Shown here: positions 1 through 64,000 of the stretch, piece by piece
Position numbering within the stretch: the stretch's first letter is position 1
Layout of the letters: each line of letters starts with the position of its first letter
Virus record (IMG/VR): IMGVR_UViG_3300034101_004323
Coordinates: 20,088 to 84,087 of that record
Reading direction: 5' to 3' (one strand)
Source of the DNA: a virus
DNA length: 64,000 nucleotides
Translations under genes and position numbers: made by a program
The notes under the pieces: generated by a model
The model's database searches: none
What the model saw: only the letters and a program-made list of their open reading frames with translations
Told to the model about the DNA's origin: nothing

Positions 1-371
1 CAATTTTACAAAAGGGTCTATCATCAGACTCAGAGGAGAATGAATCTGTTGCTGAGACAGTAGAGAAACCTAGACGTAAAAGAGGAAAGATCCCACAGAT
101 AAATACTGCTCCACTAAAATCGACTACTCGTAATAAAAAATCAGAATCTTCAAACAGATTTGACTTAATGATGGAGAAAAACCTTCATAAGGAAGATCTT
201 GAAGTAGATAAATTATTATCAAAATATCCACCAACAATAAGATCAAGGGAATTTACTCCTGTCGAAGTAAAATGTAGAGTATGTGGAACAGAAGATAGTA
301 TTAATCCAGCATTAATGAATGACGCCCCAAATAGATATAAATGTAACAGATGTTCAAAGGAGCCGGGATAA
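1..371 (+). CDS. Hypothetical protein with C-terminal Zn ribbon, 5' truncated by the window edge
   Basis: The frame of ORF 168..371 is open back to position 3 (ILQKGLSSDSEENES...). It contains CRVC...CNRC. Its TAA overlaps the dnaB ATG (TAATG at 369-373). Confidence 0.75.
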   Translation, partial: ILQKGLSSDSEENESVAETVEKPRRKRGKIPQINTAPLKSTTRNKKSESSNRFDLMMEKNLHKEDLEVDKLLSKYPPTIRSREFTPVEVKCRVCGTEDSINPALMNDAPNRYKCNRCSKEPG

Positions 372-1828
372 TGGTTTTGTGTGATCCATCAGCAGAAAGA
401 GCTGTTCTGAGTTGCATTATGCAACACGGTGAAAAAGCTTATTATGAAATTAACGATATTATAAATGAATCCTGTTTTACTATAGATAGTAATCAACTTA
501 TTTATAGCTGTATTAAACATATATTTTCCAATGGTCAGGTTAGTACTCTTGACATAGCATCAATATATTCTGCCTCTCAAGATTTGGGTTTCTCTCATAT
601 CTTTAGCAAAAAAGAAGAGGCTCAACATTTAAAGGCTATTTTAGATTTTCCAGCAAATATAGCGAATATAAATCAATTTGCAACCAAAATCAAAAAACTA
701 GATATAGCAAGATCCTTACATAAAGAGCTAGAAGCAGCACAAGAAAAATTATTAGATGTTACTGGTTCAGAACCTATATCGTCAATATTATCTATAGCAG
801 AAGATACTCTGTTAGACTTTGGCTCTCACTTGTCTAATGATAATGAGCCGAAATCCATTGGCGATGATATAGATAATTATATCGAATACTTAAAAAGCAA
901 TCCGGTTGATCAGCTTGGCATATCAACAGGGTTTCCCATATATGACCATGCTATTGGTGGAGGTTTTAGAAAAGGAACCGTAAATGTTATTGCAGCAAGA
1001 CCAAAGGTAGGAAAAACATTATTGGCAGATAATATAGGATTTTTTATAGCAAATAAATTAGGTATTCCTGTATTAAATATGGATACAGAAATGAGTACTA
1101 AGGACCATATTCATAGAATATTGGCTATGATGACAGAGACAGAAATTAATAGTATAGAAACAGGCAAATTTGCTGCTACTCCAGCAACCAATAAAAAAAT
1201 AAACGATGCCACAGAATCTCTGAAAAATACAAAATTATATTATAAGTCAATTGCCGGTAAGCCTTTTGATGAACAACTAAGTATAATGAGAAGATGGTTG
1301 TGTAAAGATGTCGGACTGAATCCAGATGGAACAGCAAAGGATTGTGTTATTGTATATGATTATTTAAAACTAATGGATAGTGCTGGAATTAGTCAAGACT
1401 TAAAGGAATATCAGATTCTAGGTTTTATGATGACAGCATTACACAATTTTGCTGTTAAATATCAAGTACCTATCTTAAGTTTTATACAATTAAATAGAGA
1501 TGGTATTAGTAAAGAAAGCACAGACACGGCATCTGGATCAGATAGAATTATTTGGTTATGTAGTAATTTTTCTATATTCAAAAGAAAATCAGATGAAGAG
1601 ATGGCTGAGGACTCTGGTAAAAGTGGGAATAGAAAACTTATTCCTTTAATATCCAGACACGGTGGATGTCTAGACGATAATGATTATATTAATTTTGGCC
1701 TCAAAGGATGGTGTGCAAAAATCACAGAGGGCCAAACAAAACTAGAAATATCTAATGGTATTAAAAATCAAAAAGACGGATTTATCGTAAATGAAGACAA
1801 CAATGAAGAAGAAATCAGTTTCGTATAA
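371..1828 (+). CDS. dnaB: Replicative DNA helicase, DnaB family
   Basis: N-terminal AERAVLS, GISTGF, Walker A AARPKVGKT, DTEMS, Walker B VYDYLKLM, QLNR. Start placed at ATG 371, coupled to the upstream stop. Confidence 0.95.
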   Translation: MVLCDPSAERAVLSCIMQHGEKAYYEINDIINESCFTIDSNQLIYSCIKHIFSNGQVSTLDIASIYSASQDLGFSHIFSKKEEAQHLKAILDFPANIANINQFATKIKKLDIARSLHKELEAAQEKLLDVTGSEPISSILSIAEDTLLDFGSHLSNDNEPKSIGDDIDNYIEYLKSNPVDQLGISTGFPIYDHAIGGGFRKGTVNVIAARPKVGKTLLADNIGFFIANKLGIPVLNMDTEMSTKDHIHRILAMMTETEINSIETGKFAATPATNKKINDATESLKNTKLYYKSIAGKPFDEQLSIMRRWLCKDVGLNPDGTAKDCVIVYDYLKLMDSAGISQDLKEYQILGFMMTALHNFAVKYQVPILSFIQLNRDGISKESTDTASGSDRIIWLCSNFSIFKRKSDEEMAEDSGKSGNRKLIPLISRHGGCLDDNDYINFGLKGWCAKITEGQTKLEISNGIKNQKDGFIVNEDNNEEEISFV

Positions 1829-2951
1829 TCAGCATAAATTAAAACTATTATCAGATAAGCTATGCGATAATATAGAATCTTTATTAGATTATTTTGGTAT
1901 AGAATACAAGAGGTTATCTAAGATGATAACTATGAGTTGTCCTATACATGGTGGAGACAATTCATCCGCATTAAATCTATATCCAGAAGGCGATACATAT
2001 AGAGGTAACTGGAAATGCAGAACACATAATTGTGAAGAAGTATTTAAATCTTCAATTATTGGATTTATTAGAGGCATAATATCTCACAATAACCATAATT
2101 GGATTAAAAATGGAGACACAGTATGCTCTTTTGACGAGGCACTGCAATTTGCACAAAATTTTATAAAACAAAACTTATCAGATATAAAAATAGACAAGAA
2201 AACGATAGAAAAAAGTAGTTTTGTCAATACTATTAATTATATCAATATTAAACAAAATAATAATCAATCAAGAGTAACAAAACAACAGATTAGAAAATCT
2301 CTAACTATTCCATCACAATATTTTATTGATAGGGGATTCTCTGAAAATATATTAAATAAATATGATGTTGGAGATTGCACAACAAGCAATAAGGAAATGT
2401 CAAGTCGAGCCGTAGTACCAGTATATGATATTGACTATAAATATATGGTTGGTTGTACTGGAAGAAGCGTACATGAAAAATGCGAACAATGCTCATGCTT
2501 CCATGACAGTTCGGTATCCTGTCCAAAAGATGAATATTCTTGGCTAATGTCAAAATGGAGACATAATAAAGATTTTAAAACACAAGAATATTTATACAAT
2601 TATTGGTTCGCAAAAGATTTTATTAAAAAAACTGGATGCGCTATTATTGTAGAGAGTCCAGGTAATGTTTGGAGACTAGAAGAATCAGGAATACATAATT
2701 CTGTCGCTATTTTTGGCTGCTCGTTATCTGATAAACAGAAAATGTTATTAGATATTTCTGGAGCTTTGACACTAATTCTTATTATGGATAATGACGATGC
2801 TGGTAAAAAAGCAACAGATGCCATGATAAAAAAATGTCAAAAAATATATAATATCCATAATATAACGATAAAAAAAGAAGACATAGCCTCGATGAGTATT
2901 GATGAGATCAGACAAGAAATATTACCCGAATTAGAAAAATTATCCTTATGA
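1791..2951 (+). CDS. dnaG: DNA primase, DnaG-like (Zn finger + TOPRIM)
   Basis: CPIHGGDN...WKCRTHNC zinc-binding domain; VGCTGRS; YLYN; TOPRIM IVESPG and MDNDDAGKKA; adjacent to dnaB. Start may be ATG 1803. Confidence 0.88.
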   Translation: MKTTMKKKSVSYNQHKLKLLSDKLCDNIESLLDYFGIEYKRLSKMITMSCPIHGGDNSSALNLYPEGDTYRGNWKCRTHNCEEVFKSSIIGFIRGIISHNNHNWIKNGDTVCSFDEALQFAQNFIKQNLSDIKIDKKTIEKSSFVNTINYINIKQNNNQSRVTKQQIRKSLTIPSQYFIDRGFSENILNKYDVGDCTTSNKEMSSRAVVPVYDIDYKYMVGCTGRSVHEKCEQCSCFHDSSVSCPKDEYSWLMSKWRHNKDFKTQEYLYNYWFAKDFIKKTGCAIIVESPGNVWRLEESGIHNSVAIFGCSLSDKQKMLLDISGALTLILIMDNDDAGKKATDAMIKKCQKIYNIHNITIKKEDIASMSIDEIRQEILPELEKLSL

Positions 2952-3538
2952 CAAAAATAATAGCATTCGCAGGAAGAAAACAATCAGGAAAAACAACATG
3001 CTCCGAATTTGTAGCTAATTGTTATGCTGGTTCTTTGTTAGGAACGCCACAAATATATAACTTTGCAGATCCATTAAAAAAAGATATATGTATGAATATT
3101 TTAGGCTTATCATATGACCAATGCTATGGTAGTGATGAAAATAAAAATACATTTACAGATTGTTATTGGCAAGATACTAGACTAACCGCACGAGAGGTTA
3201 TGCAATTTGTTGGTACAGATCTGTTTCGTAAAATGAAAAATAATGTTTGGGCATCGGCTACAATTAATAAAATTAAATTAGAACAACCAAAATTAGCTAT
3301 TATTGCCGATTGTAGATTTCCTAATGAAGTTGAAGCAATTCAAAATGCTGGAGGATTAGTAATAAAATTGACACGAAATCCATATGGTTCTGATCACGAT
3401 AGTGAAACAGCATTAGATCCTGAAAGATATTCTACTGAAAATTTTGATCTTATTATTGAAAATACTCATATGACTATTGGAGAACAAAATAAACTTATAC
3501 ATCAATATCTTATGGATAAAGGAATACTCTCATTATAA
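2948..3538 (+). CDS. Deoxynucleoside monophosphate kinase (T4 gp1-like)
   Basis: P-loop AGRKQSGKTT, FADPLK, REVMQFVGTDLFR, DCRFPNE, HDSET. Confidence 0.9.
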   Translation: MTKIIAFAGRKQSGKTTCSEFVANCYAGSLLGTPQIYNFADPLKKDICMNILGLSYDQCYGSDENKNTFTDCYWQDTRLTAREVMQFVGTDLFRKMKNNVWASATINKIKLEQPKLAIIADCRFPNEVEAIQNAGGLVIKLTRNPYGSDHDSETALDPERYSTENFDLIIENTHMTIGEQNKLIHQYLMDKGILSL

Positions 3539-4584
3539 TAACATATTTTAGGTCTTCAAGCTTTAATGCTCATTCAATGTGTGAGCAACAGTATTTTATA
3601 GAATACGTTCTTGGATGGAGAGGTCCGTCTGGACAAAAAGCAGATAAAGGAACGATAGTTCATAAAGTATTAGAAATTTTAGCTGTTATTAAAAAAGCAG
3701 AACAAGATAATCAATTAACTATAAATGATGATATAGCAGGCATTATAGACATTACTAATTATGATTTAGACAATATTATTGATTTAATATACAATCATTA
3801 CTCGTTATCTGCAAAACATCATAAATGGAGTCCAAAAGATAAAAAGGACTGTAGTGAGTGGGTATATAAAGCTATTAAATTCAATGATGGTATGTTTGAT
3901 CCAAGAAATAGAAAAATTCTTGAACCAGAACAGCACTTTGACTTTACTATAAATAAGTCGTGGTCAAAATACTCGTTCAAGACTGATGATGGTATAATAT
4001 CTGGTAATCTTGCCTTAAAAGGTACAATAGACCTAATCACTCTTGTTAATGATAATACTATAGAAATAATTGACTGGAAAACAGGCAGAAGACTAGATTG
4101 GGCCACAGGTCAAGAAAAAACTCAAGAAAAACTAGAAAATGATCCGCAGTTAAGAATATATCATTATGCTATTAGTCAGCTATATCCAAATATAGATCAT
4201 ATTATATTTTCAATATATTTTATAAATGATGGTGGTCCATTTTCAATATGTTTTGACAAGAGTGATCTTCAAAAAACAGAAGATATGTTAAGACAAAAAT
4301 TTGAAATTATAAAATCGTCAAAAAAACCAAAATTACATAAAAGTTGGATGTGTAATAAACTATGTCATTTTGGTAAAACAAATTTTTCTGATTCTAATAT
4401 TTTACCAATTTTAGAATATAGAGATAGTCAAACATGTAAGCAGGGCGAGTTTATGACAAAATGCGAACAAATCAAACACGATTTAGAGTTGCATGGCATG
4501 GATTCTGTGGTACAATCATACAAACACCCAAATCATTCGTTTGGTAAATATAAGGCTCCAGGAAGCATAGAGGAGAATAAATGA
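3532..4584 (+). CDS. PD-(D/E)XK exonuclease, Cas4/AddB-like; probable ATT start (first ATG is at 3577)
   Basis: GTIVHKVLE, GTIDL, IIDWKTG, QLRIY, one N-terminal Cys plus C-terminal WMCNKLC...C. The frame is open from 3520 and reads IIITYFRSSSFNAHS before MCEQQ. Confidence 0.85.
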   Translation: MIITYFRSSSFNAHSMCEQQYFIEYVLGWRGPSGQKADKGTIVHKVLEILAVIKKAEQDNQLTINDDIAGIIDITNYDLDNIIDLIYNHYSLSAKHHKWSPKDKKDCSEWVYKAIKFNDGMFDPRNRKILEPEQHFDFTINKSWSKYSFKTDDGIISGNLALKGTIDLITLVNDNTIEIIDWKTGRRLDWATGQEKTQEKLENDPQLRIYHYAISQLYPNIDHIIFSIYFINDGGPFSICFDKSDLQKTEDMLRQKFEIIKSSKKPKLHKSWMCNKLCHFGKTNFSDSNILPILEYRDSQTCKQGEFMTKCEQIKHDLELHGMDSVVQSYKHPNHSFGKYKAPGSIEENK

Positions 4585-4628
4585 TGGACGTGATTAAGGA
4601 ATATGCCCCTTTACACGTCCATTCCTAA
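4581..4628 (+). CDS. 15-aa mini-ORF MMDVIKEYAPLHVHS, the true N-terminus (PHP motif I, HxH) of DnaE, ended by in-frame TAA
   Basis: GAGGAG SD at 4570-4575; ATGA overlap with the upstream stop; same frame as 4629..6461; YAPLHVHS matches the DnaE N-terminal consensus. Confidence 0.85.
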   Translation: MMDVIKEYAPLHVHS

Positions 4629-4656
4629 GTGACTCATTATTCACTTTTGGATGGGC
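4617..4656 (+). other. RNA stem-loop spanning the dnaE internal stop
   Basis: AAGTGA (4627-4632) pairs with TCACTT (4641-4646); TCC (4623-4625) with GGA (4649-4651); GTCCA (4617-4621) with TGGGC (4652-4656); 8-nt loop. Confidence 0.65.
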
Positions 4657-6461
4657 TCAGTAAACCAGAACAAATAGCTAAAAGATGCCAAAAAATTGGA
4701 TCTAAGATTTGTGCTATAACAGATCATGGAACAATATCTGGCGCTGTACAGTTCTATTCGTCTATGAAAAAATATGGTATCAAACCGATATTAGGTTGTG
4801 AGCTATATTTATCTGATAATGATTGTACAATCAAAACTCCTGATAATGCTAAATTAAGCCATTTTATAGTTCTGGCTAAAAACTATAATGGATGGAAATC
4901 TTTAATCAAAATTATTTCCAGGTCTAATAATCCTGATATTTTTTATCATAAACCAAGAATAGATATAGATACTTTATTGCCATACTTAGATGGTAATATT
5001 ATAGGTTTTGCTGGTCATCTTGGATCATTAGTTGCAAATAGCATAAAAAACAATGACTCTAATACTACTATTAATCTTATTCAAAAGTTGAAAGACGGAT
5101 TTGGAGAAAATAATTTTTTTCTAGAAGCTCAATTAATAGACCAAGAACAAAATAAAGATCAAATTGATCTTACAAAAGAAATTAGAAGATTAGCACAAAT
5201 AACAAATACTAGAGTAATAGCCACACCAGATGCTCATTATTGTGAATCTGAAGACGCTGTTGATCAGAGGATTCTACTGTGTAATAATCTTAAGACAACA
5301 TTAACAGATATTAATAGAAAACTTATATCTGATGAAGATACTCCTATGTCTTGTTTTTTTAAATCTGATAAGTATCATATTCCTTCTTTTGAAGAAATGA
5401 GCGAAATACATAATCATAATGAATTAGAAGCAACATTAGAATTAGCTTCTATGTGTGAAGACTATGATATAACCAACAAACCAATGTTGCCATTATTTCA
5501 ATGTCCAAATAATGATAATCCGGACGAATATCTTAGACAGTTATGTAGGAATGGCTGGAAAGATAAAATAGCAAATATTATAGATCAAGATAAACAAGAA
5601 GAATACGTTAATAGAATCAAATACGAACTGTCTGTTTTACAAGGGGCTGGTCTGTCTAGCTACTTTTTAATAGTGCAGGACATAGTTAATTATGTATCGT
5701 CTAATGGGTGGTTACCAGGACCAGGAAGAGGTAGTGCGGCCGGTTGTCTGGTCTCATATTTGATAGGAATAACTAGTATAGATCCCATCAAAAATGATCT
5801 AATATTTGAAAGATTCTATAATGCAGGAAGAAATACACAGGATCGAGTGTCCATGCCAGATATAGATGTTGACGTTCCTATTAATAAGAGAGAAGCTGTT
5901 GTCGAATATATTAAAGATAAGTATGGTCATGATAAAGTCTCTCAGATGATAACATACAATACTATGAAAGGGAGAGGAGCACTTAAAGAGGTATTGAGAG
6001 TATATGGTAATATATCTTTCGACGAAATGAATAAAATAACAAAGTACATACCCGATGAAGCAAAGATAGCCGATGAATTGCAAGAAATGAAAGAAGAAAC
6101 AGGAGAGGCTTCTATTATACGCTGGGCTTTAGAGAATAATGTTGACAAACTCAAGGAATGGTGTTATTTATTAGATGATGGAACTCTATCCGGACCCCTC
6201 GCTAAAAGATTTGAGCAGGCTATTCGTTTAGAGGGCACTAAGTCTAACCAATCAAAACACGCTGCTGGTGTTGTAATATCTCAAGAAAAATTATCAGAAA
6301 TATGCCCAATGGTTTACGATAGTAAAAATAAACAATTAATAGCTGGTATGGAAATGCAAGATCTTGAATCTTTAGGTGTAATCAAATTTGATATTCTTGG
6401 AATAGCAATGTTAGATAAAATCATGAATATTTCTCAAATATTATCATTAGAAGGAGTTTAA
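4629..6461 (+). CDS. dnaE: DNA polymerase III alpha, N-terminal part (PHP + palm/thumb)
   Basis: HYSLLDG, AITDHG, GCELY, DAHY, GPGRGSAAG, FERF, catalytic MPDIDVD, HAAGVVI, KFDILG. The ORF ends shortly after KFDILG. Confidence 0.95.
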   Translation: MTHYSLLDGLSKPEQIAKRCQKIGSKICAITDHGTISGAVQFYSSMKKYGIKPILGCELYLSDNDCTIKTPDNAKLSHFIVLAKNYNGWKSLIKIISRSNNPDIFYHKPRIDIDTLLPYLDGNIIGFAGHLGSLVANSIKNNDSNTTINLIQKLKDGFGENNFFLEAQLIDQEQNKDQIDLTKEIRRLAQITNTRVIATPDAHYCESEDAVDQRILLCNNLKTTLTDINRKLISDEDTPMSCFFKSDKYHIPSFEEMSEIHNHNELEATLELASMCEDYDITNKPMLPLFQCPNNDNPDEYLRQLCRNGWKDKIANIIDQDKQEEYVNRIKYELSVLQGAGLSSYFLIVQDIVNYVSSNGWLPGPGRGSAAGCLVSYLIGITSIDPIKNDLIFERFYNAGRNTQDRVSMPDIDVDVPINKREAVVEYIKDKYGHDKVSQMITYNTMKGRGALKEVLRVYGNISFDEMNKITKYIPDEAKIADELQEMKEETGEASIIRWALENNVDKLKEWCYLLDDGTLSGPLAKRFEQAIRLEGTKSNQSKHAAGVVISQEKLSEICPMVYDSKNKQLIAGMEMQDLESLGVIKFDILGIAMLDKIMNISQILSLEGV

Positions 6462-6462
6462 T

Positions 6463-6642
6463 ATGAATAAAGTATTTTCTGAATTAGCAGTCGGTGAAAG
6501 ATTCAATTTAAATGGCGTCGATTATATAAAGATACAAGAAGTCAGAGTTAGTTGTTGCAGATCTATAAATGCTCAGGATGCAAATAATCCAGCAACCAAA
6601 ACATTTGTCCAAGCTTCAACAACGGTAACTATTAATGCCTAA
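6463..6642 (+). CDS. 59-aa hypothetical protein, absent from the ORF track
   Basis: AAGGAG SD at 6451-6456; ATG 6463; MNKVFSELAVGERFNLNGVDYIKIQEVRVSCCRSINAQDANNPATKTFVQASTTVTINA*; fills the gap exactly and overlaps the next start. Confidence 0.8.
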   Translation: MNKVFSELAVGERFNLNGVDYIKIQEVRVSCCRSINAQDANNPATKTFVQASTTVTINA

Positions 6643-7336
6643 TTTTCAAAAAATCTGTGTTTTCGACATGGAAACGGACGGGATTAACCCGGATGTTTGC
6701 AGTCCAGTACAAATCGCTGCTGTTGTTATTGATCCAATAAAATTAGAAATAGTCAAAGATTCAGAATTTAATATAAATCTCAAGCCAGAACTTTTAGAAA
6801 ATAATACAAGTTATGCCTATGAGGACAGTGATGTTTTGGATTTTCATTCCAAAGTTAGAGGATGTTCTAAAGCAGCAATCCTTGACTCATGGAAAAAATA
6901 CCAGTCACAAGAGGCTGGCTGGAAAATGTTTGTCTCTTATCTTGAAATGTATCACATTAAATCAAAGGGAAATAAAAAATCCTGCTTTTCTGCACCAATT
7001 GCTGCTGGATTTAATATTAATAGATTTGATTTGCGTATTATAGAAAGATTAAGTAAAAAACATAATAATCTTAATAAAGAAGGAAGATCTTCTTTATTCT
7101 ATCCAAGAGATGTTATTGATGTTATGAACTTATTATTTTATTGGTTCGAATACAATAATGAGTTAAAAAACTATACATTAGATAATCTAAGAGACTATCT
7201 TGGCATAAATAAAGACAATGCTCACGATGCACTAAAGGACGTAAAAGATACAGCAGACATTATGACTAGATTTTTAAAACTACATAGAAGCCTATCTAAT
7301 AAGGTTAAATTCAAAGGATCTTTTATAAATGCCTAA
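6635..7336 (+). CDS. DEDDh 3'-5' exonuclease (DnaQ/epsilon-like proofreader)
   Basis: ExoI FDMETDG, ExoII GFNINRFD, ExoIII AHDALKDV; lies between the two dnaE halves. Confidence 0.9.
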   Translation: MPNFQKICVFDMETDGINPDVCSPVQIAAVVIDPIKLEIVKDSEFNINLKPELLENNTSYAYEDSDVLDFHSKVRGCSKAAILDSWKKYQSQEAGWKMFVSYLEMYHIKSKGNKKSCFSAPIAAGFNINRFDLRIIERLSKKHNNLNKEGRSSLFYPRDVIDVMNLLFYWFEYNNELKNYTLDNLRDYLGINKDNAHDALKDVKDTADIMTRFLKLHRSLSNKVKFKGSFINA

Positions 7337-8945
7337 ATGGTCATTTGATTGTGGATGTTGTTTTGATATAATAGGATCATCTGGAGATAAACATAAGCTT
7401 GTCTTCTCTCCCAAGATAGAATCTATAAACTTATCATGCTCAAAAACATGGGAACTAATTTCTTCTGGCAACACAAAAGGCTGTTTTCAGTTAGAATCTA
7501 GGCTTGGGCAAATGATGGCAAAAAAGCTTAAGCCTGAAAATATAGAACAATTATCTGGTCTGATTAGTATTTTAAGACCAGGGTGCTTGGAAGCAATTAG
7601 AGAAGGTAAAAGCGTAACCAATCACTATATAGACAAAAAGAATGGATTAGAGTCTATAAATTATTTTCATGAATCATTAGAGAGATCTCTCAGTACAACA
7701 TACGGAGAGATGATATATCAAGAACAAGCCATGTCAATAGCAAAAGATTTGGCTGGATTTGATCTACAAGAAGCTGATTCTTTAAGAAAAGCCATTGGTA
7801 AGAAAAAACCTGAAGAAATGGCTAAAGTTAAACAGAAATTTTTAGACGGAGCAAAAAAACTAGGCGTTGTAAATATACAAGAAGCAGAAGAGATCTTTGG
7901 ATGGATAGAAAAAAGTCAAAGATATTCATTTAATAAATCTCACGGAATATCCTATGCTATGAACGCATACCTATCGGCTTATGCAAAAGCTCATTTTCCA
8001 GAAGCATTTTTTGTATCTTATTTAAAATTTGCAAAAGATAAAATAGATCCACAGCAAGAAATAAAAGAGTTAATAAAGAATGCTAATGAAATGGATATCC
8101 TGGTTTGCCTTCCAGATTTAAGACTGAAAAATCCAAATTTTGGCATTTTTAATAACAAGATTTATTTTGGTTTAACAGATATAAAAGGAGTTGGAGATTC
8201 TGTCTTCAGTAAGATCACTGATATCTGTATAAATATTGATCTTTATAATCTTGGATGGATGGATTTATTATTAAAGCTATTACTTAATATTAATTCGACA
8301 GCTGCAAAAGCTCTTATTTCTAGTGGAGCTATAGATTATGTATCAAAAAATAGAACAGAAATGTTATTTGAGTTCGAAATTATTAGTTCATTAACTAAAA
8401 AAGAAATAGAATATGCTAGTATGGTTACTCAAACAACAACATCTACTAAAGACATGTTAACCTATTTACTTAACCATAATAAGGTTAATGTAAAACGAAA
8501 ACAGATAATACAAAGTTTATTACAGAGTGTTAATAAGCCACCTTATTCTTTAATAGATAAGATAGAATGGCTTGCTGATACTGAAGCTTCTTTGCTCGGA
8601 ACTGCTATATCCTGTTCTAAGTTAGATAGTTATGATATAGAAATGACTAATGTAGACTGTAAAACATTTAAAACCAGTAATAATGCTGCTAATATTATTA
8701 TCGCTGGGGAAATTACTAATATTAATGTTGTAAAAACTAAAAAAGGAAAATTACCAGGACAAGAAATGTCTTTTGTTTCAATAGAGGATCAAACAGGGGC
8801 CTTAGATTCTGTTATATTTTTTCCAGAAACATATGCTAAATATAAGCATTATTTATTTGAAAATAATATTCTTATTTTTATTGGAAATAAAAGCAAAACC
8901 AAAGACGGTCTGGTTGTAGATAAATGTTTCGTTCCCAAGTCTTGA
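7329..8945 (+). CDS. dnaE: DNA polymerase III alpha, C-terminal part (fingers, HhH, OB fold)
   Basis: TKGCFQLES, LRPG, IYQEQ, LRKAIGKK, YSFNKSH, FGLTDIKGVG, OB fold IAGEIT...KTKKG...MSFVSIEDQTG. Confidence 0.93.
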   Translation: MPKWSFDCGCCFDIIGSSGDKHKLVFSPKIESINLSCSKTWELISSGNTKGCFQLESRLGQMMAKKLKPENIEQLSGLISILRPGCLEAIREGKSVTNHYIDKKNGLESINYFHESLERSLSTTYGEMIYQEQAMSIAKDLAGFDLQEADSLRKAIGKKKPEEMAKVKQKFLDGAKKLGVVNIQEAEEIFGWIEKSQRYSFNKSHGISYAMNAYLSAYAKAHFPEAFFVSYLKFAKDKIDPQQEIKELIKNANEMDILVCLPDLRLKNPNFGIFNNKIYFGLTDIKGVGDSVFSKITDICINIDLYNLGWMDLLLKLLLNINSTAAKALISSGAIDYVSKNRTEMLFEFEIISSLTKKEIEYASMVTQTTTSTKDMLTYLLNHNKVNVKRKQIIQSLLQSVNKPPYSLIDKIEWLADTEASLLGTAISCSKLDSYDIEMTNVDCKTFKTSNNAANIIIAGEITNINVVKTKKGKLPGQEMSFVSIEDQTGALDSVIFFPETYAKYKHYLFENNILIFIGNKSKTKDGLVVDKCFVPKS

Positions 8946-8970
8946 CATTTGAACGCGACCGGGCTATAAT
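8942..8970 (+). promoter_or_regulatory. Consensus sigma70-type promoter for ssb
   Basis: TTGACA (8942-8947), 17-nt spacer, TATAAT (8965-8970). Confidence 0.9.
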
Positions 8971-9015
8971 AGCTGCGTGGGTTGAATTTGTACTTTAATT
9001 TTGAGGAGATTTGAT

Positions 9016-9390
9016 ATGAATATCACTTTGTTAAAAGGTAATCTTGCTAGGGATCCAGATCTAAGAACAGTTTCTACTGGAGGAAAGCAAACTGCTGTTG
9101 TGAATTTTACAGTTGCTACTTCCAGAGAATATACTAAAGCTAATGGAGAAAAAGATAAGATTACTTCTTTTATCAATTGCGAAGCATGGGATAGTGGTGC
9201 TGAAGTAATTGCTTCTTCATTTAAGAAGGGCGATCTGGTTTTGATTGAAGGTTCTTTGAGAAATGATTCATGGGAAAAGGATGGAATTAAGCATAGTACT
9301 CTAAAGGTTAGAGTGAATAATTTTTCCAAGATCACTAAGCTTGCTAAGAATAACCAGTCTAATCAGTCCGAGGAAGTTGTTGCGTTCTAA
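9016..9390 (+). CDS. ssb: Single-stranded DNA-binding protein
   Basis: GNLARDPDLR, NFTVAT, FINCEAW, KGDLVLIEGSL, short acidic tail EEVVAF; SD GAGGAG at 9003-9008 before ATG 9016. Confidence 0.95.
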   Translation: MNITLLKGNLARDPDLRTVSTGGKQTAVVNFTVATSREYTKANGEKDKITSFINCEAWDSGAEVIASSFKKGDLVLIEGSLRNDSWEKDGIKHSTLKVRVNNFSKITKLAKNNQSNQSEEVVAF

Positions 9391-9435
9391 TAATCTAATA
9401 AAATAATATAATAGGATTTTAAAGGTTAAAATATT

Positions 9436-9460
9436 AGGGGTTGCAAAACCCCTTTTATTT
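9436..9460 (+). terminator. Rho-independent terminator after ssb
   Basis: AGGGGTT-GCAA-AACCCCT stem with a GNRA loop, followed by a T-rich tract. Confidence 0.8.
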
Positions 9461-9478
9461 TACCTCTTATCATAAAAT

Positions 9479-11143
9479 ATGAAACAAAAATTAAAAGTAT
9501 TAATGTGTTCTGAAGCTAGTTTTATTAATTCTGGTTTTGGTAATTATACAAGAGAATTATTAACAAGATTACACAATACTAATAAATATGAGATAGCAGA
9601 ATTTGCTTCTTATGGTATGGTTAATGATCCAAGAGATAAAAATATACATTGGAAATATTATGCTAATGCAGTAAGAGAAAATGATCCAAGAATGCAAGAA
9701 TATGCTTCTAGATCAGATAATCAATTTGGAAGATGGAGATTTGATAAGGTATTACTTGATTTTCGTCCAAATGTCGTGATTGATATTAGAGACTATTGGA
9801 TGAATAATTATCAGTCTCAGTCCCCATTAAGACCATTTTTTAATTGGGTTTTAATGCCAACTGTTGATTCGGCACCACAACAAGAATCATGGATAGATAC
9901 ATTTTTACATGCTGATGCAGTATTTACCTATTCTGATTGGGGAGCAAAAATTATACAGCAACAGAGCAATAATAAGATTAATTATGTAGGCACAGCATCC
10001 CCAGGTGTTGATCTAGAAACCTTTTGTATGAAACCAGATAGAGATTCTATAAAAGCAAAATACGGATTACCACAAGATAGTTTTGTTATTGGTTCAGTTA
10101 TGAGAAACCAAAAAAGAAAACTTATCCCCGAATTATTATTAGCTTTTAGACAATTATTAGATGAACTAGAAGCAGATGGCAGTCCATTAGCAACTAAAAC
10201 ATACCTATATCTTCATACGAGCTATCCTGATGCTGGATGGGATATTCCAGAACTATTAAGACAAAATAGATTACTCAATAAGGTTTATTTCACTTACCAT
10301 TGCTCAAAATGTCAAGCAACCCATGCCTCAGTATATACTCATCCACTTAAAATCTGTAAAAACTGCCTTGAATCATCAAGCAGATTTACTTCTGTTACAA
10401 ATGGAGTATCAAATGAAACCTTATCTGATATATATAATATGTTAGATATTTATGTTCAATATGCTATTTGTGAAGGATTTGGTATGCCTCAAGTAGAGGC
10501 TGGTGCTTGTGGTGTTCCTATAGCAACGGTAAACTATAGTGCGATGGAAGACGTTATTCATAAATTAAATGCTCATCCTATTAAAATTAAATCTTATTTT
10601 AAAGAACTAGAGACAAAAGCTATAAGAGTTTATCCAGACAATAATGATTTAGTAAAGTTTATCTTAAAGTTTATGAGACAAACTAAAAATAGACAACAAG
10701 AAAAAAGAAAAGAAACTAGAAAATTAACAGAGAAGCATTATAATTGGGATAATATTAGCAAAATATGGGAAAACTTCCTAGACTCAGAATCATTATTTAG
10801 TGCTAAAAGAAATTGGGATGATCCTCCAAAGTATTTACAGCCAATTCAAGAAAATATGCAAACATTACCAAAAGATAATTTTATGTCCATATATTCTGTA
10901 TGCGCTAATAATTTAGGAGATCCTTCTTTCTTTGGAACATCTTTATGTCTAGATATTTTAAGAGATGGAGACTATGGATTTACTCAAAATGGTATGAATT
11001 TTAATAGTACAGATATCAATCAAGCATATAAACATTTACAAATAATTATAGATAATAATAATCAAGCAGAACATGCTAGATCATCTCACATGTTATTTAA
11101 TGAAGATTTTATTGAATACTCACACATAAAAAGTAGCACATGA
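9479..11143 (+). CDS. Glycosyltransferase, GT-B / GT4-like
   Basis: SGFGNYTREL, PGVD, RNQKRK, intact E-x7-E motif EGFGMPQVEAGACGVP; CxxC...CxxC insert. Confidence 0.88.
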   Translation: MKQKLKVLMCSEASFINSGFGNYTRELLTRLHNTNKYEIAEFASYGMVNDPRDKNIHWKYYANAVRENDPRMQEYASRSDNQFGRWRFDKVLLDFRPNVVIDIRDYWMNNYQSQSPLRPFFNWVLMPTVDSAPQQESWIDTFLHADAVFTYSDWGAKIIQQQSNNKINYVGTASPGVDLETFCMKPDRDSIKAKYGLPQDSFVIGSVMRNQKRKLIPELLLAFRQLLDELEADGSPLATKTYLYLHTSYPDAGWDIPELLRQNRLLNKVYFTYHCSKCQATHASVYTHPLKICKNCLESSSRFTSVTNGVSNETLSDIYNMLDIYVQYAICEGFGMPQVEAGACGVPIATVNYSAMEDVIHKLNAHPIKIKSYFKELETKAIRVYPDNNDLVKFILKFMRQTKNRQQEKRKETRKLTEKHYNWDNISKIWENFLDSESLFSAKRNWDDPPKYLQPIQENMQTLPKDNFMSIYSVCANNLGDPSFFGTSLCLDILRDGDYGFTQNGMNFNSTDINQAYKHLQIIIDNNNQAEHARSSHMLFNEDFIEYSHIKSST

Positions 11144-12138
11144 AAATATTATATATAGGACCATATAGAAACGAATTGTCTATAGGACAAGCATCAAGGA
11201 ATATCGTTTCATCATTAGCAAAAGATAATGATCTGACAATTAGACATATCTATGTGCAAAACAATAACGACTATAGGATCAGTAATGATCTGTTAGTATT
11301 GGAACAAAAGGATATAGAATCATATTATGATACTATTATTCAGCATTCAACTCCTTATCTATTGGCAACATATAACAATTTAGATATTGCAAAGAAAAAC
11401 ATAGCAATACCGATCATAAATAAAACGATTAACAAAAAACAGTATCAAAATGCATTGTCTAAATTTGATAATATTCTAACAGATGATCGAGTCATAGAGT
11501 CTATTCTAACAAAATCATATGGGATAGATAATATTAAACTGTTTAATTATAATATAACTAACAATAATCTAAATAAGATAAATTTAGATATTCATAATCA
11601 AAACAAAAAATTCTATTTTATTGGATCATTCTATAATAATAAAAAAATAATAAAACTAATAATTAGTAGTTTCTATCTAGCATTTGGAGGAACCTCAGAA
11701 GTATCACTTATATTATTTATCACAGATAATTCTGATTCGGTAAAACAAGAGCTACAGAAACTAATAAATGATCTAAAAAAAGAATTAAATATCTTAACTA
11801 CGAATTACAATCATAAAATTATTGTTAAAACACTTTCTGATGAGGAATCATTATCAGTACATAACAGTTGCGATATTTATATCTCTTTACATGACTCTGG
11901 AATAGAATCAAATATTCATAGAGCAATTGCAGAAAAATATAATAATACTATTATAGACGAATCTAATACCAATATGATATATGATATTGATCAAGGTTAT
12001 GGTGATACATATTCTTTTGGAGAGTTAACGATGACAACTAATAATGCATCTCTATCTCAATCAATGATAAGTTCTATAGTAAATAAAACAACAAAAAACA
12101 ATACCACAGAAACCATAGATAAAATTTTATGTCCATAA
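11140..12138 (+). CDS. Divergent GT-B glycosyltransferase-like protein
   Basis: MKILYIGPYR...GQASRN, KFYFIGS, HNSCDIYIS resemble the GT4 layout, but E-x7-E is absent. Confidence 0.55.
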   Translation: MKILYIGPYRNELSIGQASRNIVSSLAKDNDLTIRHIYVQNNNDYRISNDLLVLEQKDIESYYDTIIQHSTPYLLATYNNLDIAKKNIAIPIINKTINKKQYQNALSKFDNILTDDRVIESILTKSYGIDNIKLFNYNITNNNLNKINLDIHNQNKKFYFIGSFYNNKKIIKLIISSFYLAFGGTSEVSLILFITDNSDSVKQELQKLINDLKKELNILTTNYNHKIIVKTLSDEESLSVHNSCDIYISLHDSGIESNIHRAIAEKYNNTIIDESNTNMIYDIDQGYGDTYSFGELTMTTNNASLSQSMISSIVNKTTKNNTTETIDKILCP

Positions 12139-12983
12139 ATTATCAAATACATAATATATTCCATAATATATTAACTAAACAAAAATATCCTAAGAATATT
12201 TTATATACATATACAGAAAGCTTATTCGATAAAGCTATGGAAGATATTCCAGATACTATTATGATTAATAATCAGGTATTTTTGAATATTCCATTATCCT
12301 ATGGACTATGCATAATAAATGATCCTCTTGATTTTGCACAGAATATTGGAGCGTATAATAATTTATTTGCTAATAAAGTATTATTTTTTCATGATGGACC
12401 TCCACCATCCTTAAAAAAGGAAGATCTTTTTTTATTAAAAACATCATTACAAAAATTTCCTTCTTTTAGTTTTAGTTTAAATCATGAACAATGGATGAAC
12501 CAGTCCATCCAATCTCTAAATTATGGTATCAAGAATATAGATATAGATATTAATAAAGAAAAAGATATAGTTATATTATCTACTAAAAACCATAAACAAA
12601 CAAAATTAATATACGATAATCTCAAACAGGCTTATCCAAATACAGATCTGTTAACTATTAATAGTAATCAGTCTTATGAGGATATAATAAAGATAATATC
12701 TAAATATAAAATATGTATAGATCTAGGATCATACTATAATGTCCTGTGCGGTGTTTCTGTTGGTTGCTATGGTATAACAACTAAGAAATCGTATCAAGAT
12801 GATTATATTTATCAGATATCAGATTATCAACAATTAATAGGTATTGTTAAAGATATTCTATCATCACCTATTAACATTAATGATATGAGAAAATATATAG
12901 AAGATAAGTATTGTTATGAGTCTTTTATTCAAAAAATAAGCAATATAATAACTAATTATTCAGCAAAGGCCGTACTATTATGA
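12129..12983 (+). CDS. Hypothetical protein, weakly GT-B C-terminal-like
   Basis: Coupled ORF; KYKICID...GVSVGCYGIT...MRKYIEDKY pattern resembles a GT C-terminus. Confidence 0.45.
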   Translation: MSINYQIHNIFHNILTKQKYPKNILYTYTESLFDKAMEDIPDTIMINNQVFLNIPLSYGLCIINDPLDFAQNIGAYNNLFANKVLFFHDGPPPSLKKEDLFLLKTSLQKFPSFSFSLNHEQWMNQSIQSLNYGIKNIDIDINKEKDIVILSTKNHKQTKLIYDNLKQAYPNTDLLTINSNQSYEDIIKIISKYKICIDLGSYYNVLCGVSVGCYGITTKKSYQDDYIYQISDYQQLIGIVKDILSSPININDMRKYIEDKYCYESFIQKISNIITNYSAKAVLL

Positions 12984-13408
12984 GTAAAAATATTAATATA
13001 GTTCTACAGAATATGAACGTCGATCTGGTTGGTTTTGAAAATGTTGTTATTGATCAAATAGCTTCGGTATATAGTTTTTCTTGTGATATTATCAATTGTT
13101 CTATTGCTAGTTTTTTTGAACATTCAAAATTTTGGATGATCATGGAAATTTTAATAGATAAATTAAAACCGGGTGGACAACTAGCAATATCAATATACGA
13201 CACTCAAAGAATTGCTGCTCTATATACAAATAACCAAATTCAAAGTTCAGATTATCTAGGACTAATGAAAAATATTAATAATTGTATATCTCTATCTGAT
13301 TTTATGGAATTTTCATCAAATAAAAAAGATATAGTAATAGCAGATATCAAGAAAGATCAATTAATAACCAATATTACAATTATCAAGAATCAAATAACAA
13401 ATGGCTAA
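12980..13408 (+). CDS. Hypothetical protein, truncated SAM-methyltransferase-like
   Basis: FFEH...DKLKPGGQLAI resembles the class I MTase LKPGG motif; no glycine-rich motif I. Confidence 0.45.
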   Translation: MSKNINIVLQNMNVDLVGFENVVIDQIASVYSFSCDIINCSIASFFEHSKFWMIMEILIDKLKPGGQLAISIYDTQRIAALYTNNQIQSSDYLGLMKNINNCISLSDFMEFSSNKKDIVIADIKKDQLITNITIIKNQITNG

Positions 13409-14153
13409 TACATATTGCAAGGGTTGCGCATTCTCTAAGACTAATATAGCGATAGAAGAAGCTTGTGAATTTGATATTCCATATCATGTAAAAGATATAA
13501 AAAATATCTTAATTAAAGATGATTCTTACTATATAGAGAATTATAAGTGTAAATATGCTTTTTCAAATCAGATATTAATAGAGAATAATATTAATAAAAA
13601 TGATATAAAAGAAAAGCTTGTATTGGGATCTCATATAGCATATTATCTAATCATTAATGCTAGGCATTTATCTAAAATAGAGGATTTTATATATATAGCT
13701 GAACAAATCAACTCAATGGATATTCAGCCAAAATTAGTATCAATACTTATTGATATAAATAATACCAACAATAAAACTATTTTTGAGACACTGCATAATA
13801 ATATAAAAAAAGATATAAGATGGAAGTTACATGCTTTTTTAAATGACGTATCTTTTAACGAAGCAGCAAATATTGCGGCAGAAACAAATATACAAACCAG
13901 CGAATCAGCGCTTTTATATTTTTGGGATAGTTCTGTTTCTGATTTTAGTATAACAAATAATAGAATTAATCATATATTTTTTGTTAGAAATATTCAACAA
14001 AATAACATATTTGGATTCAGATCATCAGAATTTGATGGAATGTGCTTACCGATATCATTATATAAATCTATCATTACTCTAGTAGATAGAGACATATTAA
14101 AAGCTTTATCTTCTATAACCGATTTTTCATTAGAGACATATGAACAAGAATAA
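13401..14153 (+). CDS. Hypothetical protein with N-terminal Cys cluster
   Basis: 250-aa coupled ORF; CKGCAF...C...C. Confidence 0.6.
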   Translation: MANTYCKGCAFSKTNIAIEEACEFDIPYHVKDIKNILIKDDSYYIENYKCKYAFSNQILIENNINKNDIKEKLVLGSHIAYYLIINARHLSKIEDFIYIAEQINSMDIQPKLVSILIDINNTNNKTIFETLHNNIKKDIRWKLHAFLNDVSFNEAANIAAETNIQTSESALLYFWDSSVSDFSITNNRINHIFFVRNIQQNNIFGFRSSEFDGMCLPISLYKSIITLVDRDILKALSSITDFSLETYEQE

Positions 14154-14850
14154 GCAACCATTATCTGCTATAATTTTAGCATCAGAAATAACAAAAGGAA
14201 TGAAATCTATTGGATCAAAAGCTCTATTGCCGATATCTGGATCAATAACAATAATAGATTATCAGATACAGTCTTTAAAGAGATTCTATAGTCCAATAGA
14301 CATATACATATGTACTGGATTTGATCATGATAAAATTGTAAAAAAAACACAGAAGTATAAAGATATAAAATATATCTATAATAAAAATTATATTAAACAC
14401 AATCAAATGGATTCTTTACTTTTGTGTTTGGATAGATATAAACTCAATCATGCATTAATAATCAATAATGGAGTATTAATTTCTGAAAAAATTCATTTAG
14501 ACACTAATACAGAAATTTTTACTATAAACTCTCCTAAAAAAACAGACTTTAGTATTGGATGCAATATTTCAAATTTATACACAAACTATCTGTTTTATGA
14601 TCTGCCTCATAAATGGGTAGAATGTGTTTTTATAAATAATGATGCTATACAAGCTTTATTGGAGTATTCAAAAATTAAGGATATTTCTAAATTATTTTTA
14701 TTTGAAGGATTAAACATTTTATCTGAAAATATTCATCCTTTGAAAACCAAAGAAATACATAAGACAGCCGCTATAAAAATTAATACGATCAAAGACTTAT
14801 CGAAAGCTAAAAAATATTATGAAAAATATATTTGTTCAAAACACGTATAA
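14140..14850 (+). CDS. Nucleotidyltransferase-like protein (LicC/MobA/GT-A fold), divergent
   Basis: SAIILAS...GMKSIGSKALLPI, TIIDYQI, ICTGF, YNKNY...NQMDSL, KINTIKDL. Confidence 0.65.
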   Translation: MNKNKQPLSAIILASEITKGMKSIGSKALLPISGSITIIDYQIQSLKRFYSPIDIYICTGFDHDKIVKKTQKYKDIKYIYNKNYIKHNQMDSLLLCLDRYKLNHALIINNGVLISEKIHLDTNTEIFTINSPKKTDFSIGCNISNLYTNYLFYDLPHKWVECVFINNDAIQALLEYSKIKDISKLFLFEGLNILSENIHPLKTKEIHKTAAIKINTIKDLSKAKKYYEKYICSKHV

Positions 14851-15529
14851 CAAACTAATAAATAATTTACATTATATTAATCTTCCAGATATCAAATTTT
14901 ATTTTGATAATGTAAACAATAATTTATATAAATTATATTACAGTCTAAAATTATCTGATTGTATTTTTTCTTCATCTTCTATGAATGATGAAATCGTATC
15001 ATTTATTAATGATAATACTAATAATTCAAATATTAAAATTTATATTTATCATGATATGTATAATGAACATCTAATTAATATTATGCCTAAATGTTATCAT
15101 ATTATAGATGAGGATAATTATACTAATAATGGAATTAAATTTCCTAAAAACATTATAAATACTGATATTTACAAGATTAATCCTAATATCGTTAAAAAAG
15201 ATCGTATAGTTTTATTCTTAGAAAAAGAAACAGACATATCAGACTCTGTAAAAAATAAACTATATCCAAATGAGACAAAAATATTAATGTTTAATAATGG
15301 TAATATTCCTCATGACCAGAATATTGGATTTTTATCTGAAATAACCAGATCCGAAATTTTACAAGAATCTCGTTTCTTTGCTTGTAACAATAACTATTAT
15401 GCAATAGAAGCGGGACTATGTGGATGTGAAATACTTGATATGAATAATCTCGATAACAATATAACAAAAAATTATGAATTTTCAAGCTATATAAACTATA
15501 ATGAATATTTAGGAAAAATCTTAATATGA
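14819..15529 (+). CDS. Hypothetical protein, GT-like C-terminus
   Basis: Coupled ORF; NIGFLSE...YAIEAGLCGC resembles the GT4 EAxxxG motif. Confidence 0.45.
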   Translation: MKNIFVQNTYNKLINNLHYINLPDIKFYFDNVNNNLYKLYYSLKLSDCIFSSSSMNDEIVSFINDNTNNSNIKIYIYHDMYNEHLINIMPKCYHIIDEDNYTNNGIKFPKNIINTDIYKINPNIVKKDRIVLFLEKETDISDSVKNKLYPNETKILMFNNGNIPHDQNIGFLSEITRSEILQESRFFACNNNYYAIEAGLCGCEILDMNNLDNNITKNYEFSSYINYNEYLGKILI

Positions 15530-15990
15530 AACAGAATAAAGATCTCGGTTTTCTGATACCTGTATTAGATAATACTCAGTCATCAAATATTATATGCAAT
15601 ACAATATCACGTCTAATACAATCAAGACCAAAACAACAAATATGTATTTTCAATAGTTATTCTGAAAGAATTGACACAAAGAACATTCCTGTTACTCATA
15701 TTAATCAGGCTAAATTTTTTGATGGTAATTTAATAGTATTTGATTTACATTGTTTACAGCTATCTAATCTTTTTCCTCTTATACATGAAGTATATTATTA
15801 TGCTCAAAACATTCCTTGGTCAAATGGTCAGAATCATTATGCTCAGTGGAAAGAGTTATTCGATAGGAAAAATTTAAAGATTATCTCTGCCAATAAACAT
15901 ATACATGATATATATAACATCGTATGGTCAAATTCAATAGGTATTTCGGAGACTTTTAACTATGAAACAGTCAACAAATTTATACTCTAA
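15526..15990 (+). CDS. Hypothetical protein
   Basis: 154-aa ORF with ATGA-type coupling in the same operon. Confidence 0.6.
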   Translation: MKQNKDLGFLIPVLDNTQSSNIICNTISRLIQSRPKQQICIFNSYSERIDTKNIPVTHINQAKFFDGNLIVFDLHCLQLSNLFPLIHEVYYYAQNIPWSNGQNHYAQWKELFDRKNLKIISANKHIHDIYNIVWSNSIGISETFNYETVNKFIL

Positions 15991-16768
15991 TTTAGATGAT
16001 AATCAAAAATATAAAATATTACAAGAAATGTATGTTGAAAAAAAAATGAGTTTTGCAGATATTGCTCATGAGTATGATACTTACGCCAATAAAATTAGAA
16101 GAGACGCTGTATCTTTAAAAATAAAAATAAGAGATAAATCAGAAGCTCAAAAGAATGCCTTGGTAACAGGAAAACATAAACATCCGACTAAAGGAACTAC
16201 AAGGTCGGAAGACACAAAAAATAAAATAGGAAAAGGAGTAATGGACTCATGGGACAATCTAACAGAGTCTGAAATTTCTGATAGAAGGAAAAAAGCAAAA
16301 GATAATTGGGAAAGTTTATCTCAGGACGAAAAGCAACAAATGCTTAAACTAGCAAACGCTGCTGTTAGAGAAACTAGTAAGGTTGGATCAAAACTAGAAA
16401 AATATATCCTATTAAATCTTATTAAAGATGGATATAAAGTAGAATTTCATAAAGAACAAACTTTACTAAATACAAAGTTGCAGATAGACCTATTTGTTCC
16501 TAGTATTGATACAGCCATTGAAATAGATGGGCCATCTCATTTTAGGCCAGTTTGGGGTGACGAAGCATTAAAAAGGAATATTTCTTATGATAACAAAAAA
16601 GAAGGACTAATTATTGGAAAAGGATGGAAATTGGTAAGAATAAAACAAACTAAAGATTTTTCAAAAAGTAGAGCTAATTTTATCTATAAACAATTAATAG
16701 ATACATTAGCCGAAATCAAATTAAATACAGGATCAGGCACAAACACTTTTAATATACAGGACACATGA
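15962..16768 (+). CDS. Vsr/DUF559-like endonuclease with N-terminal HTH and NUMOD3-like motif
   Basis: MSFADIA...KIRR helix-turn-helix; KGTTRSEDTKNKIG; SKLE...QIDLF...AIEIDGPSH...D..K...GWKLVRI. Confidence 0.75.
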   Translation: MKQSTNLYSNLDDNQKYKILQEMYVEKKMSFADIAHEYDTYANKIRRDAVSLKIKIRDKSEAQKNALVTGKHKHPTKGTTRSEDTKNKIGKGVMDSWDNLTESEISDRRKKAKDNWESLSQDEKQQMLKLANAAVRETSKVGSKLEKYILLNLIKDGYKVEFHKEQTLLNTKLQIDLFVPSIDTAIEIDGPSHFRPVWGDEALKRNISYDNKKEGLIIGKGWKLVRIKQTKDFSKSRANFIYKQLIDTLAEIKLNTGSGTNTFNIQDT

Positions 16769-16771
16769 GCA

Positions 16772-17497
16772 ATGATGAGTAAAATTAAAAAAGACGCTGT
16801 AGAAGTCAAGCCAGAGGCCCAGGAAACGATTAAGATTCCATCTCACAACGACTTAGAATGGACGGACTATGTTCTTGGTTTATTGTCTGAAGACGAAAAA
16901 ATTAAGGGTAATCCAACAACAGATGGTTTAAGAAGAATTTTTGAAATTGCCTTAAAATGCACAGTTATTCATTCTGATACAGATGTTGTTCAATCTCCTT
17001 CTCCAGATAATGAAAAACGAGCAACTGTTACACACAAATTAACATATGTTTTGAACGATAACAATCTTCCATCAGAACTATTAATTAGGTCAACAACAGG
17101 AGCAGCAGACGTTTATTGGGGAAATTGTGATAAAATCTATAGAAATCATCCAGTTGCTGTTGCGGAAACTAGGGCAGAAGGAAGGGCTCTTAGAAGAGCT
17201 TTGAAATTAAGAAAGGTAGTTGCTGCTGAAGAATTAACACAAGAGACAGAAGATCATCCTGATGCTAATTCGGTTAATAAAATTACCAATAATCAGATAA
17301 ATTTTATTGACGTTATTGCTCAAAGGCTTAATATAAACATAAGCAAATTGTTGAAGCAGCAGTCTATTGATGTTAAAAATATCTATGGTCTTGCTCATCA
17401 AGATGCTGTTGATATAATCAGATTATTATCTAAATATCAGCAAACCGTTGGTGAAATACCAGAAGATATTATAGGCTACAATAACGAATGGAAATAA
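16772..17497 (+). CDS. Putative single-strand annealing protein (Rad52/Sak-like)
   Basis: GAADV...PVAVAETRAEGRALRRAL...AEEL core and a short C-terminal helical motif (ITNNQINFI). Confidence 0.5.
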   Translation: MMSKIKKDAVEVKPEAQETIKIPSHNDLEWTDYVLGLLSEDEKIKGNPTTDGLRRIFEIALKCTVIHSDTDVVQSPSPDNEKRATVTHKLTYVLNDNNLPSELLIRSTTGAADVYWGNCDKIYRNHPVAVAETRAEGRALRRALKLRKVVAAEELTQETEDHPDANSVNKITNNQINFIDVIAQRLNINISKLLKQQSIDVKNIYGLAHQDAVDIIRLLSKYQQTVGEIPEDIIGYNNEWK

Positions 17498-17500
17498 TTT

Positions 17501-17821
17501 ATGAAAGTATTTTATAAGGCTAGTGATAAACTAACTTTTGAATTAGAGTCGGCGGGACAAAAAGAGCTTTTTAAAGATCTTGCTCTGATTCAAGAAATTT
17601 TTAGTGAAGAAAAATGCGGAATGTGTGGAAGCACAAATTTAAGATTTGTGGTAAGAAATGTTGATGGCAATGATTACTACGAAATTAGATGTGCTGACTG
17701 TGGTGCCTTATTAACATTTGGCCAACACAAAAAGGGTGGCACACTATTTCCAAAGAGAAAAGATGATGACGGTAATTGGCTAGCAAATAAAGGCTGGCAT
17801 AAATACCAGAAAAAAGACTGA
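17501..17821 (+). CDS. Zn-ribbon hypothetical protein
   Basis: CGMCG...CADCG; last gene of the + arm. Confidence 0.7.
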   Translation: MKVFYKASDKLTFELESAGQKELFKDLALIQEIFSEEKCGMCGSTNLRFVVRNVDGNDYYEIRCADCGALLTFGQHKKGGTLFPKRKDDDGNWLANKGWHKYQKKD

Positions 17822-18157
17822 TTACCATTTTGCTATTGGACAAGACTCGCTTTCACTAGCGAGCTTGTTCATATAGTTTCTATCTCTTGTAATATTACAA
17901 CCACATTTTGTACAGGTATTATTCTTTAAGAATTCGCAAGATAAGCATAAAGAATATCTCTGCTCAATTAATTCTAAAGAGCTATTTGGAATCATAGACT
18001 GAATAGCCGCAGGAATATCTTTTATATCTTTTTTTAATGGACTTCTACAAGGAAACAAAGGTGGTTCATTACCATCATTAAAAGAAACTTTGTTCCCGCA
18101 TTTTGAACATTCATAGATATTATCTATTTTTACAAAATTACAAAATATATCAGCCAT
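17822..18157 (-). CDS. Small Cys-rich protein (DUF6171-like C-terminus)
   Basis: RYSLCLSCEF...CTKCGC...KLA...CPIAKW; start placed at ATG 18157, just after the upstream stop at 18162. Confidence 0.65.
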   Translation of the reverse strand: MADIFCNFVKIDNIYECSKCGNKVSFNDGNEPPLFPCRSPLKKDIKDIPAAIQSMIPNSSLELIEQRYSLCLSCEFLKNNTCTKCGCNITRDRNYMNKLASESESCPIAKW

Positions 18158-18161
18158 ATTA

Positions 18162-21100
18162 TCAATTAAAATCATATGGTATCCAGTATCCTTCATCTTT
18201 GGACTGAACTGTTTCTCTGCCTTGATATTCTAATCCATCCACACTACCAAAATAAGTTCTAAATAGCATTTCATTAAGCCAATAGTAATATGGACTATAA
18301 GGCTGTACATACTGCCCTGTTTTAGAGTCAATACATTTCCAAATCCTAAATGAACCATCTATTGGTCCACCAGGAGCAGGATATATACTCTTGCTTAATG
18401 CTCCAACATCATTTGGTTCGTACATATCAAATTGAGTATCTTTATTCCTTAATAGTCTTGGTATTCTTTTAAAATCAACATGTAGTTTTTCTATGTCATC
18501 TAAATTAAATATATTATAGATTTTATTCTTAACATTTCCATCTGGCTCTACATCTGGTTGAGATGGTCCTATTGGACAGATATAACTATAGGTTGCTGTT
18601 ATACCTTGTGCCCTCTCTGAGCCATGGAAATTTAGAAAGAACGTTCGTTCTACTACATAATTTATATCATTATTTTCTGGCCATTTTAAATTGGGATATT
18701 TTGCTTTTGTATCTTCTATTATTTTTTTTGATAGTTCGTAAGTTTGATCTGTCCCAATATTTCGAAGTGATTCATCGTCTCCAGAAATAATATCTGGAAC
18801 AGTGGTATCTAAACATACGCTATCAGCATTAAGACTCTTCATATCATTATACTGTAAACATACAAACTGAACCTTTTTTAATATTTTTATGGTTCTGTCT
18901 TTATCTATAGAACATCCTTGCTCAGGATCTATATTAATCCAGTATAAATTATTGTTTTCTTTTTCAGTAATAATTAATGATTCATCATCATTTTTGTTAA
19001 TATTGATAGAGATATTAGGTATCGAACTCATGTTTTCGGATGGGGCTATATTATCAAGATAATATTGAATATTATTTTGTTCTGAATATAATATTTGTAA
19101 ATCCTGAGCTGCTGCTTCTTTTTCTGATACTGGCTTATCAAAGTCTAAAAAATATTTTTTTGATAAATTTTTTGATTCTTTAATTTTATTCTTAATAAGA
19201 TCATTTAATTTATTAAGTCTATCTCTTAGATCAGATTTTTTAATTTTACTATCTTTATCTATTTTAATTATTTTTACAGGACTAATATCCTTGTCGAAAG
19301 ATATGGTTCCTCTATCAGATAATAAATCATTTTCGTTAAATAAAACATCAATTTCTGTCATGTACCCATAAGATTTATTTTCATAAACAGAATTGTCAAT
19401 ATTGGATAAGAATGGATCAGCTAATACTTTTAAATTATTATCTGCATATAATTTATTATCATATTTATTTATATTATTATTCATATTATCTAATGTATAG
19501 ATAAAAGCACATCCAGCAGTTGTGCCATTTGTTACTGGTTGAGTTTGATGAGCATAATATAATTCTGATGAAAATGAATTATAATCTATAGTAGAATTTT
19601 TATTATAATGAATTCTATCAATCAATGGGATTATCTTACTATTAATATCTGGTTGAGATAACATATATCTGGTAGTAATATTAGAACCATATCCGTAGTT
19701 ACTAACACCCCAAGCCGATTCTTTAATGTCCTGTGACGAATGAATATCGTGATCACTAGAATGATTATTTAATGACCAAAAATTTAATGGTAGTGTTGAT
19801 TTTCCATCAATACTTGTTTTATTATCTAAAATAAGAATTCTTTTACTTTTTTCTGGAGAAACAGATATAATATTCCCAGTTGGACTATCTCTAAAAATAA
19901 CTATAGTTTTATATGTACCAGAATCAAAAACATATCCAATATTTGTAATATAATTATTCTTAATATCATATGACATCAAAAAAATTTCATTTTCTAGATT
20001 TTTAAGTTCATCCTCATCGATTCCAAACTGGAGTTTCTTGAGTTCTTTTAGCTTATTAAATCTATCTTTTAATTTATCCATTTTTATATTGTCTATATCA
20101 GCTGGTTTTTTTTCTGTTAAGATAACAATATCATGATTATCTTGAAAAAAATAATAAGGCCTAAGCCCATCCATAACATACAATCTCTTCTCTGTAATAA
20201 GAGTATCAAAGTCATTATCACTTTTAGATAAATTAAAAATATTATTATGTTTTATATATGAATCAGAATAAAATAAATCTTTAAAATTATTAATCGTTCT
20301 TTCACCACTAATTATTCTAACTTGTTTTCTGTCCTTATTGCCAAATTCTTGATAAATATCTGATTGTTCTAGTTTTCCTCTTATGTTTTTAATATTTGTT
20401 TTAATTTTATTTAGTTTTGTTTCCTCGTCTTTTGTTAAGGTTGCTTTTGCAGATAATCTGGAATCCTCTTCCAACATGGAATCTGAATCGAATGGACTAA
20501 CCCCAGTTTCTGTGTCATTCATATACAAAGACTTAATATAAGAATTATAAATAATCTTAATAAAATTATCTTCATTTATTAGATTAATTTTAAAAATAGA
20601 TAAATCTCTTAAATAACTATTATAATGTAGTTTATAAAATTGATGTTTATGTTTTTTCATAATAACAGAATTATTATATCTAAATATAGACGCTTCTGTT
20701 TTATAGAATAATTCGTTATCTTTTGATACGCTAAGAAGTATTTTATCTGATGATCCTACTGGATATTTGTCGTAATTAGGAACGTACCAAGCTCTATTAA
20801 AAATATCCTTTTGTCTTTCTTGTCTTAAAGAATGTAAATAGTTTGCTATTTGTCTAGTTTGTTCATTCATTGCCATTTCTACGCCTGGTAAAGCAGCTAC
20901 AGCACCAAGAATACTAGGTGGGAGCATTAATATCAGTGGAAATATTACAAACGGTAGAGGTTGAGAAAATTTTGGAACATTTAAACTTTCCTTTGAATAC
21001 CTACAAAGTCTACCATCTATAGTATATAGATTTGGGGCATTTATAACCGATGGAGGTAAAAGATGCAATTTGTCTGTTAGATCTGCAATAAAACTATATC

Positions 21101-24100
21101 CAGGAATAGATGGATTATCATCTTCATATTTAATATTTCCTAAAGAATCACCAGGAATAAATCCATTACTATTATCTGTTCTGTGTATAATTAACTCCCA
21201 ATTACATAGACTATTTTCTACTAAATTTGATCTATTTTTAGTTACACAAGCATTATAGCCTATAAGCTCTTGTGTAGATAAAATCCTGTCATATGGCTCA
21301 AATGGATCGCTTTCATCAACAACTGCCACACACAACCTGAATGTTGTTTCAGAAGAATTTCCAGCTTTATTTACTGCCGACGGACTTTGGGAAAATATTG
21401 GCATACCAGCAATTTTTTGAAATCTATGACTATTATTCAATAGTTTATTTTCTATCATAATTTTTTTATATGCGGATACCTGACCATCATCATATCCAGC
21501 TGCTGATAATGTAGGAGCTAAATCTATTGTATTATTAATTTTATCTGAAATATTATTATTTATATATAATGTAGAATCTATATTATTATTAGATGAATTA
21601 TTAAATAAATCTAAAAGATCTGAAAATTTAATATTTATATTATATTCATAATTTTCAATATGATCTTGATTTAATAAGTATATTCTATAAGTAGAACTTC
21701 TTGGAATTTTTGGATCACCACTAAAATTTTCTAATGTTTTGGAAGTATCTAAAGGAATATTATCATTCATATTCCATAATGATGATATATATTGTTTTAT
21801 ATGTTTGTTACTTTTTCCAAAACCATCATCCTCTTCTTCTGGTAGTAATCCAAAATCTCTATATTTATCATAATATGATCCTTTAAACCATGGATCTTTT
21901 GGCGGTGGAGATTTTCTTTCTCCTTCTCCTTCTTCAGATGACGGTGGATTTAATCGGTCTGCAGCCAATCCACAACTGTCTATTTCTAGCCAAACCACAA
22001 GATTTTTGGGATTCACATAATTTAAAAAATTAAGCTTAACCTCTATGTTAGATATGCTGCCTCCACCTTGTCTTCTCCATCTTAATCTTTTTGTAGATTC
22101 TCTATCTTTAAAAGGAATAAAAGATCCTGGTCTTGTGAATATATAAGAAGAAGAATAGTTTGATTCTTCTACAGTAATATCAGAGCAGTAGTTATCAGAC
22201 GATACCGGGGCATCATCTATTATTGGAAAATCTATCTTAAATTCATCATTATAATTTAACATCTTTAGATCTATATTTCCACCAACACTTCTATATCCAT
22301 AATTATCTATATGGTCGCTAACTTCTCTTTGATCCACAATTTCTGGATTTTTATTCTCTTCTTCTCCAACAGGATCATAAGCTTCTGGATCAACGCTCAA
22401 AGTTATTGAACTCTTATATATTTTTGATTTTCCATCTTCAAAATCGTTCTTTAAATCATATAATCCTGGTCCTTTGAAAATTTGCACAGCTCTATTATAT
22501 GGATCAAAATTAACAACAGAAGATAAATTTTTGAATCTTAAATAGGCAGGACTATTAGAACCAATCCATCCATGAAACGGATGAAAACACCCTTTACTAA
22601 ATTCTATAGAAGAATTTAATGGTAATTCAGTATCATGACATAATTGAGTAACTTTACCATCTTTTTCATTTTTGGGACCGCTAAAAAAGTCATTTGATGC
22701 TGTAATTTCTGGTAAATATGAATTTACGGCAGGATGAAAAGGTATGTCTATTCCTAATTGAGATAATTGTTGTTTTGAAAATCCTCCATATGATTTAACA
22801 GCAAATCTTTTTGTTTTTAATCCATCAGGGGCGCTAATATTTACCATTTTATCATTATCCGAAGGATCCATAAAAATAAATCCTCCAGCATCTGATCCGC
22901 CATCCACAATAAAACCTCTGTTATCTAAAATTCCTTCATATAAAGATTCACAGCCATTATATTCAGGACCAAATAAAGCCGCGTCAGCCGGATTGCTACT
23001 AAAAGGAGGAGCATTTTTTGATTGGTCTGTTTCATGACTATTTAAATTTGTTAATATTATACGATTTAATTCAATTGTTGTATTATTACAATTATAATCG
23101 ATGCTAAAATCTACATTACCATGTACTATAGCTTTTTTTCCATCTTTATCAGATGTCATAGGCATAGAAAATTTATGATAATTATTACCTAATGGAATTA
23201 CTGCCGGAGGTAAACTATTTCCAGGCCCTGGCGGAGCATCAGGATTTGCTAATCCTTGAGGAACCTTAACAGAGCAGTCTGTGTAAGAAGGCCAAAAAAC
23301 TCCCTGTTTACCGATATAACATTCTCTAATATTTGGAACCATAATTGAAAGATTATTCTTTGCTTGTATATATTGAACAGAGGCTGGCCTTAGTCTTTCT
23401 TTTTGTTCTTTTCTGGAATATGAGACTATAACTTTTCCAGTGTCTATAATTTTTCCATTAGCATATATAGTTACGGTATCATATATTATACCAAATGACG
23501 TTCTAACTCTAACTTCTAAAATATATTTTCCTGGGGATTTAATAAAAACAGTTGGTGATTCATCTGTGGAAGTTTCGTATCTTACTGATGGTTGTTTTGG
23601 GTCTAAGAATCTTAAACAGTCTGGACCAGATATTTTTCTCCATAGAACATCTGGTTGTTCTGACCCTATGATGCTTGTATCATATTTAGCATTATAGTCT
23701 ATTGCGGCAGTTTCAAATGAGTATTCTATTTCTTTTAAGGATTCTACATCTTGATTTCCAAAATCTATATCAATATCTGGACCGGCAGTTACTGGAATCC
23801 TGACATTTTTAAATTTTGATTTTTCTATATCCCAAAGAGGAATCATGAACGACTCATTCCTCTTTAGTTTGTTATTAAGCTTTAATTTCGTACTAGCGGC
23901 ACTAAACTCTGTTGAAATTAAAAATGGTCCTGAAGAAATACTCATATTATTATATACTGTTGTATTTTGTAGACCTTTTGAACATCGACTAGTCATTTCT
24001 TGATTAATTTTAACATGTGGGCCATTAACTAATCCTGGTTTATATTTAAGCTCACTCTCATTTTCTAATATAAGTTTAGATCCATATTTAAAGATTAATC

Positions 24101-25346
24101 TATTAAATAGATCATCTCTAGTTGTGACCAAACCATGAGAGTATGTATATTGATTATTAGTCATATAATCAGTAGATAATATATTTAATTTTTCGGTTAT
24201 GCTTAATAATACATCTTGTATTAATTTAATTTCATCATAAACAGATTTTGGTTTGCTGTTGATATATTTTAAAACATGAGATGCAGTATCGGGATTTCTC
24301 AGTATAGATACTGTTGTTCTATCTAATAGTGGATAAGTAGATAATATATGACATAGTTTTTTAAATAATTTTGATTGCAGAGGAGAAAAATTTGGTTGTG
24401 GTATACCACCATTAATATTTCTAGTATTATTATTCCATGATAATGTATGATATACCTCTCTATAAATATTGGATAATGTTGGAGATATATAAGAAGATGA
24501 ACACATATAATCTTGAGAACTAGCATCTTTCATTTGCGGAGATTTGAAATAGCTATATGTATCGCCATCTGGTATCCATAAACATAATTCTGGAGTCTCT
24601 TCAATAATACGACTAGTTGGGTTTATTACAAATTTTATATTTTCTTTTTTAAGTTTTTTATCAGAATTAAGCATATCATCAATTTTAATATATTTATATT
24701 GAGCAGATGGCAAAAAAGTATCATACTGTAGATTCTTTATAATGCTATTTATTTCTGATATTAAAAAAGTTTCAGAATCATATTTAATTAATGGTATATC
24801 TTGAATATTTATGTTTTGATTATTTATTTTTACAGAAGCTGGACCAGAAGATAAGCGTACTGTGCTTCCTATAGGAATTTCTTCTATTGATAAAGGCTTA
24901 TTGACAATTGAATTATATTTAAACCAAAACATCAATCCATAGACCGGATAAAAGGGGCACAGGTCCGGAGTTATTATCCAATCAGTAGACATATATGGAG
25001 ATTCATTTATTTCCCAATTATGAAATTTTGGATCAAAAATATCAATCGCATTTTGTATTCCTAAGTTATCACTAAGAGTGGTTGTTCCTTTATACAATGT
25101 CATATCATTAATACGACTATTAAATAAATTAACAAAAACAGGATACCAAACATCTGATTTTGTTTTATATATATTATTTTTAATAAAGTTTATTGTATTT
25201 ACTAGATAAACCTCACTTGTAGATTCCTTATTAGATAAATCAGGATTACTATAAATTATTTTATCGCCATTACTAGAATCAAATTTATACGAATATAAAT
25301 CGTCTAAAAAAGACTTATCATAAATGACACAATTTTTATTCATCAA
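18162..25346 (-). CDS. Very large virion/tail-associated protein (2394 aa) with PKD-like and P-domain-like segments
   Basis: Long ORF downstream of the TMP; LWRKISGP...PGKYILEVRV (PKD/Ig-like); ISNIEVKLNFLNYVNPKNLVVWLE (P-domain-like). Confidence 0.6.
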   Translation of the reverse strand: MMNKNCVIYDKSFLDDLYSYKFDSSNGDKIIYSNPDLSNKESTSEVYLVNTINFIKNNIYKTKSDVWYPVFVNLFNSRINDMTLYKGTTTLSDNLGIQNAIDIFDPKFHNWEINESPYMSTDWIITPDLCPFYPVYGLMFWFKYNSIVNKPLSIEEIPIGSTVRLSSGPASVKINNQNINIQDIPLIKYDSETFLISEINSIIKNLQYDTFLPSAQYKYIKIDDMLNSDKKLKKENIKFVINPTSRIIEETPELCLWIPDGDTYSYFKSPQMKDASSQDYMCSSSYISPTLSNIYREVYHTLSWNNNTRNINGGIPQPNFSPLQSKLFKKLCHILSTYPLLDRTTVSILRNPDTASHVLKYINSKPKSVYDEIKLIQDVLLSITEKLNILSTDYMTNNQYTYSHGLVTTRDDLFNRLIFKYGSKLILENESELKYKPGLVNGPHVKINQEMTSRCSKGLQNTTVYNNMSISSGPFLISTEFSAASTKLKLNNKLKRNESFMIPLWDIEKSKFKNVRIPVTAGPDIDIDFGNQDVESLKEIEYSFETAAIDYNAKYDTSIIGSEQPDVLWRKISGPDCLRFLDPKQPSVRYETSTDESPTVFIKSPGKYILEVRVRTSFGIIYDTVTIYANGKIIDTGKVIVSYSRKEQKERLRPASVQYIQAKNNLSIMVPNIRECYIGKQGVFWPSYTDCSVKVPQGLANPDAPPGPGNSLPPAVIPLGNNYHKFSMPMTSDKDGKKAIVHGNVDFSIDYNCNNTTIELNRIILTNLNSHETDQSKNAPPFSSNPADAALFGPEYNGCESLYEGILDNRGFIVDGGSDAGGFIFMDPSDNDKMVNISAPDGLKTKRFAVKSYGGFSKQQLSQLGIDIPFHPAVNSYLPEITASNDFFSGPKNEKDGKVTQLCHDTELPLNSSIEFSKGCFHPFHGWIGSNSPAYLRFKNLSSVVNFDPYNRAVQIFKGPGLYDLKNDFEDGKSKIYKSSITLSVDPEAYDPVGEEENKNPEIVDQREVSDHIDNYGYRSVGGNIDLKMLNYNDEFKIDFPIIDDAPVSSDNYCSDITVEESNYSSSYIFTRPGSFIPFKDRESTKRLRWRRQGGGSISNIEVKLNFLNYVNPKNLVVWLEIDSCGLAADRLNPPSSEEGEGERKSPPPKDPWFKGSYYDKYRDFGLLPEEEDDGFGKSNKHIKQYISSLWNMNDNIPLDTSKTLENFSGDPKIPRSSTYRIYLLNQDHIENYEYNINIKFSDLLDLFNNSSNNNIDSTLYINNNISDKINNTIDLAPTLSAAGYDDGQVSAYKKIMIENKLLNNSHRFQKIAGMPIFSQSPSAVNKAGNSSETTFRLCVAVVDESDPFEPYDRILSTQELIGYNACVTKNRSNLVENSLCNWELIIHRTDNSNGFIPGDSLGNIKYEDDNPSIPGYSFIADLTDKLHLLPPSVINAPNLYTIDGRLCRYSKESLNVPKFSQPLPFVIFPLILMLPPSILGAVAALPGVEMAMNEQTRQIANYLHSLRQERQKDIFNRAWYVPNYDKYPVGSSDKILLSVSKDNELFYKTEASIFRYNNSVIMKKHKHQFYKLHYNSYLRDLSIFKINLINEDNFIKIIYNSYIKSLYMNDTETGVSPFDSDSMLEEDSRLSAKATLTKDEETKLNKIKTNIKNIRGKLEQSDIYQEFGNKDRKQVRIISGERTINNFKDLFYSDSYIKHNNIFNLSKSDNDFDTLITEKRLYVMDGLRPYYFFQDNHDIVILTEKKPADIDNIKMDKLKDRFNKLKELKKLQFGIDEDELKNLENEIFLMSYDIKNNYITNIGYVFDSGTYKTIVIFRDSPTGNIISVSPEKSKRILILDNKTSIDGKSTLPLNFWSLNNHSSDHDIHSSQDIKESAWGVSNYGYGSNITTRYMLSQPDINSKIIPLIDRIHYNKNSTIDYNSFSSELYYAHQTQPVTNGTTAGCAFIYTLDNMNNNINKYDNKLYADNNLKVLADPFLSNIDNSVYENKSYGYMTEIDVLFNENDLLSDRGTISFDKDISPVKIIKIDKDSKIKKSDLRDRLNKLNDLIKNKIKESKNLSKKYFLDFDKPVSEKEAAAQDLQILYSEQNNIQYYLDNIAPSENMSSIPNISININKNDDESLIITEKENNNLYWINIDPEQGCSIDKDRTIKILKKVQFVCLQYNDMKSLNADSVCLDTTVPDIISGDDESLRNIGTDQTYELSKKIIEDTKAKYPNLKWPENNDINYVVERTFFLNFHGSERAQGITATYSYICPIGPSQPDVEPDGNVKNKIYNIFNLDDIEKLHVDFKRIPRLLRNKDTQFDMYEPNDVGALSKSIYPAPGGPIDGSFRIWKCIDSKTGQYVQPYSPYYYWLNEMLFRTYFGSVDGLEYQGRETVQSKDEGYWIPYDFN

Positions 25347-28300
25347 TTAATTCCTACCTATAAGAATCCATTTTCCATTTTCAAACATAAACATTCCTGT
25401 ATTCTTTGCTCCCGATATAGTAAAATTAAATCTAGTATTGTCAAATATTATAGGTATCCTTGGCGCATTTTCGGGTCTTCTTGATCCTTGTATATATGTT
25501 AATGATACTATTGCGCTATTATTTCCTGTAATTTGACCAAAAACAATAAAAGACTGCTTTGATACAGGCTCATAGAATCCTGAATTTGAATTATATCTGC
25601 ATAATAATTTTGATCCTCTTGGCGCTGTATATCCACTCTTATCTTTAACATAAATCAATCTTCTTATACCATAATCCATTGGCTGAACAGAATATTCTGC
25701 ATCATCAATAAAAGCTCTTGTTGGATAGGTTTCAAATCCACCATCTGGTAAAATCATATCTTCTTCTAAAGTAATATATATCATCTTATATGGACATTTA
25801 TTTTTAGCATTAGCTTTACCAATAAATGTATTTAATAAAGATATATCAGTCCCGCTAGCTACAACATATGGCGGAAGAATTTCTCCGTCACATCCTCCTC
25901 CACCACTAGCGGACCATACTTTTCTATCATTATCCCATCTTACGTCTATAGGACCAACTGGCCACAGATCAGATCTTTCGGCCCAATTAAGATGAAAATA
26001 TTTACTTTTTGTTTTAATCCATTCATTTCCTTCTTTTTTATAACCTTTTCCTATAATGTCTCCCAATAGTTTTCCCTTAGACGGAATAAATTCCCCATCC
26101 TTAGTATAGTCATTTTGACCAGATGCATTTAATAGGAATCTCTTTGGTCTACCATATTTATCTATCTCAAGTGGTTCATCAGCAGCATTAGGAACAGGAT
26201 ATCCATCAGTATCATATCCCCATCCGTGCATCATTAATGGTCCTCTTAATCCAAAAAATCTTTGATTTAATAGAATATTCTCATTAGTATTATATTTATA
26301 TGTTAAATCGATATCATAATAATCTTTATTTACAGCATTACTTAGGTTCATAACCTTCATTAATTCACTACTCTCTAGACCAGCTTGGGTTTCTCCTGAT
26401 GGAACTTGTTGAACAGCAAATTGACCAGTTATTGGATCGTATAAGCTTTGTATGTTTCTTGCAAGATCTAAACTTTCAAAATCTACAGGAGCATGTTCTG
26501 ATCTTCCTATAACAGATATGCTGTGTCTTGATCTTTCTCCGCTAGCAGACGGTTGAGAATTAGGATTTTTAAATTCTCCATGTGGCATAACAATCGGATT
26601 TAATGATAAGATATTAATTTCTTGCGGCTGATCAGTATCTTCTCCAGATGGAAATACCAATTTTGATTTTGAACATAGTGGGCATGGGTAGTCTACTTCT
26701 TCTGCAATTTTAGAACCAGACGGAACAACTGAAATCTTATAATATCCTAATCCAGCACATTGTGGACAAATAATATTTTTTTTCTTTAATTCGTCAGTTA
26801 TACATCTTGAGGATAGAGAATATGTACTACCAAATAAAGTCGGATAGAATGATATTGGAGAGAAAAATCCATCCATACTCATGACTGCTTTGGAATCATA
26901 CTCTTTGCTAAGTTCTGATAAAATTTCACTAGGCATATAAAGAGCGGTTCTTGTATTATGTCTTCTGAGTTCTCCTGATCCACCAGGATCTTTAGAAACA
27001 ATATCTGTTTCCGGTATATAATGCATAGCCCTTCCTATAAAAACCTCGCCAGGACTTCTTCCATAAATTTTTGATTCAAAAGAAGATAAAGAGCTACCAG
27101 ATCTTGTATTTGAAGAATTCTCCATAATTTTATTAATTTGATTTGATATTTTTTGTTCAAATTTTGATTGAGCATCACTTAATTTTTTTAACAGAGATAT
27201 TCTAGATGTTGAGAATTGTTTAATTCTCTCTGCATTTTCTTTACTATATATACCTAATTTTTGTGAATATGTTCTAAAGCTATAATTTGTAGACACACCA
27301 TTGGTAGAAGCATAAGTAGAAATATTGCTTAATGTTAACCCCATATAATTATCTATATAGTTTTTTTGTAAAGAAACACAATTGAATCCATAGACTTTAG
27401 AAATTAAAGAAGCATGAACATCATTATCTGTTACTCCCAAAACCATGCCTCCGCCAAGACCAAATAAAGGTGGTCCGTAAACAGACACTTGACCATTTTC
27501 CAATATTGGCTGATAAGATAATTCAGAAGACATTGTATTTAGAACTAGTAAATCTAAAAATGATGTTCCTCCTGTTTGCCAAGGAACAAATTCCTCTCTT
27601 TTCTCCACCTTAGTGTCTCCTATTAACTGCTCGACAGCATTCGAAGAATCTATGATTCCAGGAAATACATTTGCTTGATTAGCTAAGCTCGGATAATTAG
27701 TCCATGGCCCATAACAATATAAATTAGATTTTAATGGAATACCAGCAAATAGAGGATGAGCCATTTTTGCGCTAATCATTTCGTGTTTACTTGATTGGTT
27801 TGAAGTATCTCCTTCAGAAACTAAAAATCCATTGTCTAATATTGGTATACAATATGACAGTAAAACCTTTTTTAAATCAGCTGTTAATAATTTTTTCTTT
27901 TCTAATATAGCTAAATCCTCTATAGCTACATTAGCTATAACAGTTAAATTTGGATCTTTTGTATAAGAATAGCTACTACCCATCAATTCAATTCCTGGAG
28001 AATCTATTATAGCTCTGGGTCCAATTAAACTTGATGGATCAAAAAACGCAATATCGTCACAAGATGTGGTAATATATACTTTTCTTGATGGAGCAGAAAA
28101 GACTGATCGTTTAACTTTATCATTACCGGATGATTGTTGTTGTTGTGATACTCCGCTAGATAATACTCCGGTTCTACCAAAAGGATCTTTTCTAACGTCA
28201 AACGTGTCTATCAATAAATAATCTTGTCCAATTGAAGCTAAATTAATTGATGGAATAATTTTCTTTTCACAATTAATAGACGATCCTATTCTATTAGCCC

Positions 28301-31232
28301 ATGCTTGATCGTATTCTCTAAGTTGTTTTCTCTCTGATATCTTATCAGGTACATCATTTTGTCTAATAAGATTTCTATTATATCTAGCTTTTAATTGTTG
28401 AGCTTTAATCTCATCACTCTGCTCGCACCACTTCTTTGACGCATCATCATAATTATACGATGCATTATATCCTAGTATAGGCTTAATTAATCCTTTATCA
28501 TCTATTAGTCTATAATAAGCAGGGCCGCCGACCATAATACAATCATCAATACTATTACCATACTCTTCCCATGCTCCATCTGCTAATTCTTTATCAAAAA
28601 AGATCTTTCCACTACCCTGATAAACTGCAATACCTCCAGCAGATGATGGTATTTGAATATTTGAGTAAGCCTTATCTCTATATGCCATTAATCCTGGTAA
28701 TCTTACCAAATATTTTTTACCATAATATTTATCTCCGATACTTTTAATAAATTCAACCAAAATACGTAAATCATTCATAAATTCATAGCTTAATGTTAAA
28801 CCAAAATTAATATCTGTTTTTCTTTTTTCAGGATTTGGGGTGTTTGATCTTTGTTTAGCTTCGCCAGAATAATTTGCTTTTCCTGGTGCGGCGTCCATTC
28901 CTGGACCCGTATTTGGGGAGTTAGAGCTAAATCCTGGCATTGGTAATACTGTTAACTTATCTAATTTCTTATAAAGATTCACCAACATAACAAATAAGTC
29001 TGGTTTTTCTGTTCTGTATTTTGCTAAGCAATATGCTAGATAAGAATCAAATCCTGCCATTGCTGCTCTAATTTCTGTTTCTGTTATTTTGAAAGCAAAA
29101 TCATTCAAATAAGCAGATTTTTGAATGTTCTTTTTGTTTTCTATCTCTGGTAATTGACCGTTTGCAGGAGGATCTTCTTCTTGTTCAGTATTATTTGTTG
29201 ATGAACCTAAGCCACTGTCCGTATATGGTATATTTCCAGGAATTGCAGGATCAAGTGCGTATAAACTAGACATGGACCCCAAGGATAATACTGGTAATTC
29301 TCTTGTTGTCATACTAACAACAAGTTGTCCTGTCCATGTGTCTAATGAAACCGGTCTAATATATCTAAAGATATTATTTGATGTTGTACTAATTTCTATT
29401 TGTTCGTTGTGTTTGTATCCGAAAAATGGACATATAGCATGATTTATTAATGGGGTATATCTATTTTTTGATGCTCTACTATTCTCACTATCTAATCCTC
29501 CGGTTCCAGATCCGTTGCTAGCAGGCGTAGATGAATCTGAAGCACTACTGGAACTAACAACTCCTTTAGGAGCAGAATACTTTGTTCCTCCTCCATAACT
29601 AAAAGAAGAAAAATAATTTCCAACCCATGGAATTGGTTTTCCTCCAACATTTGAATCTGAAAATTCAGTATCTTCTTTATTAAAAATATCACCAGTAAAA
29701 GTTTGTCTAATTGTTTCATTTCCATCATATAATTCTGAATTAACTGCTCCTAATACTTGCTTATTTATTACAGTATTTTTTGTAGATAAAAAATTAGGAA
29801 CTTTTACAGCAGATGATTTATCATTAAATCTATTATAATCAACAAATTTCTTAATTATCGGATTAAATATATAATTTGTTTGAGAATATGCTAATAAATA
29901 TGACTTGGCTTGATATAACCTTTGTTGATTACCTCCTATGTACATAACCTTAGGCGAATACCTATTATGTTCTTTACCAAATGATGTGGTTGTTGTTCCT
30001 ATTCCTTCATTTTCTATATTACTAACTAATGATGATACAGCGTTTGGTACTACTGGCAGTGTTCTATTAATAGTTTTAATTTTAATAACATTAATACCAT
30101 TTTTTCTTAATATTGTAGTATAAAAATCTCTACCTGTCTTTTCACAGGCCACCCTAATAAGATCAGCAATACTAATAGAAGAATCTGGAGCACTTACTCT
30201 GATATCCAAGGGTGGTCTTGGTATCTCTGATAAGTCTAAAGAGAATAATGATCTTGAGTTATTGTCCGATGCTAATGTTGGTGGGATTAATCCAAAGCTA
30301 TAATCTCTAAAATTTGCTACCTGTGGAGACGCAGAATTTGTTAGAACTGTAGGAGCTATAATTCTGCCAAAAGGAGAAAATGCTTTTTTGGTACCCAGAT
30401 CAGAAACATTAGATGTTGATGTTAAAACAGATAATGTATCTAAAACATAAGCTAAAGGAATACCATCCTCATTTTTTGCTGAAGCTCCAAAACCATATGA
30501 CTCCAAGAATCCATAAACATTAAAAACATTAGGGATATTACCATCTTTTATTTGTCCAGCATATTGGAGTCTGGTATCATCAACAACATTAACTGGTCCT
30601 CCAAAAGAACCAGCATATCTGGCAAAAACAGATCCGGCGTAATGATCCACAATAACTTTTGAATTTTGCAGCAAATCATCTGCGGAAGAAAGCGTAACAG
30701 TATATGATATTACATTTTGTCTATTACTTCTTTCCCAAGATGTTATAAAACCTCCAAATGAAAAATATCCAAATCTGAAATATGCTGGACATCCTATAAT
30801 ATTGTAACTATAAGTGGTTTGAGGATCATAATTACCATCAGGATCAATATTTGTTATATCTCCGATAAATCCAGGATCGCTACTAACCCAGTATTTTGAA
30901 ACCAGATTATTATTTCGTAAAGCATGATAAACCTTACCTGGGATTATTCGGTCTTTACTTTTTCCAAAAACATATGGAGAACTTGTCTCATCAATATAAC
31001 AATTATCATCAATACAATCATAATAATGATTATCTGGAAATGCTGATGGATCTATATCAAATATATTATTTGCTCTACATGCGGATATGTCATTAACCAG
31101 TTCAATATTTAAAGTAGACGATGTTCCACCCCAACCCAGATTATTACTAAAGGAAACAATACTTGATCCTAAAAATAACTGTTGTCCTATAATACTAGAT
31201 CCTTTTATATTTCTCAAACATGAATTTGGCAT
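25347..31232 (-). CDS. Large tail tip/hub-type protein (1961 aa)
   Basis: Position downstream of the TMP; beta-rich N-terminus (FLGSSIVSFSNNLGWG...FSFGGFITSW); internal CPQCAGLG...CPLC. Confidence 0.55.
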   Translation of the reverse strand: MPNSCLRNIKGSSIIGQQLFLGSSIVSFSNNLGWGGTSSTLNIELVNDISACRANNIFDIDPSAFPDNHYYDCIDDNCYIDETSSPYVFGKSKDRIIPGKVYHALRNNNLVSKYWVSSDPGFIGDITNIDPDGNYDPQTTYSYNIIGCPAYFRFGYFSFGGFITSWERSNRQNVISYTVTLSSADDLLQNSKVIVDHYAGSVFARYAGSFGGPVNVVDDTRLQYAGQIKDGNIPNVFNVYGFLESYGFGASAKNEDGIPLAYVLDTLSVLTSTSNVSDLGTKKAFSPFGRIIAPTVLTNSASPQVANFRDYSFGLIPPTLASDNNSRSLFSLDLSEIPRPPLDIRVSAPDSSISIADLIRVACEKTGRDFYTTILRKNGINVIKIKTINRTLPVVPNAVSSLVSNIENEGIGTTTTSFGKEHNRYSPKVMYIGGNQQRLYQAKSYLLAYSQTNYIFNPIIKKFVDYNRFNDKSSAVKVPNFLSTKNTVINKQVLGAVNSELYDGNETIRQTFTGDIFNKEDTEFSDSNVGGKPIPWVGNYFSSFSYGGGTKYSAPKGVVSSSSASDSSTPASNGSGTGGLDSENSRASKNRYTPLINHAICPFFGYKHNEQIEISTTSNNIFRYIRPVSLDTWTGQLVVSMTTRELPVLSLGSMSSLYALDPAIPGNIPYTDSGLGSSTNNTEQEEDPPANGQLPEIENKKNIQKSAYLNDFAFKITETEIRAAMAGFDSYLAYCLAKYRTEKPDLFVMLVNLYKKLDKLTVLPMPGFSSNSPNTGPGMDAAPGKANYSGEAKQRSNTPNPEKRKTDINFGLTLSYEFMNDLRILVEFIKSIGDKYYGKKYLVRLPGLMAYRDKAYSNIQIPSSAGGIAVYQGSGKIFFDKELADGAWEEYGNSIDDCIMVGGPAYYRLIDDKGLIKPILGYNASYNYDDASKKWCEQSDEIKAQQLKARYNRNLIRQNDVPDKISERKQLREYDQAWANRIGSSINCEKKIIPSINLASIGQDYLLIDTFDVRKDPFGRTGVLSSGVSQQQQSSGNDKVKRSVFSAPSRKVYITTSCDDIAFFDPSSLIGPRAIIDSPGIELMGSSYSYTKDPNLTVIANVAIEDLAILEKKKLLTADLKKVLLSYCIPILDNGFLVSEGDTSNQSSKHEMISAKMAHPLFAGIPLKSNLYCYGPWTNYPSLANQANVFPGIIDSSNAVEQLIGDTKVEKREEFVPWQTGGTSFLDLLVLNTMSSELSYQPILENGQVSVYGPPLFGLGGGMVLGVTDNDVHASLISKVYGFNCVSLQKNYIDNYMGLTLSNISTYASTNGVSTNYSFRTYSQKLGIYSKENAERIKQFSTSRISLLKKLSDAQSKFEQKISNQINKIMENSSNTRSGSSLSSFESKIYGRSPGEVFIGRAMHYIPETDIVSKDPGGSGELRRHNTRTALYMPSEILSELSKEYDSKAVMSMDGFFSPISFYPTLFGSTYSLSSRCITDELKKKNIICPQCAGLGYYKISVVPSGSKIAEEVDYPCPLCSKSKLVFPSGEDTDQPQEINILSLNPIVMPHGEFKNPNSQPSASGERSRHSISVIGRSEHAPVDFESLDLARNIQSLYDPITGQFAVQQVPSGETQAGLESSELMKVMNLSNAVNKDYYDIDLTYKYNTNENILLNQRFFGLRGPLMMHGWGYDTDGYPVPNAADEPLEIDKYGRPKRFLLNASGQNDYTKDGEFIPSKGKLLGDIIGKGYKKEGNEWIKTKSKYFHLNWAERSDLWPVGPIDVRWDNDRKVWSASGGGGCDGEILPPYVVASGTDISLLNTFIGKANAKNKCPYKMIYITLEEDMILPDGGFETYPTRAFIDDAEYSVQPMDYGIRRLIYVKDKSGYTAPRGSKLLCRYNSNSGFYEPVSKQSFIVFGQITGNNSAIVSLTYIQGSRRPENAPRIPIIFDNTRFNFTISGAKNTGMFMFENGKWILIGRN

Positions 31233-31233
31233 T

Positions 31234-33120
31234 TTAATGATCCATATGATTTCTATCTGTGGTACATTGTTGGAAGATCCATGTTACAGACCTAGAATAT
31301 CTTCCCTGAGATGGAGTCCATGTCTCTGAGTCTGATTGAGTAAAAACAGTTCCATATGGTTGAGAAATAGAATTTTGAAATAAAGCATTTGTTCTATTGC
31401 CGAATGGTCTATGTCCTTCAATAATTAAGTCTATATTTTGCCATAATGGATTATCTGTGTATAAAGGACATGATGGATCTGTTTGTATGGATTCTCTTGG
31501 AGATGATGGTGGAACGATAACAACTTCAACACTAATGCTCTTTCTTGCGGTAGTCTTACCGTTGGTGGTAATAATAGGACCTAATTGGCGTCCAATAACT
31601 TGGGTTTCTGTGGTATTATCGGCTGGAGAATCTATTGTAACACTGATATTTTCACTAAGAACACCATTCCAAATAGAAGATAACATATTTGTTTTGTTAT
31701 TAAATTCATAACTATAATTTATAGTTCCTCTATTAGGATCATGACTTTCTGATGTTGATGCAGGAACGACGTTAAGGGTATTTTCTCTTGAATAATTCGG
31801 GTGTGTGTTTTGTTGACTTGGATTAATATCATTATATTCTGTTGTTCTATCATAACTATTAATGCCTAATGAAGCTCTTCTATATAACATAGGCTTAACT
31901 TTTTGTAACCAACCATCTCTAGCACTATCATATTTAGTTCTTTTGGGGGATATATTAGTTGCTACAGTAGTGTTTGATGGTTCTTTTCCATTATATTCTG
32001 AAAACTTTAAATTAATAGGATTATCTAATCCAGATCCTGTTGGCATAATTCCAGAAGTACCATCCATGATTTCTTTTGGCGTTTCTATCAAACCCTGTAA
32101 CGATCCAGCAACTCTCACTGTTGTTACATATTCTTGAGAAGTTGATCTTTCTATATTGAATGTCTCTATATATCCAATTTTTTCGGGCATTGCTAACCAA
32201 GAATCATTAACTTCGTATGTTCCATTATATATATCTATACTGGTAGTTCTAGCATGATTATATAGATGAGTACCACTAGAATTAGGAAAATAAGGAGAAG
32301 AACCAGCAGAATTTACTCCGCCAAATGGTTTTTTTAGCTGTTTTTCTACCCATGATTTGGCATATAAGTATGACTTATTATTTTGGGCTATTGATTCATC
32401 TATTGATAAACACTCTGTACCACTAGGAACAGGAATACCTCTTGCTGATAATCTTCTAGAAATTCTAAATTGAGGTATAGAAGTAATATCCACAGGAGAA
32501 GAATTCATTGTACCAATACCATTCAATGCTCCTATCACTCCAAAAGATGGGCTAAATGCCCCGTATCCTGGTGGACTTTCTGGTTTAGATGAAACATTAT
32601 ATATGTTATTTATAAATGAGATATCATCTTGTGGTTCTATTGTCCAGCTCTCACTTCTATCGCTAACATTATCTGATCCACTAACAGCAGTTAAAAATTC
32701 TAATCCAATAGCATAATCAGCAGTTTGAGTCCAATTATTTTCGCTTTTATTTACACTTAAATTAGTAACTCTTATACCACTAATACTATACATTACATCA
32801 TTATTACATTTGATCTCAAATAATCCATTTGAACAACTGAATAAATCCTCCAGTTTTTTGATAGATAAAATTATACCACTAATACCAGTTGATCCATTAG
32901 TATCACTAACAGCTTTTGTTGTACTTACTATTTTTCCTGTTAAATCTATCTGGTTTGTTATAGTTTCAACTATATTATTTGAATTAGCATTAAATGTTTT
33001 TGATATATCTACCAGAGGTTCTGGACCAACAATAGATCCTATATTAATACCTCTATAATATACTTTAACTCCGCTAGAGGATAATGCTTGAGCACTAAAT
33101 AATAAATCTTGATTAAACAT
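31234..33120 (-). CDS. Virion structural protein (628 aa), tail region
   Basis: Ser/Thr/Gly-rich, beta-type composition; lies within the tail operon. Confidence 0.55.
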   Translation of the reverse strand: MFNQDLLFSAQALSSSGVKVYYRGINIGSIVGPEPLVDISKTFNANSNNIVETITNQIDLTGKIVSTTKAVSDTNGSTGISGIILSIKKLEDLFSCSNGLFEIKCNNDVMYSISGIRVTNLSVNKSENNWTQTADYAIGLEFLTAVSGSDNVSDRSESWTIEPQDDISFINNIYNVSSKPESPPGYGAFSPSFGVIGALNGIGTMNSSPVDITSIPQFRISRRLSARGIPVPSGTECLSIDESIAQNNKSYLYAKSWVEKQLKKPFGGVNSAGSSPYFPNSSGTHLYNHARTTSIDIYNGTYEVNDSWLAMPEKIGYIETFNIERSTSQEYVTTVRVAGSLQGLIETPKEIMDGTSGIMPTGSGLDNPINLKFSEYNGKEPSNTTVATNISPKRTKYDSARDGWLQKVKPMLYRRASLGINSYDRTTEYNDINPSQQNTHPNYSRENTLNVVPASTSESHDPNRGTINYSYEFNNKTNMLSSIWNGVLSENISVTIDSPADNTTETQVIGRQLGPIITTNGKTTARKSISVEVVIVPPSSPRESIQTDPSCPLYTDNPLWQNIDLIIEGHRPFGNRTNALFQNSISQPYGTVFTQSDSETWTPSQGRYSRSVTWIFQQCTTDRNHMDH

Positions 33121-33134
33121 CCTTTATCCTTACA

Positions 33135-34379
33135 TTATATTAATGCTACAGCACTCACATATATTGGGGTTATTTTTCCAGTAATTTCTGTTCCTAAATA
33201 ATTAGCTTTTATCGTATCTCCATCGTATATACGATAATTGTATTGTAATTGTCCAATATTAGAACCATTATAATATAAAGAGGCAATACTAGGTATTTCT
33301 GATAAGTCTGGTAAATATTCTGTGGTTTTAGCAACTTCGGAAAATTTTACTGGCTGACCAGATACCGGAGGAACTATAGCCACAACCAAATCTTTAAAAG
33401 AATCTGAATTCACAAAGATATCATCTATAACTATATCATAAGATTTATTCCCAAGATTTGCAATATATTTTGTACTCTCAATATCATTATATGTGGATAA
33501 TATAGCTGATCTAATTTGGTCCACTGTTACTTTTTTTGTTTTCATTGCTAAAGGATCAGCTATTATCCTAAATTTATCTTTATGGCCTCTATTTGGTAAT
33601 AATTGATTATTTTTTTTGTTTAATATAATTGAATCTATATTATCTGTGCATGGTATAAATTTGGCTAAAATATAATTTTGGTAAGTATATGTCCAATTAT
33701 TTTCTTTATTTAATACAATAAATTCATCATCAATAGGATTACTAGATATAATTTCGCATGGAATATTTGAGGCATCAGAAACAATGATTTCTTTATATTG
33801 AGTTTTAATAATAGAATTAGAATCTAATCCCTTAACTGTCATCTTTAACAAAACTTTAGCAGAAGTTGAGAACTTTGGTATTATCTGAAACGATGTTATT
33901 GGAACGAACCTATCATTGCCAGATATTGTATATATTTGAGGGGTAATATTAACAAATGTTCCAGACGGAACAGCAGATTCTACATTAAATTCTATAGAAT
34001 AACTATTTTTAGGTTCTATGTTGTTTTCTAAATAAACCTGACCAAGAGCATCAGCAGAAGCTGCATCACTTTGACTTTGAAAGTAAGTAATCTCATCTGG
34101 GCTTGCTGTTATTAAAGTAAAATTTCCCACATAAGAGTTATTCAGTATCAGATCAGGACTTAAAAAATTAGAGGTATTTGGTGCTATTACGACTCTTGTT
34201 CCTGTTATAACAGGATATTCTGAGCTGAGATTAGCTATAGATAATGTAGAAATGCCACCCACTCTTTGAGAAGCTGTTATGTCTGCAACTTTAATTGGTT
34301 TAGGTCTAAGTTCATCAAATGTGATGCTAAGTCCACAAGCCGCAGATATTATGTTATATTGTTCAGTTGGTATAAGCAT
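33135..34379 (-). CDS. Tail-region protein (414 aa) with an AcrB/RND docking-subdomain-like segment
   Basis: GHKDKFRIIADP...VTVDQIRSAI...DSFKDLVV...GQPVKFSEVAK near the C-terminus. Confidence 0.6.
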   Translation of the reverse strand: MLIPTEQYNIISAACGLSITFDELRPKPIKVADITASQRVGGISTLSIANLSSEYPVITGTRVVIAPNTSNFLSPDLILNNSYVGNFTLITASPDEITYFQSQSDAASADALGQVYLENNIEPKNSYSIEFNVESAVPSGTFVNITPQIYTISGNDRFVPITSFQIIPKFSTSAKVLLKMTVKGLDSNSIIKTQYKEIIVSDASNIPCEIISSNPIDDEFIVLNKENNWTYTYQNYILAKFIPCTDNIDSIILNKKNNQLLPNRGHKDKFRIIADPLAMKTKKVTVDQIRSAILSTYNDIESTKYIANLGNKSYDIVIDDIFVNSDSFKDLVVAIVPPVSGQPVKFSEVAKTTEYLPDLSEIPSIASLYYNGSNIGQLQYNYRIYDGDTIKANYLGTEITGKITPIYVSAVALI

Positions 34380-34388
34380 AATTTGCCT

Positions 34389-34910
34389 TTAGCAGTTTTG
34401 GCAGGATATTGTTATGGTTCGACTTGTTAGCTCAATAAGTTCTGATGATGAATTGTAGTTTAATATTTTAAACTTTAAAATAGTTAAATTTTTAGATCCA
34501 GATATGGTTAGTGTTATTGGAACAATAGCTTCTTTAAGAGGTATGGTATTATTTGAGCTTGGATCAGTATAATTATATTCTGTATAGACTGGAGTATTAA
34601 TTGAGTAATTAATATCATTACCACTAAGATCTTCTAATTCAAATACATAATTAGTATCTGTCATTAGATCTATTACTTTAACATTTAGAATATCTCCACT
34701 ACAACAAAAATTATTTACAGAATCAAAAGTTATAGCAGGAACTTTGCTGAAACAAACTTGTTTACCAACGAACTCTACAACCGAACCATTAACTAATTTT
34801 GTATATAATTTACCAGTTACTGCATTTATTGCTATTTCTCCAACCACTAATTGATTAGCATGAGGAGGATTTATAGTTTGTTGATCATTTTTAAGTCGTA
34901 AAGTACCCAT
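34389..34910 (-). CDS. Small tail-fibre-related protein
   Basis: LVVGEIAINAVTGKLYTK resembles the N-terminal motif of phage fibre proteins; AAGGAG SD upstream. Confidence 0.55.
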   Translation of the reverse strand: MGTLRLKNDQQTINPPHANQLVVGEIAINAVTGKLYTKLVNGSVVEFVGKQVCFSKVPAITFDSVNNFCCSGDILNVKVIDLMTDTNYVFELEDLSGNDINYSINTPVYTEYNYTDPSSNNTIPLKEAIVPITLTISGSKNLTILKFKILNYNSSSELIELTSRTITISCQNC

Positions 34911-34929
34911 TTAAACATTCTCCTTGATA

Positions 34930-37900
34930 TTAATAACATACTCCAGTAAACATCATACCCAATCCACTAGGTCCACCACTAAAGTCAAAAGAATCAGTTC
35001 CAAATGTGGATGTGTCCTCGGTTACTGTTGATCTAGGATCACCGTCTGTTCCTATACTTCTAATTTCTGATGGTTCACTGTCTCCATAGCTATTTGTGGC
35101 CACAATTTTAAAGAAATATGTATTATTCTCTGGTATATTATCAACAACAAGACTGGTCGCAGATGCACTTACCGATCCGTTATATGTTATCCAAGAGAAT
35201 TGACCAATAGGAGTAACTCCATCATCAAGCCAATAATATACTATGTATCCGTTTCTTGCACTAAGACCATCATTAGCTGGTGCGGTCCAAGACAACAAAG
35301 CATCGTATTGATTTCTTGTTACGCTAAATGTTTGTGGTTTACTTGGAAAATCACTAGATGGCGTAACATTAGGTGTTGGATCACTTGGTTCTGATTTACC
35401 AACAGTATTAATAGCAATAACTCTAAATCTATAAGATGTTGTAGAGAATAAATTACTTACATAACGGTATGTTGCAGGATTAGACACTAGCGGTAGACCA
35501 TCAGTAGTAATTTGTTCGCTTTCTAGTGGTAACCAATCTTCTGCGATATCAGAATAATATTCAACAAGATAAGCATATATATCTCTACCCCCATTGTCTT
35601 CTGGAGCTTGCCATTCTAATACAACAGCATTATACTTTGGTGTTGCTATTAAGTCTGTTGGTTTTCCAGGAAGTTGTGGATTTGGTGGAGGAATTAGGGA
35701 CACAATCTGTCCAAATGTATTTATTGTTAAGGGATAATTTGGAACATAAAGTTTTTTATTTAGTGATTCTTCGTATGGAACCGGAACCGATCCCGTCCAT
35801 ACTGGATTCAATACTAGCTCTTTAGTAATAAGCCCACTACTATAAGTATAACCATCAACGCTCAAATCAGCATAGGTAGATAATGGAAGACTACCACTAA
35901 TTGCTACTCCAGTAGAACTAATTTCCATACCATATGCTTTCTCTAATGCTAGATTTTCTTCAGCATTAGCTCCATAAGATATTATACCTTCGTATACTCC
36001 GTTTAATGTTGTTATAGCATAAGGAGTATTGGTATTGATAGTAATTTTTGGTTTAACATCTAAATAAATACCTGTTGCTCTAACTGCTATCTGATTTTCT
36101 ATAATTGTTGTTTTTCTAAAAATTCCACTTTCCAATGAACCTAAAACACTATTTGGAATAGAGGCATGAACTCTAAAAGCTGGAGTTAAACCAGAAGGAA
36201 CTCCATTTTCATTTATGGCAAACCACTCTGGTTCATATCTTGTAAATAATGTTTTTCTATGACCATATACAATAAAATCAATATCTTCTGCGATTTTATT
36301 AAATGTTGTATATATATTGGGTCTGATACTAATAGTATTTATTGTGCTTGGTTTGAATCTATACTCACTATTTGCAGATAATCCATCGCAAGTAAAGCCT
36401 TCTATGGCATCTGGTTCAATCTTCATCTCCAGATATCCGCCCTTTTGTACAGAAAACGCGTAGCCTACATATCTTCCATTATCTTCATCTCCTTGACCGA
36501 GAACTAATTGTGATGTTCCATAAAAATCTTCTGGAATAGGGGGACAAACAGTTACAACTAGATCTATTTCATTTGTAAAGAAATCTTTAGCGCCATCAGC
36601 ATCTCTAGCGTCAACAAGACTAATATTTGCAACTTTAACATAGAAGACATCTCTATTTTGATTATATATTGCTATAGTTTCATTATAGGCAAATTCTTTC
36701 TGTATATCAGATAAATTAATGCCTCCAGTACCACCCTTAGATTCGTCCAGTGAAATAAATTTGAATCTGTCTATTGTTCCGCCAACCCCTGCTCCAATAA
36801 ACTCTATTGCTCTTCTAGGATATCTGGTCCAACTTACTCCTGGAGCACTAAGATAATCAGGTTGTTGCCATAGAGCTGGACCAGTACCATTATGAGTTAA
36901 AATACTTCCACTAAATCCTGGCACTAATGGTCCAACAAAAATTCTATCAGTATATAGTGCTGGTGGTAGTTCATTTTGTCCATCTGCTGTTTCACCAGAA
37001 GGCTTATAAATACCAACAACATAATTGCCTAAAGAACTTGCTTGAGATGGAGCTAATCCAACGCCAAACCAGTTAGAAGCTGTTAAATAACCCTGATCAG
37101 AATTATGTATTATACTTCCTTCTGGAGTACCATTAAGAACAGGATATAGTCCAGTTGAACTTGTAATATTACCATCACCATCTGTTGAAGAAACAACCAT
37201 GTACTCTGATTTGAAATGTTCAGAAGATACAACATTTGTATCATCTACCTTAAATAAGAATCCACCACTAGGGCCAGGGAACATACCACCCGGTATAACG
37301 TTACCATCTGCTCCAACATATTCTAGACCCCCACTAGAACTAATTTTAATACCACCACCATTAAGCCCTGATCCTATGAATAAATCCTGATAAAATTCTG
37401 TACGATTAGGAGTGAATCTAACAAGACTTAATGGATTAATTTTATTGATAAATACAGTATTGCCTGTAGTAGCAAAAACTATTCCGGTATTAGATATGAA
37501 AGTGCCAAAAGCACCAGTAATAGAGGATAATGGATCAACTTCTACAACAGTATCGTCTCCACCAAATTTAATATTATAGTTAGAATTAGAAATATTTGCA
37601 GATAATAATTTATTTCCGGATGATCCAAGACTTAGTGAATCAGCGTATATATTACCTCCAACACTAAGCGTTGAGACTAATCCACTAGCATATTCAAATG
37701 GTTCTACTCTACTAATTGTAACCGCTGATCCTGATGTACTAATAGACTCATTTGGAAGCGGCATGAAATAAGCAGCTTTATGCCATTCGTTTAATGATGG
37801 TAGCCAATATCCTGCATCTTTCTTGCGAGTTACAGAAATAACACCAGCAGATTCACTAATATTATATGATCCGTCTTCTGTTGTTGATGACGAAACCATA

Positions 37901-40833
37901 TCTCCTGTTGGAGCACCATTATTTAACCAATTGATAAATCTTAATGAGCTCAGATAATTAATATAAACTACTGGTAAATTCAACATACCATCTTTAGCAG
38001 AGTATGCGAATGGAGTTATAGAACCATCGCCAGTTCTTAGAATACCACCATAAATTGTACCAGACATTCTTGGGTCATATAAACCATTAGCCGATATTCC
38101 CGTTGCAACAGCATTTAGGAAAGAAATATATTGTTTATTTGTTATTTCTTTTTCAGAAATAGAGAATGGATATGGGACCGATCCTAAATTAGTTTTATTT
38201 ATTGGGTTTGGTTCTGCTTTTATAGTAAATCTATTAGTATAAGATTCTGTATATAAAGCAGATTCGTCAGATGGATTATATATATCCTCTACGCTAGTGA
38301 ATTTAAACTGCATACTATCATTAATAGAATTATTGCTAAATCCTGCTTTGGAACAAATTCTAAAACCAACATCATCAAAACCAGATAATCTTGGTGTTGG
38401 AACATAACTTCTTAATCCGTTGGGATCCAAAGTTCTCCATGAACCACCGCAAACATATTGCATTGAATTAGCAGAAGATATCTTTTGATCATCTTCAGTC
38501 CATTCATAAACATTACCGTTTTGATCATATGTTCCATAAAAGCTTTTTCTACCATTTGTACCAACAACACTCAACATTCCTGACCAATAAGAAGAACCCT
38601 GAGTATATGCTGCTTCTTGAAAATTTACAGTATTATTAGATCCTCCTGCTCCGTTACCATTAATAGAAATTTTAACTGGAATAGGATCAATAGCCAATCC
38701 ATCAGAATTTTCAAGTTGTGTTGCATACTGGAAATATTTACCTGATGGTTTGGTGTTAAGAGTAGCTTGGGCAAAAACATTAATAGCTGGAATATCGCCC
38801 ACACCATAAACTAAAAAGTCTATATTCTTTTTTGTTGTATTAAAAATTGTTGGAACATTGGGTCTGGTGCTTAATTGAATAGCTGTTGCATCAGAAGCAA
38901 CATTTGAAGTATATAATTCATTTCTTAATATTCCTCCTCTTGTAATAGAGAATATACTAAGATCACCAGACAAATTAACACTGTTTTCTACTACTAGGCC
39001 AGTAATTTCATCATTTGTAACAAATATATCTTCAATAATATTATAAGAGATAGTATTATCTACAATATTATTTATAGCGATTTGATCTCCAATAGCAAAT
39101 TCTTCTGTAGATGCTGGAGTGATTAAATCTATTTCTTTTGTTGTTTTACCAATACATACTTGTCCAGATCTACTAGGATATCTTGTCCAAGATAAATCTT
39201 TTCCTCCTAATCTCACAGTACCTGTTTCATATGGCCAAAAATCTGAAATATTAAATTGAGATACAACGGTTCCTCCGTCTGTTGTGGTCAAAACCTTTCC
39301 AGCGCTTTGATTTCCTAGTCCTGGAATTTTAAATCCAGTAGTTGCTACGACTCTTTGAGAAGCATCTAAACATAATAATTGATCTGTTTGAGTAATATAT
39401 GGCAATCTTAATGAGTTTAAAACAGATACTATTCCTGTGGTTGTTATATTTGAAGCTCTAATACCAACACTTCCGTCGTTTCCTGTTGTTGCTATAGAAA
39501 TATTAGATGATTTTAATTGTATACTACTATTATCAAAAACTATACTATCACCAGATGATGATACTTCTATTCTACCATTACCATTTGATATTATTGTAGA
39601 GTCAGGATGACTAGTTAATGTTGTTTTAGTAGAATTACCATCTGATACAATTAAACTAATTTGCCCATCATTATTTGCTAATGATTTAGTGTTTGCTTCA
39701 ATGGAAGCATAAGTAATTTTAGCCCCGGTACTATTTTTAGCAGAAAAAGAGACTTTGCCTATAACATTATTATCTGCATTGGTTAATGCGTATGGATTCT
39801 TATATAAAGCTATATGAGCTGGAAAATCACATGATGATTTATTTTCTAATCTTATATCTTCTTGGCATATATTATTAATAATATGAAAAACTGTTGCTGG
39901 TTTTATACCAGATGGCATATTTAAACCAAAACGACCATCATGTGTAAAAATTAAATTTCTAGATGGATAATTGGGTAAATTACCACTACCATATACTATA
40001 AAGTTTCCTGATTCTTTAGTTTGATTAAATATTGTATCAAATGTTCCTGATGATGGTAGTATAACTTTAGCAGAGCTCTCTGTTGCTGAACCTAATAAGA
40101 TTTTATTATTATTACCTATATAAGCGTTAGCTCCTGCAAAAGATCCACTATTATTATATTGTAATGATCTATCATCTCCATTAGGATTACTTTGTGCTGA
40201 AAAGATGTTCTCGTTATCATTAAACGATAAAGAGCCGACATTACTATTATTGGTATTTAGTACCACCCAATCCAGCCCTGTTGAAATTATAGAAGCATAA
40301 TCATCATTAGATAAAGATAGTAAGGTTTTATTATTATATTTTATTCCTAATGATCCTGATCCTACAATCTTAAAAAATACTTCTAATGCTTTATTTTTTG
40401 AAGCATCTATCAAGTCTGCTTCTATGTATCCTGTAGAGGTATCAACAATATATACCGTTTTAACATTATTAATAGTGAAACTATTATTTTGAAATGAAAT
40501 ATTATTAAAGCCAGTGTTAAAATTTAATGAATTAACAAATAAATAGAACTGTTTAGAGCCTTTAGAGGAAAAATTCACCATGCTATTCTGGTTCGATGAA
40601 GATACTACGCTTCTATCAGCAACAACAATGGCCGAATCATTTTTTTGTATAATTCCTACTCCAACTTCCCATTCTATGTTAGAATTATCTATTATATTTC
40701 GTGCTAAATATGGTATACTTGATCCAACATGAGTATCATTTAAATTATTATATCCTGGTAAATTATTTAAAATTACAAAATTATTGTTATTATTTATTGT
40801 AAAAACACATCCTATATTATCGAATATGTGCAT
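34930..40833 (-). CDS. Tail fibre/adhesin (1967 aa) with permuted FGE-sulfatase (C-type lectin fold) domain and two C-terminal FN3 domains
   Basis: EWEVGVG...VVSSSN fibre N-terminus; LQYNNSGSFAG; YGTYDQNGNVYEW, GGSW, GFRI, EITNKQY, LPSLNEWHKAAY; FN3 LEWQAPEDNGG...YRFRVIAIN and LSWTAPANDG...YFFKIVATN. Confidence 0.8.
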   Translation of the reverse strand: MHIFDNIGCVFTINNNNNFVILNNLPGYNNLNDTHVGSSIPYLARNIIDNSNIEWEVGVGIIQKNDSAIVVADRSVVSSSNQNSMVNFSSKGSKQFYLFVNSLNFNTGFNNISFQNNSFTINNVKTVYIVDTSTGYIEADLIDASKNKALEVFFKIVGSGSLGIKYNNKTLLSLSNDDYASIISTGLDWVVLNTNNSNVGSLSFNDNENIFSAQSNPNGDDRSLQYNNSGSFAGANAYIGNNNKILLGSATESSAKVILPSSGTFDTIFNQTKESGNFIVYGSGNLPNYPSRNLIFTHDGRFGLNMPSGIKPATVFHIINNICQEDIRLENKSSCDFPAHIALYKNPYALTNADNNVIGKVSFSAKNSTGAKITYASIEANTKSLANNDGQISLIVSDGNSTKTTLTSHPDSTIISNGNGRIEVSSSGDSIVFDNSSIQLKSSNISIATTGNDGSVGIRASNITTTGIVSVLNSLRLPYITQTDQLLCLDASQRVVATTGFKIPGLGNQSAGKVLTTTDGGTVVSQFNISDFWPYETGTVRLGGKDLSWTRYPSRSGQVCIGKTTKEIDLITPASTEEFAIGDQIAINNIVDNTISYNIIEDIFVTNDEITGLVVENSVNLSGDLSIFSITRGGILRNELYTSNVASDATAIQLSTRPNVPTIFNTTKKNIDFLVYGVGDIPAINVFAQATLNTKPSGKYFQYATQLENSDGLAIDPIPVKISINGNGAGGSNNTVNFQEAAYTQGSSYWSGMLSVVGTNGRKSFYGTYDQNGNVYEWTEDDQKISSANSMQYVCGGSWRTLDPNGLRSYVPTPRLSGFDDVGFRICSKAGFSNNSINDSMQFKFTSVEDIYNPSDESALYTESYTNRFTIKAEPNPINKTNLGSVPYPFSISEKEITNKQYISFLNAVATGISANGLYDPRMSGTIYGGILRTGDGSITPFAYSAKDGMLNLPVVYINYLSSLRFINWLNNGAPTGDMVSSSTTEDGSYNISESAGVISVTRKKDAGYWLPSLNEWHKAAYFMPLPNESISTSGSAVTISRVEPFEYASGLVSTLSVGGNIYADSLSLGSSGNKLLSANISNSNYNIKFGGDDTVVEVDPLSSITGAFGTFISNTGIVFATTGNTVFINKINPLSLVRFTPNRTEFYQDLFIGSGLNGGGIKISSSGGLEYVGADGNVIPGGMFPGPSGGFLFKVDDTNVVSSEHFKSEYMVVSSTDGDGNITSSTGLYPVLNGTPEGSIIHNSDQGYLTASNWFGVGLAPSQASSLGNYVVGIYKPSGETADGQNELPPALYTDRIFVGPLVPGFSGSILTHNGTGPALWQQPDYLSAPGVSWTRYPRRAIEFIGAGVGGTIDRFKFISLDESKGGTGGINLSDIQKEFAYNETIAIYNQNRDVFYVKVANISLVDARDADGAKDFFTNEIDLVVTVCPPIPEDFYGTSQLVLGQGDEDNGRYVGYAFSVQKGGYLEMKIEPDAIEGFTCDGLSANSEYRFKPSTINTISIRPNIYTTFNKIAEDIDFIVYGHRKTLFTRYEPEWFAINENGVPSGLTPAFRVHASIPNSVLGSLESGIFRKTTIIENQIAVRATGIYLDVKPKITINTNTPYAITTLNGVYEGIISYGANAEENLALEKAYGMEISSTGVAISGSLPLSTYADLSVDGYTYSSGLITKELVLNPVWTGSVPVPYEESLNKKLYVPNYPLTINTFGQIVSLIPPPNPQLPGKPTDLIATPKYNAVVLEWQAPEDNGGRDIYAYLVEYYSDIAEDWLPLESEQITTDGLPLVSNPATYRYVSNLFSTTSYRFRVIAINTVGKSEPSDPTPNVTPSSDFPSKPQTFSVTRNQYDALLSWTAPANDGLSARNGYIVYYWLDDGVTPIGQFSWITYNGSVSASATSLVVDNIPENNTYFFKIVATNSYGDSEPSEIRSIGTDGDPRSTVTEDTSTFGTDSFDFSGGPSGLGMMFTGVCY

Positions 40834-40856
40834 ATTTAAAACTCATGATTAAAGGT

Positions 40857-43800
40857 TTATACTTGAAAAGGATTAATTAGTGGAGATCCTGCTATTTGAT
40901 TTGCTGCTGCTAGTTCAGCAAACTTTTCTTGTATCACTGACATAGCAATATCTTGTAAATCCGGGGACAGCTTATTCAATGCGGCATCTCCATTAATTAT
41001 CACATTATGAGTATGTGTTACTGTTATAGTTATTTCCTGTGGTATTGCACTTAATCCGGCCAAAGTATCAGCTACGCTCTTAAGTCTGTTGGTAAATTCA
41101 CCAATCTTATTAAGAGTATCCGAGTCAATAGAAGATACACCATTTGATGGCGCTGCTGCCGTTTGACCGCTCATTGCTTGGACGGCATTCTGAAAAGCTA
41201 ATGTAATAGAACTACTAATTTGGCCAACTATATTACCCATATAGGAGGACAAATCAAACATTTTATTTCCACCAGTTACACCTCCTGCTGTTTCATAATA
41301 ATTTGGAGTTATTATTCCACCATTAGATAAATAATTAACAATGCCACCTCTTGTATAATATCCGTCATTAATAGCTTTTAGTACTGGTAGATGTTTTTGT
41401 GTTGCTTTACGATTAATAACAAATTCGCCAGGAGTTAACATGGCAGGAACAGTATCAGTTCCACGAGGTTGATAATTTACAAGAGTTCCATTCTTGGCAT
41501 ATACTGGCACTCGTCCCCCTGTTGCAAAGTTTTTAACACCAGAAAATACATTTCCAGCCCCTTCTTGATTTTGATCATTCTTTTTTTGTTGTTCTTCTTT
41601 TAGATTAGCTGATGCTCTTATTAGAGCTTCTACTTGATCAGCATGAAGAGTATCTCGTCCATTTTCTAAGTTTAAGTCTCTTTTATAAGCATGCGCAAAA
41701 CTATTCCAGTGAATTTTTCCATTATCGCTTGATATTGCTTTTAAAGAATCTACAAAATATTTATAACCATAACCCACATTATTCTCATTCCATGGAATGA
41801 CAGCATTCTTATCATCAGACTCTCCGGTTTTTAGTCCTGTATTAAGTAGTGTATCAAAAGCTCTAAAATAAAGCCAAATATCTTTTAATCTAGTTTCTTT
41901 TTCTTTTTTGAGATCGTCTGGTAAAAGATCCTCTCCGTATTCATTTTTTCCTCTAAAATAAAATTTTCGTAATTTATCAATAAGCTCACTTCTATCTTCA
42001 GAATTTGGAAAAATTCTTTGAGGATCTAAAGCAACTTCCATTAATCTATTCCAACTATCAGGAAGTGCTTGTTCTGCACTTTCTACTTTACCAGCTCCTT
42101 TGGTTCCAAAAGTATAAGAATCGCCCTTTAACTTATCGTCTTTGGTTTGTATGAATTTAGTACTAGTTCGTTTTGTCATATTTGACATTATTTGTCTATT
42201 TATTATTTTTTGTAATAAATCTTGACTAACATTCATTCTGTTCCAATATTTAATATAATCTTCACCCAAATCAGTTTTTCCCATTACAGCATTACTTATA
42301 ATCTTTGTTTTGTTTCGATCATCTGGATCAGCAACTACCCTTGTTTCAGGGAAGCTCTCATCAGACAAATTTACTCCAAGATCTTGTAAAGTTTGTGTGC
42401 TATTTGTATCTTTCAGATTATATATTTCAGCAAAAACTGCTCTCCAAGCATCTATCCTTTCTCTTTCATAATTTCCAGGAAGTAAAGATGTTGGTATTTT
42501 TGATCCTATATTAGCAGCAGCATTTCCAATATCAGCAACACTTGTCATTTCTTTACCTATTGAGGAACTCACTAGGGGTGGTACATCATCACCAAGTCTT
42601 GCTAACCTATAGAACTCTCTTGCTAAAGTTACTTTTTTAGCATCATCAATCTTGGCATATTCTCCTATACTAAAATCAGTTTTAGCATATGATAATGCTG
42701 TTTCATTCTTGATTTTTTCCATATTAGCTTCACGAGCTTTGAAAAATTCATCTAGATTCAAGTCTAATGTTTCGTTAGATATAAAAGATTCACTACCAAA
42801 TTTTGAATCATAAATAGGACTATATGGAATTCCATTACTAGCTGATAGATTCGGAATTTCGCGGTAGTCTGTGCCTCCTCCCAGTATGTAGTGGTCTACA
42901 TAGTCATCTAAACGAGATTCTGGCAAGCCTAATGTATTATCACTTATTCCAAGAAACGGATTAAAAGGTCTCATCTTCTCATCATTTCCTTGCGGTGGAA
43001 TTATTACATGCGGTTCCTTTACTCCTAATTCTTCAAAAGATTTTCCAAATCTTTTTTCATTTTCCAAATATAATCTACTCTTAGGATCATATTTGATATA
43101 ACTAAATTTGACACCATTCTTGTCATAGTTTCCTGGTGATCTTATTACTGGTTGTTGCACCATATCTGGTGATGTTACAGCTTCTCTGAAAATCTCATCA
43201 TAGTCATCCAAACTTAAATTAGCATCAGTCCATCTAAAATATTTAACAGTTCCATCTTTATTAATTCCAAGCATATCGGTTTTTTCTTCATCGCTGTACT
43301 GAAATTTTTGTTCTCCATCTTCTGCCTTCTTTGTGTTTAATGCTGCTAATTTAGCTTGATATTCTGTCCATCTGCCACTAATAGCTTCATTATAAGCTGT
43401 AATAGGGGCTAAAGGAGATCCAGCCATTGCTGAAGGTTCTATAACGGGCTTATCTAATTTTATAGATGCTACTGTTCCATTATATAAATTAACTAAATCG
43501 CTAACATTCTGTTTATTTCCTAAAGATTCTTTTGTTTCGCTCTCAAATTTCTCTGAAAGTAAAGCATCTTGATATCGTAATGCTGTCAATCTGATATTTT
43601 GGGCTAATTGTAGCGTTGCTATACTTTCCGTCTGATAATCTTGTATAACATTAGAAAAATTTGCCATTCCGTTTGGTGGCTCATGTTTAATCGTTTGTCC
43701 CTCGAAGTCGAACCTGCCACCTTCCATACCCTCTTTTCTTATAAAATTTTCTTTACCAGATACAATAGGAAAGTTCTTTTCTCTTCCAAAACCATCAGCT

Positions 43801-46800
43801 CTAAAACCAATAATATTACCAACAGGACTATTCTTTGCTTTTGCATAAAGATCGTCTCGTTGTTCCTTTCGGATAAAATAATAATAACTATTATCTTTTG
43901 AGGCTAATCCTTTAATTTCTGCTGATCCATCAGCATAAGAAGTAAAAGAAGGATTTAATGATGGTACCTTACTTGGTGTGTCTAATTTTACTTTAACTCC
44001 GTCAATAGTCGCTTCTCGACCACTTACTTCGCTCACTTCGGTTAAAGACTTAACAATCATATCCAAATTAGCTAAGACATCAGGTTTTTCTGTTTTTTTA
44101 ATTTTTCTGGTCTTTGGATCAACAGGATTAAAAATATGCTGATCAAATGTATTTTTTATTGGAATACCACCCCATCCCCAATTCCCAGAACTGTTATTAA
44201 CAGCTCCAAAAGCCACATTATCTTTTGTGTTTTGACCTAATTTTGCCTGTTGCTTTATACTATCATAACCCCATCCAAATACTGGCATAGTATTAAAAGT
44301 TGGAGAACCAGAATACATAAATTTGCCATCGGTTCCTTTTTTAGGAACCAAAATATCATTTCTAGGTACTGGTTCTGTAGCATAAAACGAACCTTGAAAG
44401 GTAGACCAATTTTCAGTTTTACTTTTTACAGTATCTTCTGATAATGGTTTGTCATCATTAATAATAGGATATTCTTTATTTGATTCTTTTTCAACAATTG
44501 ATGTTCTAGCAAATGATTGTCTAGCAGACTCTGCTGCATCTTTCGGAGCAAAACCTCCAGTAACAACATAACCTCCATCAGCATAATATTTAACTTTACC
44601 ACCATTACTATAATTTCCACTATTAATATTCTTTAATAATGGAAGATGTTTTTGCGTAGCACTTCTATTAACAACAAATTCTCCCGGTGTTAACATAGCA
44701 GGAACAGTATCTGTTCCTTTGGGCTGAAAATTTACCATTTGTCCAGCAGAAGCATAGATGATACCACCATTTGCTTTTCCTGGAGCCATAGCTGCCGGGT
44801 TCTTTTCAACAATAATTCTTAATTGTTTTATTTCGTTTGCGATATCTTTAAGTTGAGCATTTTCAAAAGTGAATGGAACGCTTCTCATTGCTGATACTAA
44901 TTTTGCTGCTGCTATTTCTGCTGTATTTTGGTTCATTAATCTAACAATATTACCTAATTCAGTATTGGCTAATGATTGTGCATCAACAGCTTTTTTGTAT
45001 GCAGTAATAGCTTCTTGCATCTCTGGATCACCTTCTGGATTTCTTAGAGATTGCAAAACATCAGCCATCATAGGATTAATTCCAACTCCGCTCTCTATTA
45101 ACATGCTCTCAAGAACATTGGCTTTCATACCATTCTGTTTTTCGCCTAAAAATGGTGCTATCATATTAAATGCATCTAAACTTTCTTTTCTTTGATCAGC
45201 ACTACTGCCAAAATTAATACCACCTTGCATATTATTATTTAATCTATCCATAGCTCTATTTAATTGACTAAGTTCTTGAGGACTACTGGTTACCAACCTC
45301 TCAGCCATATTTACGCCAGCTTGACGTTTTTGCTGTATCTCATTAATCTTGGACATAGCAATACTGGCCATCTCCGTATTATCAGCCATACTCTTTAACG
45401 CATCATAATTTTCTCTTAATGCAATATTCGTATTTCTTAAACGATCTTGCATCATCATGAATTCGTCTGTTCCAGCATATCCTCTTTGTCCAGCAGTATT
45501 ACTCATGCTTTGTTGAGTTGCTCTTTGAGTTTCTAATGTTCTAACATTCTGAGCAATGAGAGCAGGATTTGTTTGTCCTCCTGTTTGAGCTTTAACTCCG
45601 GCCAAAGAAGCATCAAGTTGTTGCCTTAATGAAATTTCTTTACCAAGAGCTTTGTCTAGCTCCATCTGTCCTCTTACTTGTATATCCGAAGCTCGTCTGA
45701 ATCGTGAATTAGCTTCAATTGAAGACTCTACCATTTGATTCATAGCATTTGAATAATCATTCAAATTATTTTGCCAATGTTCTAATGCTTTTATAGCAGC
45801 TTCTTGTGCTTTCCTTGTAGAATCCATAATATTTCCAAGTTGTGGAATTTTTTCCATTAAATCTCCAAAATCAATTTTTTCATCACGCTTTTGGCGAATT
45901 TGTCCTATGGCAGCATTGACTTCTTGACTTAATTTATTATTAATATCTTTTGGTAATTTAAGTTTAGTTAAAGCTTCTTCTATATTATTTTGAATTTTTA
46001 TACCAATTTTTTCATTACCAGCATTTGGATCTTCTTTAATTGTTTTATTAATAGTAGACATTATGGTATCTTGTAATGTGCCACCAGCTTGTAATAATCC
46101 TTTCATATCACCAGATTCTGATCCAAACATATTTGCTGCGTTTTGTGATGCTTCTGCTCTTTGTGTTTTATTATATGCATTTGGATTTTGTAACACATTA
46201 ATACTTTTGAGTGATACTTGACCAGCTTTAGCATTACCAGATAAAGCACTTGCTGATAATTCTGCTTGTTGACTTAAATTATTTAATTCAAAAACATTTC
46301 GACCAATAGCTTGTTCCATATTCTGGAACATTCTTGTTAAACTATTTTGCAAATGATTAGCAGATTTTGACAATTCCTCTAACTTCATTTGTTTTAGTGT
46401 TGTTGCTTGTATTTCTCGTGCTTTTCTTTCTCCCTGTATGGAAATAATAGATTCTTTTTTAGCATTTTTCTCTTCTTGTGTAAGACCTATAGAATTTTGT
46501 ATATTCAGTATTTGTTCTTGGACAGCAGCATCTGCCAAGGCTAAACTTCTTGTTAACTTGGTAAAATCTGGTGTTCCGGCCACATCTTTGATCTGAGTGC
46601 CTGATCTTATTTTTTCTTCAATAAGTTGAGAAGAAATCTGCGCTGTACCAGCATAGTCTTTTGCTGCTTCTACTGATTTTTTAGGAATCATTGTTGCAAA
46701 TAGTTTTTGCTGTTTCTCAGCAGCACCACCACCAAAAGTAGCAGAAAAATAATCACTCATCCCTTTTTCAAATAGTATATCTGATCTTTCTGATGATCCT

Positions 46801-49800
46801 TCTCCAGTATCGAACAAATTGGCAAAACCTCGACGAGCTCTGGATTTTTCTTTTTGTACCTGATCTGCCATTCCTGTAGACTTACCAATTTGTTGTTCTA
46901 CTACTCTTTGTTTAACTTCATTTTTCATGTCTTTCTTGAATTCTTCAAAAGCTTTTCCTGTTGTTTCTAAAGATGCTTCTAGATTTTTGGAAGCTAATGA
47001 AATTGCCATTTCTCTAGCAGCATTCTCAGCATCTATAAAAGCTTTTGTCATTCCAATAACTGCTGTTACAGCTGCGGCTGCTGGACCAGCAAAAGCGGCT
47101 ATGCCTCCCATTCCTTGTGTCATCTCACCAACCATTGATCCCATCATCAAACTGCTTCCAACTGTTGTTGCGGCTCCCTGAGTCAGGGTTTGATTATATG
47201 CTCCTGATGTTGTGGTTGGAGCTCCTCCGCTAAACATATCAGTTAGCATGGGAATCAGAAAACTTGCTGTCATTGCTCTGCCCATCATATTTCCACCACC
47301 TCCACCAGAGCCACCACCTCCACCGACTCCTCCAGAGCCACTACCATTTTTGCCGCCTCTAGCTGCTGCTAATATTTGATTAGTGCTCATACCAGCAGCA
47401 GCACCCAAGCCTACTCCTGCTGTTCTATTTGCTGCTTGTATTGCAGTTGCTTGTGCTCCTCCTTTTCCGTATCCTGCTGCTTGTAAAGTAGCTTTTTTAG
47501 CTGCTGCAACATCAGCTTTGGATTGACCGCTCATCGCTGCTGTATCAGCAGAACTAGTACCAAAAACCGAAACTCGACGAGTTGCTCTGCCAAATGCTCC
47601 TGTTCCTGTAGGTATATCTGATGTCATTCCTCTTATATCATCCATTGCTTGTCTAGCTTGAGTACCCTGTCTTCTTACTCCTAATAAAGTTTCAGCACCA
47701 CCTGTTCTATTTTTTCTATATGCTGTTGCTGAATCATCTAAGCTTTTTGCTGTTTTACGTGCCGCATCTCTTAGTGCTCCTAGTGGATCAGCTAATAAAT
47801 TTTGTCTAAAAGATCCTAAAGCTGTTGCAGCATCTCCTAATGTTTTTCCAAATCTTGCTTGATTTTGCTGTTTTCTTTCTGTATCAGCAACAGCCATTTG
47901 TGTTAATGTATTTCTTTTTAATCTGCTTCGTTCTCTTTCTCTCCTAGGATCAGAAGCTGAAAAACGACTATCAACATCTGCATCTATTTGACGCATTCTA
48001 GCTTGTCCTCTAACTGTTGATCTTTTTTCTCTCAATATTTGATATCCTTCTGGATTCCTAGCTAAATTTCTTCCTAATGTATTTACATTATAAAATCCTG
48101 TGCTTGATGCTGCATTATCAATCATACTTTGTGCATTTGCTCTTCTTGCTTCTTGTCTTCTTTTTTTTGCTTCTGATGATAATCTTCTTCTCTCAGCTTC
48201 TTCTCGTCTTCTTTGAGCTTCAGGGTCAATCTCGGCAGTAGCTAAAGGTTCCCATGAACCTCTTGCAAACTTCTGAACAACTCCGCCACTATGATACTTA
48301 GGCAACTTGTTTAATGCTGTAAACCCACCCTTATTAAGTTTGTCAAGATTATTATAACCTAGATCTTGGGCAGAATTTTTATTAATAACATATTCACCCT
48401 CTTTAGCCATAATGGGTATTTCGCCACCAGATGCTTTTTTAACTACCGAGCTTTTTTGTTTTATTTTATCCGGAGCTTTAAAATATGAACTTTGTAATGC
48501 CCAAGCATCAGCTCTTAAAGAAGCTTCTTCAGCAGATTCACCTGGACCACCGTGATATGGTGGCCATTCTGATTTTGGTCCCTTTAATCTAGGATCAAGT
48601 AAATTACTTGCTGTCCAATATTGTTTTGGTAGTGGAGTTTTAAATACGTCTTTACGAGTTAGAAAATAACGTTTCCATACCCCTTTAGCAGCAGGAGTAA
48701 CACTACCTCTATCTGATGTTAATCTTCCACCAGATTCTGCTACTGATTCCATAAGAGTATCATATAATCCACGAGGCGCAAATCCTTTGGTAGCATTAGC
48801 AAAACTAACAGCAAATAATTTTGGCCCTATCTTATTAGCTTTAACGGTCCCAAATCTTTCTTTCTCATATAATTTACCAGTAAATGCTGCTGTAACTTCT
48901 CCTTCTTCTGGTTTTCCATATAAACCAATTTTACCATATGCTCTTCCACCACCTCTTATTTTTCCTTTTTCTATAGCGTCTCGTCTTTTTTGTAGAAGAT
49001 CTAATTCCTCCATTTCTTGTTGTGTTTTATCTTTCTTATACATCAGAGAGACTAATCTTCCACTATCTGGTGCAGCATTTGCTAAACCTGTGTATCCGCC
49101 TTTTGCATGTTTTTTTAGTCTAGGTCTATATCCTTCTGCTCTTAAAGCTTTCTGTTCTGATGTTAAGCCTTCGTATTCTCCCATGCTTCCGCCACGACGT
49201 TCTACTGCGCTTTGTATTCTTTGTCTTTTTTCTTCTACTGCTTTATCTCTTCTTTCTTGTTCTGCATAGATCTTTTTTGATGGTAGTAATCCCAATTTCT
49301 TGCTTATGTCCCAATCTGGAAGAGCATAGTCTTTCCATCTATTGTCTAGTCTTTCCTCTAATTTAGCTGTTAATTGTTCTGGTGTCATACCTAGAATATT
49401 AGCTCGTGCAGCAATATCAGCCGGAGAGTATTTTCCTCTTACCCAATCACCCTCAGAATATCCGGACCTAGATTTTATAAAGTTTTTTATATTACTAACT
49501 ATTTTGCCTTTTGGTCCTGTTAATGTTCGTTTAGCGTCAACAGGTGTTCTGGCCAATAATGGATTATTAAACCAGTTTGTTGCTATTTTACTTCCTATAC
49601 CATAAGGAAAGTCTATACTACTATGCTTTTCGCTATCTTTACTCATTGCTGTCCAAATATTAGCAGCGGCCGGATCTTTCGATATGATTTGCCTTATTTC
49701 TTCTTCAAAAGCATTTCCTTGAGTATCTGCTATGCCTTTTCTGGTTGCTCTACCCATAGACGATTTAGTTTTTTTGTATAAAAATGATTTTATGCCAGAT

Positions 49801-52800
49801 AATTTAGAAGCAGCAGCAATATTATCTGGATCATCATCAACAAATACTCCTTTATCCTGTCCCAAAGCTTGGGCCATAACATTTGCTTTAGCTAGTCCTA
49901 TATCTGCTGCGGAAGTTCCTTTTGCCCCAACTCCGGTAAAATTACTTAATGGTATATTTAATCCTCTGCTATTAACCCAACTAGCAATAGATCCTACAGT
50001 GCTTTGAGGTCTTGCTGTTACAATATGTAATCTGGACAAAAATTTATTATAATCAGCAGGAGAAAATTTCTTTTTAAGTTGACTAGATAAACGCACAAGC
50101 CCTCTAAATAGAGCAGATGGTTTGGTTTTAGCCAATTCCATTTTCGCTCTAACTTTATCACTCAATCCTCTTGCAACAGATGCTTTTTCATAAAATTGAC
50201 TATACATACCAGCTTTGGATGTTTTATCATCCATTGTCGGGGTTTTACCTGTTTTTTTAAATATTTCTTTTTGTTTTTCTGTTATAGGATCAGTGTTAAA
50301 TGCTAGTGTTTTATCAAAATCAAAAAATGCTTTAAGACCAGATCCTCGTGGATCTAATAGCTTAATAATCTCATCAACATATGATTTTTGAACACCTTGC
50401 CCGACCATTTTTAGATATCCCTTAGTATATTTCTTAGCTCTTTGATCAGCAGTTGGTGCTGCCTCTACAGATGCTCTATTAGGATCCTTCTTATCCATCT
50501 GTGCTAAACGAGCTTCTCTTTCAATGTTGTTTTTATCTAATACTTGACCAAACACTCTAACCTTTTTAGATCCATCTAGTCCAGGAATGTCTATGTCTGT
50601 TGGCGGAAAACTAGATCCAAACATTCCTATAGCACCAAATAATGAGTCTGAAGAAATTGCATTATTTGTATCTTCATTATCTTTATTTCTTCTATCTTCT
50701 ACTATTTTATTCGCTTTAACTACTAGTGAACTTAATATTTTAGATTTTAATGTTGGATTTTTGCTATATGGTCCTAATAAGGTTCTTATATCATTAGCTG
50801 ACATACCAGTATTACCACTAATACTACCAGCAGATTTTAGTATCTCGGTAATATCAATTCCTAGCTGGTTAGGTAGTTGAGCAGATGGTATTTTTGATAC
50901 TTCGTCAAGAGTCCAATCATTCATTCTCACATTTGCTCTTCTTCCTCCTCTACCTTTTTTAACAAAAGATCCGGCCATTAATTTTTGAACATCTTCTGGC
51001 TTGGTTTTTTTCTTTGATCTTCTATAAAATAATGATCGTTGAGTTTTTTCTATATCTCTCTGTGATCTATAATCTTTATTTTTTAATAGTCCTGGAGTAT
51101 TATCTTCAAAAATAAGAAATCTTCCAATATTAATATTATTAGGATCTTTATTTAAAGTTATTGATCTTGTTTTATCTGCTACTACTTTTTCACTGGCAGA
51201 TCTTTCTGAAATAATAGATCCTGCTACTTTATCCAGCAAATCACGAGTTGATACCTGAGCATCTTTACTTTTTACCTCAACGGGTGTGTTTCCTCGTAAT
51301 CCATCGATTCTAGAAAATCTATTCCCTTTCTCTTGTTTATATTTTCCAAGTGTATCTAAAATTCTTTCAAAGGCTGTACCTCTAGCAGAACTACCTTTTG
51401 ATCCTGTTGCTCCTCTACTATTGATATAGTTTTCTGTCTCTACTGGATTCTTTTCTCTAGCTTTCTTAATATCCTGTTCAGTCAAATTTATGGGTACTCT
51501 GCGAATATTAGCTTCTATAGTATCTCTAGTATTAAACCTTAAAGGAGGACTTGCTCTTCTTTTAAGTGCCTTTTCGATACTTTCTCCCTCTTTCTTATCG
51601 TAAGTTGTTTCTACATTAGGAACATATGGTCTACTAGACTTAAGTACGGCTAATCCTCCTTTAGCAAACTTTTGTGTGCCCTTTCCACCCAAACCCAATG
51701 CTTCAGTTGCTTTTTTTCTAATAACAAAACTTCCTACTGGTAGTGTTGTATAAAAACTATCAGTATTACCTCTTCCAGGAACTATTCCAATCCCACCTCC
51801 GCGTGCTCTTTTTTGTCTATATCCATTTTTATCAGCATGATTCATTTTTCGTAATGTTGATGTTCCTATTCTAGCAGCATGTTCTGGATAAAAAACAGCT
51901 TCTCCTGGTGTTAGAGCAACAGGAACATTAGAAACGTCTCCTCCTCCTGCATACTTATTGATGAATCCTCCCTTTTTAGCTCCTTGAGCTCCATTAGTCC
52001 TGAATCCTCTTAAAAATCCAGAACCAAACTGCCTTACTCCACTAGCTCCTCTAAAAGCCATCATAATAGCAAGAACAGGAAGAACACCCTTAACACTATC
52101 AGCAACACTAATAAGAGCGCTAGCTAATCCTAATGCTCCTTTAGCTAATGCTTGAAAAGTATCGCTACCGCCAATCTCTCTGAATAAGGCTAAAAATTCT
52201 TCTCGTACTTTTGCTGCTTGATTTGCTAAAGAAGCTTGTGCTTTAGCAGCATCCATAGTTAAAGATCCTTGACCTTGTTGAGCAACTCTTAGTGCGTCTT
52301 GAGCAGTTGCGAACTGCTGAATAAGAGGAATAACCTTACCAATTTGTCGGAATCCGCCCAGTTCTTCTACTATCTCACTAAATTTTAAATCTCGCGGATC
52401 AATTTGATTTAATCCTTCGCTTAGTAACTGAACTGCTTTATATGCTCCGACGAATTTTCCTTCTGCATCTGTAAGATTTACGCCGAATTCTTTCAAGGCT
52501 TCAATAGTTCCGCCTCTTTGAATTCTGGTAAAAATAGTCCTTAAACCAGTAGCAATAGTTTCTGCACTTTCACGAGTTGTTGCTCTAACGCTAGTAAATA
52601 CTGCTATAAATTCATTCAAAGCATCCGTGCCTTCACTAACTCCTTTACTAGCAGAAGCAAACACACCACCGGTTCGTTGAATAGCAGCAATAATATCACT
52701 TGCTTCAACAGCAAATTTAGCAGATACTGCGTTAACAGCACCAAGAGATTTCTCTAAATCAATTGCACTAATACCAAACTGTCTCATTAATGCAATACTA

Positions 52801-53543
52801 CCTTCTACCGTTTGATTCATATTATCAAAAGATGGAGCAAGACTGCTTAATGCTAATGCTTTTAATGCTCTTTCAGTATCTCTTGCTGTTAAACCAGCTT
52901 GAGCTAATGTTAACGATACTTCAGTTAAATCTTTAGAACTAACACCCAATGATGTGGATAACTGAGTTATTGTATTAGATAATTGAGATAATCCTGATGC
53001 AGATTCTCCCGTAACCTGTTGTAATTTAACAAATTGTTTATCATAGTCTATAAATGCATCAATACCTTGTCTCATTGCATTAGTCAAGCCCATTATAGCT
53101 CCAGCAGACATACTAAAGGCAGCGAATCTTCTAACTGCTAATCCTGCTGTTCTACCAAACTCTACCATTTGGCCAGATGCTTCTCTTGTTTGTCTTCCTG
53201 CATTACCAATATTATCCGCAGCATTATTTGCTGCTGCTGCTGCATTGTTTAAGTTTCTATTTAGTCCAGCTGTGTTATTATTAATTGCTGCTATTGATGC
53301 TCCAAATTGTCTTATAGCATTTGCTGCATTAGTAGCATTATTAGTTGTTGTTGTTAAATTATTATTTAATGTTGTTAATGCAGTATTTAATACTGTAACA
53401 TTACGAGTGGTTGCAGGATTAATTCTTAGATTAACATCTCCAGTTATTGTTCCTAATTGTCTTCTAATATCAGAAACTATATTTCTAACATTAGATGGTC
53501 CTCTAAGATTAATCTGTGCAGTTAAATTAAATGCTGATGCCAT
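40857..53543 (-). CDS. Tail tape measure protein (4228 aa) with embedded enzyme-like domains
   Basis: N-terminal TP901-type core (LAQAG...TRESAETIATGLRTIFTRI), long Ala/Gln-rich helical tracts, repeated GTDTVPAMLTPGEFV motifs; downstream of the tube gene. Confidence 0.9.
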   Translation of the reverse strand: MASAFNLTAQINLRGPSNVRNIVSDIRRQLGTITGDVNLRINPATTRNVTVLNTALTTLNNNLTTTTNNATNAANAIRQFGASIAAINNNTAGLNRNLNNAAAAANNAADNIGNAGRQTREASGQMVEFGRTAGLAVRRFAAFSMSAGAIMGLTNAMRQGIDAFIDYDKQFVKLQQVTGESASGLSQLSNTITQLSTSLGVSSKDLTEVSLTLAQAGLTARDTERALKALALSSLAPSFDNMNQTVEGSIALMRQFGISAIDLEKSLGAVNAVSAKFAVEASDIIAAIQRTGGVFASASKGVSEGTDALNEFIAVFTSVRATTRESAETIATGLRTIFTRIQRGGTIEALKEFGVNLTDAEGKFVGAYKAVQLLSEGLNQIDPRDLKFSEIVEELGGFRQIGKVIPLIQQFATAQDALRVAQQGQGSLTMDAAKAQASLANQAAKVREEFLALFREIGGSDTFQALAKGALGLASALISVADSVKGVLPVLAIMMAFRGASGVRQFGSGFLRGFRTNGAQGAKKGGFINKYAGGGDVSNVPVALTPGEAVFYPEHAARIGTSTLRKMNHADKNGYRQKRARGGGIGIVPGRGNTDSFYTTLPVGSFVIRKKATEALGLGGKGTQKFAKGGLAVLKSSRPYVPNVETTYDKKEGESIEKALKRRASPPLRFNTRDTIEANIRRVPINLTEQDIKKAREKNPVETENYINSRGATGSKGSSARGTAFERILDTLGKYKQEKGNRFSRIDGLRGNTPVEVKSKDAQVSTRDLLDKVAGSIISERSASEKVVADKTRSITLNKDPNNINIGRFLIFEDNTPGLLKNKDYRSQRDIEKTQRSLFYRRSKKKTKPEDVQKLMAGSFVKKGRGGRRANVRMNDWTLDEVSKIPSAQLPNQLGIDITEILKSAGSISGNTGMSANDIRTLLGPYSKNPTLKSKILSSLVVKANKIVEDRRNKDNEDTNNAISSDSLFGAIGMFGSSFPPTDIDIPGLDGSKKVRVFGQVLDKNNIEREARLAQMDKKDPNRASVEAAPTADQRAKKYTKGYLKMVGQGVQKSYVDEIIKLLDPRGSGLKAFFDFDKTLAFNTDPITEKQKEIFKKTGKTPTMDDKTSKAGMYSQFYEKASVARGLSDKVRAKMELAKTKPSALFRGLVRLSSQLKKKFSPADYNKFLSRLHIVTARPQSTVGSIASWVNSRGLNIPLSNFTGVGAKGTSAADIGLAKANVMAQALGQDKGVFVDDDPDNIAAASKLSGIKSFLYKKTKSSMGRATRKGIADTQGNAFEEEIRQIISKDPAAANIWTAMSKDSEKHSSIDFPYGIGSKIATNWFNNPLLARTPVDAKRTLTGPKGKIVSNIKNFIKSRSGYSEGDWVRGKYSPADIAARANILGMTPEQLTAKLEERLDNRWKDYALPDWDISKKLGLLPSKKIYAEQERRDKAVEEKRQRIQSAVERRGGSMGEYEGLTSEQKALRAEGYRPRLKKHAKGGYTGLANAAPDSGRLVSLMYKKDKTQQEMEELDLLQKRRDAIEKGKIRGGGRAYGKIGLYGKPEEGEVTAAFTGKLYEKERFGTVKANKIGPKLFAVSFANATKGFAPRGLYDTLMESVAESGGRLTSDRGSVTPAAKGVWKRYFLTRKDVFKTPLPKQYWTASNLLDPRLKGPKSEWPPYHGGPGESAEEASLRADAWALQSSYFKAPDKIKQKSSVVKKASGGEIPIMAKEGEYVINKNSAQDLGYNNLDKLNKGGFTALNKLPKYHSGGVVQKFARGSWEPLATAEIDPEAQRRREEAERRRLSSEAKKRRQEARRANAQSMIDNAASSTGFYNVNTLGRNLARNPEGYQILREKRSTVRGQARMRQIDADVDSRFSASDPRRERERSRLKRNTLTQMAVADTERKQQNQARFGKTLGDAATALGSFRQNLLADPLGALRDAARKTAKSLDDSATAYRKNRTGGAETLLGVRRQGTQARQAMDDIRGMTSDIPTGTGAFGRATRRVSVFGTSSADTAAMSGQSKADVAAAKKATLQAAGYGKGGAQATAIQAANRTAGVGLGAAAGMSTNQILAAARGGKNGSGSGGVGGGGGSGGGGGNMMGRAMTASFLIPMLTDMFSGGAPTTTSGAYNQTLTQGAATTVGSSLMMGSMVGEMTQGMGGIAAFAGPAAAAVTAVIGMTKAFIDAENAAREMAISLASKNLEASLETTGKAFEEFKKDMKNEVKQRVVEQQIGKSTGMADQVQKEKSRARRGFANLFDTGEGSSERSDILFEKGMSDYFSATFGGGAAEKQQKLFATMIPKKSVEAAKDYAGTAQISSQLIEEKIRSGTQIKDVAGTPDFTKLTRSLALADAAVQEQILNIQNSIGLTQEEKNAKKESIISIQGERKAREIQATTLKQMKLEELSKSANHLQNSLTRMFQNMEQAIGRNVFELNNLSQQAELSASALSGNAKAGQVSLKSINVLQNPNAYNKTQRAEASQNAANMFGSESGDMKGLLQAGGTLQDTIMSTINKTIKEDPNAGNEKIGIKIQNNIEEALTKLKLPKDINNKLSQEVNAAIGQIRQKRDEKIDFGDLMEKIPQLGNIMDSTRKAQEAAIKALEHWQNNLNDYSNAMNQMVESSIEANSRFRRASDIQVRGQMELDKALGKEISLRQQLDASLAGVKAQTGGQTNPALIAQNVRTLETQRATQQSMSNTAGQRGYAGTDEFMMMQDRLRNTNIALRENYDALKSMADNTEMASIAMSKINEIQQKRQAGVNMAERLVTSSPQELSQLNRAMDRLNNNMQGGINFGSSADQRKESLDAFNMIAPFLGEKQNGMKANVLESMLIESGVGINPMMADVLQSLRNPEGDPEMQEAITAYKKAVDAQSLANTELGNIVRLMNQNTAEIAAAKLVSAMRSVPFTFENAQLKDIANEIKQLRIIVEKNPAAMAPGKANGGIIYASAGQMVNFQPKGTDTVPAMLTPGEFVVNRSATQKHLPLLKNINSGNYSNGGKVKYYADGGYVVTGGFAPKDAAESARQSFARTSIVEKESNKEYPIINDDKPLSEDTVKSKTENWSTFQGSFYATEPVPRNDILVPKKGTDGKFMYSGSPTFNTMPVFGWGYDSIKQQAKLGQNTKDNVAFGAVNNSSGNWGWGGIPIKNTFDQHIFNPVDPKTRKIKKTEKPDVLANLDMIVKSLTEVSEVSGREATIDGVKVKLDTPSKVPSLNPSFTSYADGSAEIKGLASKDNSYYYFIRKEQRDDLYAKAKNSPVGNIIGFRADGFGREKNFPIVSGKENFIRKEGMEGGRFDFEGQTIKHEPPNGMANFSNVIQDYQTESIATLQLAQNIRLTALRYQDALLSEKFESETKESLGNKQNVSDLVNLYNGTVASIKLDKPVIEPSAMAGSPLAPITAYNEAISGRWTEYQAKLAALNTKKAEDGEQKFQYSDEEKTDMLGINKDGTVKYFRWTDANLSLDDYDEIFREAVTSPDMVQQPVIRSPGNYDKNGVKFSYIKYDPKSRLYLENEKRFGKSFEELGVKEPHVIIPPQGNDEKMRPFNPFLGISDNTLGLPESRLDDYVDHYILGGGTDYREIPNLSASNGIPYSPIYDSKFGSESFISNETLDLNLDEFFKAREANMEKIKNETALSYAKTDFSIGEYAKIDDAKKVTLAREFYRLARLGDDVPPLVSSSIGKEMTSVADIGNAAANIGSKIPTSLLPGNYERERIDAWRAVFAEIYNLKDTNSTQTLQDLGVNLSDESFPETRVVADPDDRNKTKIISNAVMGKTDLGEDYIKYWNRMNVSQDLLQKIINRQIMSNMTKRTSTKFIQTKDDKLKGDSYTFGTKGAGKVESAEQALPDSWNRLMEVALDPQRIFPNSEDRSELIDKLRKFYFRGKNEYGEDLLPDDLKKEKETRLKDIWLYFRAFDTLLNTGLKTGESDDKNAVIPWNENNVGYGYKYFVDSLKAISSDNGKIHWNSFAHAYKRDLNLENGRDTLHADQVEALIRASANLKEEQQKKNDQNQEGAGNVFSGVKNFATGGRVPVYAKNGTLVNYQPRGTDTVPAMLTPGEFVINRKATQKHLPVLKAINDGYYTRGGIVNYLSNGGIITPNYYETAGGVTGGNKMFDLSSYMGNIVGQISSSITLAFQNAVQAMSGQTAAAPSNGVSSIDSDTLNKIGEFTNRLKSVADTLAGLSAIPQEITITVTHTHNVIINGDAALNKLSPDLQDIAMSVIQEKFAELAAANQIAGSPLINPFQV

Positions 53544-53567
53544 ATTTTATATTTCTCTATATAAATA

Positions 53568-53606
53568 GCATAACCCCACAACCATCCAGTAGCTGCGGGG
53601 TTACGC
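53568..53606 (-). terminator. 17-bp hairpin upstream of the TMP gene (attenuating terminator or processing site)
   Basis: Minus strand GCGTAACCCCGCAGCTA-CTGGA-TGGTTGTGGGGTTATGC, fully paired using four G-U wobbles, followed by TATTTATAT. Confidence 0.65.
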
Positions 53607-53626
53607 TTAAGTCAAAAAAATAATAA

Positions 53627-54493
53627 TTAACTATTAGATTCTGGTTCTGGGACTTCCTTTGTTTCTTCTGGCTGTGGTGTTGGTTCATTTTTTTCTTCGT
53701 CCAGAATAATTGGATTTCCGTTATCATCCAAAAATGGTTGTTGATCAACAACATATTCTCCATCTTTGTCTACTCTATTACCAAACTTATCAATAAAGTT
53801 ACCACTTTCATCAATAAACCTACCACCTTCATCAACAAGTCTTCCTTCACTATCTATTAATCTTCCCTTCTTATCGATAAAGCGTAGTTTATTATCAATA
53901 AATTTAAACTTCTTCAAAAATTTATTTTCTGGCAAATTACTTTCATAATCATTATCCAAACCATACAGCATATTGGCCAAGTTTTGAGCACCTTGAATAG
54001 CAACTTGATCAGTTGATCTATTAAGATAATCTTCTAGACTTGAAAAATATGCTTGTTTAGTATCATTATACACCACACAAACACTGACTAAATAATTAAA
54101 TCTAGCATTATCAGCTTGACCTTCTGCACTATGATTATCTAAACTTGTTCTAACACTAATAAGATCTCGTATCTCATCTCTTAGCTGTTTCATTTTAACG
54201 GCTAAATCCTTAGCTTCATTGAGACTAAAACCTCCTTTCGCCAATTTCTTTTCTCCTTCAAGCAGTTCTTTTTGTAAACTTGTGAATTTAGCCTGTTTTT
54301 CATCATTCCATAATCCTTGATCTTCTAATAGATCATCAAGTTTTGCTCTGACAACGCTTTTGCTTTTAATAGCATCTGTAAAAGCCTGATTATAAACCTT
54401 TTGACCTTCTCTTTGATCACTCAAAGATGGACTGCGTACTAAAAATTCTTTTTCATTATTATCGATAGTAACTTTAAATGTTTTTGTTTTCAT
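53627..54493 (-). CDS. Putative tail assembly chaperone with 7-aa repeats
   Basis: Immediately precedes the TMP; coiled-coil region; repeats IDKKGRL-IDSEGRL-VDEGGRF-IDESGNF-IDKFGNR-VDKDGEY. Confidence 0.5.
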   Translation of the reverse strand: MKTKTFKVTIDNNEKEFLVRSPSLSDQREGQKVYNQAFTDAIKSKSVVRAKLDDLLEDQGLWNDEKQAKFTSLQKELLEGEKKLAKGGFSLNEAKDLAVKMKQLRDEIRDLISVRTSLDNHSAEGQADNARFNYLVSVCVVYNDTKQAYFSSLEDYLNRSTDQVAIQGAQNLANMLYGLDNDYESNLPENKFLKKFKFIDNKLRFIDKKGRLIDSEGRLVDEGGRFIDESGNFIDKFGNRVDKDGEYVVDQQPFLDDNGNPIILDEEKNEPTPQPEETKEVPEPESNS

Positions 54494-54792
54494 GATCTAT
54501 TTTCTCCTTTATTTTCATTATTAAAACGTATTTCATAATTATATTTATGTGTATCTTTTTCGTTAATAAAATATTTATACATATTTTCAACAGTTAGTCT
54601 TGTTTGATGATTACCAAAATTCAATATATCATGTCTTGCCTTTTGCCATAGGTCATGATAGTAATCTCCAAGCTCATCCTCTTTTTCCCATAATTTCCCG
54701 AATATCTCCTCAAATCTTGCTAAAGCACCAATCATAATGGTGGTGCATTTTTTTTCAGTATCCTTTATTAGTTTATTTTGTTTTTGATTCAT
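54490..54792 (-). CDS. Hypothetical protein
   Basis: 100-aa coupled ORF that carries the AAGGAG SD of the next gene. Confidence 0.7.
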   Translation of the reverse strand: MNQKQNKLIKDTEKKCTTIMIGALARFEEIFGKLWEKEDELGDYYHDLWQKARHDILNFGNHQTRLTVENMYKYFINEKDTHKYNYEIRFNNENKGENRS

Positions 54793-54793
54793 A

Positions 54794-55849
54794 TTATTTC
54801 TTTCTACTGGCAGTTGTTAATTGTGATATGGTTTGCTTTATTTCTCTCTGTACATCTGGTAATTCTCCATCATGAGCATGTCCTTTTTGTTTAAGATATG
54901 ATATTTTTTCTCTTATTGCCGCACTAGACTCAGGAGAATTCATCTCTGAAACAGCATCATAATCTTGTTCATTATCTGTCATTAAGAAAACCTCTCTGGC
55001 TTTTGTAAGCTTTGGATTAGCAGAATCAAATTGATTTTGTTTCTTTGTTTTTTCATTTTTCCTCTTCTGAACTATCATCCATCCATCAAGAGCATCATCC
55101 TCCTCTATAACTGCTTCGTCTGGACAGTCTGGATGCTCATGTATATTTTCATACATTCTACTTATATTTAATAATGCTCTTTGTTCATCTGTCAATGATG
55201 TTATACCATTATCAAATAAACTATTATATTTTGTACAATTCATATATGATCTCCAAATTGAACTTCTAGCTAGTATCTTATATGTTTCAGTAGAGATCAT
55301 AAGTTTATCAATTTCTTGAACTAAAGAATTAAATAAAGTTGATGAGTTTTTAGATGACTGAATATCTTTATAATCAAATACTAACTCATTATCTCTATAT
55401 AATGTATGGCATATAATATATTCATTTTTTAATGAACTAGCATATCCTTCTAATGTATTAGATATAAAATTTTGTTTAGTTAAATATATCTTATTTATTT
55501 GGCTTTTTGTATTCTTAATGTTATTTCGTATCATCTTTGTTTTTGATGGTAATAAAAAGTTTTCGAATAATTCTACTTTTAAGCTATCTAATTTTTTTTC
55601 TAAATTTTCCAAAGCTTTGTCTGTTTGTAAATTCCATAATTCTAAAGACATTAAAATATTGGTTGTATTTTCTTCTCTAAACCAATTATCAAATTTTTCA
55701 TCATTAATAATTTGTTCATATAATAAAGCTGATTCATATTTAATCTCTATCGAAGGAGGATATACAATATATTTATTATCGTTATGATAAAATATAGTTT
55801 TCCCAGATAGTATCCTATTTAAAAGAATCTCTTTATCATTGTCCGTCAT
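54794..55849 (-). CDS. Hypothetical protein, possible tail assembly chaperone
   Basis: 351-aa helical ORF between the tube and TMP genes; HEHPDCPDEAVIEEDDALDGW. Confidence 0.5.
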   Translation of the reverse strand: MTDNDKEILLNRILSGKTIFYHNDNKYIVYPPSIEIKYESALLYEQIINDEKFDNWFREENTTNILMSLELWNLQTDKALENLEKKLDSLKVELFENFLLPSKTKMIRNNIKNTKSQINKIYLTKQNFISNTLEGYASSLKNEYIICHTLYRDNELVFDYKDIQSSKNSSTLFNSLVQEIDKLMISTETYKILARSSIWRSYMNCTKYNSLFDNGITSLTDEQRALLNISRMYENIHEHPDCPDEAVIEEDDALDGWMIVQKRKNEKTKKQNQFDSANPKLTKAREVFLMTDNEQDYDAVSEMNSPESSAAIREKISYLKQKGHAHDGELPDVQREIKQTISQLTTASRKK

Positions 55850-55994
55850 TATTAGTCTTTAAGTCGTTCCTTAAATCGCTAATGGTTTTATCTTTGTCTT
55901 TAATTTGCGATTGTAATATGTCTATATATTTTTGAGCATTATAAATATCCGCATATAGTCTACCTATGAGACTATACAATTCTTCATTATTCAT
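55836..55994 (-). CDS. 52-aa coiled-coil protein, absent from the ORF track
   Basis: MNNEELYSLIGRLYADIYNAQKYIDILQSQIKDKDKTISDLRNDLKTNNDGQ*; AGGA upstream; fills the gap and overlaps the next start. Confidence 0.7.
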   Translation of the reverse strand: MNNEELYSLIGRLYADIYNAQKYIDILQSQIKDKDKTISDLRNDLKTNNDGQ

Positions 55995-56043
55995 AAGTCC
56001 TAATGTCCTGTACGTAAATGTCTACTAACTTATTTAATAACTA

Positions 56044-57135
56044 TCAGTTATTATCAAACTTAAAAGGAGCGCTAACTACTTTCTGAGGAGCAAATGATAC
56101 GCTTTGACCACCAGCTGGTGTGAATTGACTAGCATCATCAGCATATGATCCAGAAGCAGTCATGATAAAAGTATTATCTGTTGTGAAACTATAACTAATT
56201 TCAACATTACCACCACCAGTATCTCCACCGGTATAGTTAACAGATTGTAGTTTATTTCTATCTCCAAGATCTATTGTTAAGTTATTGCCAGTACCAGAAC
56301 CGCAGATAACGAATTTAATTGGCTTATTAGCAATAGAACTGGTGCCTGTGCAACTATACTGAGTTTCGCTGATACTCAAGAAATCACCGACTGTACCGAT
56401 GCTTGTGATTTCTGTTGTGATTTCAACTGGGAAATTAACATATCTTAAATATGGTTCAAATTCTCCTAGTGAATAGATTGCTTCACGACCAAGATCCATG
56501 CTAACTGTAACGTTGCTAAGAACAGCATCTTTCATGCCGCCAGCGCCTGTTGGAAATACTGAAGAACCATAATCAAACTTCCAGCGTCTTGCTGTTGCTG
56601 GTGCTTTTACTGGTGTAGTAAAGAGATTATCTTCGGCTGCTCCTCCTGATGGAGCAGTCCAGCTCTTATTGTTTCCAACAAGAGTAACCTCTTCGGTAAT
56701 ATTTCCATCTGTTGGAAAAGTATAACTAAAGTTTGATGCGTATAGTCCTGTGCAATCTACATATGATTCTGGAACACCACTTGAACCGTATCCAGTATCA
56801 TCATAAATGTTTAATCTGAGATTAACTCTATTGTTAGCTCCACCAACTAAACTTTGATAAGAACAATCTGATGTTCCACCCATGGTTATTAAGAATAATG
56901 GTTTTGTACCATCAAATACTTTATTAATGGTAACTTCAACTTCTGGATTATTCTCTATGCTATCATATTGCTCTAGTTGACCGAGCTGGAAAATCTTTTC
57001 AAGATTAAAATTGGTATTAAGACCAACGCTTTGGATACCACAAGGAATAAGTGTGGTTGAGTCTACTGTTCCACTCTCAGAAACTGGTGTTAGTTTAATG
57101 CCTTGTGTTGCGTAAAAAATTCTTTTATTGGCCAT
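56044..57135 (-). CDS. Major tail tube protein (probable)
   Basis: Gly/Thr/Ser-rich beta protein after the neck genes and before the chaperones/TMP; GIQSVGLNTNFNLEKIFQLG; GGAG SD and its own upstream motif. Confidence 0.7.
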   Translation of the reverse strand: MANKRIFYATQGIKLTPVSESGTVDSTTLIPCGIQSVGLNTNFNLEKIFQLGQLEQYDSIENNPEVEVTINKVFDGTKPLFLITMGGTSDCSYQSLVGGANNRVNLRLNIYDDTGYGSSGVPESYVDCTGLYASNFSYTFPTDGNITEEVTLVGNNKSWTAPSGGAAEDNLFTTPVKAPATARRWKFDYGSSVFPTGAGGMKDAVLSNVTVSMDLGREAIYSLGEFEPYLRYVNFPVEITTEITSIGTVGDFLSISETQYSCTGTSSIANKPIKFVICGSGTGNNLTIDLGDRNKLQSVNYTGGDTGGGNVEISYSFTTDNTFIMTASGSYADDASQFTPAGGQSVSFAPQKVVSAPFKFDNN

Positions 57136-57188
57136 AATTTCACTCCGATATATTGAGCGTTGATATGTTTTATGATCGACTATAAAGT

Positions 57189-57196
57189 ATTACACC
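57189..57196 (-). promoter_or_regulatory. Candidate late-promoter motif GGTGTAAT
   Basis: Intergenic, upstream of the tube gene; matches the motif at 61142-61151. Confidence 0.45.
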
Positions 57197-57206
57197 AACA
57201 AAAGTG

Positions 57207-58157
57207 TTATGGATAAATTTTTATTGTCCAACGAATAACAGAATTATGTAAAGTTGAGGAAATTGTATTCATTTCTGATAATACAGAATTCTGGATAACA
57301 AAAATATTAGATCTATATTTTGAATCATTCATAATTTCGTCATAATATAAGCCATTATTATTAATTTGGCCTTTATTGTTTAGTTTATACACATTATCCT
57401 TAACAACTTGATTAATATCATATAAATATGATTCTCTATCTTTTTGTACTAATAAAATATCTGATATAAAATCTCTTTGAGATGAATTTTCAGTATAAAT
57501 ATGTAATAGCATATCTTGATCTATAATATTATCAACACTACCTAATTGGTATGGAGTTTGAGAAGTTCTTGCTATTGTTTCTATTATTATGCAAGGAAGT
57601 TGCACCCTATGATTGGCCGTAATAATTTGACCTTTATTCTTGCTATTAGCATCAGGATCATATGATAATCTTTGTAATTCTCTCCACCAAGAACATTCAT
57701 GAGCAGTATAAGTTTGAATATATCTATAGCTGTAATTTAATTTAATGTTCATTGATGCTGGTTTGGGAGATGAAAATACTATTTGTCCTAGTGGATAATT
57801 TATATGATAATTATTAGGACTAACTCCTGTTGGACCAGGAACAAATACATTATTTATATAGATTCCAGATATTGGTATCGGACATCTATCACTATGACAT
57901 ACTCCTGTTTCATAAACCCAATCTTTTCTCACACTTTCCCATACTGTATTATTTGTTCGTGCTGGATCCTGTGATGATTTTAGTGATGCAAAATCTCCAT
58001 TGTATAGTCCACTTGTTGGAATATTAACATTAACAAATCCTCCAATTCTTAAAAAACTATAGTCTAGAAAACTTTTAATATTATCTTCTAATTGAGATAT
58101 TGCTGGTCTGTCTGATATATTTTGAACATTATGAAAACCTAAAAACATATTACTCAT
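57207..58157 (-). CDS. Neck/tail-completion protein (putative tail terminator)
   Basis: Directly upstream of the tube gene; VQLPCIIIE...PYQLGS...DMLLHIYTE. Confidence 0.5.
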   Translation of the reverse strand: MSNMFLGFHNVQNISDRPAISQLEDNIKSFLDYSFLRIGGFVNVNIPTSGLYNGDFASLKSSQDPARTNNTVWESVRKDWVYETGVCHSDRCPIPISGIYINNVFVPGPTGVSPNNYHINYPLGQIVFSSPKPASMNIKLNYSYRYIQTYTAHECSWWRELQRLSYDPDANSKNKGQIITANHRVQLPCIIIETIARTSQTPYQLGSVDNIIDQDMLLHIYTENSSQRDFISDILLVQKDRESYLYDINQVVKDNVYKLNNKGQINNNGLYYDEIMNDSKYRSNIFVIQNSVLSEMNTISSTLHNSVIRWTIKIYP

Positions 58158-58798
58158 ATATTTCTCTCTACTATAGATTTAATGGTATTAGTCAGTTCAT
58201 CTTCAACAGACTCTATAGCTCTTGTTGTCCAGTTGTTTCTTTGTGTTCCAACAAATTGAGGAGGAACCCTCCAATTCTTGGAACTACTCACCATAATAGC
58301 GTCTCCTGATCTAGAATTCGGGTTTGGTCCAAATTTAACCTCATAATTTCTTATTATAATATCTGCACCTTTTAGCAATAACCACTCAAGCCAAGGTAAA
58401 GTATAACCTTTATTTTCATCAATAACATTAGCGCTGGGATGGGATAATGCTCCACCAAAAGTATCTGAAGGAATCATTTCTATACTAATACCTCCACTCA
58501 AACCACTATTAATAGTTCTAATTGGTAAAATTTTAACTGAAATGGTTTCAATAAGATTATCAATTACTATATCAACATTATTAACATTTTCTATACCGAA
58601 TTCTTTCCTTAGTTGTCCAGAAATAAGCGATTGATATTCTGGTTGAGACTTTAAAGCTTTCATTATAATCATCTTAATAGACTGTGTTAATGGATTAACA
58701 CTTTTTTGCAAACCAGCCGATATCTGCTTCGTTAAAGAATCTAATATCAAGTTTCTTATTTGAGAATCAGATTCTATTAATGAGACACTCAATTTCAT
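58154..58798 (-). CDS. Putative neck/tail-completion protein
   Basis: LPWLEWLL...SRSGDAIM...WRVPPQFVGT; start placed at ATG 58798, which overlaps the upstream TGA. Confidence 0.5.
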   Translation of the reverse strand: MKLSVSLIESDSQIRNLILDSLTKQISAGLQKSVNPLTQSIKMIIMKALKSQPEYQSLISGQLRKEFGIENVNNVDIVIDNLIETISVKILPIRTINSGLSGGISIEMIPSDTFGGALSHPSANVIDENKGYTLPWLEWLLLKGADIIIRNYEVKFGPNPNSRSGDAIMVSSSKNWRVPPQFVGTQRNNWTTRAIESVEDELTNTIKSIVERNI

Positions 58799-59295
58799 TG
58801 TCTTCTCCATGTGGTTATAATGTAGTCTAGATCTCCTAAACCAGCAGGATTGACGTCTTCTATCCTCTCATATGCTATATTAGCAACACTATCAACATAT
58901 AAAGCATTGGCATTTCTAATGTCTAGCATATAATTTTTATGACAAATAGTTTGTATTGTTCCATCAGGAACATTAACTGTTTTAGTATTTATATTTAAAA
59001 AATATTTGCTATCAAATATTACAGCCAAATAGATCTTTTTAGTCATATTATTATTCTGCTTAGTTCCCATACCCATACATATTGGACAAATAGTATGATC
59101 AGGAAATGCTTGTGGGCCAGTTCCATTGTACAGATTTGACGATGATTTTGTAATCATGTCATAGTTGCAATTATTGCAAAAGTCTGATGATCCATTATTA
59201 AATTTTAACGTGCATGAATTTGTTAATCCATGTGAACTTAAAATTTCATTAATCATAGTCTTATATAGATTTTTAAAATTATTATTAATAATCAT
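58795..59295 (-). CDS. Putative head-closure protein with Zn-binding insert
   Basis: CNNC...CPICMGMG; position in the head-tail joining cluster. Confidence 0.5.
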   Translation of the reverse strand: MIINNNFKNLYKTMINEILSSHGLTNSCTLKFNNGSSDFCNNCNYDMITKSSSNLYNGTGPQAFPDHTICPICMGMGTKQNNNMTKKIYLAVIFDSKYFLNINTKTVNVPDGTIQTICHKNYMLDIRNANALYVDSVANIAYERIEDVNPAGLGDLDYIITTWRRQ

Positions 59296-59495
59296 GATGA
59301 ATAAATAATTCCAATAGGATCTGACTCTTGGGATATTGACACTATAGTTTCTTGGTTTTCTAATTTAGAACTACCAGAATATGATCGCTTTTGCAGTATA
59401 ATAATGCCATTTTTTTCTGTTTTAACTATTCCGTCTTCTACAAAAGCATTAAGATATTTAGAATCTACAGACTCTGTTGTTATTTGTATTTTCAT
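59292..59495 (-). CDS. Hypothetical protein (67 aa)
   Basis: Fills the gap, with ATGA coupling to the next gene. Confidence 0.55.
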   Translation of the reverse strand: MKIQITTESVDSKYLNAFVEDGIVKTEKNGIIILQKRSYSGSSKLENQETIVSISQESDPIGIIYSS

Positions 59496-59500
59496 ATGAT

Positions 59501-60583
59501 TTAAGCCTCATATGGTGGCGGCTCATATGTTACGACCATATGCCATCCAGATATGCTACCAGATGACCCCAGATCTTCATCTTTAATTATTAAGGACCAG
59601 TCGCCAGGATAACTATAACCAACGAGTCCTGTGATAGATATTGTAAGATCTTCGTAATTAATATTATCTAAACTAAATCTATATGATGGTCTTTTGTCTA
59701 AAATATTTAAATAATAATCGTCGTTATTTCTATTATTTAGATATATTCCGGATATTGCTTTATTAGAAAATGCAAAACTTAGCCCATTTAAAGTATTATA
59801 ATTATTAATTTTATTATGGCTAGATAATAGTATTTTTTGCCCAGATGGAGGAACAAGGACCATTGAAAGATCCTGAGGATTATTATGAGTTAATTTGTCT
59901 ATAGAAATTTCTATATTAGTTATTATGCCAGTATCTAGAACAGAAATAGTTCCGCTACTAACTCCCATATCTGGTATGCTAAAACCTGATCCAGAATAAA
60001 GTTTCGCAAACATGTCCATTCCTTGACATAAATATCCACAAAAATCCTCTTGTATAATATTACATGGTGAACTGATCGTTGGGGTTGGAGTTGGAGTTGG
60101 ATTATCTCCTGTTGGAGCAATGCCACCACCACCTGTTCCTGTTGATGCTATAGAAAATCCATTACTATCTTCACATAAAATATCACCACAACTTGCACAA
60201 CTTCTACTGGTACTTCCAGAAATACAATCAGAAAAATTATTTTTTATAATCTCAATACGACCTGTGGATATCCTAATATTTTGTGAGTTCTGTCCTGCTA
60301 AACCAATATCAAGATCATAAATAGCAGAATCAAACGTAAAATCTTTAGTGCTTGATGCTGGTAAATTCCATATAATGTATCCTGATGTATTAGATGTTAA
60401 ACTATAATTACCGCATCCGGCTGAACTACTATATAACCTTACTGTATTATTATTATCTTTTAGCCTTAATCTAATACAATAATTACTTACATCTATAGGA
60501 TTGCTGTTGTTGTCCAGATATTGAAATGTTATCTGGAAATCTGATCCTTGTTCTATATAAAAATTGTATGTTGCTGCTGCCAT
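59501..60583 (-). CDS. Virion decoration protein: N-terminal beta-sandwich + PT linker + proprotein-convertase P-domain
   Basis: YNFYIEQGSDF...PIDVSNY...AIYDLDI...GRIEII; PTPTPTPT; ITNIEISI..LTH...DLSMVLVPPSG...GDWSLIIKD...GSISGW. Confidence 0.7.
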   Translation of the reverse strand: MAAATYNFYIEQGSDFQITFQYLDNNSNPIDVSNYCIRLRLKDNNNTVRLYSSSAGCGNYSLTSNTSGYIIWNLPASSTKDFTFDSAIYDLDIGLAGQNSQNIRISTGRIEIIKNNFSDCISGSTSRSCASCGDILCEDSNGFSIASTGTGGGGIAPTGDNPTPTPTPTISSPCNIIQEDFCGYLCQGMDMFAKLYSGSGFSIPDMGVSSGTISVLDTGIITNIEISIDKLTHNNPQDLSMVLVPPSGQKILLSSHNKINNYNTLNGLSFAFSNKAISGIYLNNRNNDDYYLNILDKRPSYRFSLDNINYEDLTISITGLVGYSYPGDWSLIIKDEDLGSSGSISGWHMVVTYEPPPYEA

Positions 60584-60591
60584 AGTATTTC

Positions 60592-61104
60592 CTAGAAAAA
60601 TTCTCTCATGGTGTTATAGTTACTTCTTAGCATATCTGGAGTAAAATTATTGCCAACAAAAGGACTAAGAACAGCTTTAGCAACTGTTGCTTGAGAAAGA
60701 TCCCAGTGTGCTGTTAATTCGTCATATGATGCACAAGGACCGTTCGCCAATAATACTTTTAATCCTTCCATACCTCCACCAACACTTAAACTAGCTGGAC
60801 CTAATGCTGCTCTAACTCCGTCCATAGCAGCTTTTGTTCGAATAGCACTTTGATCAATAAAACATGCCGCCTTTAATGCCACTAATCCTGTAAAAAGTTC
60901 ATCTTTGTTATCAACAGGATCAGGAGATATTGATAAATTTGATACATTAATAGCATATATAACATCTAATGAAACATCAAACTGCACATATTTTGCAGCT
61001 ACTGTTATCACCTGTAGTAATCTGTCATCGCTATATTGTTGCTCTTCTCCAAAATCATTGATTAAAATTCTAACCATAGTGGGTAATTCTATTTGCCATG
61101 ACAT
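60592..61104 (-). CDS. Putative head-tail adaptor protein
   Basis: VRILIND...YSDDRL N-terminus typical of adaptor proteins; first gene of the neck cluster. Confidence 0.55.
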   Translation of the reverse strand: MSWQIELPTMVRILINDFGEEQQYSDDRLLQVITVAAKYVQFDVSLDVIYAINVSNLSISPDPVDNKDELFTGLVALKAACFIDQSAIRTKAAMDGVRAALGPASLSVGGGMEGLKVLLANGPCASYDELTAHWDLSQATVAKAVLSPFVGNNFTPDMLRSNYNTMREFF

Positions 61105-61141
61105 AATACGGCCTTTTATAAATGGTTTATGCTATATTTAT

Positions 61142-61151
61142 ATTATACACC
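61142..61151 (-). promoter_or_regulatory. Candidate late-promoter motif GGTGTATAAT
   Basis: Intergenic, 38 nt upstream of the adaptor ATG; includes TATAAT. Confidence 0.5.
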
Positions 61152-61161
61152 CACAATAGTA

Positions 61162-61497
61162 TTATGGATTACCACTTGATGGAAGTATAGTTACTGTGCC
61201 ATCTTCATTCATTGTAAATTGGCCAATAACAGATGCTCCAATGGCAATATCTGCTGGATTAACAGTGGATATTAATTGACCTAATTGATAATGTAATTCA
61301 AATAATTGTTTAGCATCATTTCCCAAAGCTGCTGATAGTTGTTCTGGAGTAGCATTAGGATTATTCCAGAACATTTTTGACCCTCTATTGAAAGTATTTA
61401 CCATGTTAAGATATACGTTTTTAGCTTGCGTTTTTAATGCTTGTGCTATTTGTTCTGGTTGGGCGGGCAGTTGTTTAGGACTAAAATCTAGTGGCAT
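61162..61497 (-). CDS. Hypothetical protein (111 aa)
   Basis: AAGGAG SD upstream; overlaps the sulfotransferase stop. Confidence 0.7.
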   Translation of the reverse strand: MPLDFSPKQLPAQPEQIAQALKTQAKNVYLNMVNTFNRGSKMFWNNPNATPEQLSAALGNDAKQLFELHYQLGQLISTVNPADIAIGASVIGQFTMNEDGTVTILPSSGNP

Positions 61498-62219
61498 AAT
61501 AGTTCTCCTTGTTGAATAGTTAATTGACCATGTTCTTTTACGCTATTAAAGAGTATGATATCTTTTTCATAGTATTTTTCTATTTGTGACTTTTGTTCTT
61601 CTGATAGTATTGGTTTGGTTCTTTTTGCCTTGTTAGCTACTAAGGATTTATTCTCATTTATTCCTATAAACTTCAAACAGTCTCTTAAATTATCAGGAAA
61701 GTTAAAGACATAAGTTTCTCTTTGAATATATTTATGCTGATGAAAGAAATGCACATCGTCTCTTAAGTATCCAAATCGTTTAAAATCTCTTACTGGTAAT
61801 CCTTGATCTATTCTATTTTGTCTAGTTTCTAGCTTTTTAGCATTTATTTTTTCTAAATTAGCTAGTTGGTTCGATACTTCAATATCTTCTCTTGTTCGGA
61901 GAAAAGCGCTATCATTTACTAAAGAATCTATTGCTTTATCTATATCTTCAAATTTAATTGCTATTTGCTGACAAGCAGTAATAAATCGATCAACTGGATT
62001 TCGTACCATTAATATTATAGGTTTATCTGGAGTTGTTGATCCGGGACACATCCAGTGCCATTGTTTTTGGCTTTCATCAATACCATTAGGAAATCTTGCA
62101 TAAACTATTTTTTGATGTTCTTTTGGATAAAACTCTTTAATGATCAATCGAGCCATAGTTGATGAGCCAACTTTAGCATTAAGAGCAACGCTATAATTAG
62201 GAGTAGTATAATAATACAT
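61488..62219 (-). CDS. Sulfotransferase-family protein (Sulfotransfer_2-like)
   Basis: 5'-PSB-like NAKVGSSTM, 3'-PB-like VRNPVDRFITA, HFFHQ, terminal IEKYYEKDIILF. Confidence 0.7.
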   Translation of the reverse strand: MYYYTTPNYSVALNAKVGSSTMARLIIKEFYPKEHQKIVYARFPNGIDESQKQWHWMCPGSTTPDKPIILMVRNPVDRFITACQQIAIKFEDIDKAIDSLVNDSAFLRTREDIEVSNQLANLEKINAKKLETRQNRIDQGLPVRDFKRFGYLRDDVHFFHQHKYIQRETYVFNFPDNLRDCLKFIGINENKSLVANKAKRTKPILSEEQKSQIEKYYEKDIILFNSVKEHGQLTIQQGELLCH

Positions 62220-64000
62220 TATGGATAAGTGGTTAGTTGTGAAACTGGCGGGGTAAAGTTTGAAGAATAAATTGCTGCCCCTCTAATTATTCTAAGATCA
62301 TCAATGTATGCATTAGTTGTCTGACTCAATCCATAAGTGGCACCTATTTTTATTTTATAAGGCCCAGCTGGAGTTGGTTGAGTAGCAGAACTTACAAGAG
62401 TACCATTTATAAAAAGTTTTTTAACGCTATTTTTAGAAACACAAGCAACATGATACCATTGAGTAGCTCCAACTGTTCCGCCAGCAGTAGCATCAGTTTG
62501 ACCATCATTAAATCGTATCTCATTGCTAGTATATAAGTAAATATTTACTCCAACCGTTGAGCTTCCATTAGAAAGATTAATCACTCCTTCATAAGCAGCA
62601 GTTGCTGTTGGTCGATATATCCAAAACTCAATAGTATAATCAACTTGTGATAAATCTGGAATTACAAATGATGAATTACCAATATTTCCGCCATTAAACG
62701 ATAATGATGCGCTTCCATATTGTTTAATTGATGTGGAAAAAGCTGGACTTCCTCCTAATCCTGATACTGATATATTTTGTGACGATGAGTCTGTGTAGTT
62801 ACTATTTAAATTTAATAATAATGTTGTATATGGTGCTATCGACCCATAAACCGTGTATCCTTTGGTTGTTGCTATGCTAGGATCATCAGAATCACCACCA
62901 GTATTGTCACTAACATCTATGGTTCCGTCTCCATTCAATAAGTCTGTATAAATTTGATTTAGTGATGATGAATCTAAAAGATTTGAACTAACATCTAAAC
63001 GGTACTCAACTCCGGGAATTCCAGGGATATAAGTCCATCTACTATAATAGTAGGGGTAACCAACATAACCATATTGACTATATCCAGCAGTTGCTGGTCC
63101 AACAATAAATCTTGAATAAAAAGGTCGTACTGAAGTTAAATTATTATTTGAAACGTCAACATTGTAAAAATATCCGTCTAAAGATCCGTTTGATGTTGAC
63201 GGATAAATTGTTATACTTTGATTTCCTCCAATTGAAGCTTTGCTAAAATTAGTTCCACTAACATAAGTACTTTTTGTTCCGTCCCACCAGTTAACAGTAT
63301 AATAGCCACTTGAGGTGGTTATATTACCAGTTATATTTCCACTAGACTTTGTGCTAACCATAACTATATGATTATATAATTTTGGTGGTATAGTAGAATT
63401 TGACGATAATAAAACAGGTATAGGACTAAAATAATCAACTTGATAAAGTGCTATTCCTTTTGTTATTCTAAATTCATCAATATAGCCTGAGAATTGCTCA
63501 GTTGAGCCTGTTGCAACATTACCTATTGTAATCGATCCACTAATACTATTTGGAAAAGATACAGATTCTAATAAACTGCCATTTAGATATAATTTTAAGT
63601 TTCCATTAAATCTAACTAATGATATATGCACCCATTCATTACGAGGACAAAGAATGCCATGGTAGCCCTGCAAGACATAATCTGATACACTAGTATCATA
63701 TGTAAACATACCTCTACTATTATCATGCAACCATAAGGTATGAGAACCAATTTTAAATATTCCTGGTTGGGCCGCCGTATTGCTCTCGGTATTGAACACC
63801 CAGAGTTCTACTGTAAAGTCTTCATTATAAGCAATATTAATAGTATTGGTGGTTATAACATAACCATACTCTGGAATATATGCGCTAGTATTTCCTACCT
63901 TACTTTGAGTGGTACTAATTACTGCTCCATTATATGAGGTTAAAGTCATTGCTTGAGAACTACTATCAGTAAAAGTAGTACTATTATTACTTCCATCAAA
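62219..64000 (-). CDS. LamG/concanavalin-A-like repeat virion protein, 5' end beyond the window
   Basis: Two LamG domains (DFTVELW...WVHISLVR...GYIDEFRITKG; DYTIEFW...WYHVACV...YIDDLRIIRG). The frame is open to 64000 (FDGSNNSTTFTDSS), so ATG 63949 is probably internal. Confidence 0.85.
   Translation of the reverse strand, partial: FDGSNNSTTFTDSSSQAMTLTSYNGAVISTTQSKVGNTSAYIPEYGYVITTNTINIAYNEDFTVELWVFNTESNTAAQPGIFKIGSHTLWLHDNSRGMFTYDTSVSDYVLQGYHGILCPRNEWVHISLVRFNGNLKLYLNGSLLESVSFPNSISGSITIGNVATGSTEQFSGYIDEFRITKGIALYQVDYFSPIPVLLSSNSTIPPKLYNHIVMVSTKSSGNITGNITTSSGYYTVNWWDGTKSTYVSGTNFSKASIGGNQSITIYPSTSNGSLDGYFYNVDVSNNNLTSVRPFYSRFIVGPATAGYSQYGYVGYPYYYSRWTYIPGIPGVEYRLDVSSNLLDSSSLNQIYTDLLNGDGTIDVSDNTGGDSDDPSIATTKGYTVYGSIAPYTTLLLNLNSNYTDSSSQNISVSGLGGSPAFSTSIKQYGSASLSFNGGNIGNSSFVIPDLSQVDYTIEFWIYRPTATAAYEGVINLSNGSSTVGVNIYLYTSNEIRFNDGQTDATAGGTVGATQWYHVACVSKNSVKKLFINGTLVSSATQPTPAGPYKIKIGATYGLSQTTNAYIDDLRIIRGAAIYSSNFTPPVSQLTTYP

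Follow-up and report, generated by a model that had tools for sequence, protein, structure and literature searches.

A nine-base, stop-containing break in the dnaE gene of an uncultured lake phage, probably crossed by a short ribosome hop

The interrupted dnaE locus

The 64,000-nucleotide stretch analysed here (the window; positions 20,088 to 84,087 of IMG/VR record IMGVR_UViG_3300034101_004323) belongs to an uncultured lake phage, and its dnaE gene is broken after 14-15 codons. As read from the sequence, the break consists of nine bases, of which the stop codon comes first. All features described below are on the plus strand. A PD-(D/E)XK nuclease gene (3577..4584; Pfam PF12705, E 4.8e-16) lies upstream, and its last codons, ending in SIEENK before the stop, traverse the Shine-Dalgarno region of dnaE. 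The Shine-Dalgarno sequence GAGGAG (4570-4575) precedes an ATG at 4581, which overlaps the TGA of the nuclease gene (4582-4584), and a second ATG at 4584. The first-pass annotation had described ATG 4581 as Shine-Dalgarno-led, translationally coupled and in frame with dnaE, and the sequence observation is confirmed. The codons run ATG ATG GAC GTG ATT AAG GAA TAT GCC CCT TTA CAC GTC CAT TCC TAA GTG ACT CAT TAT TCA CTT TTG GAT GGG. From ATG 4581 they read MMDVIKEYAPLHVHS, a stop and VTHYSLLDG, in the same frame as the ORF at 4629-6461, in which Pfam finds a PHP and a DNA_pol3_alpha domain.

ORF1 (MMDVIKEYAPLHVHS, 4581..4625; in its canonical form it has 14 codons, from ATG 4584 on) is closed by TAA 4626-4628. 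It encodes the first strand of the PHP domain and the HxH metal motif. Its final sense codon, UCC (Ser, 4623..4625), is the proposed take-off codon. The coding gap of 9 nt, UAA GUG ACU (4626..4634), is made up of the stop, three nucleotides and the codon ACU at the landing position. ORF2 (4635..6461) starts at the resume codon, CAU 4635, reads HYSLLDG... and continues to TAA 6459-6461. It comprises the N-terminal half of DnaE, namely the rest of the PHP domain and the palm (Pfam PF02811, PF07733). Pfam matches further downstream identify an epsilon-like 3'-5' exonuclease gene (6635-7336) and the C-terminal half of DnaE with the fingers, HhH and OB regions (7329-8945); the Pfam families found over 6635..8945 are PF00929, PF17657, PF14579 and PF01336. 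No PolA or PolB gene was found in the 84-kb record.

When the nine bases 4626-4634 are left out, the window dnaE regains LHVHSHYSLLDG. This motif is uninterrupted in 57 relatives and intact in the solved structure of Taq Pol III alpha (2HPI), which has no indel between HxH and SLLDG. The break is thus an insertion and not a point nonsense mutation, as had been proposed. Logan contigs from two other lake metagenome runs, neither of them flagged as a possible source of the window, span the break with 0 differences (4527-4842 in X6 and 4553-4921 in X7). The nine-base break is real DNA, and an assembly error, considered at first reading, is excluded. The sequencing runs listed by a run search were all DNA metagenomes.

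Homologous cassettes, RNA helices and an HNH element

Protein similarity identified 81 dnaE loci, and the gene order primase, dNMP kinase, PD-(D/E)XK, dnaE is kept in all of them (81/81). The gene is interrupted at the same codon in 24 of the 81 and is intact in the other 57. DNA pattern scans of IMG/VR contigs raise the total to 47 sequence-distinct homologous cassettes, which is far beyond chance. Nearly all 47 cassettes have an AAGGAG-like Shine-Dalgarno sequence 6-9 nt before the ATG. ORF1 has 13-14 codons in every one of them and ends with H-V-H-Ser(UCY), followed by TAA (24 cassettes) or TAG (23), where TAR was set by the scan patterns and the 24 protein-found loci agree on it. The take-off Ser codon is TCT in 32 cassettes and TCC in 15.

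The ORF1 residues named in Y-x-P-L-H-V-H-S do not vary across the 47 cassettes and are identical to those of intact DnaE. Their codons vary: Leu is encoded by five different codons, Pro by two and Tyr by two. Val is GTC and the second His is CAT in 47/47, this CAT having been set by the first scan pattern. By this comparison, ORF1 is kept at the amino-acid level via synonymous changes. ORF2 is full length in all interrupted loci, and its dN/dS between cassette-bearing pairs is 0.02-0.06 at a dS of 0.5-2.4. Purifying selection, as judged from these substitution patterns, acts on both ORFs.

The gap varies in length: 8 nt (3 variants), 9 (9), 10 (16), 11 (18) or 12 (1). It is not a multiple of three in 37 of the 47 variants (those with 8, 10 or 11 nt), and all three frame offsets occur. 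Every variant regains LHVHS(H/M)(Y/F)SLLDG (HD in L136), with the spacing found in intact relatives and in 2HPI, if the Ser codon is left for the codon that precedes CAY or ATG. Gaps of 8, 9, 10, 11 and 12 nt each give back one and the same protein, independently of frame. The landing codon is TCT (16), TCA (11), TCC (3), ACT (8) or GCY (9); it is of the TCN type in 30/47 variants and its central C is invariant. Take-off UCC and landing ACU of the window match at two of the three positions. The ends of the gap share no common sequence, as exemplified by TAACGACT, TAGAGAATCA and TAAGTGGGCT.

Two predicted RNA helices surround the break, and comparison of the variants establishes that both co-vary. 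The first is a 5' stem-loop, in which element A (AUGGACGUG, 4584..4592), containing the start codon, pairs with element B (CACGUCCAU, 4614..4622), formed by the H-V-H codons and ending at the take-off codon. The second is the take-off stem-loop (4627..4646), in which AAGUGA 4627-4632 pairs with UCACUU 4641-4646 around an 8-nt loop in which the landing codon ends and the resume codon lies. It is extended by an outer stem, GUCCAUUC 4617-4624 with GGAUGGGC 4649-4656, into a hairpin spanning 4617..4656. The first-pass annotation had pointed out this hairpin with the stop in its 5' arm, and folding bears it out: dG is -20.4 kcal/mol, z is -2.85 and 1/200 shuffles folds equally well. Element B can alternatively pair with 4649-4656, and the extended hairpin and the A:B helix thus compete for it.

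The 9-bp A:B helix (AUGGACGUG with CACGUCCAU) is paired in 99.4% of cells over 40 distinct sequences and the outer stem of the extended hairpin in 96% of cells, this stem conservation being partly imposed by the search patterns, in which GTCCATTC and TTGGATGG were fixed. One pair of the A:B helix is compensatory (GC 23, AU 14, GU 3). The stop-containing stem falls into the covarying classes GUG:CAC, AGA:UCU, CGA:UCG and UAACGA:UCGUUA. Helices formed with the own arm have a mean of 5.7 bp versus 4.76 for shuffled partners, and 0/5000 shuffles were as good. The mean MFE is -26.9 (z -4.3) for interrupted alleles and -6.4 (z 0.13) for intact ones, and the A:B helix is absent from the intact alleles in the folding comparison. 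The RNAalifold consensus independently gives the same two hairpins, including the A:B helix. What had been anticipated for the junction in relatives holds for the stop, which is conserved, and for the stem pairs, which covary, but not for the insert length, which is mostly not a multiple of three.

HNH endonuclease genes (PHROG 3322/374), whose product matches generic phage HNH families, adjoin the cassette in L050, L099, L105, L136 and L144, and C-terminal HNH remnants are present in seven further loci. In L050 and L136 the original dnaE start persists 5' of the HNH gene and reads MKNYIPLHVHAH and MKNYIPLHAHSH, each followed by a stop (MKNYIPLHxHxH-stop). The cassette copy of the dnaE segment lies downstream in these two loci, that is, the element brings its own copy. 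Because the HNH gene abuts the cassette in relatives and the old dnaE start survives in two of them, the cassette is, on the analogy of T4 mobA/gene 60, the remainder of a mobile element. On the DnaE tree, which comes from a quick IQ-TREE run and not a finished search, interrupted loci are patchily distributed; well-supported branches force at least 6 changes, and parsimony gives 10. The HNH gene was found neither in the window nor in the whole 84-kb record, and since relatives possess it, the window is an orphan cassette from which the nuclease has been lost. Some gene 60 clades have likewise been published as orphan cassettes (bioRxiv 10.1101/2022.08.31.505936).

An HNH homing-endonuclease element would have entered dnaE at S-H|Y, separating the His codon from the Tyr codon, and supplied its own replacement for the dnaE 5' end; the cassette would correspond to the 3' end of this element. 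In the window, deletion of the nuclease gene and of the old dnaE start would then have left the cassette alone. If mobA is a guide, the most likely role of the gap is to shield the allele from the nuclease. The cassette may also be simply the scar of a selfish element, and the translational control point of the first-pass annotation is accordingly no more than a candidate. The HNH origin and the helix between the start codon and the H-V-H codons are features beyond those of the first-pass annotation.

Ways across the gap

The suggestion that this phage replicase is subject to programmed recoding has gained from the 47 homologous cassettes and their co-varying helices. We infer from comparative sequence alone that the N-terminal half of the phage DnaE probably requires a programmed translational bypass, in the form of a short ribosome hop. 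This was one of four options put forward initially, and it is the sole one that fits all the relatives. Ribosomes would start at ATG 4584 (or 4581) and read 14-15 codons to Ser UCC 4623-4625. When UAA enters the A site, the ribosome would retain peptidyl-tRNA-Ser instead of terminating, slide over the 9 nt 4626-4634 and resume at CAU 4635. The product, ...YAPLHVHS-HYSLLDG..., would be the exact consensus of the uninterrupted relatives, and the expected junction peptide is EYAPLHVHSHYSLLDGLSK. The stop-holding hairpin may act as the take-off, or A-site, stem-loop of gene 60 does. The helix 4584-4592 : 4614-4622 may re-form behind the ribosome, where it would promote forward movement and at the same time mask the start codon from the next ribosome.

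Several features count against a hop. The ACU landing codon of the window could pair with the tRNA-Ser anticodon at only two of three positions, and the variants as a whole lack the strict take-off/landing matching of gene 60. The landing and resume codons are in the hairpin loop, unlike those of gene 60. A nascent-peptide signal of the gene 60 kind in the exit tunnel is unlikely, because ORF1 has merely 14 codons.

For the window by itself there is an improbable alternative, in which UAA is read through, yielding the three-residue insertion S-X-V-T-H, or translation re-initiates at GUG 4629, yielding M-T-HYSLLDG without the HxH strand. The window gap is a multiple of three and GTG 4629 is in frame; every GTG-type 9-nt variant and the 12-nt variant have such an in-frame GTG too. 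However, ORF2 is not in frame with the stop family-wide, 37/47 of the homologous gaps being out of frame, and a start codon is also missing from the 9-nt variants TAGAGATCA and TAGCGATCT. Neither ATG, GTG nor TTG occurs in the downstream frame of 22/47 variants, among them the L139 group, whose 8-nt gap (TAACGACT) has the same ACT landing codon as the window and permits neither event. Extra residues between HxH-S and HYSLLDG, as expected from readthrough, occur in no natural relative, nor in 2HPI. For re-initiation, GUG 4629-4631 is buried in a stem and has no Shine-Dalgarno sequence of its own, and the amino-acid conservation of ORF1 would be left unexplained. Both options had been entertained in the first-pass annotation, and neither extends to the family.

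It is quite unlikely that the protein is made in two pieces, with the 14-residue ORF1 peptide contributing the PHP strand in trans and ORF2 being translated by non-canonical initiation in the hairpin loop. Such an arrangement would agree with the conservation of ORF1 at the amino-acid level, and DnaE is already split into N- and C-terminal halves in this phage group. Nevertheless, in 22 variants the ORF2 frame, from its last stop onwards, contains neither ATG, GTG nor TTG. That of L017 opens only at the landing codon and does not overlap the frame of ORF1. The resume codon is not preceded by a Shine-Dalgarno sequence, and a free 14-mer with two metal ligands is implausible as a stable subunit.

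Equally unlikely is classical +1 or -1 frameshifting before the stop in the 8-, 10- and 11-nt classes, adding 3-4 residues, combined with readthrough in the in-frame classes. In most variants with gaps of 8, 10 or 11 nt, ORF1 and the downstream frame share 22-73 nt. A -1 shift would be allowed in the 8- and 11-nt classes, whose downstream frame is open for 22-73 nt ahead of the stop, and +1 shifts are known to be stimulated when a stop codon occupies the A site (prfB). This scheme nonetheless calls for three different mechanisms in one homologous cassette, and its products would insert residues into an invariantly spaced motif. No slippery heptamer is present in the invariant CAC/CAT GTC CAT TCY (TAR), and neither CUU/CCU nor UUC would let a tRNA-Ser on UCY re-pair. 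In L017, the sole variant that blocks it, a simple +1 shift is excluded by a TGA that immediately precedes the landing codon in the +1 frame.

Ordinary translation of an RNA that has lost the 8-12 nt, whether as a micro-intron or through editing, or that never had them because RNA polymerase skipped them, has very little probability. The gap does sit in a conserved hairpin, but its ends are not conserved (see TAACGACT, TAGAGAATCA and TAAGTGGGCT) and there is no homopolymer at which the polymerase could slip. We know of no bacterial or phage system that excises 8-12 nt, and group I and II introns exceed this length more than tenfold. The Rfam search gave no family, its single match being a sub-threshold chance hit to a lncRNA on the minus strand. 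The micro-intron of the first-pass annotation receives no support. That the in-frame stop marks a dead dnaE, whether pseudogene or sequencing artefact, is hardly conceivable given the identical sequence in independent assemblies, 47 conserved variants, a dN/dS of 0.02-0.06 with the downstream ORF full length everywhere, and a record in which no other polymerase was found.

The short hop may, more speculatively, represent a minimal, structure-driven bypass that dispenses with a long nascent-peptide signal and with a strict landing match, the pairing of HNH gene and bypass having emerged a second time, independently, in another essential replication gene; this extended reading is tentative and rather doubtful. 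Under it, RNA structure would push or lock the 8-12-nt forward slide, with the start site closed to the following ribosome. A selfish nuclease together with a hop would then be a general route into invariant protein motifs and not a T4 one-off.

Natural programmed bypassing is very rare, being represented by the T4 gene 60 family, the Streptomyces phage terminase candidates and yeast mitochondria. No published description of a dnaE bypass cassette was found in the literature. If true, the hop would define a second family of nuclease-linked bypass, with no apparent relation to gene 60, so that the phenomenon would recur; it would be a family in a replicative polymerase with gaps of only 8-12 nt. 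It would also offer a tractable model of ~90 nt for ribosome take-off, slide and landing, in which 47 natural 'mutants' differ in gap length, in stop and landing codons and in the sequence of the stem. Gene callers shorten such dnaE genes (in the window, to the GTG start at 4629) or label them pseudogenes. Phage annotation pipelines, which truncate or misname them in this way, therefore under-report an essential enzyme.

Comparison with known systems

The T4 gene 60 bypass lies within an HNH element, MobA (Huang 1988 and Bonocora 2011, in the summaries given by bioRxiv 10.1101/2022.08.31.505936 and 10.1101/2024.12.09.627546). In the published mobA/gene 60 layout a stop follows the take-off codon, take-off occurs in the 5' side of a stem-loop and a further 5' stem-loop is present; the nuclease has been lost in places where the bypass was kept (same two preprints). 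The dnaE cassette shares with gene 60 a sense take-off codon directly followed by UAG or UAA, the location of both codons in the 5' side of a stem-loop, and a separate upstream 5' stem-loop. In both, an essential replication gene is interrupted at an invariant motif, and an HNH gene just upstream overlaps the start of an element-borne replacement segment of the host gene. Both are patchily distributed, with stepwise loss of the nuclease and retention of the bypass.

The two differ in the host gene, which is dnaE here and the topoisomerase gene 39/60 in T4, and in the gap, which is 8-12 nt here compared to 50 in gene 60 (20 in the shortest published clade). The 14-codon ORF1 makes a tunnel-resident nascent-peptide signal unlikely, and the landing codon is in the take-off hairpin loop and often unmatched (ACU in the window). 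The 5' stem-loop is 0 nt from the take-off codon, whereas in gene 60 it is 9 nt away, and it includes the start codon. Furthermore, unlike that of gene 60, the bypass in dnaE is a prediction made from sequence.

The terminase gene of Streptomyces phage Hau3 is another candidate for bypassing, and mass spectrometry of the junction peptide in E. coli supports the hop (PMC10732093). There too a phage gene is split into ORFs and apparently needs a bypass. Take-off in Hau3 is linked to a rare UUA codon and the supply of the bldA tRNA, the gene and its context differ, and neither an HNH cassette nor a start-codon helix is described for it.

The byp elements of Magnusiomyces mitochondria (Lang 2014, as cited in bioRxiv 10.1101/2024.12.09.627546) resemble the dnaE cassette, according to that account, in being mobile inserts within protein-coding genes that are jumped by ribosomes. 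They differ, on the same account, in being 27-55 nt long and mitochondrial, in using an unassigned sense codon for take-off and in having many copies per genome.

A further likeness is to the low-efficiency stop-hops in E. coli constructs (Weiss, Dunn, Atkins and Gesteland 1987; O'Connor 1989; reviewed in PMC5009743), in which, as outlined in the review, peptidyl-tRNA crosses a stop and a few nucleotides to a similar nearby codon independently of frame. Those hops, so far as the review describes them, were synthetic or accidental, inefficient and dependent on matched codons, whereas the dnaE cassette is natural and conserved, and has a dedicated, co-varying RNA structure within an essential gene.

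The interrupted start of dnaE in the window

The first-pass annotation described dnaE as broken near its 5' end by a short stop-containing insert, and its reading of the sequence matches the window exactly. A Shine-Dalgarno sequence, GAGGAG (4570-4575), precedes an ATG at 4581 that shares bases with the TGA closing the PD-(D/E)XK nuclease gene just upstream (3577-4584), and another ATG is at 4584. The short reading frame that begins here, ORF1, encodes (M)MDVIKEYAPLHVHS and ends with the proposed take-off codon, TCC (4623-4625). The stop TAA (4626-4628) comes next, then GTG ACT, and then CAT TAT TCA CTT TTG GAT GGG, which encodes HYSLLDG. The frame beyond this gap, ORF2, has 610 codons, extends to 6461 and contains the PHP domain and the catalytic domain of Pol III alpha. 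The break is probably a short programmed ribosomal bypass that was left by an HNH homing element.

An assembly error, which had to be considered as the cause of the break, is excluded because Logan contigs from two other, independent lake-water metagenome runs cover 4527-4842 and 4553-4921 with no differences. All runs that the search listed for this phage are DNA metagenomes. The source record is an 84-kb IMG/VR virus with an estimated completeness of 59%. Contigs from the same lakes (runs X1 and X7), with loose ends at window position 4641, carry a different cassette, that is, a different set of ORF1, stop, gap and RNA stems. This cassette, CACGTCCATTCTTAAGTGAGATCACATTTC, has a 12-nt gap of the type found in the related locus L141; several cassette variants thus share one habitat.

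DnaE is encoded in the window by two genes (4629-8945), an N-half of 610 codons and a finger/HhH/OB C-half of 538 codons (7329-8945). Between them are an ORF of 59 codons (6463-6642) and an epsilon-like exonuclease gene (6635-7336). Only about 605-610 residues, those of the N-half, were matched in all 80 related loci, and the split appears to be conserved within the phage group. No tRNA genes were found in the window. The N-terminal part of a 4228-codon ORF on the minus strand (40857-53543) matches the tail tape-measure families PHROG 4211/167/28, and giant ORFs of 2394, 1961 and 1967 codons flank it (18162-40833, minus strand). As a tape measure, the 4228-codon product would be unusually long.

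Related cassettes and their RNA structure

The 80 relatives were obtained by a protein-guided scan of IMG/VR. Their DnaE N-halves are 69-94% identical, and the gene order primase, dNMP kinase, PD-(D/E)XK nuclease, dnaE is common to them. With the window counted, dnaE starts with an uninterrupted M..Y-x-P-L-H-x-H-S-H-Y-S-L-L-D-G in 57 of 81 loci, and a stop stands directly after H-V-H-Ser in 24. Two DNA pattern scans widened the set of cassettes to 47 sequence-distinct members, all of which have a Shine-Dalgarno sequence, then an ATG and a 13-14-codon ORF1, M-(D/G)-(V/M)-x-x-x-Y-x-P-L-H-V-H-S (with one extra ATG in the window and in L001 and L003), and end ORF1 with TCT or TCC. From the stop to the end of the codon that precedes the resume codon, the gap spans 8 nt in three cassettes, 9 nt in nine, 10 nt in 16, 11 nt in 18 and 12 nt in one; L139, L017, L014 and L141 exemplify the 8-, 10-, 11- and 12-nt types, respectively. 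The stop is TAA in 24 and TAG in 23. Gap lengths in multiples of three, for which the first-pass annotation proposed to look, are not the rule, as 37 of the 47 are out of frame. Beyond the gap there is CAY or ATG followed by (Y/F)SLLDG, or HD-SLLDG in L136. Skipping the gap restores the consensus spacing in all 47, equal to that of the intact relatives and, as judged by alignment, of the solved Taq Pol III alpha (2HPI).

No match was found by megablast of window positions 3500-9000 against GenBank phages, and at the protein level the closest cultured phages share only about 34% identity. When 185,579 bacterial and archaeal genomes were scanned by pattern, the seven matches were all due to chance and lacked YSLLDG, with no prophage copy and no clue to the host.

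The interrupted alleles have a mean MFE of -26.9 kcal/mol (z -4.3), compared to -6.4 kcal/mol (z 0.13) for the equivalent region of intact alleles. Element A, AUGGACGUG (4584-4592), in the region of the start codon, forms a 9-bp helix with element B, CACGUCCAU (4614-4622), which spans the H-V-H codons and borders the take-off codon. Across 40 distinct sequences, 99.4% of this A:B helix is paired, with one fully compensatory pair (GC in 23, AU in 14, GU in three) plus G-U intermediates. In the inner stem, the stop codon belongs to the 5' arm, and the 3' arm is made of the Ser-Leu codons of Y-S-L-L. The covarying stem pairs that were sought among the relatives are found here, in four classes of stop-containing stem: AAGUGA:UCACUU, UAGAGA:UCUCUA, UAGCGA:UCGCUA and UAACGA:UCGUUA. 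The arms form 5.7 bp with their own partners versus 4.76 bp with shuffled ones (0/5000 shuffles). The inner-stem covariation comes from a register-aware count; MAFFT misaligned the short-gap variants, so that the tool count for this stem understates it.

RNAalifold independently gives the A:B helix and a hairpin closed at its base by pairing of the take-off codon with GGA. In the window, the MFE structure from the ATG at 4584 includes the two hairpins next to each other (-24.9 kcal/mol). Element B has an alternative partner, GGAUGGGC (4649-4656), and this pairing produces the long hairpin (4617-4656) of the first-pass annotation, which is real, with 8 + 6 bp, -20.4 kcal/mol and z -2.85. Conservation carries less weight for its outer stem, part of which was preset by the search patterns.

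Bypass and other readings of the gap

Readthrough of the TAA and re-initiation at the in-frame GTG, two options raised earlier, are both feasible if the window is taken alone. The homologous cassettes argue against them, however, since 37 of 47 are out of frame and, in the case of re-initiation, 22 of 47 offer no start codon (ATG, GTG or TTG) in the frame downstream. Furthermore, the L139 group has the window's ACT at the position of the landing codon (the last codon of the gap), yet its gap is 8 nt long (TAACGACT) and contains no start codon, an argument that bears specifically on the 9-nt in-frame gap of the window. Simple frameshifting across the gap would need separate mechanisms for separate variants; a slippery site is absent, and in L017 the shift is blocked by a +1-frame TGA that immediately precedes the landing codon. 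A dead dnaE gene is excluded, as no interrupted locus has a truncated ORF2, dN/dS is 0.02-0.06 at dS 0.5-2.4 between cassette-bearing pairs, and no PolA or PolB gene was found in the 84-kb record.

Two other candidate signals were rejected: the SD-like gap (AGGUGA) as a general landing aid, because AGCGA, AACGA and AGAGA variants exist, and the TTG of S-L-L-D-G as an internal start, because CTG replaces it in several variants and it lacks a Shine-Dalgarno sequence.

The ORF1 residues Y, P, L, H, V, H and S are invariant, with varied synonymous codons (five for Leu, two each for Pro and Tyr), which argues that ORF1 is translated and that its product matters. RNA structure does not explain this conservation because the residues fall in the loop of the RNA helix. 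The bypass reading has its own weak points. The landing codon is unmatched in the window (ACU) and in 17 of the 47 variants overall, it sits in a hairpin loop, and a tunnel signal like that of gene 60 would need a longer nascent chain.

We infer the following course for the bypass in all its steps. Once the ribosome has UCC in its P site and UAA in its A site, the stop-containing stem may fold in the manner of the gene 60 A-site stem-loop and hinder the release factor. The peptidyl-tRNA-Ser would uncouple, the mRNA would slide by 9 nt, ACU would enter the P site and CAU would be decoded; the predicted tryptic junction peptide of the product is EYAPLHVHSHYSLLDGLSKPEQIAK. At take-off, element B would occupy positions -9 to -1 and would start to leave the ribosome only during the slide, so that re-formation of the A:B helix could favour forward movement. 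A forward-favouring role has been proposed for the gene 60 5' stem-loop (bioRxiv 10.1101/2022.08.31.505936; 10.1101/2024.12.09.627546). As the A:B helix includes the start codon, it would also keep off a second ribosome, which fits the less efficient bypass reported for polysomes.

Probable origin from an HNH element

The interrupted state is patchy on a quick DnaE tree, whose well-supported branches force at least six changes. In L050, L099, L105, L136 and L144, the cassette directly adjoins an HNH endonuclease gene (PHROG 3322/374) about 240-250 codons long, whose stop codon falls inside AUGGACAUGA in L099 and L144. Only the last 51-80 codons of this gene are kept in seven more loci. Two loci retain the original dnaE start upstream of the nuclease gene, in the form of a dead-end mini-ORF closed by a stop: MKNYIPLHVHAH in L050 (approximately 2151-2189) and MKNYIPLHAHSH in L136 (approximately 712-750). 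These remnants mark the insertion point and indicate that the element entered S-H-Y between the codons for His and Tyr and brings its own replacement 5' end with the gap.

A motif, (T)GGTGTATA or TAGTGTATATG, is positioned about 20-40 nt before the HNH start codon in all five loci with the abutting gene, for which it may serve as a phage promoter. The 92-99-nt spacers between the PD-(D/E)XK stop and the cassette ATG of L020, L023, L025 and L132 contain near-consensus sigma-70 promoters (TTGACA-17 nt-TACAAT), so that some cassette alleles may drive dnaE with a promoter of their own; such a spacer is lacking in the window. The spacers between nuclease gene and cassette lack homology between clades, and the HNH-less loci thus have no conserved 5' boundary of the cassette beyond the Shine-Dalgarno sequence. 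Some relatives have further HNH genes, paralogous to the cassette-linked gene and 28-37% identical to it, elsewhere in the replication module and not next to dnaE (L023/L024 1249-1797, L025 1305-1811, L084 660-1157, L138 99-758).

Both the nuclease gene and the old dnaE start are gone from the window, where the PD-(D/E)XK ORF now enters the Shine-Dalgarno region of the cassette. The C terminus of its product (4560-4584) is GSIEENK, versus the usual GSTE of the relatives, and appears to traverse what in L050 is the Shine-Dalgarno sequence and tail region of the HNH gene (NKENIK). This resemblance suggests a deletion that fused the end of the PD-(D/E)XK gene with the HNH tail region.

Natural bypass is known from the gene 60 family, the terminase of Streptomyces phage Hau3 and the yeast mitochondrial byp elements (Hau3: PMC10732093; bioRxiv 10.1101/2022.08.31.505936; 10.1101/2024.12.09.627546), and a full-text literature search found no description of it in dnaE. 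In architecture, the dnaE cassette is like the T4 mobA/gene 60 element, in which the bypass insert shields the allele it has invaded against the nuclease and frequently persists after loss of the nuclease (bioRxiv 10.1101/2022.08.31.505936).

Follow-up and report, generated by a model that had tools for sequence, protein, structure and literature searches.

An insert resembling the DN docking subdomain of RND efflux pumps in a tail-module protein of an uncultured phage

How a segment resembling the docking subdomain of a bacterial efflux pump comes to lie among phage tail genes, and what it might do there, is the question raised by a 64,000-nucleotide stretch of viral DNA, hereafter the window. 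A first-pass annotation had picked out an AcrB/RND docking-like pattern at positions 33260-33590, in what it took to be a tail-region protein. The residues that it quoted are present and correspond to aa 264-374 of a 414-aa ORF, P0001 (Table 1). This ORF lies 9 nt from the upstream stop and 14 nt from the next ATG, its neighbors are co-directional, and an AAGG-type ribosome-binding site precedes its start as well as theirs. The homologues of P0001 form 35 clusters that are metagenomic throughout and annotated as hypothetical in each case. No Pfam or PHROGs family covers the whole length of the protein, and PHROGs contains no family for it or for its two small neighbors.

The window belongs to an 84-kb linear IMG/VR record with an estimated completeness of 59% (CheckV), and its GC content is ~30%. 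Lake-water metagenomes from many studies contain near-identical DNA, and it is from such samples only that the uncultured phage is known. Neither nucleotide nor protein searches matched any of 50,697 deposited phage genomes, and the phage DnaE is at best only ~34% identical to deposited phage genes, so the phage has no cultured relative or host. No prophage copy was found in 185,579 species genomes, no tRNA genes were found in the window, and IMG/VR yielded only three related loci.

Table 1 Features of the tail module and of the 414-aa protein in the window.
Feature	Position	Strand	Description and basis
628-aa downstream protein	31234..33120	-	no Pfam or PHROG family; here the variable part of the module begins
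414-aa tail-module protein P0001	33135..34379	-	ORF; AF2 mean pLDDT 79; scaffold of an Ig-like and a further beta domain, carrying two insert domains
RND DN (docking/funnel N-terminal) subdomain-like insert	33300..33584	-	aa 266-360, ~95 residues; Pfam, reciprocal profile, hhalign, fold search
beta2-beta3 hairpin of the DN-like domain	33420..33482	-	aa 300-320; counterpart of the RND inter-protomer hairpin
optional N-terminal insert domain, small beta-barrel	34026..34298	-	aa 28-118; weak fold matches
173-aa protein directly upstream of the 414-aa ORF	34389..34910	-	no Pfam or PHROG family; 57% identity to syntenic L004 gene
1967-aa structural protein directly after the tape measure gene	34930..40833	-	fn3 and FGE-sulfatase-like domains (Pfam); 44% identity to syntenic L004 gene
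tape measure protein, 4228 aa	40857..53543	-	PF10145 78.7 bits, over cut-off; PHROG tape measure families E 6e-23

Reading along the minus strand, the tape measure gene is followed by genes for proteins of 1967, 173 and 414 aa and then of 628, 1961 and 2394 aa. A distantly related locus, L004, keeps the order of tape measure, a ~1950-aa protein, a ~175-aa protein and a homologue of P0001 (41% identity), and synteny of the tail block is also seen with L003. The 628-aa protein shows no similarity to the product of the next L004 gene, which makes the 414-aa protein the last conserved member of the tail-tip block. Lying downstream of the tape measure gene as the third gene after it, co-directional and in conserved synteny, the 414-aa protein is a member of the tail module, as the first-pass annotation had proposed and as judged by synteny only; we infer its location in the virion from gene order alone.

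Other parts of the window show several further features. The tape measure protein is of exceptional length. Matches to tape measure families are confined to residues ~44-818, and the remainder has no Pfam assignment at E<=0.001, which suggests either that numerous extra domains are embedded in it or that the tail is very long. Of two structural-looking proteins encoded upstream of the tail genes, one at 59501-60583 (-) contains a proprotein-convertase P-domain (PF01483), and the other at 62219-63949 (-) carries two Laminin_G_3/concanavalin-like domains; the latter matches PHROG ‘baseplate wedge’ families via its lectin domain only. Genes for replication (DnaB, primase, and a split DnaE) form a module on the other side of the window, where glycosyltransferases are also encoded. 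The DNA polymerase III alpha subunit is split into two ORFs, at 4629-6461 and 7329-8945 (+), with the PHP and NTPase part first, the finger/HhH/OB part second and other ORFs between them. After the replisome genes comes a run of overlapping, very AT-rich genes at 9479-16768 (+), which begins with a GT4-type glycosyltransferase and consists mostly of genes that have no Pfam family.

Sequence profiles relate aa 266-360 of P0001 to the DN subdomain of RND pumps from both sides. The Pfam family ACR_tran (PF00873) matches aa 266-352 through positions 180-261 of its 1021-position profile, with an E-value of 7.5e-4 and a score of 17.8 bits that lies below the gathering cut-off of 28 bits. The same family is matched by 23 of the 28 aligned homologues. 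Scores in individual relatives range from 19.8 to 28.4 bits and always fall within profile positions 178-264; one relative, P0210, exceeds the cut-off (28.4 bits), and the others reach 19.8-26.3 bits. In the reverse direction, the phage family profile was searched against 1.84 billion representative proteins and retrieved an RND fragment, P0087, with an E-value of 2.3e-4 and a match limited to family-profile positions 267-359. P0087 is a genuine HAE-1 RND pump fragment (ACR_tran E 1.2e-33) that is 72-87% identical to pumps of ~1040 aa. Similarity specific to DN, at RND residues ~180-275, is found both from Pfam to phage and from the phage profile to RND.

Comparisons restricted to the domain converge on the same region. 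The best match of a domain-only HMM to 99 full-length HAE1 pumps starts at residues 180-200 in 92 of them; the maximum score is 29.3 bits, and the alignment spans pump residues 184-269 end to end with two small gaps. Aligning the phage domain with an RND alignment by hhalign gave a probability of 88% and an E-value of 2.8e-6 over 87 columns (25% identity, RND residues 182-268); the DC and porter subdomains of that alignment gave no further match. In the ESM Atlas, the nearest clusters to aa 262-362 were of the AcrB family in 30 out of 30 cases, which we treat as a lead only.

The structural comparison points to the same subdomain. The AF2 model of P0001 is of moderate confidence in its DN-like part (pLDDT ~57-79), where it contains an alpha/beta module with a long beta2-beta3 hairpin. 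When the model was compared with all 48,161 representative PDB chains (VIA), the periplasmic AcrD fragment 4r86_B ranked first, matching model aa 266-359 with a Z-score of 11.6 and an rmsd of 2.5 Å over 88 residues at 19% identity. The best unrelated fold reached a Z-score of 8.7, which leaves the AcrD match ~3 Z units clear. Full-length AcrB, AcrD, MdtF, AdeJ, and MtrD align through residues 179-277 with model aa 265-360 (Z 7.1-7.4, 63-74 residues, 16-22% identity), and this range identifies the structural match as DN. HMMER searches of PDB sequences found no pump, whether the query was the family profile, P0031 or the isolated domain, so the relationship is visible only to profile-to-family and structure comparisons. 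With the whole model as query, AcrD was only rank 39 in Foldseek, and a BFVD search returned only unspecific Ig-like matches to uncharacterized phage proteins.

The low Pfam score of P0001 and the blank pairwise and profile searches of PDB sequences would also fit a generic ferredoxin-like alpha/beta module, a very common fold, that came to resemble DN by convergence or chance and shares no ancestry with it. We consider this very improbable. Independent sequence and structure routes converge on the same 90 pump residues and single out DN, not DC or any of the four porter subdomains; the reciprocal match is significant among 1.84e9 proteins, P0210 passes the Pfam cut-off, and the AcrD match stands 3 Z units above every other fold. 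These results uphold the central claim of the first-pass annotation, and we conclude with high confidence that aa 266-360 are homologous to the DN docking subdomain of RND pumps.

The phage domain keeps the DN order of elements (beta1, alpha1, the beta2-beta3 hairpin, alpha2, and beta strands) as well as its length, with two small gaps over 87-91 aligned positions and a hairpin of matching length. Both share the core motifs R-I..D-P, T..D-x-R, F.D.V-x-A, and G.P-x-K/R..V-A. They differ in that identity is only 16-25% and Pfam scores are mostly below cut-off, and in that the phage copy sits in a loop of an all-beta scaffold instead of in PN2, with no transmembrane domain, porter subdomains, or DC partner around it. 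Whereas an RND permease (PF00873) has twelve transmembrane helices and loops containing PN1/PN2/DN and PC1/PC2/DC, the phage protein has 414 aa, corresponds to RND in its DN region only and is otherwise beta-sandwich. As had been noted from the sequence, RND transmembrane helices are missing: no transmembrane segment was found in the 414-aa protein (maximum Kyte-Doolittle value for a 19-residue window, 1.16), and there is no transporter context. P0001 itself was rejected as an RND transporter, given the missing membrane and porter parts and a score (17.8 bits) short of the 28-bit cut-off.

The porter-domain (PD) fold is also used elsewhere outside the canonical RND porter context. The periplasmic domains of MacB, FtsX, and LolC likewise contain a ferredoxin-like PD-type module (PMC8277102), but those are periplasmic parts of membrane transporters with standard PD topology, whereas the phage match is the DN variant in a predicted virion protein.

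Relatives of P0001 define the boundaries of the domain. Region-specific HMMs were built for N1 (aa 1-118), N2 (aa 119-265), DN (aa 266-360), and C (aa 361-414), and the family profile search returned many remoter proteins that share the flanking parts only. Two classes can be told apart by the distance between N2 and C: 90-106 residues in one, which includes P0001, P0030, and P0045 to P0050, and 4-32 residues in the other, which includes P0052, P0055, P0058, P0083, P0054, and P0057. The motifs K-K-N..L-P and I-P-x-V..G-E-L are only 4-7 residues apart in P0052, P0055, P0058, and P0083, and in a direct alignment of the second class K-K-N..L-P-x-R runs continuously into I-P-x-V..G-E-L..N..Y. Because distant relatives join the flanking motifs directly, the DN-like domain is an insert. 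The minimal homologue, P0052 (239 aa), is predicted as two beta domains with a pLDDT of 92.7, and in this model the insertion slot is a loop (aa 167-183) that connects two strands of the second domain.

These boundaries also correct one detail of the pattern first described. Its agreement with DN stands from aa 266 to ~359-360, but the final motif, YYNG (aa 370-373), was rejected as part of the DN-like domain: it lies in a scaffold strand that is also present in insert-less relatives, so its resemblance to the pump fNG is coincidental.

In a tree of the N2 region, all 16 insert-bearing proteins fall inside one 22-row clade (SH-aLRT 95), and 17 of the 23 insert-less proteins fall outside it. 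On this tree, taken as unrooted, at least three changes are required, for example one gain and two losses. The DN-like domain is thus very probably an acquired insert, gained within one clade of a wider phage family, in line with the suggestion of the first-pass annotation that it had been captured. DN is universal in RND pumps but occurs in only one clade of the phage family, so the most parsimonious direction of transfer is capture from a bacterial pump gene.

The scaffold accepts inserts at other positions too. The segment aa 28-118 is missing from P0049, P0050, P0052, P0055, and P0058, with the first ~27 residues retained, and its fold matches (Z ~7-8) include the phi92 endosialidase beta-barrel, EF-Tu domain 2, and phage tail proteins. 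P0055 and P0058, which do not carry the DN-like insert, have a different insert of ~78 residues at the linker between the beta domains (alignment columns 221-299), which brings the number of insertion slots to at least three. In P0054 and P0057 a stretch of 26-32 residues occupies the slot of the DN-like domain; that of P0054 is Cys-rich with several C-x-x-C-like spacings, and a small knot or metal site may stand there in place of the insert.

The scaffold itself has few distinguishing features. Its first domain is a generic Ig-like/PapD-like sandwich (Z <=8.5) that is not diagnostic, and a fold search with an insert-less homologue returned generic Ig-like folds only, which does not identify it. 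The architecture of the relatives is more informative. In longer relatives of 806-1025 aa, the 414-aa core is followed by Pro/Thr-rich linkers and then by FGE-sulfatase-like or other globular domains, and distal domains in relatives are lectin-like. Remoter scaffold relatives end in RCC1 repeats, in fn3-like domains or in a Pro/Thr linker with a further, unassigned domain. In one metagenomic relative, P0061 (635 aa), the scaffold N-terminal domain leads directly into a Pro/Thr linker, beyond which lies an RCC1-like beta-propeller of six blades (PF00415, E 9e-44). The 1967-aa neighbor of P0001 carries two fn3 domains close to its C-terminus as well as an FGE-sulfatase-like (SUMF1) domain, and the latter type recurs distally on longer DN-bearing homologues (L004 9986-13063; P0211).

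A conserved N-terminal part with exchangeable distal domains, as found in these relatives, is a fibre-type arrangement. The layout of the relatives is that of a tail fibre or baseplate-attached protein, with a virion-proximal anchor and exchangeable distal binders; P0001 would be the anchor part alone, as it has no distal domain. It resembles phage tail fibre and baseplate proteins in its position after the tape measure gene, in its Ig-like scaffold with insert domains and in its conserved 414-aa core, which in relatives is extended by Pro/Thr linkers and by domains of the FGE-sulfatase-like, RCC1, or fn3 type. It differs from them in matching no PHROG or Pfam tail family and in having no distal domain.

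Within the DN-like domain, conservation is concentrated in the hairpin. Ten of the 43 invariant positions of the whole protein lie in aa 300-320, where the stretch A-N-L-G-N-K-S-Y-D-I includes the invariant columns A307, L309, N311, K312, S313, Y314, D315, and I316, followed by D320. The most conserved 15-residue window of the protein is aa 307-321, with a value of 0.87 against 0.55-0.70 for the four regions. The phage hairpin aligns with the RND hairpin in both the domain HMM and the hhalign alignments, but its sequence, invariant across the phage family, is unlike that of the pumps. Its tip (aa 304-311) has a pLDDT below 50 in the monomer model.

In RND pumps, DN and DC derive from the porter-domain fold by a beta2-beta3 hairpin that is flipped out of the sheet, and the gap left behind is filled by the hairpin of the neighboring subdomain, a ‘hairpin swap’ that ties the trimer together (PMC8277102). 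The isolated AcrD fragment aligns with the phage model over 88 residues (Z 11.6), compared with 63-74 residues for the trimeric full-length pumps (Z ~7), a difference roughly as large as the hairpin. A non-swapped hairpin conformation may thus be common to the monomer model and the isolated fragment.

The swap known from RND pumps, the conservation of the phage hairpin and its poorly defined tip in the monomer model lead us to propose that the insert is an assembly module, which accords with the trimerization idea of the first-pass annotation. Our overall reading, to which we assign a probability of roughly 0.6, is that P0001 is a protein of the tail tip, baseplate or fibre module in which a captured DN domain serves assembly by hairpin swapping. 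The ancestral form would have been a two-domain all-beta scaffold that made up the conserved N-terminal part of fibre-like proteins and anchored them to the virion. The ~95-residue domain homologous to RND DN would then have entered a loop of the second beta domain in one clade. The DN-like domain of an adjacent copy, or else a neighboring tail protein, would receive the invariant hairpin (aa 300-320), so that three or six copies would be locked into a ring around the tail tip; a ring of three or six members would be compatible with tail symmetry and would anchor any distal domains that the protein carries. The RND funnel ring comprises three DN and three DC subdomains atop the pump; as the phage protein has only one such domain, the geometry of its ring must differ. 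A complex prediction with three copies of aa 119-414 scored 0.00, ‘no answer’, and counts neither for nor against oligomerization.

We put the chances of an assembly or docking role by hairpin exchange, taken as a separate claim, at about even. Against the overall reading stand the sub-threshold Pfam score of P0001, the identity to pumps of only 16-25% and the moderate confidence of the DN part of the model; furthermore, conservation of the hairpin fits a binding site for another partner equally well. Such a hetero-docking module would not self-associate: its hairpin and surface would bind another tail component and fix the protein to the baseplate, with the conserved 173-aa or 1967-aa neighbor or the tail tube end as candidate partners. 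A free hairpin can serve a foreign sheet by beta-augmentation as well as its own, the hairpin is invariant, and the genes for both neighbors are conserved in synteny with the 414-aa gene. P0052, P0055, and P0058, however, are presumably attached to the virion without a DN-like domain, so the domain is not needed for basic anchoring, and we judge the hetero-docking role unlikely.

Tail proteins are commonly decorated with binding modules, and the scaffold takes different inserts at three slots and bears lectin-like distal domains in relatives. The insert might then bind a glycan or protein ligand, or the host surface, with its pump ancestry irrelevant to its function. Receptor-binding parts usually vary fast, however, whereas conservation among relatives of 37-93% identity is highest in the DN-like domain, and we know of no ligand site in DN subdomains. 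A binding role is accordingly improbable in our assessment.

The first-pass annotation had also raised the idea of a mimic that imitates the docking face of RND pumps and, as the phage adsorbs or its DNA enters the cell, engages the periplasmic adaptor or a TolC-type channel. The pump segment to which the domain is homologous faces the adaptor and channel side, and a tail-tip location would permit periplasmic exposure after penetration. What phage and pump conserve in common, however, is a hydrophobic core pattern, and what is invariant in the phage is the oligomerization hairpin, with no recognizable adaptor-contact surface. Only one of the two docking subdomains is present, 16-25% identity argues against the copying of a specific host surface, and neither the prophage search nor the search for cultured relatives pointed to a host. 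We found nothing that supports mimicry and regard it as highly unlikely. The same holds for a bolder variant, to which we give very little weight, in which six (or three) copies with swapped hairpins would rebuild, at the tail tip, an RND-like funnel crown that, once the outer membrane is penetrated, docks on the host's periplasmic adaptor or outer-membrane factor and borrows the efflux conduit for genome delivery.

Host-derived inserts are common in phage tail proteins. A literature search for a PF00873/AcrB-like domain in phage tail proteins returned nothing relevant, and no earlier description of an RND docking subdomain in a non-transporter protein was found in the literature search or PHROGs. 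The insert in P0001 is apparently the first RND docking subdomain found outside a transporter, and it marks DN as a portable, selectable soluble unit. Should the domain contact efflux machinery after all, it would establish a new link between phage entry and pumps. For RND structural biology, the phage protein offers a natural minimal system for the principle of assembly by hairpin swap. For phage biology, it offers a dated case in which part of a host membrane protein was exapted for use in a phage tail, with clean insert boundaries and insert-less relatives for comparison.

Follow-up and report, generated by a model that had tools for sequence, protein, structure and literature searches.

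Enzyme-type modules between repeated joint motifs in the giant tape measure protein encoded by an uncultured lake phage

An uncultured lake phage encodes its tape measure protein (TMP) in a single open reading frame (ORF) of 4,228 residues. The segments inserted into this chain lie between copies of a joint motif which, in ordinary TMPs such as lambda gpH, is found a single time close to the C-terminus. The reading that we favour, with a probability of roughly 55%, is that of a modular enzyme-bearing TMP whose modules are delivered to the host for anti-defence or takeover, the tail probably carrying ready-made enzymes into the cell. A TMP-borne enzyme as such is already known; what sets this protein apart is the presence of several enzyme-type modules in joint-bounded, swappable slots of a TMP. 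The window, meaning the whole stretch of 64,000 nucleotides that was analysed, contains the ORF with the following features:

40857..53543, minus strand: giant tail tape measure protein P0001, a single ORF of 4,228 codons, stop-free over 12.7 kb
51999..53543, minus strand: TMP core, residues 1-515 (PF10145 and PHROG TMP families), with a hydrophobic segment at residues 463-497 (hydrophobicity)
51600..51971, minus strand: joint copies 1 and 2, residues ~525-648 (motif comparison)
50994..51566, minus strand: unit i, residues 660-850, with E726, D747, E756 and K758 (AF2 model, structural matches, conservation)
50424..50993, minus strand: mid module, residues 851-1040, conserved, usually ahead of HAD or unit iii, in 25 of 164 relatives
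49758..50423, minus strand: HAD-superfamily phosphatase-like domain, residues 1041-1262 (DxDxT 1075-1079, T1176, K1219, DD 1236-1237)
49344..49757, minus strand: unit iii, residues 1263-1400, a small conserved module (alignment: G..E / IDFP.GLG / PT(D/E)xKRT, then (F/Y)AxGG)
48945..49343, minus strand: post module, residues 1401-1533, charged, conserved in 10 relatives
48444..48944, minus strand: unit iv, residues 1534-1700, G-x-G/A loop at residues 1587-1589 (AF2 model, structural matches, relatives)
48258..48443, minus strand: joint copy 3, residues 1701-1762 (motif comparison)
46944..47546, minus strand: Gly/Ala-rich stretch with a hydrophobic segment, residues 2144-2170 (hydrophobicity)
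44787..46943, minus strand: low-aromatic region, residues ~2200-2920, presumed ruler part and likely helical (composition), conserved among relatives
44493..44786, minus strand: joint copy 4, residues 2920-3017, sharing with copy 5 a direct repeat of 164 nt (75% identity)
41544..44492, minus strand: second variable block, residues 3018-4000, aromatic-rich (composition), partly swapped among relatives
41304..41537, minus strand: joint copy 5, residues 4003-4080 (direct repeat with copy 4)
40860..41303, minus strand: conserved C-terminal end, residues 4081-4228, behind the last joint as in lambda gpH (comparison with relatives)

An earlier note had taken this ORF for a TMP carrying enzyme cargo, and a genuine TMP core does precede the units. 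The PF10145 model (PhageMin_Tail core) matches residues 190-384 with an E value of 7.3e-22 and 78.7 bits, against a curated cut-off of 33.2, and five PHROG TMP families, among them phrog_4211, phrog_167 and phrog_28, match the N-terminal core. Judged from these profile matches, the first ~515 residues are a TP901-type (PF10145) tape measure core. At the opposite end, the last joint copy is followed by 148 conserved residues, which matches the C-terminal layout of the lambda gpH type. The family search (Pfam) of the protein gave no match in the second variable block. The neighbourhood of the ORF comprises small ORFs upstream, for which no annotation was possible, and giant fibre-like proteins downstream.

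The joint, or delimiter, motif is about 65 residues long and occurs five times in P0001, with the modules sitting between the copies; an HMM built from 324 copies matches residues 724-788 of lambda gpH with an E value of 3.6e-12. The first slot holds, in this order, unit i (PD-(D/E)XK-like), the mid module, the HAD-like domain, unit iii, the post module (a charged linker) and unit iv (GNAT-fold). All the motif strings quoted in the earlier note for its four units occur once each, where it had placed them, and within this one ORF. From the sequence comparisons, these four motif sets are far more than a product of chance, each unit being found in tens of relatives with its key residues kept. The labels that had been given to the units are supported for three of the four, namely unit i, HAD and unit iv, and the structural premise behind them also held: a real TMP contains globular enzyme-type domains, with their catalytic signatures intact, in cassettes that relatives swap. 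The word polyprotein, in the sense of a chain cleaved into separate enzymes, describes something that might possibly happen to this protein.

Swapping of cassettes between conserved delimiters had also been foreseen, and the comparison of the relatives' TMPs revealed both a differing order of units and the exchange of unit i beside near-identical flanks. The modules occur, in differing orders and numbers, in at least 113 giant tape measures of up to 7,122 aa. The N-terminal core is common to 113 of 132 large relatives, and within this large clade the tape measures span from 1.3 to 7.1 thousand residues. Between P0001 and P0002-4, unit i is just 30-48% identical whereas the flanking blocks reach 96-100%, and three drops in identity start just behind joints. 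These alignments show that close relatives exchange single modules by recombination. Moreover, P0001 has no cysteine in its 4,228 residues, whereas cysteine makes up 1.2% of 16 other ORFs in the window; 108 giant relatives together have 25 cysteines in 411,536 residues, and not one occurs in any embedded copy of unit i, mid, HAD, unit iii or post. The modules are under the same no-cysteine constraint as the ruler.

Unit i carries the strings GTAFERILD, RIDG and PVEVKSK at residues 722-760 (51264-51380). Its AF2 model (pLDDT 83.3, pTM 0.78) presents an alpha-beta-beta-beta-alpha-beta core in which, in the numbering of the model, E67 lies on helix 56-72, D88 just before strand 89-91, and E97 and K99 (ExK) on strand 94-99, which is followed by helices and a strand at 144-155. 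Across relatives, the key residues are kept in 21/21 (E), 22/22 (D), 23/23 (E) and 21/23 (K) cases. About 44 of the 50 best structural matches in both lists are PD-(D/E)XK nucleases, although the best Z score is 4.5 (4g6u) and none reaches 5, while the best Foldseek E value is 0.17. The best matches were the toxin CdiA-CT of E. coli TA271 (4g6u), the VRR-NUC domain of FAN1 and Hjc, with Z scores of 4.5, 4.3 and 3.6, all of which have in common with unit i the same core with an E...D...ExK arrangement, but identities are just 14-15%, Z scores are low and there is no relation at the sequence level. Topology, the placement of the motifs and the composition of the match list support the PD-(D/E)XK label at the level of a predicted fold, with weak Z scores, and make unit i a restriction-endonuclease-fold nuclease-like domain. 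Unit i is a family of its own and has so far been seen almost exclusively inside giant TMPs.

The HAD unit has the strings FFDFDKTL, HIVTARP and VFVDDDPDNI at residues 1073-1242 (49818-50327), and motifs I to IV appear in order and are kept among relatives (D 20/20, D 19/19, T 19/19, T/S 51/51, K 53/53, DD 51/52). A protein-language-model search (Atlas) related the unit to viral DUF2608/HAD IIIB clusters at 0.94, with 195 of 256 features shared. PF12710 matched it with 15.8 bits, below the cut-off of 27 (E 0.019, 24,736 models), and the other 16 members of the unit gave no HAD match when scanned with Pfam. Because the Pfam match is under the curated cut-off, the unit was filed as HAD-like and not as a member of PF12710; the four invariant motifs, the language-model search and the sub-threshold match nevertheless argue for the HAD label. 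For the preceding mid module, a family search of the segment gave no match.

The motif strings of unit iv lie at residues 1584-1626 (48666-48794), and its AF2 model is a confident one (pLDDT 92.1, pTM 0.86), with a mixed sheet of strands beta1-4 followed by helix 3, beta5, helix 4 and beta6. All of the 50 best structural matches are GNAT-fold proteins, with Z scores of 5.5-7.0, and against the PDB 202 chains reach a Z of at least 5, the best value of 7.3, for human GCN5, being moderate in absolute terms; the Foldseek PDB search gave no match under an E value of 0.06 for units i and iv. GCN5/PCAF, minimal GNATs (YjdJ, 5i0c; At1g77540, 1xmt) and AcrVA5 (6iuf) were the best structural matches, with Z scores from 7.3 to 6.0. 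The G-x-G/A loop, kept in 75-77 of 77 copies and placed between strand 43-51 and helix 58-70 of the model, lies between strand 4 and helix 3, the place of the CoA-binding motif A in GNATs, whereas the Q/R position of motif A is here A or S and the usual alpha1-alpha2 helices after strand 1 are missing. Together with GxG, about ten polar residues are near-invariant. Unit iv occurs in 74 of 164 relatives, and stand-alone forms of ~175 aa exist too. Neither the segment nor ten stand-alone relatives had any Pfam GNAT match, and for the lack of a match to this clan the unit was filed as GNAT-fold rather than placed in any GNAT family described so far. The confident model and the unanimous match list verify the label at the level of a predicted fold, that of a GNAT-fold acyl-CoA N-acyltransferase-like domain.

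Unit iii, which the earlier note read as a second PD-(D/E)XK-like unit, carries the strings QGNAFEEEI, SIDFP and PVDAKRT at residues 1275-1340 (49524-49721) and, in its alignment, a conserved D...(D/E)xK pattern (D 33/33, K 33/33, D/E 32/33, E 22/31). Its comparison with unit i by hhalign gave a probability of 3.8%, that is, no link, and PDB profile and Atlas searches gave no informative link either.

In the reading that we favour, the modules, which are enzyme-type globular insertions in the ruler chain, would be carried ready-made by the tail. Since the tail tube is filled by the TMP, which has to exit before the DNA, the modules would go along into the host envelope and cytoplasm and be active there as pre-made enzymes at the very onset of infection. 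The most plausible roles would be to counter host defences or to take over the host, and candidate activities include nucleic acid cutting, removal of phosphate from nucleotides or nucleic-acid ends, and acylation of a host target with host acyl-CoA, whereas the joints may also serve as places where the chain is cleaved. The case for delivery rests on the analogy with gp96 of Thermus phage P23-45, on the ejection of TMPs before DNA, on the cysteine-free chain and on the cofactor of the GNAT fold, which needs acyl-CoA, a cytoplasmic compound. Against this reading, the structural matches of units i and iv are weak in absolute terms, and a tail lumen of ~4 nm may be too narrow for three to six chains with folded domains of 20 kDa, so that the modules would need unfolded or staggered storage. 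A bolder version, which we regard as tentative, would make the joints processing sites: the injected polyprotein would free a nuclease, a phosphatase and an acyltransferase in the host cytoplasm ahead of the DNA and recombination at the joints would re-arm it. The nuclease module, hypervariable with 37% identity between proteins that are otherwise 98-100% identical, would be evolving against an inhibitor or a defence target of the host in an arms race like that of CdiA-CT toxins with immunity proteins.

Other explanations place the modules elsewhere. They could be packaged with the TMP but do their work during ejection, either at the envelope or on the DNA of the phage itself (end trimming or protection, channel remodelling), and not on host targets, in line with the mostly muralytic, cell-wall-acting nature of known TMP-borne enzymes (cited in PMC12617516), with the trans-envelope conduit formed by lambda gpH* (PMC12617516) and with the idea that a nuclease and a phosphatase beside the DNA exit could process DNA ends. 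We consider this unlikely, as acyl-CoA is cytoplasmic according to what is known of the GNAT family, family searches found no muralytic domain in the module block, and unit i, being hypervariable, resembles a party to an arms race with a host factor more than a housekeeping component. About equally improbable is an expression polyprotein, with modules cut off at the joints during tail assembly that act or are discarded in the producing cell and are absent from the virion. Lambda gpH is indeed cut in a glycine-rich region adjoining the same joint motif, half of the gpHC copies may be lost (PMC12617516), and joints flank the module blocks of P0001; yet the modules avoid cysteine wholly, like the ruler and unlike the ordinary cytoplasmic phage enzymes of the window, the stand-alone genes of unit iv make a TMP fusion needless for mere expression, and the fused enzyme of P23-45 is in virions (PMC10770324).

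It could also be argued that the modules are catalytically dead spacers or plugs that merely lengthen or stabilise the TMP, since Pfam models fail to recognise them and structural Z scores are modest. Signature residues are however near-invariant (E/D/E/K in unit i, DxDxT/T/K/DD in HAD, GxG and about ten polar residues in unit iv) even though the overall identity of the sequences is just 25-45%, and this makes the explanation quite improbable. As for an origin by chimeric assembly or by the fusion of adjacent genes, the record does come from a metagenome assembly and is a fragment, about 59% complete, but this architecture is encoded on more than 100 independent contigs, and contig pieces identical to the ORF region recur in independent lake-water runs across unit boundaries (e.g., 49728-51245), leaving this origin a negligible probability.

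The sole published precedent for the delivery of an enzyme by a TMP is gp96 of Thermus phage P23-45 (PMC10770324), a 5,002-aa TMP fused to a virion RNA polymerase and also present in P74-26, G20c and TSP4 (Chaban et al. 2024, PMC10770324). Virions contain this enzyme, and 5 min into infection it is found on the phage DNA (PMC10770324), which shows that a TMP can deliver an enzyme. P0001 resembles gp96 as a giant TMP with enzymes in the same chain that, presumably in its own case, act in the cytoplasm. However, gp96 has one enzyme, a two-barrel RNA polymerase, N-terminal and ahead of the TMP part, whereas P0001 has several unrelated small enzyme-type modules that follow its PF10145 core and occupy swappable slots between joints. 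The two showed no relation in sequence, and the N-terminus of P0001 is a TMP core with no RNA polymerase-like region by Pfam.

A second parallel is offered by the polyvalent proteins of phages and conjugative elements, very large proteins with many conflict-type enzyme domains, GNATs included, that show repeated accretion and solo versions, and for which delivery with the DNA has been proposed (Iyer et al. 2017, PMC5512222). P0001 shows the same traits, combining several unrelated conflict-type enzyme domains in one giant phage protein of variable architecture, with solo versions of domains found elsewhere, although tape measure proteins are mentioned 0 times in that survey (PMC5512222). Polyvalent carriers are capsid- or portal-associated or delivered by T4SS, whereas in P0001 the tail ruler, which has a joint motif of its own, serves as the scaffold.

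Among classical TMPs, lambda gpH* must be ejected before the genome, and gpH is cleaved near the joint region (PMC12617516). Lambda gpH and T5 pb2 have in common with P0001 the N-terminal to C-terminal logic of a TMP, and gpH also has no cysteine and one copy of the joint motif (residues 724-788). With 853 residues, a single joint and no known enzymatic activity, gpH is nevertheless far from P0001, in which there are five joints and globular modules amounting to about 2,000 inserted residues. Enzyme domains in TMPs of the TM4 type and in T5 pb2C act on the cell wall. As PMC12617516 cites them, TMPs with embedded peptidoglycan-hydrolase motifs (mycobacteriophage TM4, others and T5 pb2C) have enzyme domains used at entry. 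The modules of P0001 differ in that none is muralytic, and their predicted folds point to nucleic-acid, phosphoester and acyl-CoA chemistry.

The stretch at 48300-52000 lies entirely within a single open reading frame on the minus strand, which encodes the 4,228-residue tape measure protein (TMP) P0001. Its N-terminal core was recognised by PF10145 (78.7 bits, cut-off 33.2) and by five PHROG TMP families; only TMP families were matched in the PHROGs search of P0001, and Pfam searches with the whole protein, six sub-segments and ten small relatives returned only this core and a sub-threshold HAD match. Every string quoted in the earlier note, which had proposed a TMP carrying two nuclease-like units, a HAD phosphatase-like domain and an acetyltransferase, is present once and correctly placed. 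The block following the core was split into six units on the basis of conservation and of the sharing pattern among relatives.

Features of P0001 (the start of residue r is base 53543-3(r-1) of the window)
40857-53543, minus strand: giant TMP frame, 4,228 codons without a stop
First ~515 residues, minus strand: TMP core (PF10145 and PHROG TMP families)
Residues 463-497: hydrophobic segment
Residues 660-850: unit i
Residues 851-1040: unit mid
Residues 1041-1262: unit HAD
Residues 1263-1400: unit iii
Residues 1401-1533: unit post
Residues 1534-1700: unit iv
Near residues 547, 604, 1716, 2954 and 4039: five copies of the joint, a delimiter motif

A word-indexed search revealed 20 giant relatives, 2.4-6.7 thousand residues long, and an exhaustive HMMER search queried with residues 640-1800 returned 177 matches at E ≤ 1e-3, nearly all of them with 1.3-7.1 thousand residues; a search for shorter homologues returned two fragments only. 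The same N-terminal TMP core occurs in 113 of the 132 relatives of at least 1,200 residues, and the remaining ones look N-terminally truncated. For most giant relatives, segments entered the comparison within alignments of whole proteins. Among 164 proteins, unit iv was counted in 74, HAD in 52, iii in 32, mid in 25, i in 21 and post in 10, in an order that varies: unit iv precedes HAD in the relatives P0025 and P0043, mid and iii occur without HAD in P0010, P0011 and P0030, and unit iv is present in three tandem copies in P0091. Two or three such tandem copies per chain were seen in P0091, P0118 and P0163. The units lie within open frames of 1,738-3,494 codons at 44 IMG/VR loci (contigs of 22-244 kb, with many frames cut at the locus ends) and in one metagenome contig. 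Nothing similar was found among GenBank phage records, whether the region was queried by blastn or the HAD unit, unit iv and one stand-alone form of unit iv by tblastn, and the related-locus search gave no match from the single segment, unit i or P0150 queries.

Three of the four domain labels of the earlier note are supported and the fourth is tentative, the finding itself being real. Against PDB chains, sequence and profile searches with segments 640-1368 and 1369-1900 and with the HAD, unit iv and unit iii profiles yielded nothing informative, and Foldseek against the PDB gave no match below E 0.06 for the unit i or unit iv models. For unit iv, suspected to be GNAT-like, an AlphaFold2 model built from 28 sequences (alignment A6) reached pLDDT 92.1 and pTM 0.86, with four antiparallel strands followed by helix, strand, helix and strand. 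Its best Foldseek hit (E 0.06) is not significant, and GNAT and MYST enzymes predominate in that list. VIA, a structure-comparison search independent of Foldseek, gave the acyl-CoA N-acyltransferase fold in 50 of 50 rows (Z 5.5-7.0), including the anti-CRISPR AcrVA5 and the toxin AtaT, and a second structural comparison placed human GCN5 at Z 7.3, with 202 chains at Z ≥ 5. A G-x-G/A in the loop that joins strand 4 to helix 3 is kept in 75-77 of 77 copies, together with about ten near-invariant polar residues. The model lacks the usual alpha1-alpha2 helices and Pfam GNAT models match neither the segment nor ten small relatives, and for these reasons unit iv, as modelled, represents an undescribed family with the GNAT fold. 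The unit also occurs as a stand-alone protein of ~175 aa, and its BFVD matches at E ≤ 1e-3 are four uncharacterised phage proteins. A 174-aa stand-alone homologue is encoded at 4857-5381 (+) of L045, a 259-kb IMG/VR viral contig, surrounded by many small same-strand ORFs in what looks like an early-gene region.

For unit i, the model obtained from 20 sequences (A8; pLDDT 83.3, pTM 0.78) puts E726 on helix 56-72, D747 immediately ahead of strand 89-91, and E756 and K758 on strand 94-99, followed by two helices and a long strand, which as a model is a canonical PD-(D/E)XK core with canonical residue placement. These residues are kept in 21/21 (E), 22/22 (D), 23/23 (E) and 21/23 (K, the other two being R) copies. 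Structural scores are low (best Z 4.5, for the CdiA-CT nuclease 4g6u), and by the calibration of the tool no single match is convincing alone; even so, nucleases with the restriction-endonuclease fold take up about 44 of the 50 rows in each of the two VIA lists, among them FAN1 VRR-NUC, Hjc, FokI, many type II enzymes, Cas4 and cap-snatching endonucleases. The nuclease-like assignment is thus supported at the level of the fold, which we hold to be quite likely, with a putative nuclease activity.

For the HAD unit, 17 diverse sequences keep the DxD, T, (S/T)AR, K and DD positions invariantly or almost so, and a larger set gave D 20/20, D 19/19, T 19/19, T/S 51/51, K 53/53 and DD 51/52. A protein-language-model search placed it next to viral DUF2608/HAD-IIIB clusters, at 0.94 and with 195 of 256 features in common, and PF12710 matched at E 0.019 against 24,736 models, below its curated cut-off and still meaningful for a hypothesis stated beforehand. 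Residues 1041-1262 are therefore very probably a HAD domain, whose DxDxT form presumably indicates, from family knowledge, a phosphatase or phosphotransferase rather than a dehalogenase.

The second PD-(D/E)XK-like unit, iii, kept only part of its earlier description. Its motifs (in order, G..E, IDFP.GLG, PT(D/E)xKRT and (F/Y)AxGG) are present and conserved, with D and K each in 33/33 copies, D/E in 32/33 and E in 22/31, and by sequence conservation it is a genuine, compact module; no search ties it to a nuclease fold. A PDB profile search gave no informative match, hhalign against unit i reached 3.8%, and in the Atlas feature search the nearest named cluster, P22 gp16, was at chance level (0.83), so that the nuclease label is tentative and rather doubtful. 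No relation between any of the six units was found by hhalign, and detectable paralogy of units i and iii was rejected on this ground. The alignment A7, of 711 residues over units i to iii, has noisy rows.

The joints are ~65 residues long, with the pattern (F/Y)AxGG ... VPAMLTPGEFV(I/V)N ... LN.G. An HMM of 324 copies from relatives matches residues 724-788 of lambda gpH (E 3.6e-12), from which we take the joint to be an ordinary TMP element multiplied in P0001. Lambda gpH is cleaved in a glycine-rich region near its C-terminus, and gpH* leaves ahead of the DNA (PMC12617516). Copies 4 and 5 (44572-44735 and 41317-41480) form a 164-nt direct repeat (75% DNA identity, spacing 3,255 nt) on which recombination within the gene might act.

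The suggestion that cassettes are swapped between conserved delimiters was borne out. P0001 is 96-100% identical to its relatives P0002, P0003 and P0004 over most of residues 1-600, 26-48% over residues 651-850, which make up unit i, and ~98% from residue 851; for the wider unit i block (window 50994-51740, minus strand; residues ~601-850) identity is likewise 26-48%, with 96-100% on both flanks; further drops start at ~residue 1751 and ~residue 3001, and all three begin right after a joint. These alignments mark the unit i block as a nuclease-like allele that has been swapped or evolves fast. Moreover, unit i of P0001 shows 97% identity to its counterpart in P0023 and 69% to the one in P0006, which together with the drops indicates that close relatives exchange whole modules. 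A second joint-bounded variable block (window 41544-44492, minus strand; residues 3018-4000) is aromatic-rich and without family match, partly swapped among relatives (~30-40% identity to P0002 over residues 3001-3600), and could be the site of additional cargo or of tip-associated domains.

Cysteine is absent from the 4,228 residues of P0001, where ~51 would be expected from the 16 other ORFs of the window (147/12,198 residues, 1.2%). In 108 giant relatives we found 25 cysteines in 411,536 residues, with 95 of the 108 lacking any, and lambda gpH is likewise cysteine-free. Nor does the residue occur in the embedded copies of units i, mid, HAD, iii and post; some stand-alone unit iv proteins contain 1-3. 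That the modules are under the same constraint as the ruler fits a common travel route, without proving it.

The source, an IMG/VR virus record, is a fragment of 84,087 bp with an estimated completeness of ~59%, and the stretch was found in lake-water metagenomes of many studies; among the listed sequencing runs that contain it, none is of RNA. X5, X6 and X7, contigs from three independent lake runs, diverge from the window at 46956 and 53220 with identical loose-end sequence, which suggests recombination break points common to co-occurring strains. The 84-kb record yielded no match to a tail sheath family; being a fragment, it is uninformative on morphology. Tail assembly chaperones are usually encoded directly upstream of the TMP; immediately upstream of this one lie ORFs of 100 and 288 aa (53627-54792, minus strand) with a 4-nt overlap and no family match. 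In the upstream structural region, 59501-60583 (minus strand) encodes a proprotein-convertase P-domain and an LtfC-like sandwich, and 62219-63949 (minus strand) two Laminin_G_3 (concanavalin-like) domains with similarity to the PHROG 'baseplate wedge'.

Altogether, these comparisons establish, at the level of sequence, P0001 as a TMP with inserted enzyme-type modules that retain signature residues and are shuffled among relatives. That the whole frame is an artefact has a practically negligible probability, since identical contig pieces span the unit boundaries in four independent runs (e.g., 49728-51245). As for function, the modules would be packaged with the TMP, ejected before the DNA and active early in the host. 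We propose this putative delivery on the grounds of the precedent of P23-45 gp96, the cytoplasmic acyl-CoA that GNAT activity requires, the absence of cysteine from both modules and ruler, and the arms-race-like variation of unit i. The modules could instead act at the envelope or on the phage's own DNA, which we regard as improbable, and their release in the producer cell is given the same low standing; that they are inert spacers appears more unlikely still.

For survival of a phage in the first seconds after DNA entry, before its own gene expression, the means known to us are proteins packaged in the capsid and a single RNA polymerase fused to a tape measure. If delivery into the host is true, the ruler of an entire clade of abundant lake phages would be a modular carrier of nuclease-, phosphatase- and acyltransferase-type enzymes and the tail a protein-injection device with exchangeable payloads, which would also account for tape measure genes (12-21 kb) far exceeding the needs of tail length. 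At least three undescribed enzyme families, predicted from sequence and models, are defined in this way, and a comparative handle is gained on the joint region of lambda gpH, where cleavage has stayed unexplained for 50 years. In the literature, the only published TMP-borne cytoplasmic enzyme that we found is that of P23-45 gp96, a 5,002-aa TMP whose N-terminal RNA polymerase is present in virions and is on the phage DNA 5 min after infection (PMC10770324); nothing on the joint motif strings or on giant TMPs with such cargo was found beyond the papers cited here. The survey of polyvalent proteins (PMC5512222) follows the same logic as seen in P0001, although tape measures are never mentioned there. 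The 9-kb TMP genes of Gordonia phages were termed among the largest known (PMC4919401), whereas the gene of P0001 measures 12.7 kb and those of its relatives reach ~21 kb.
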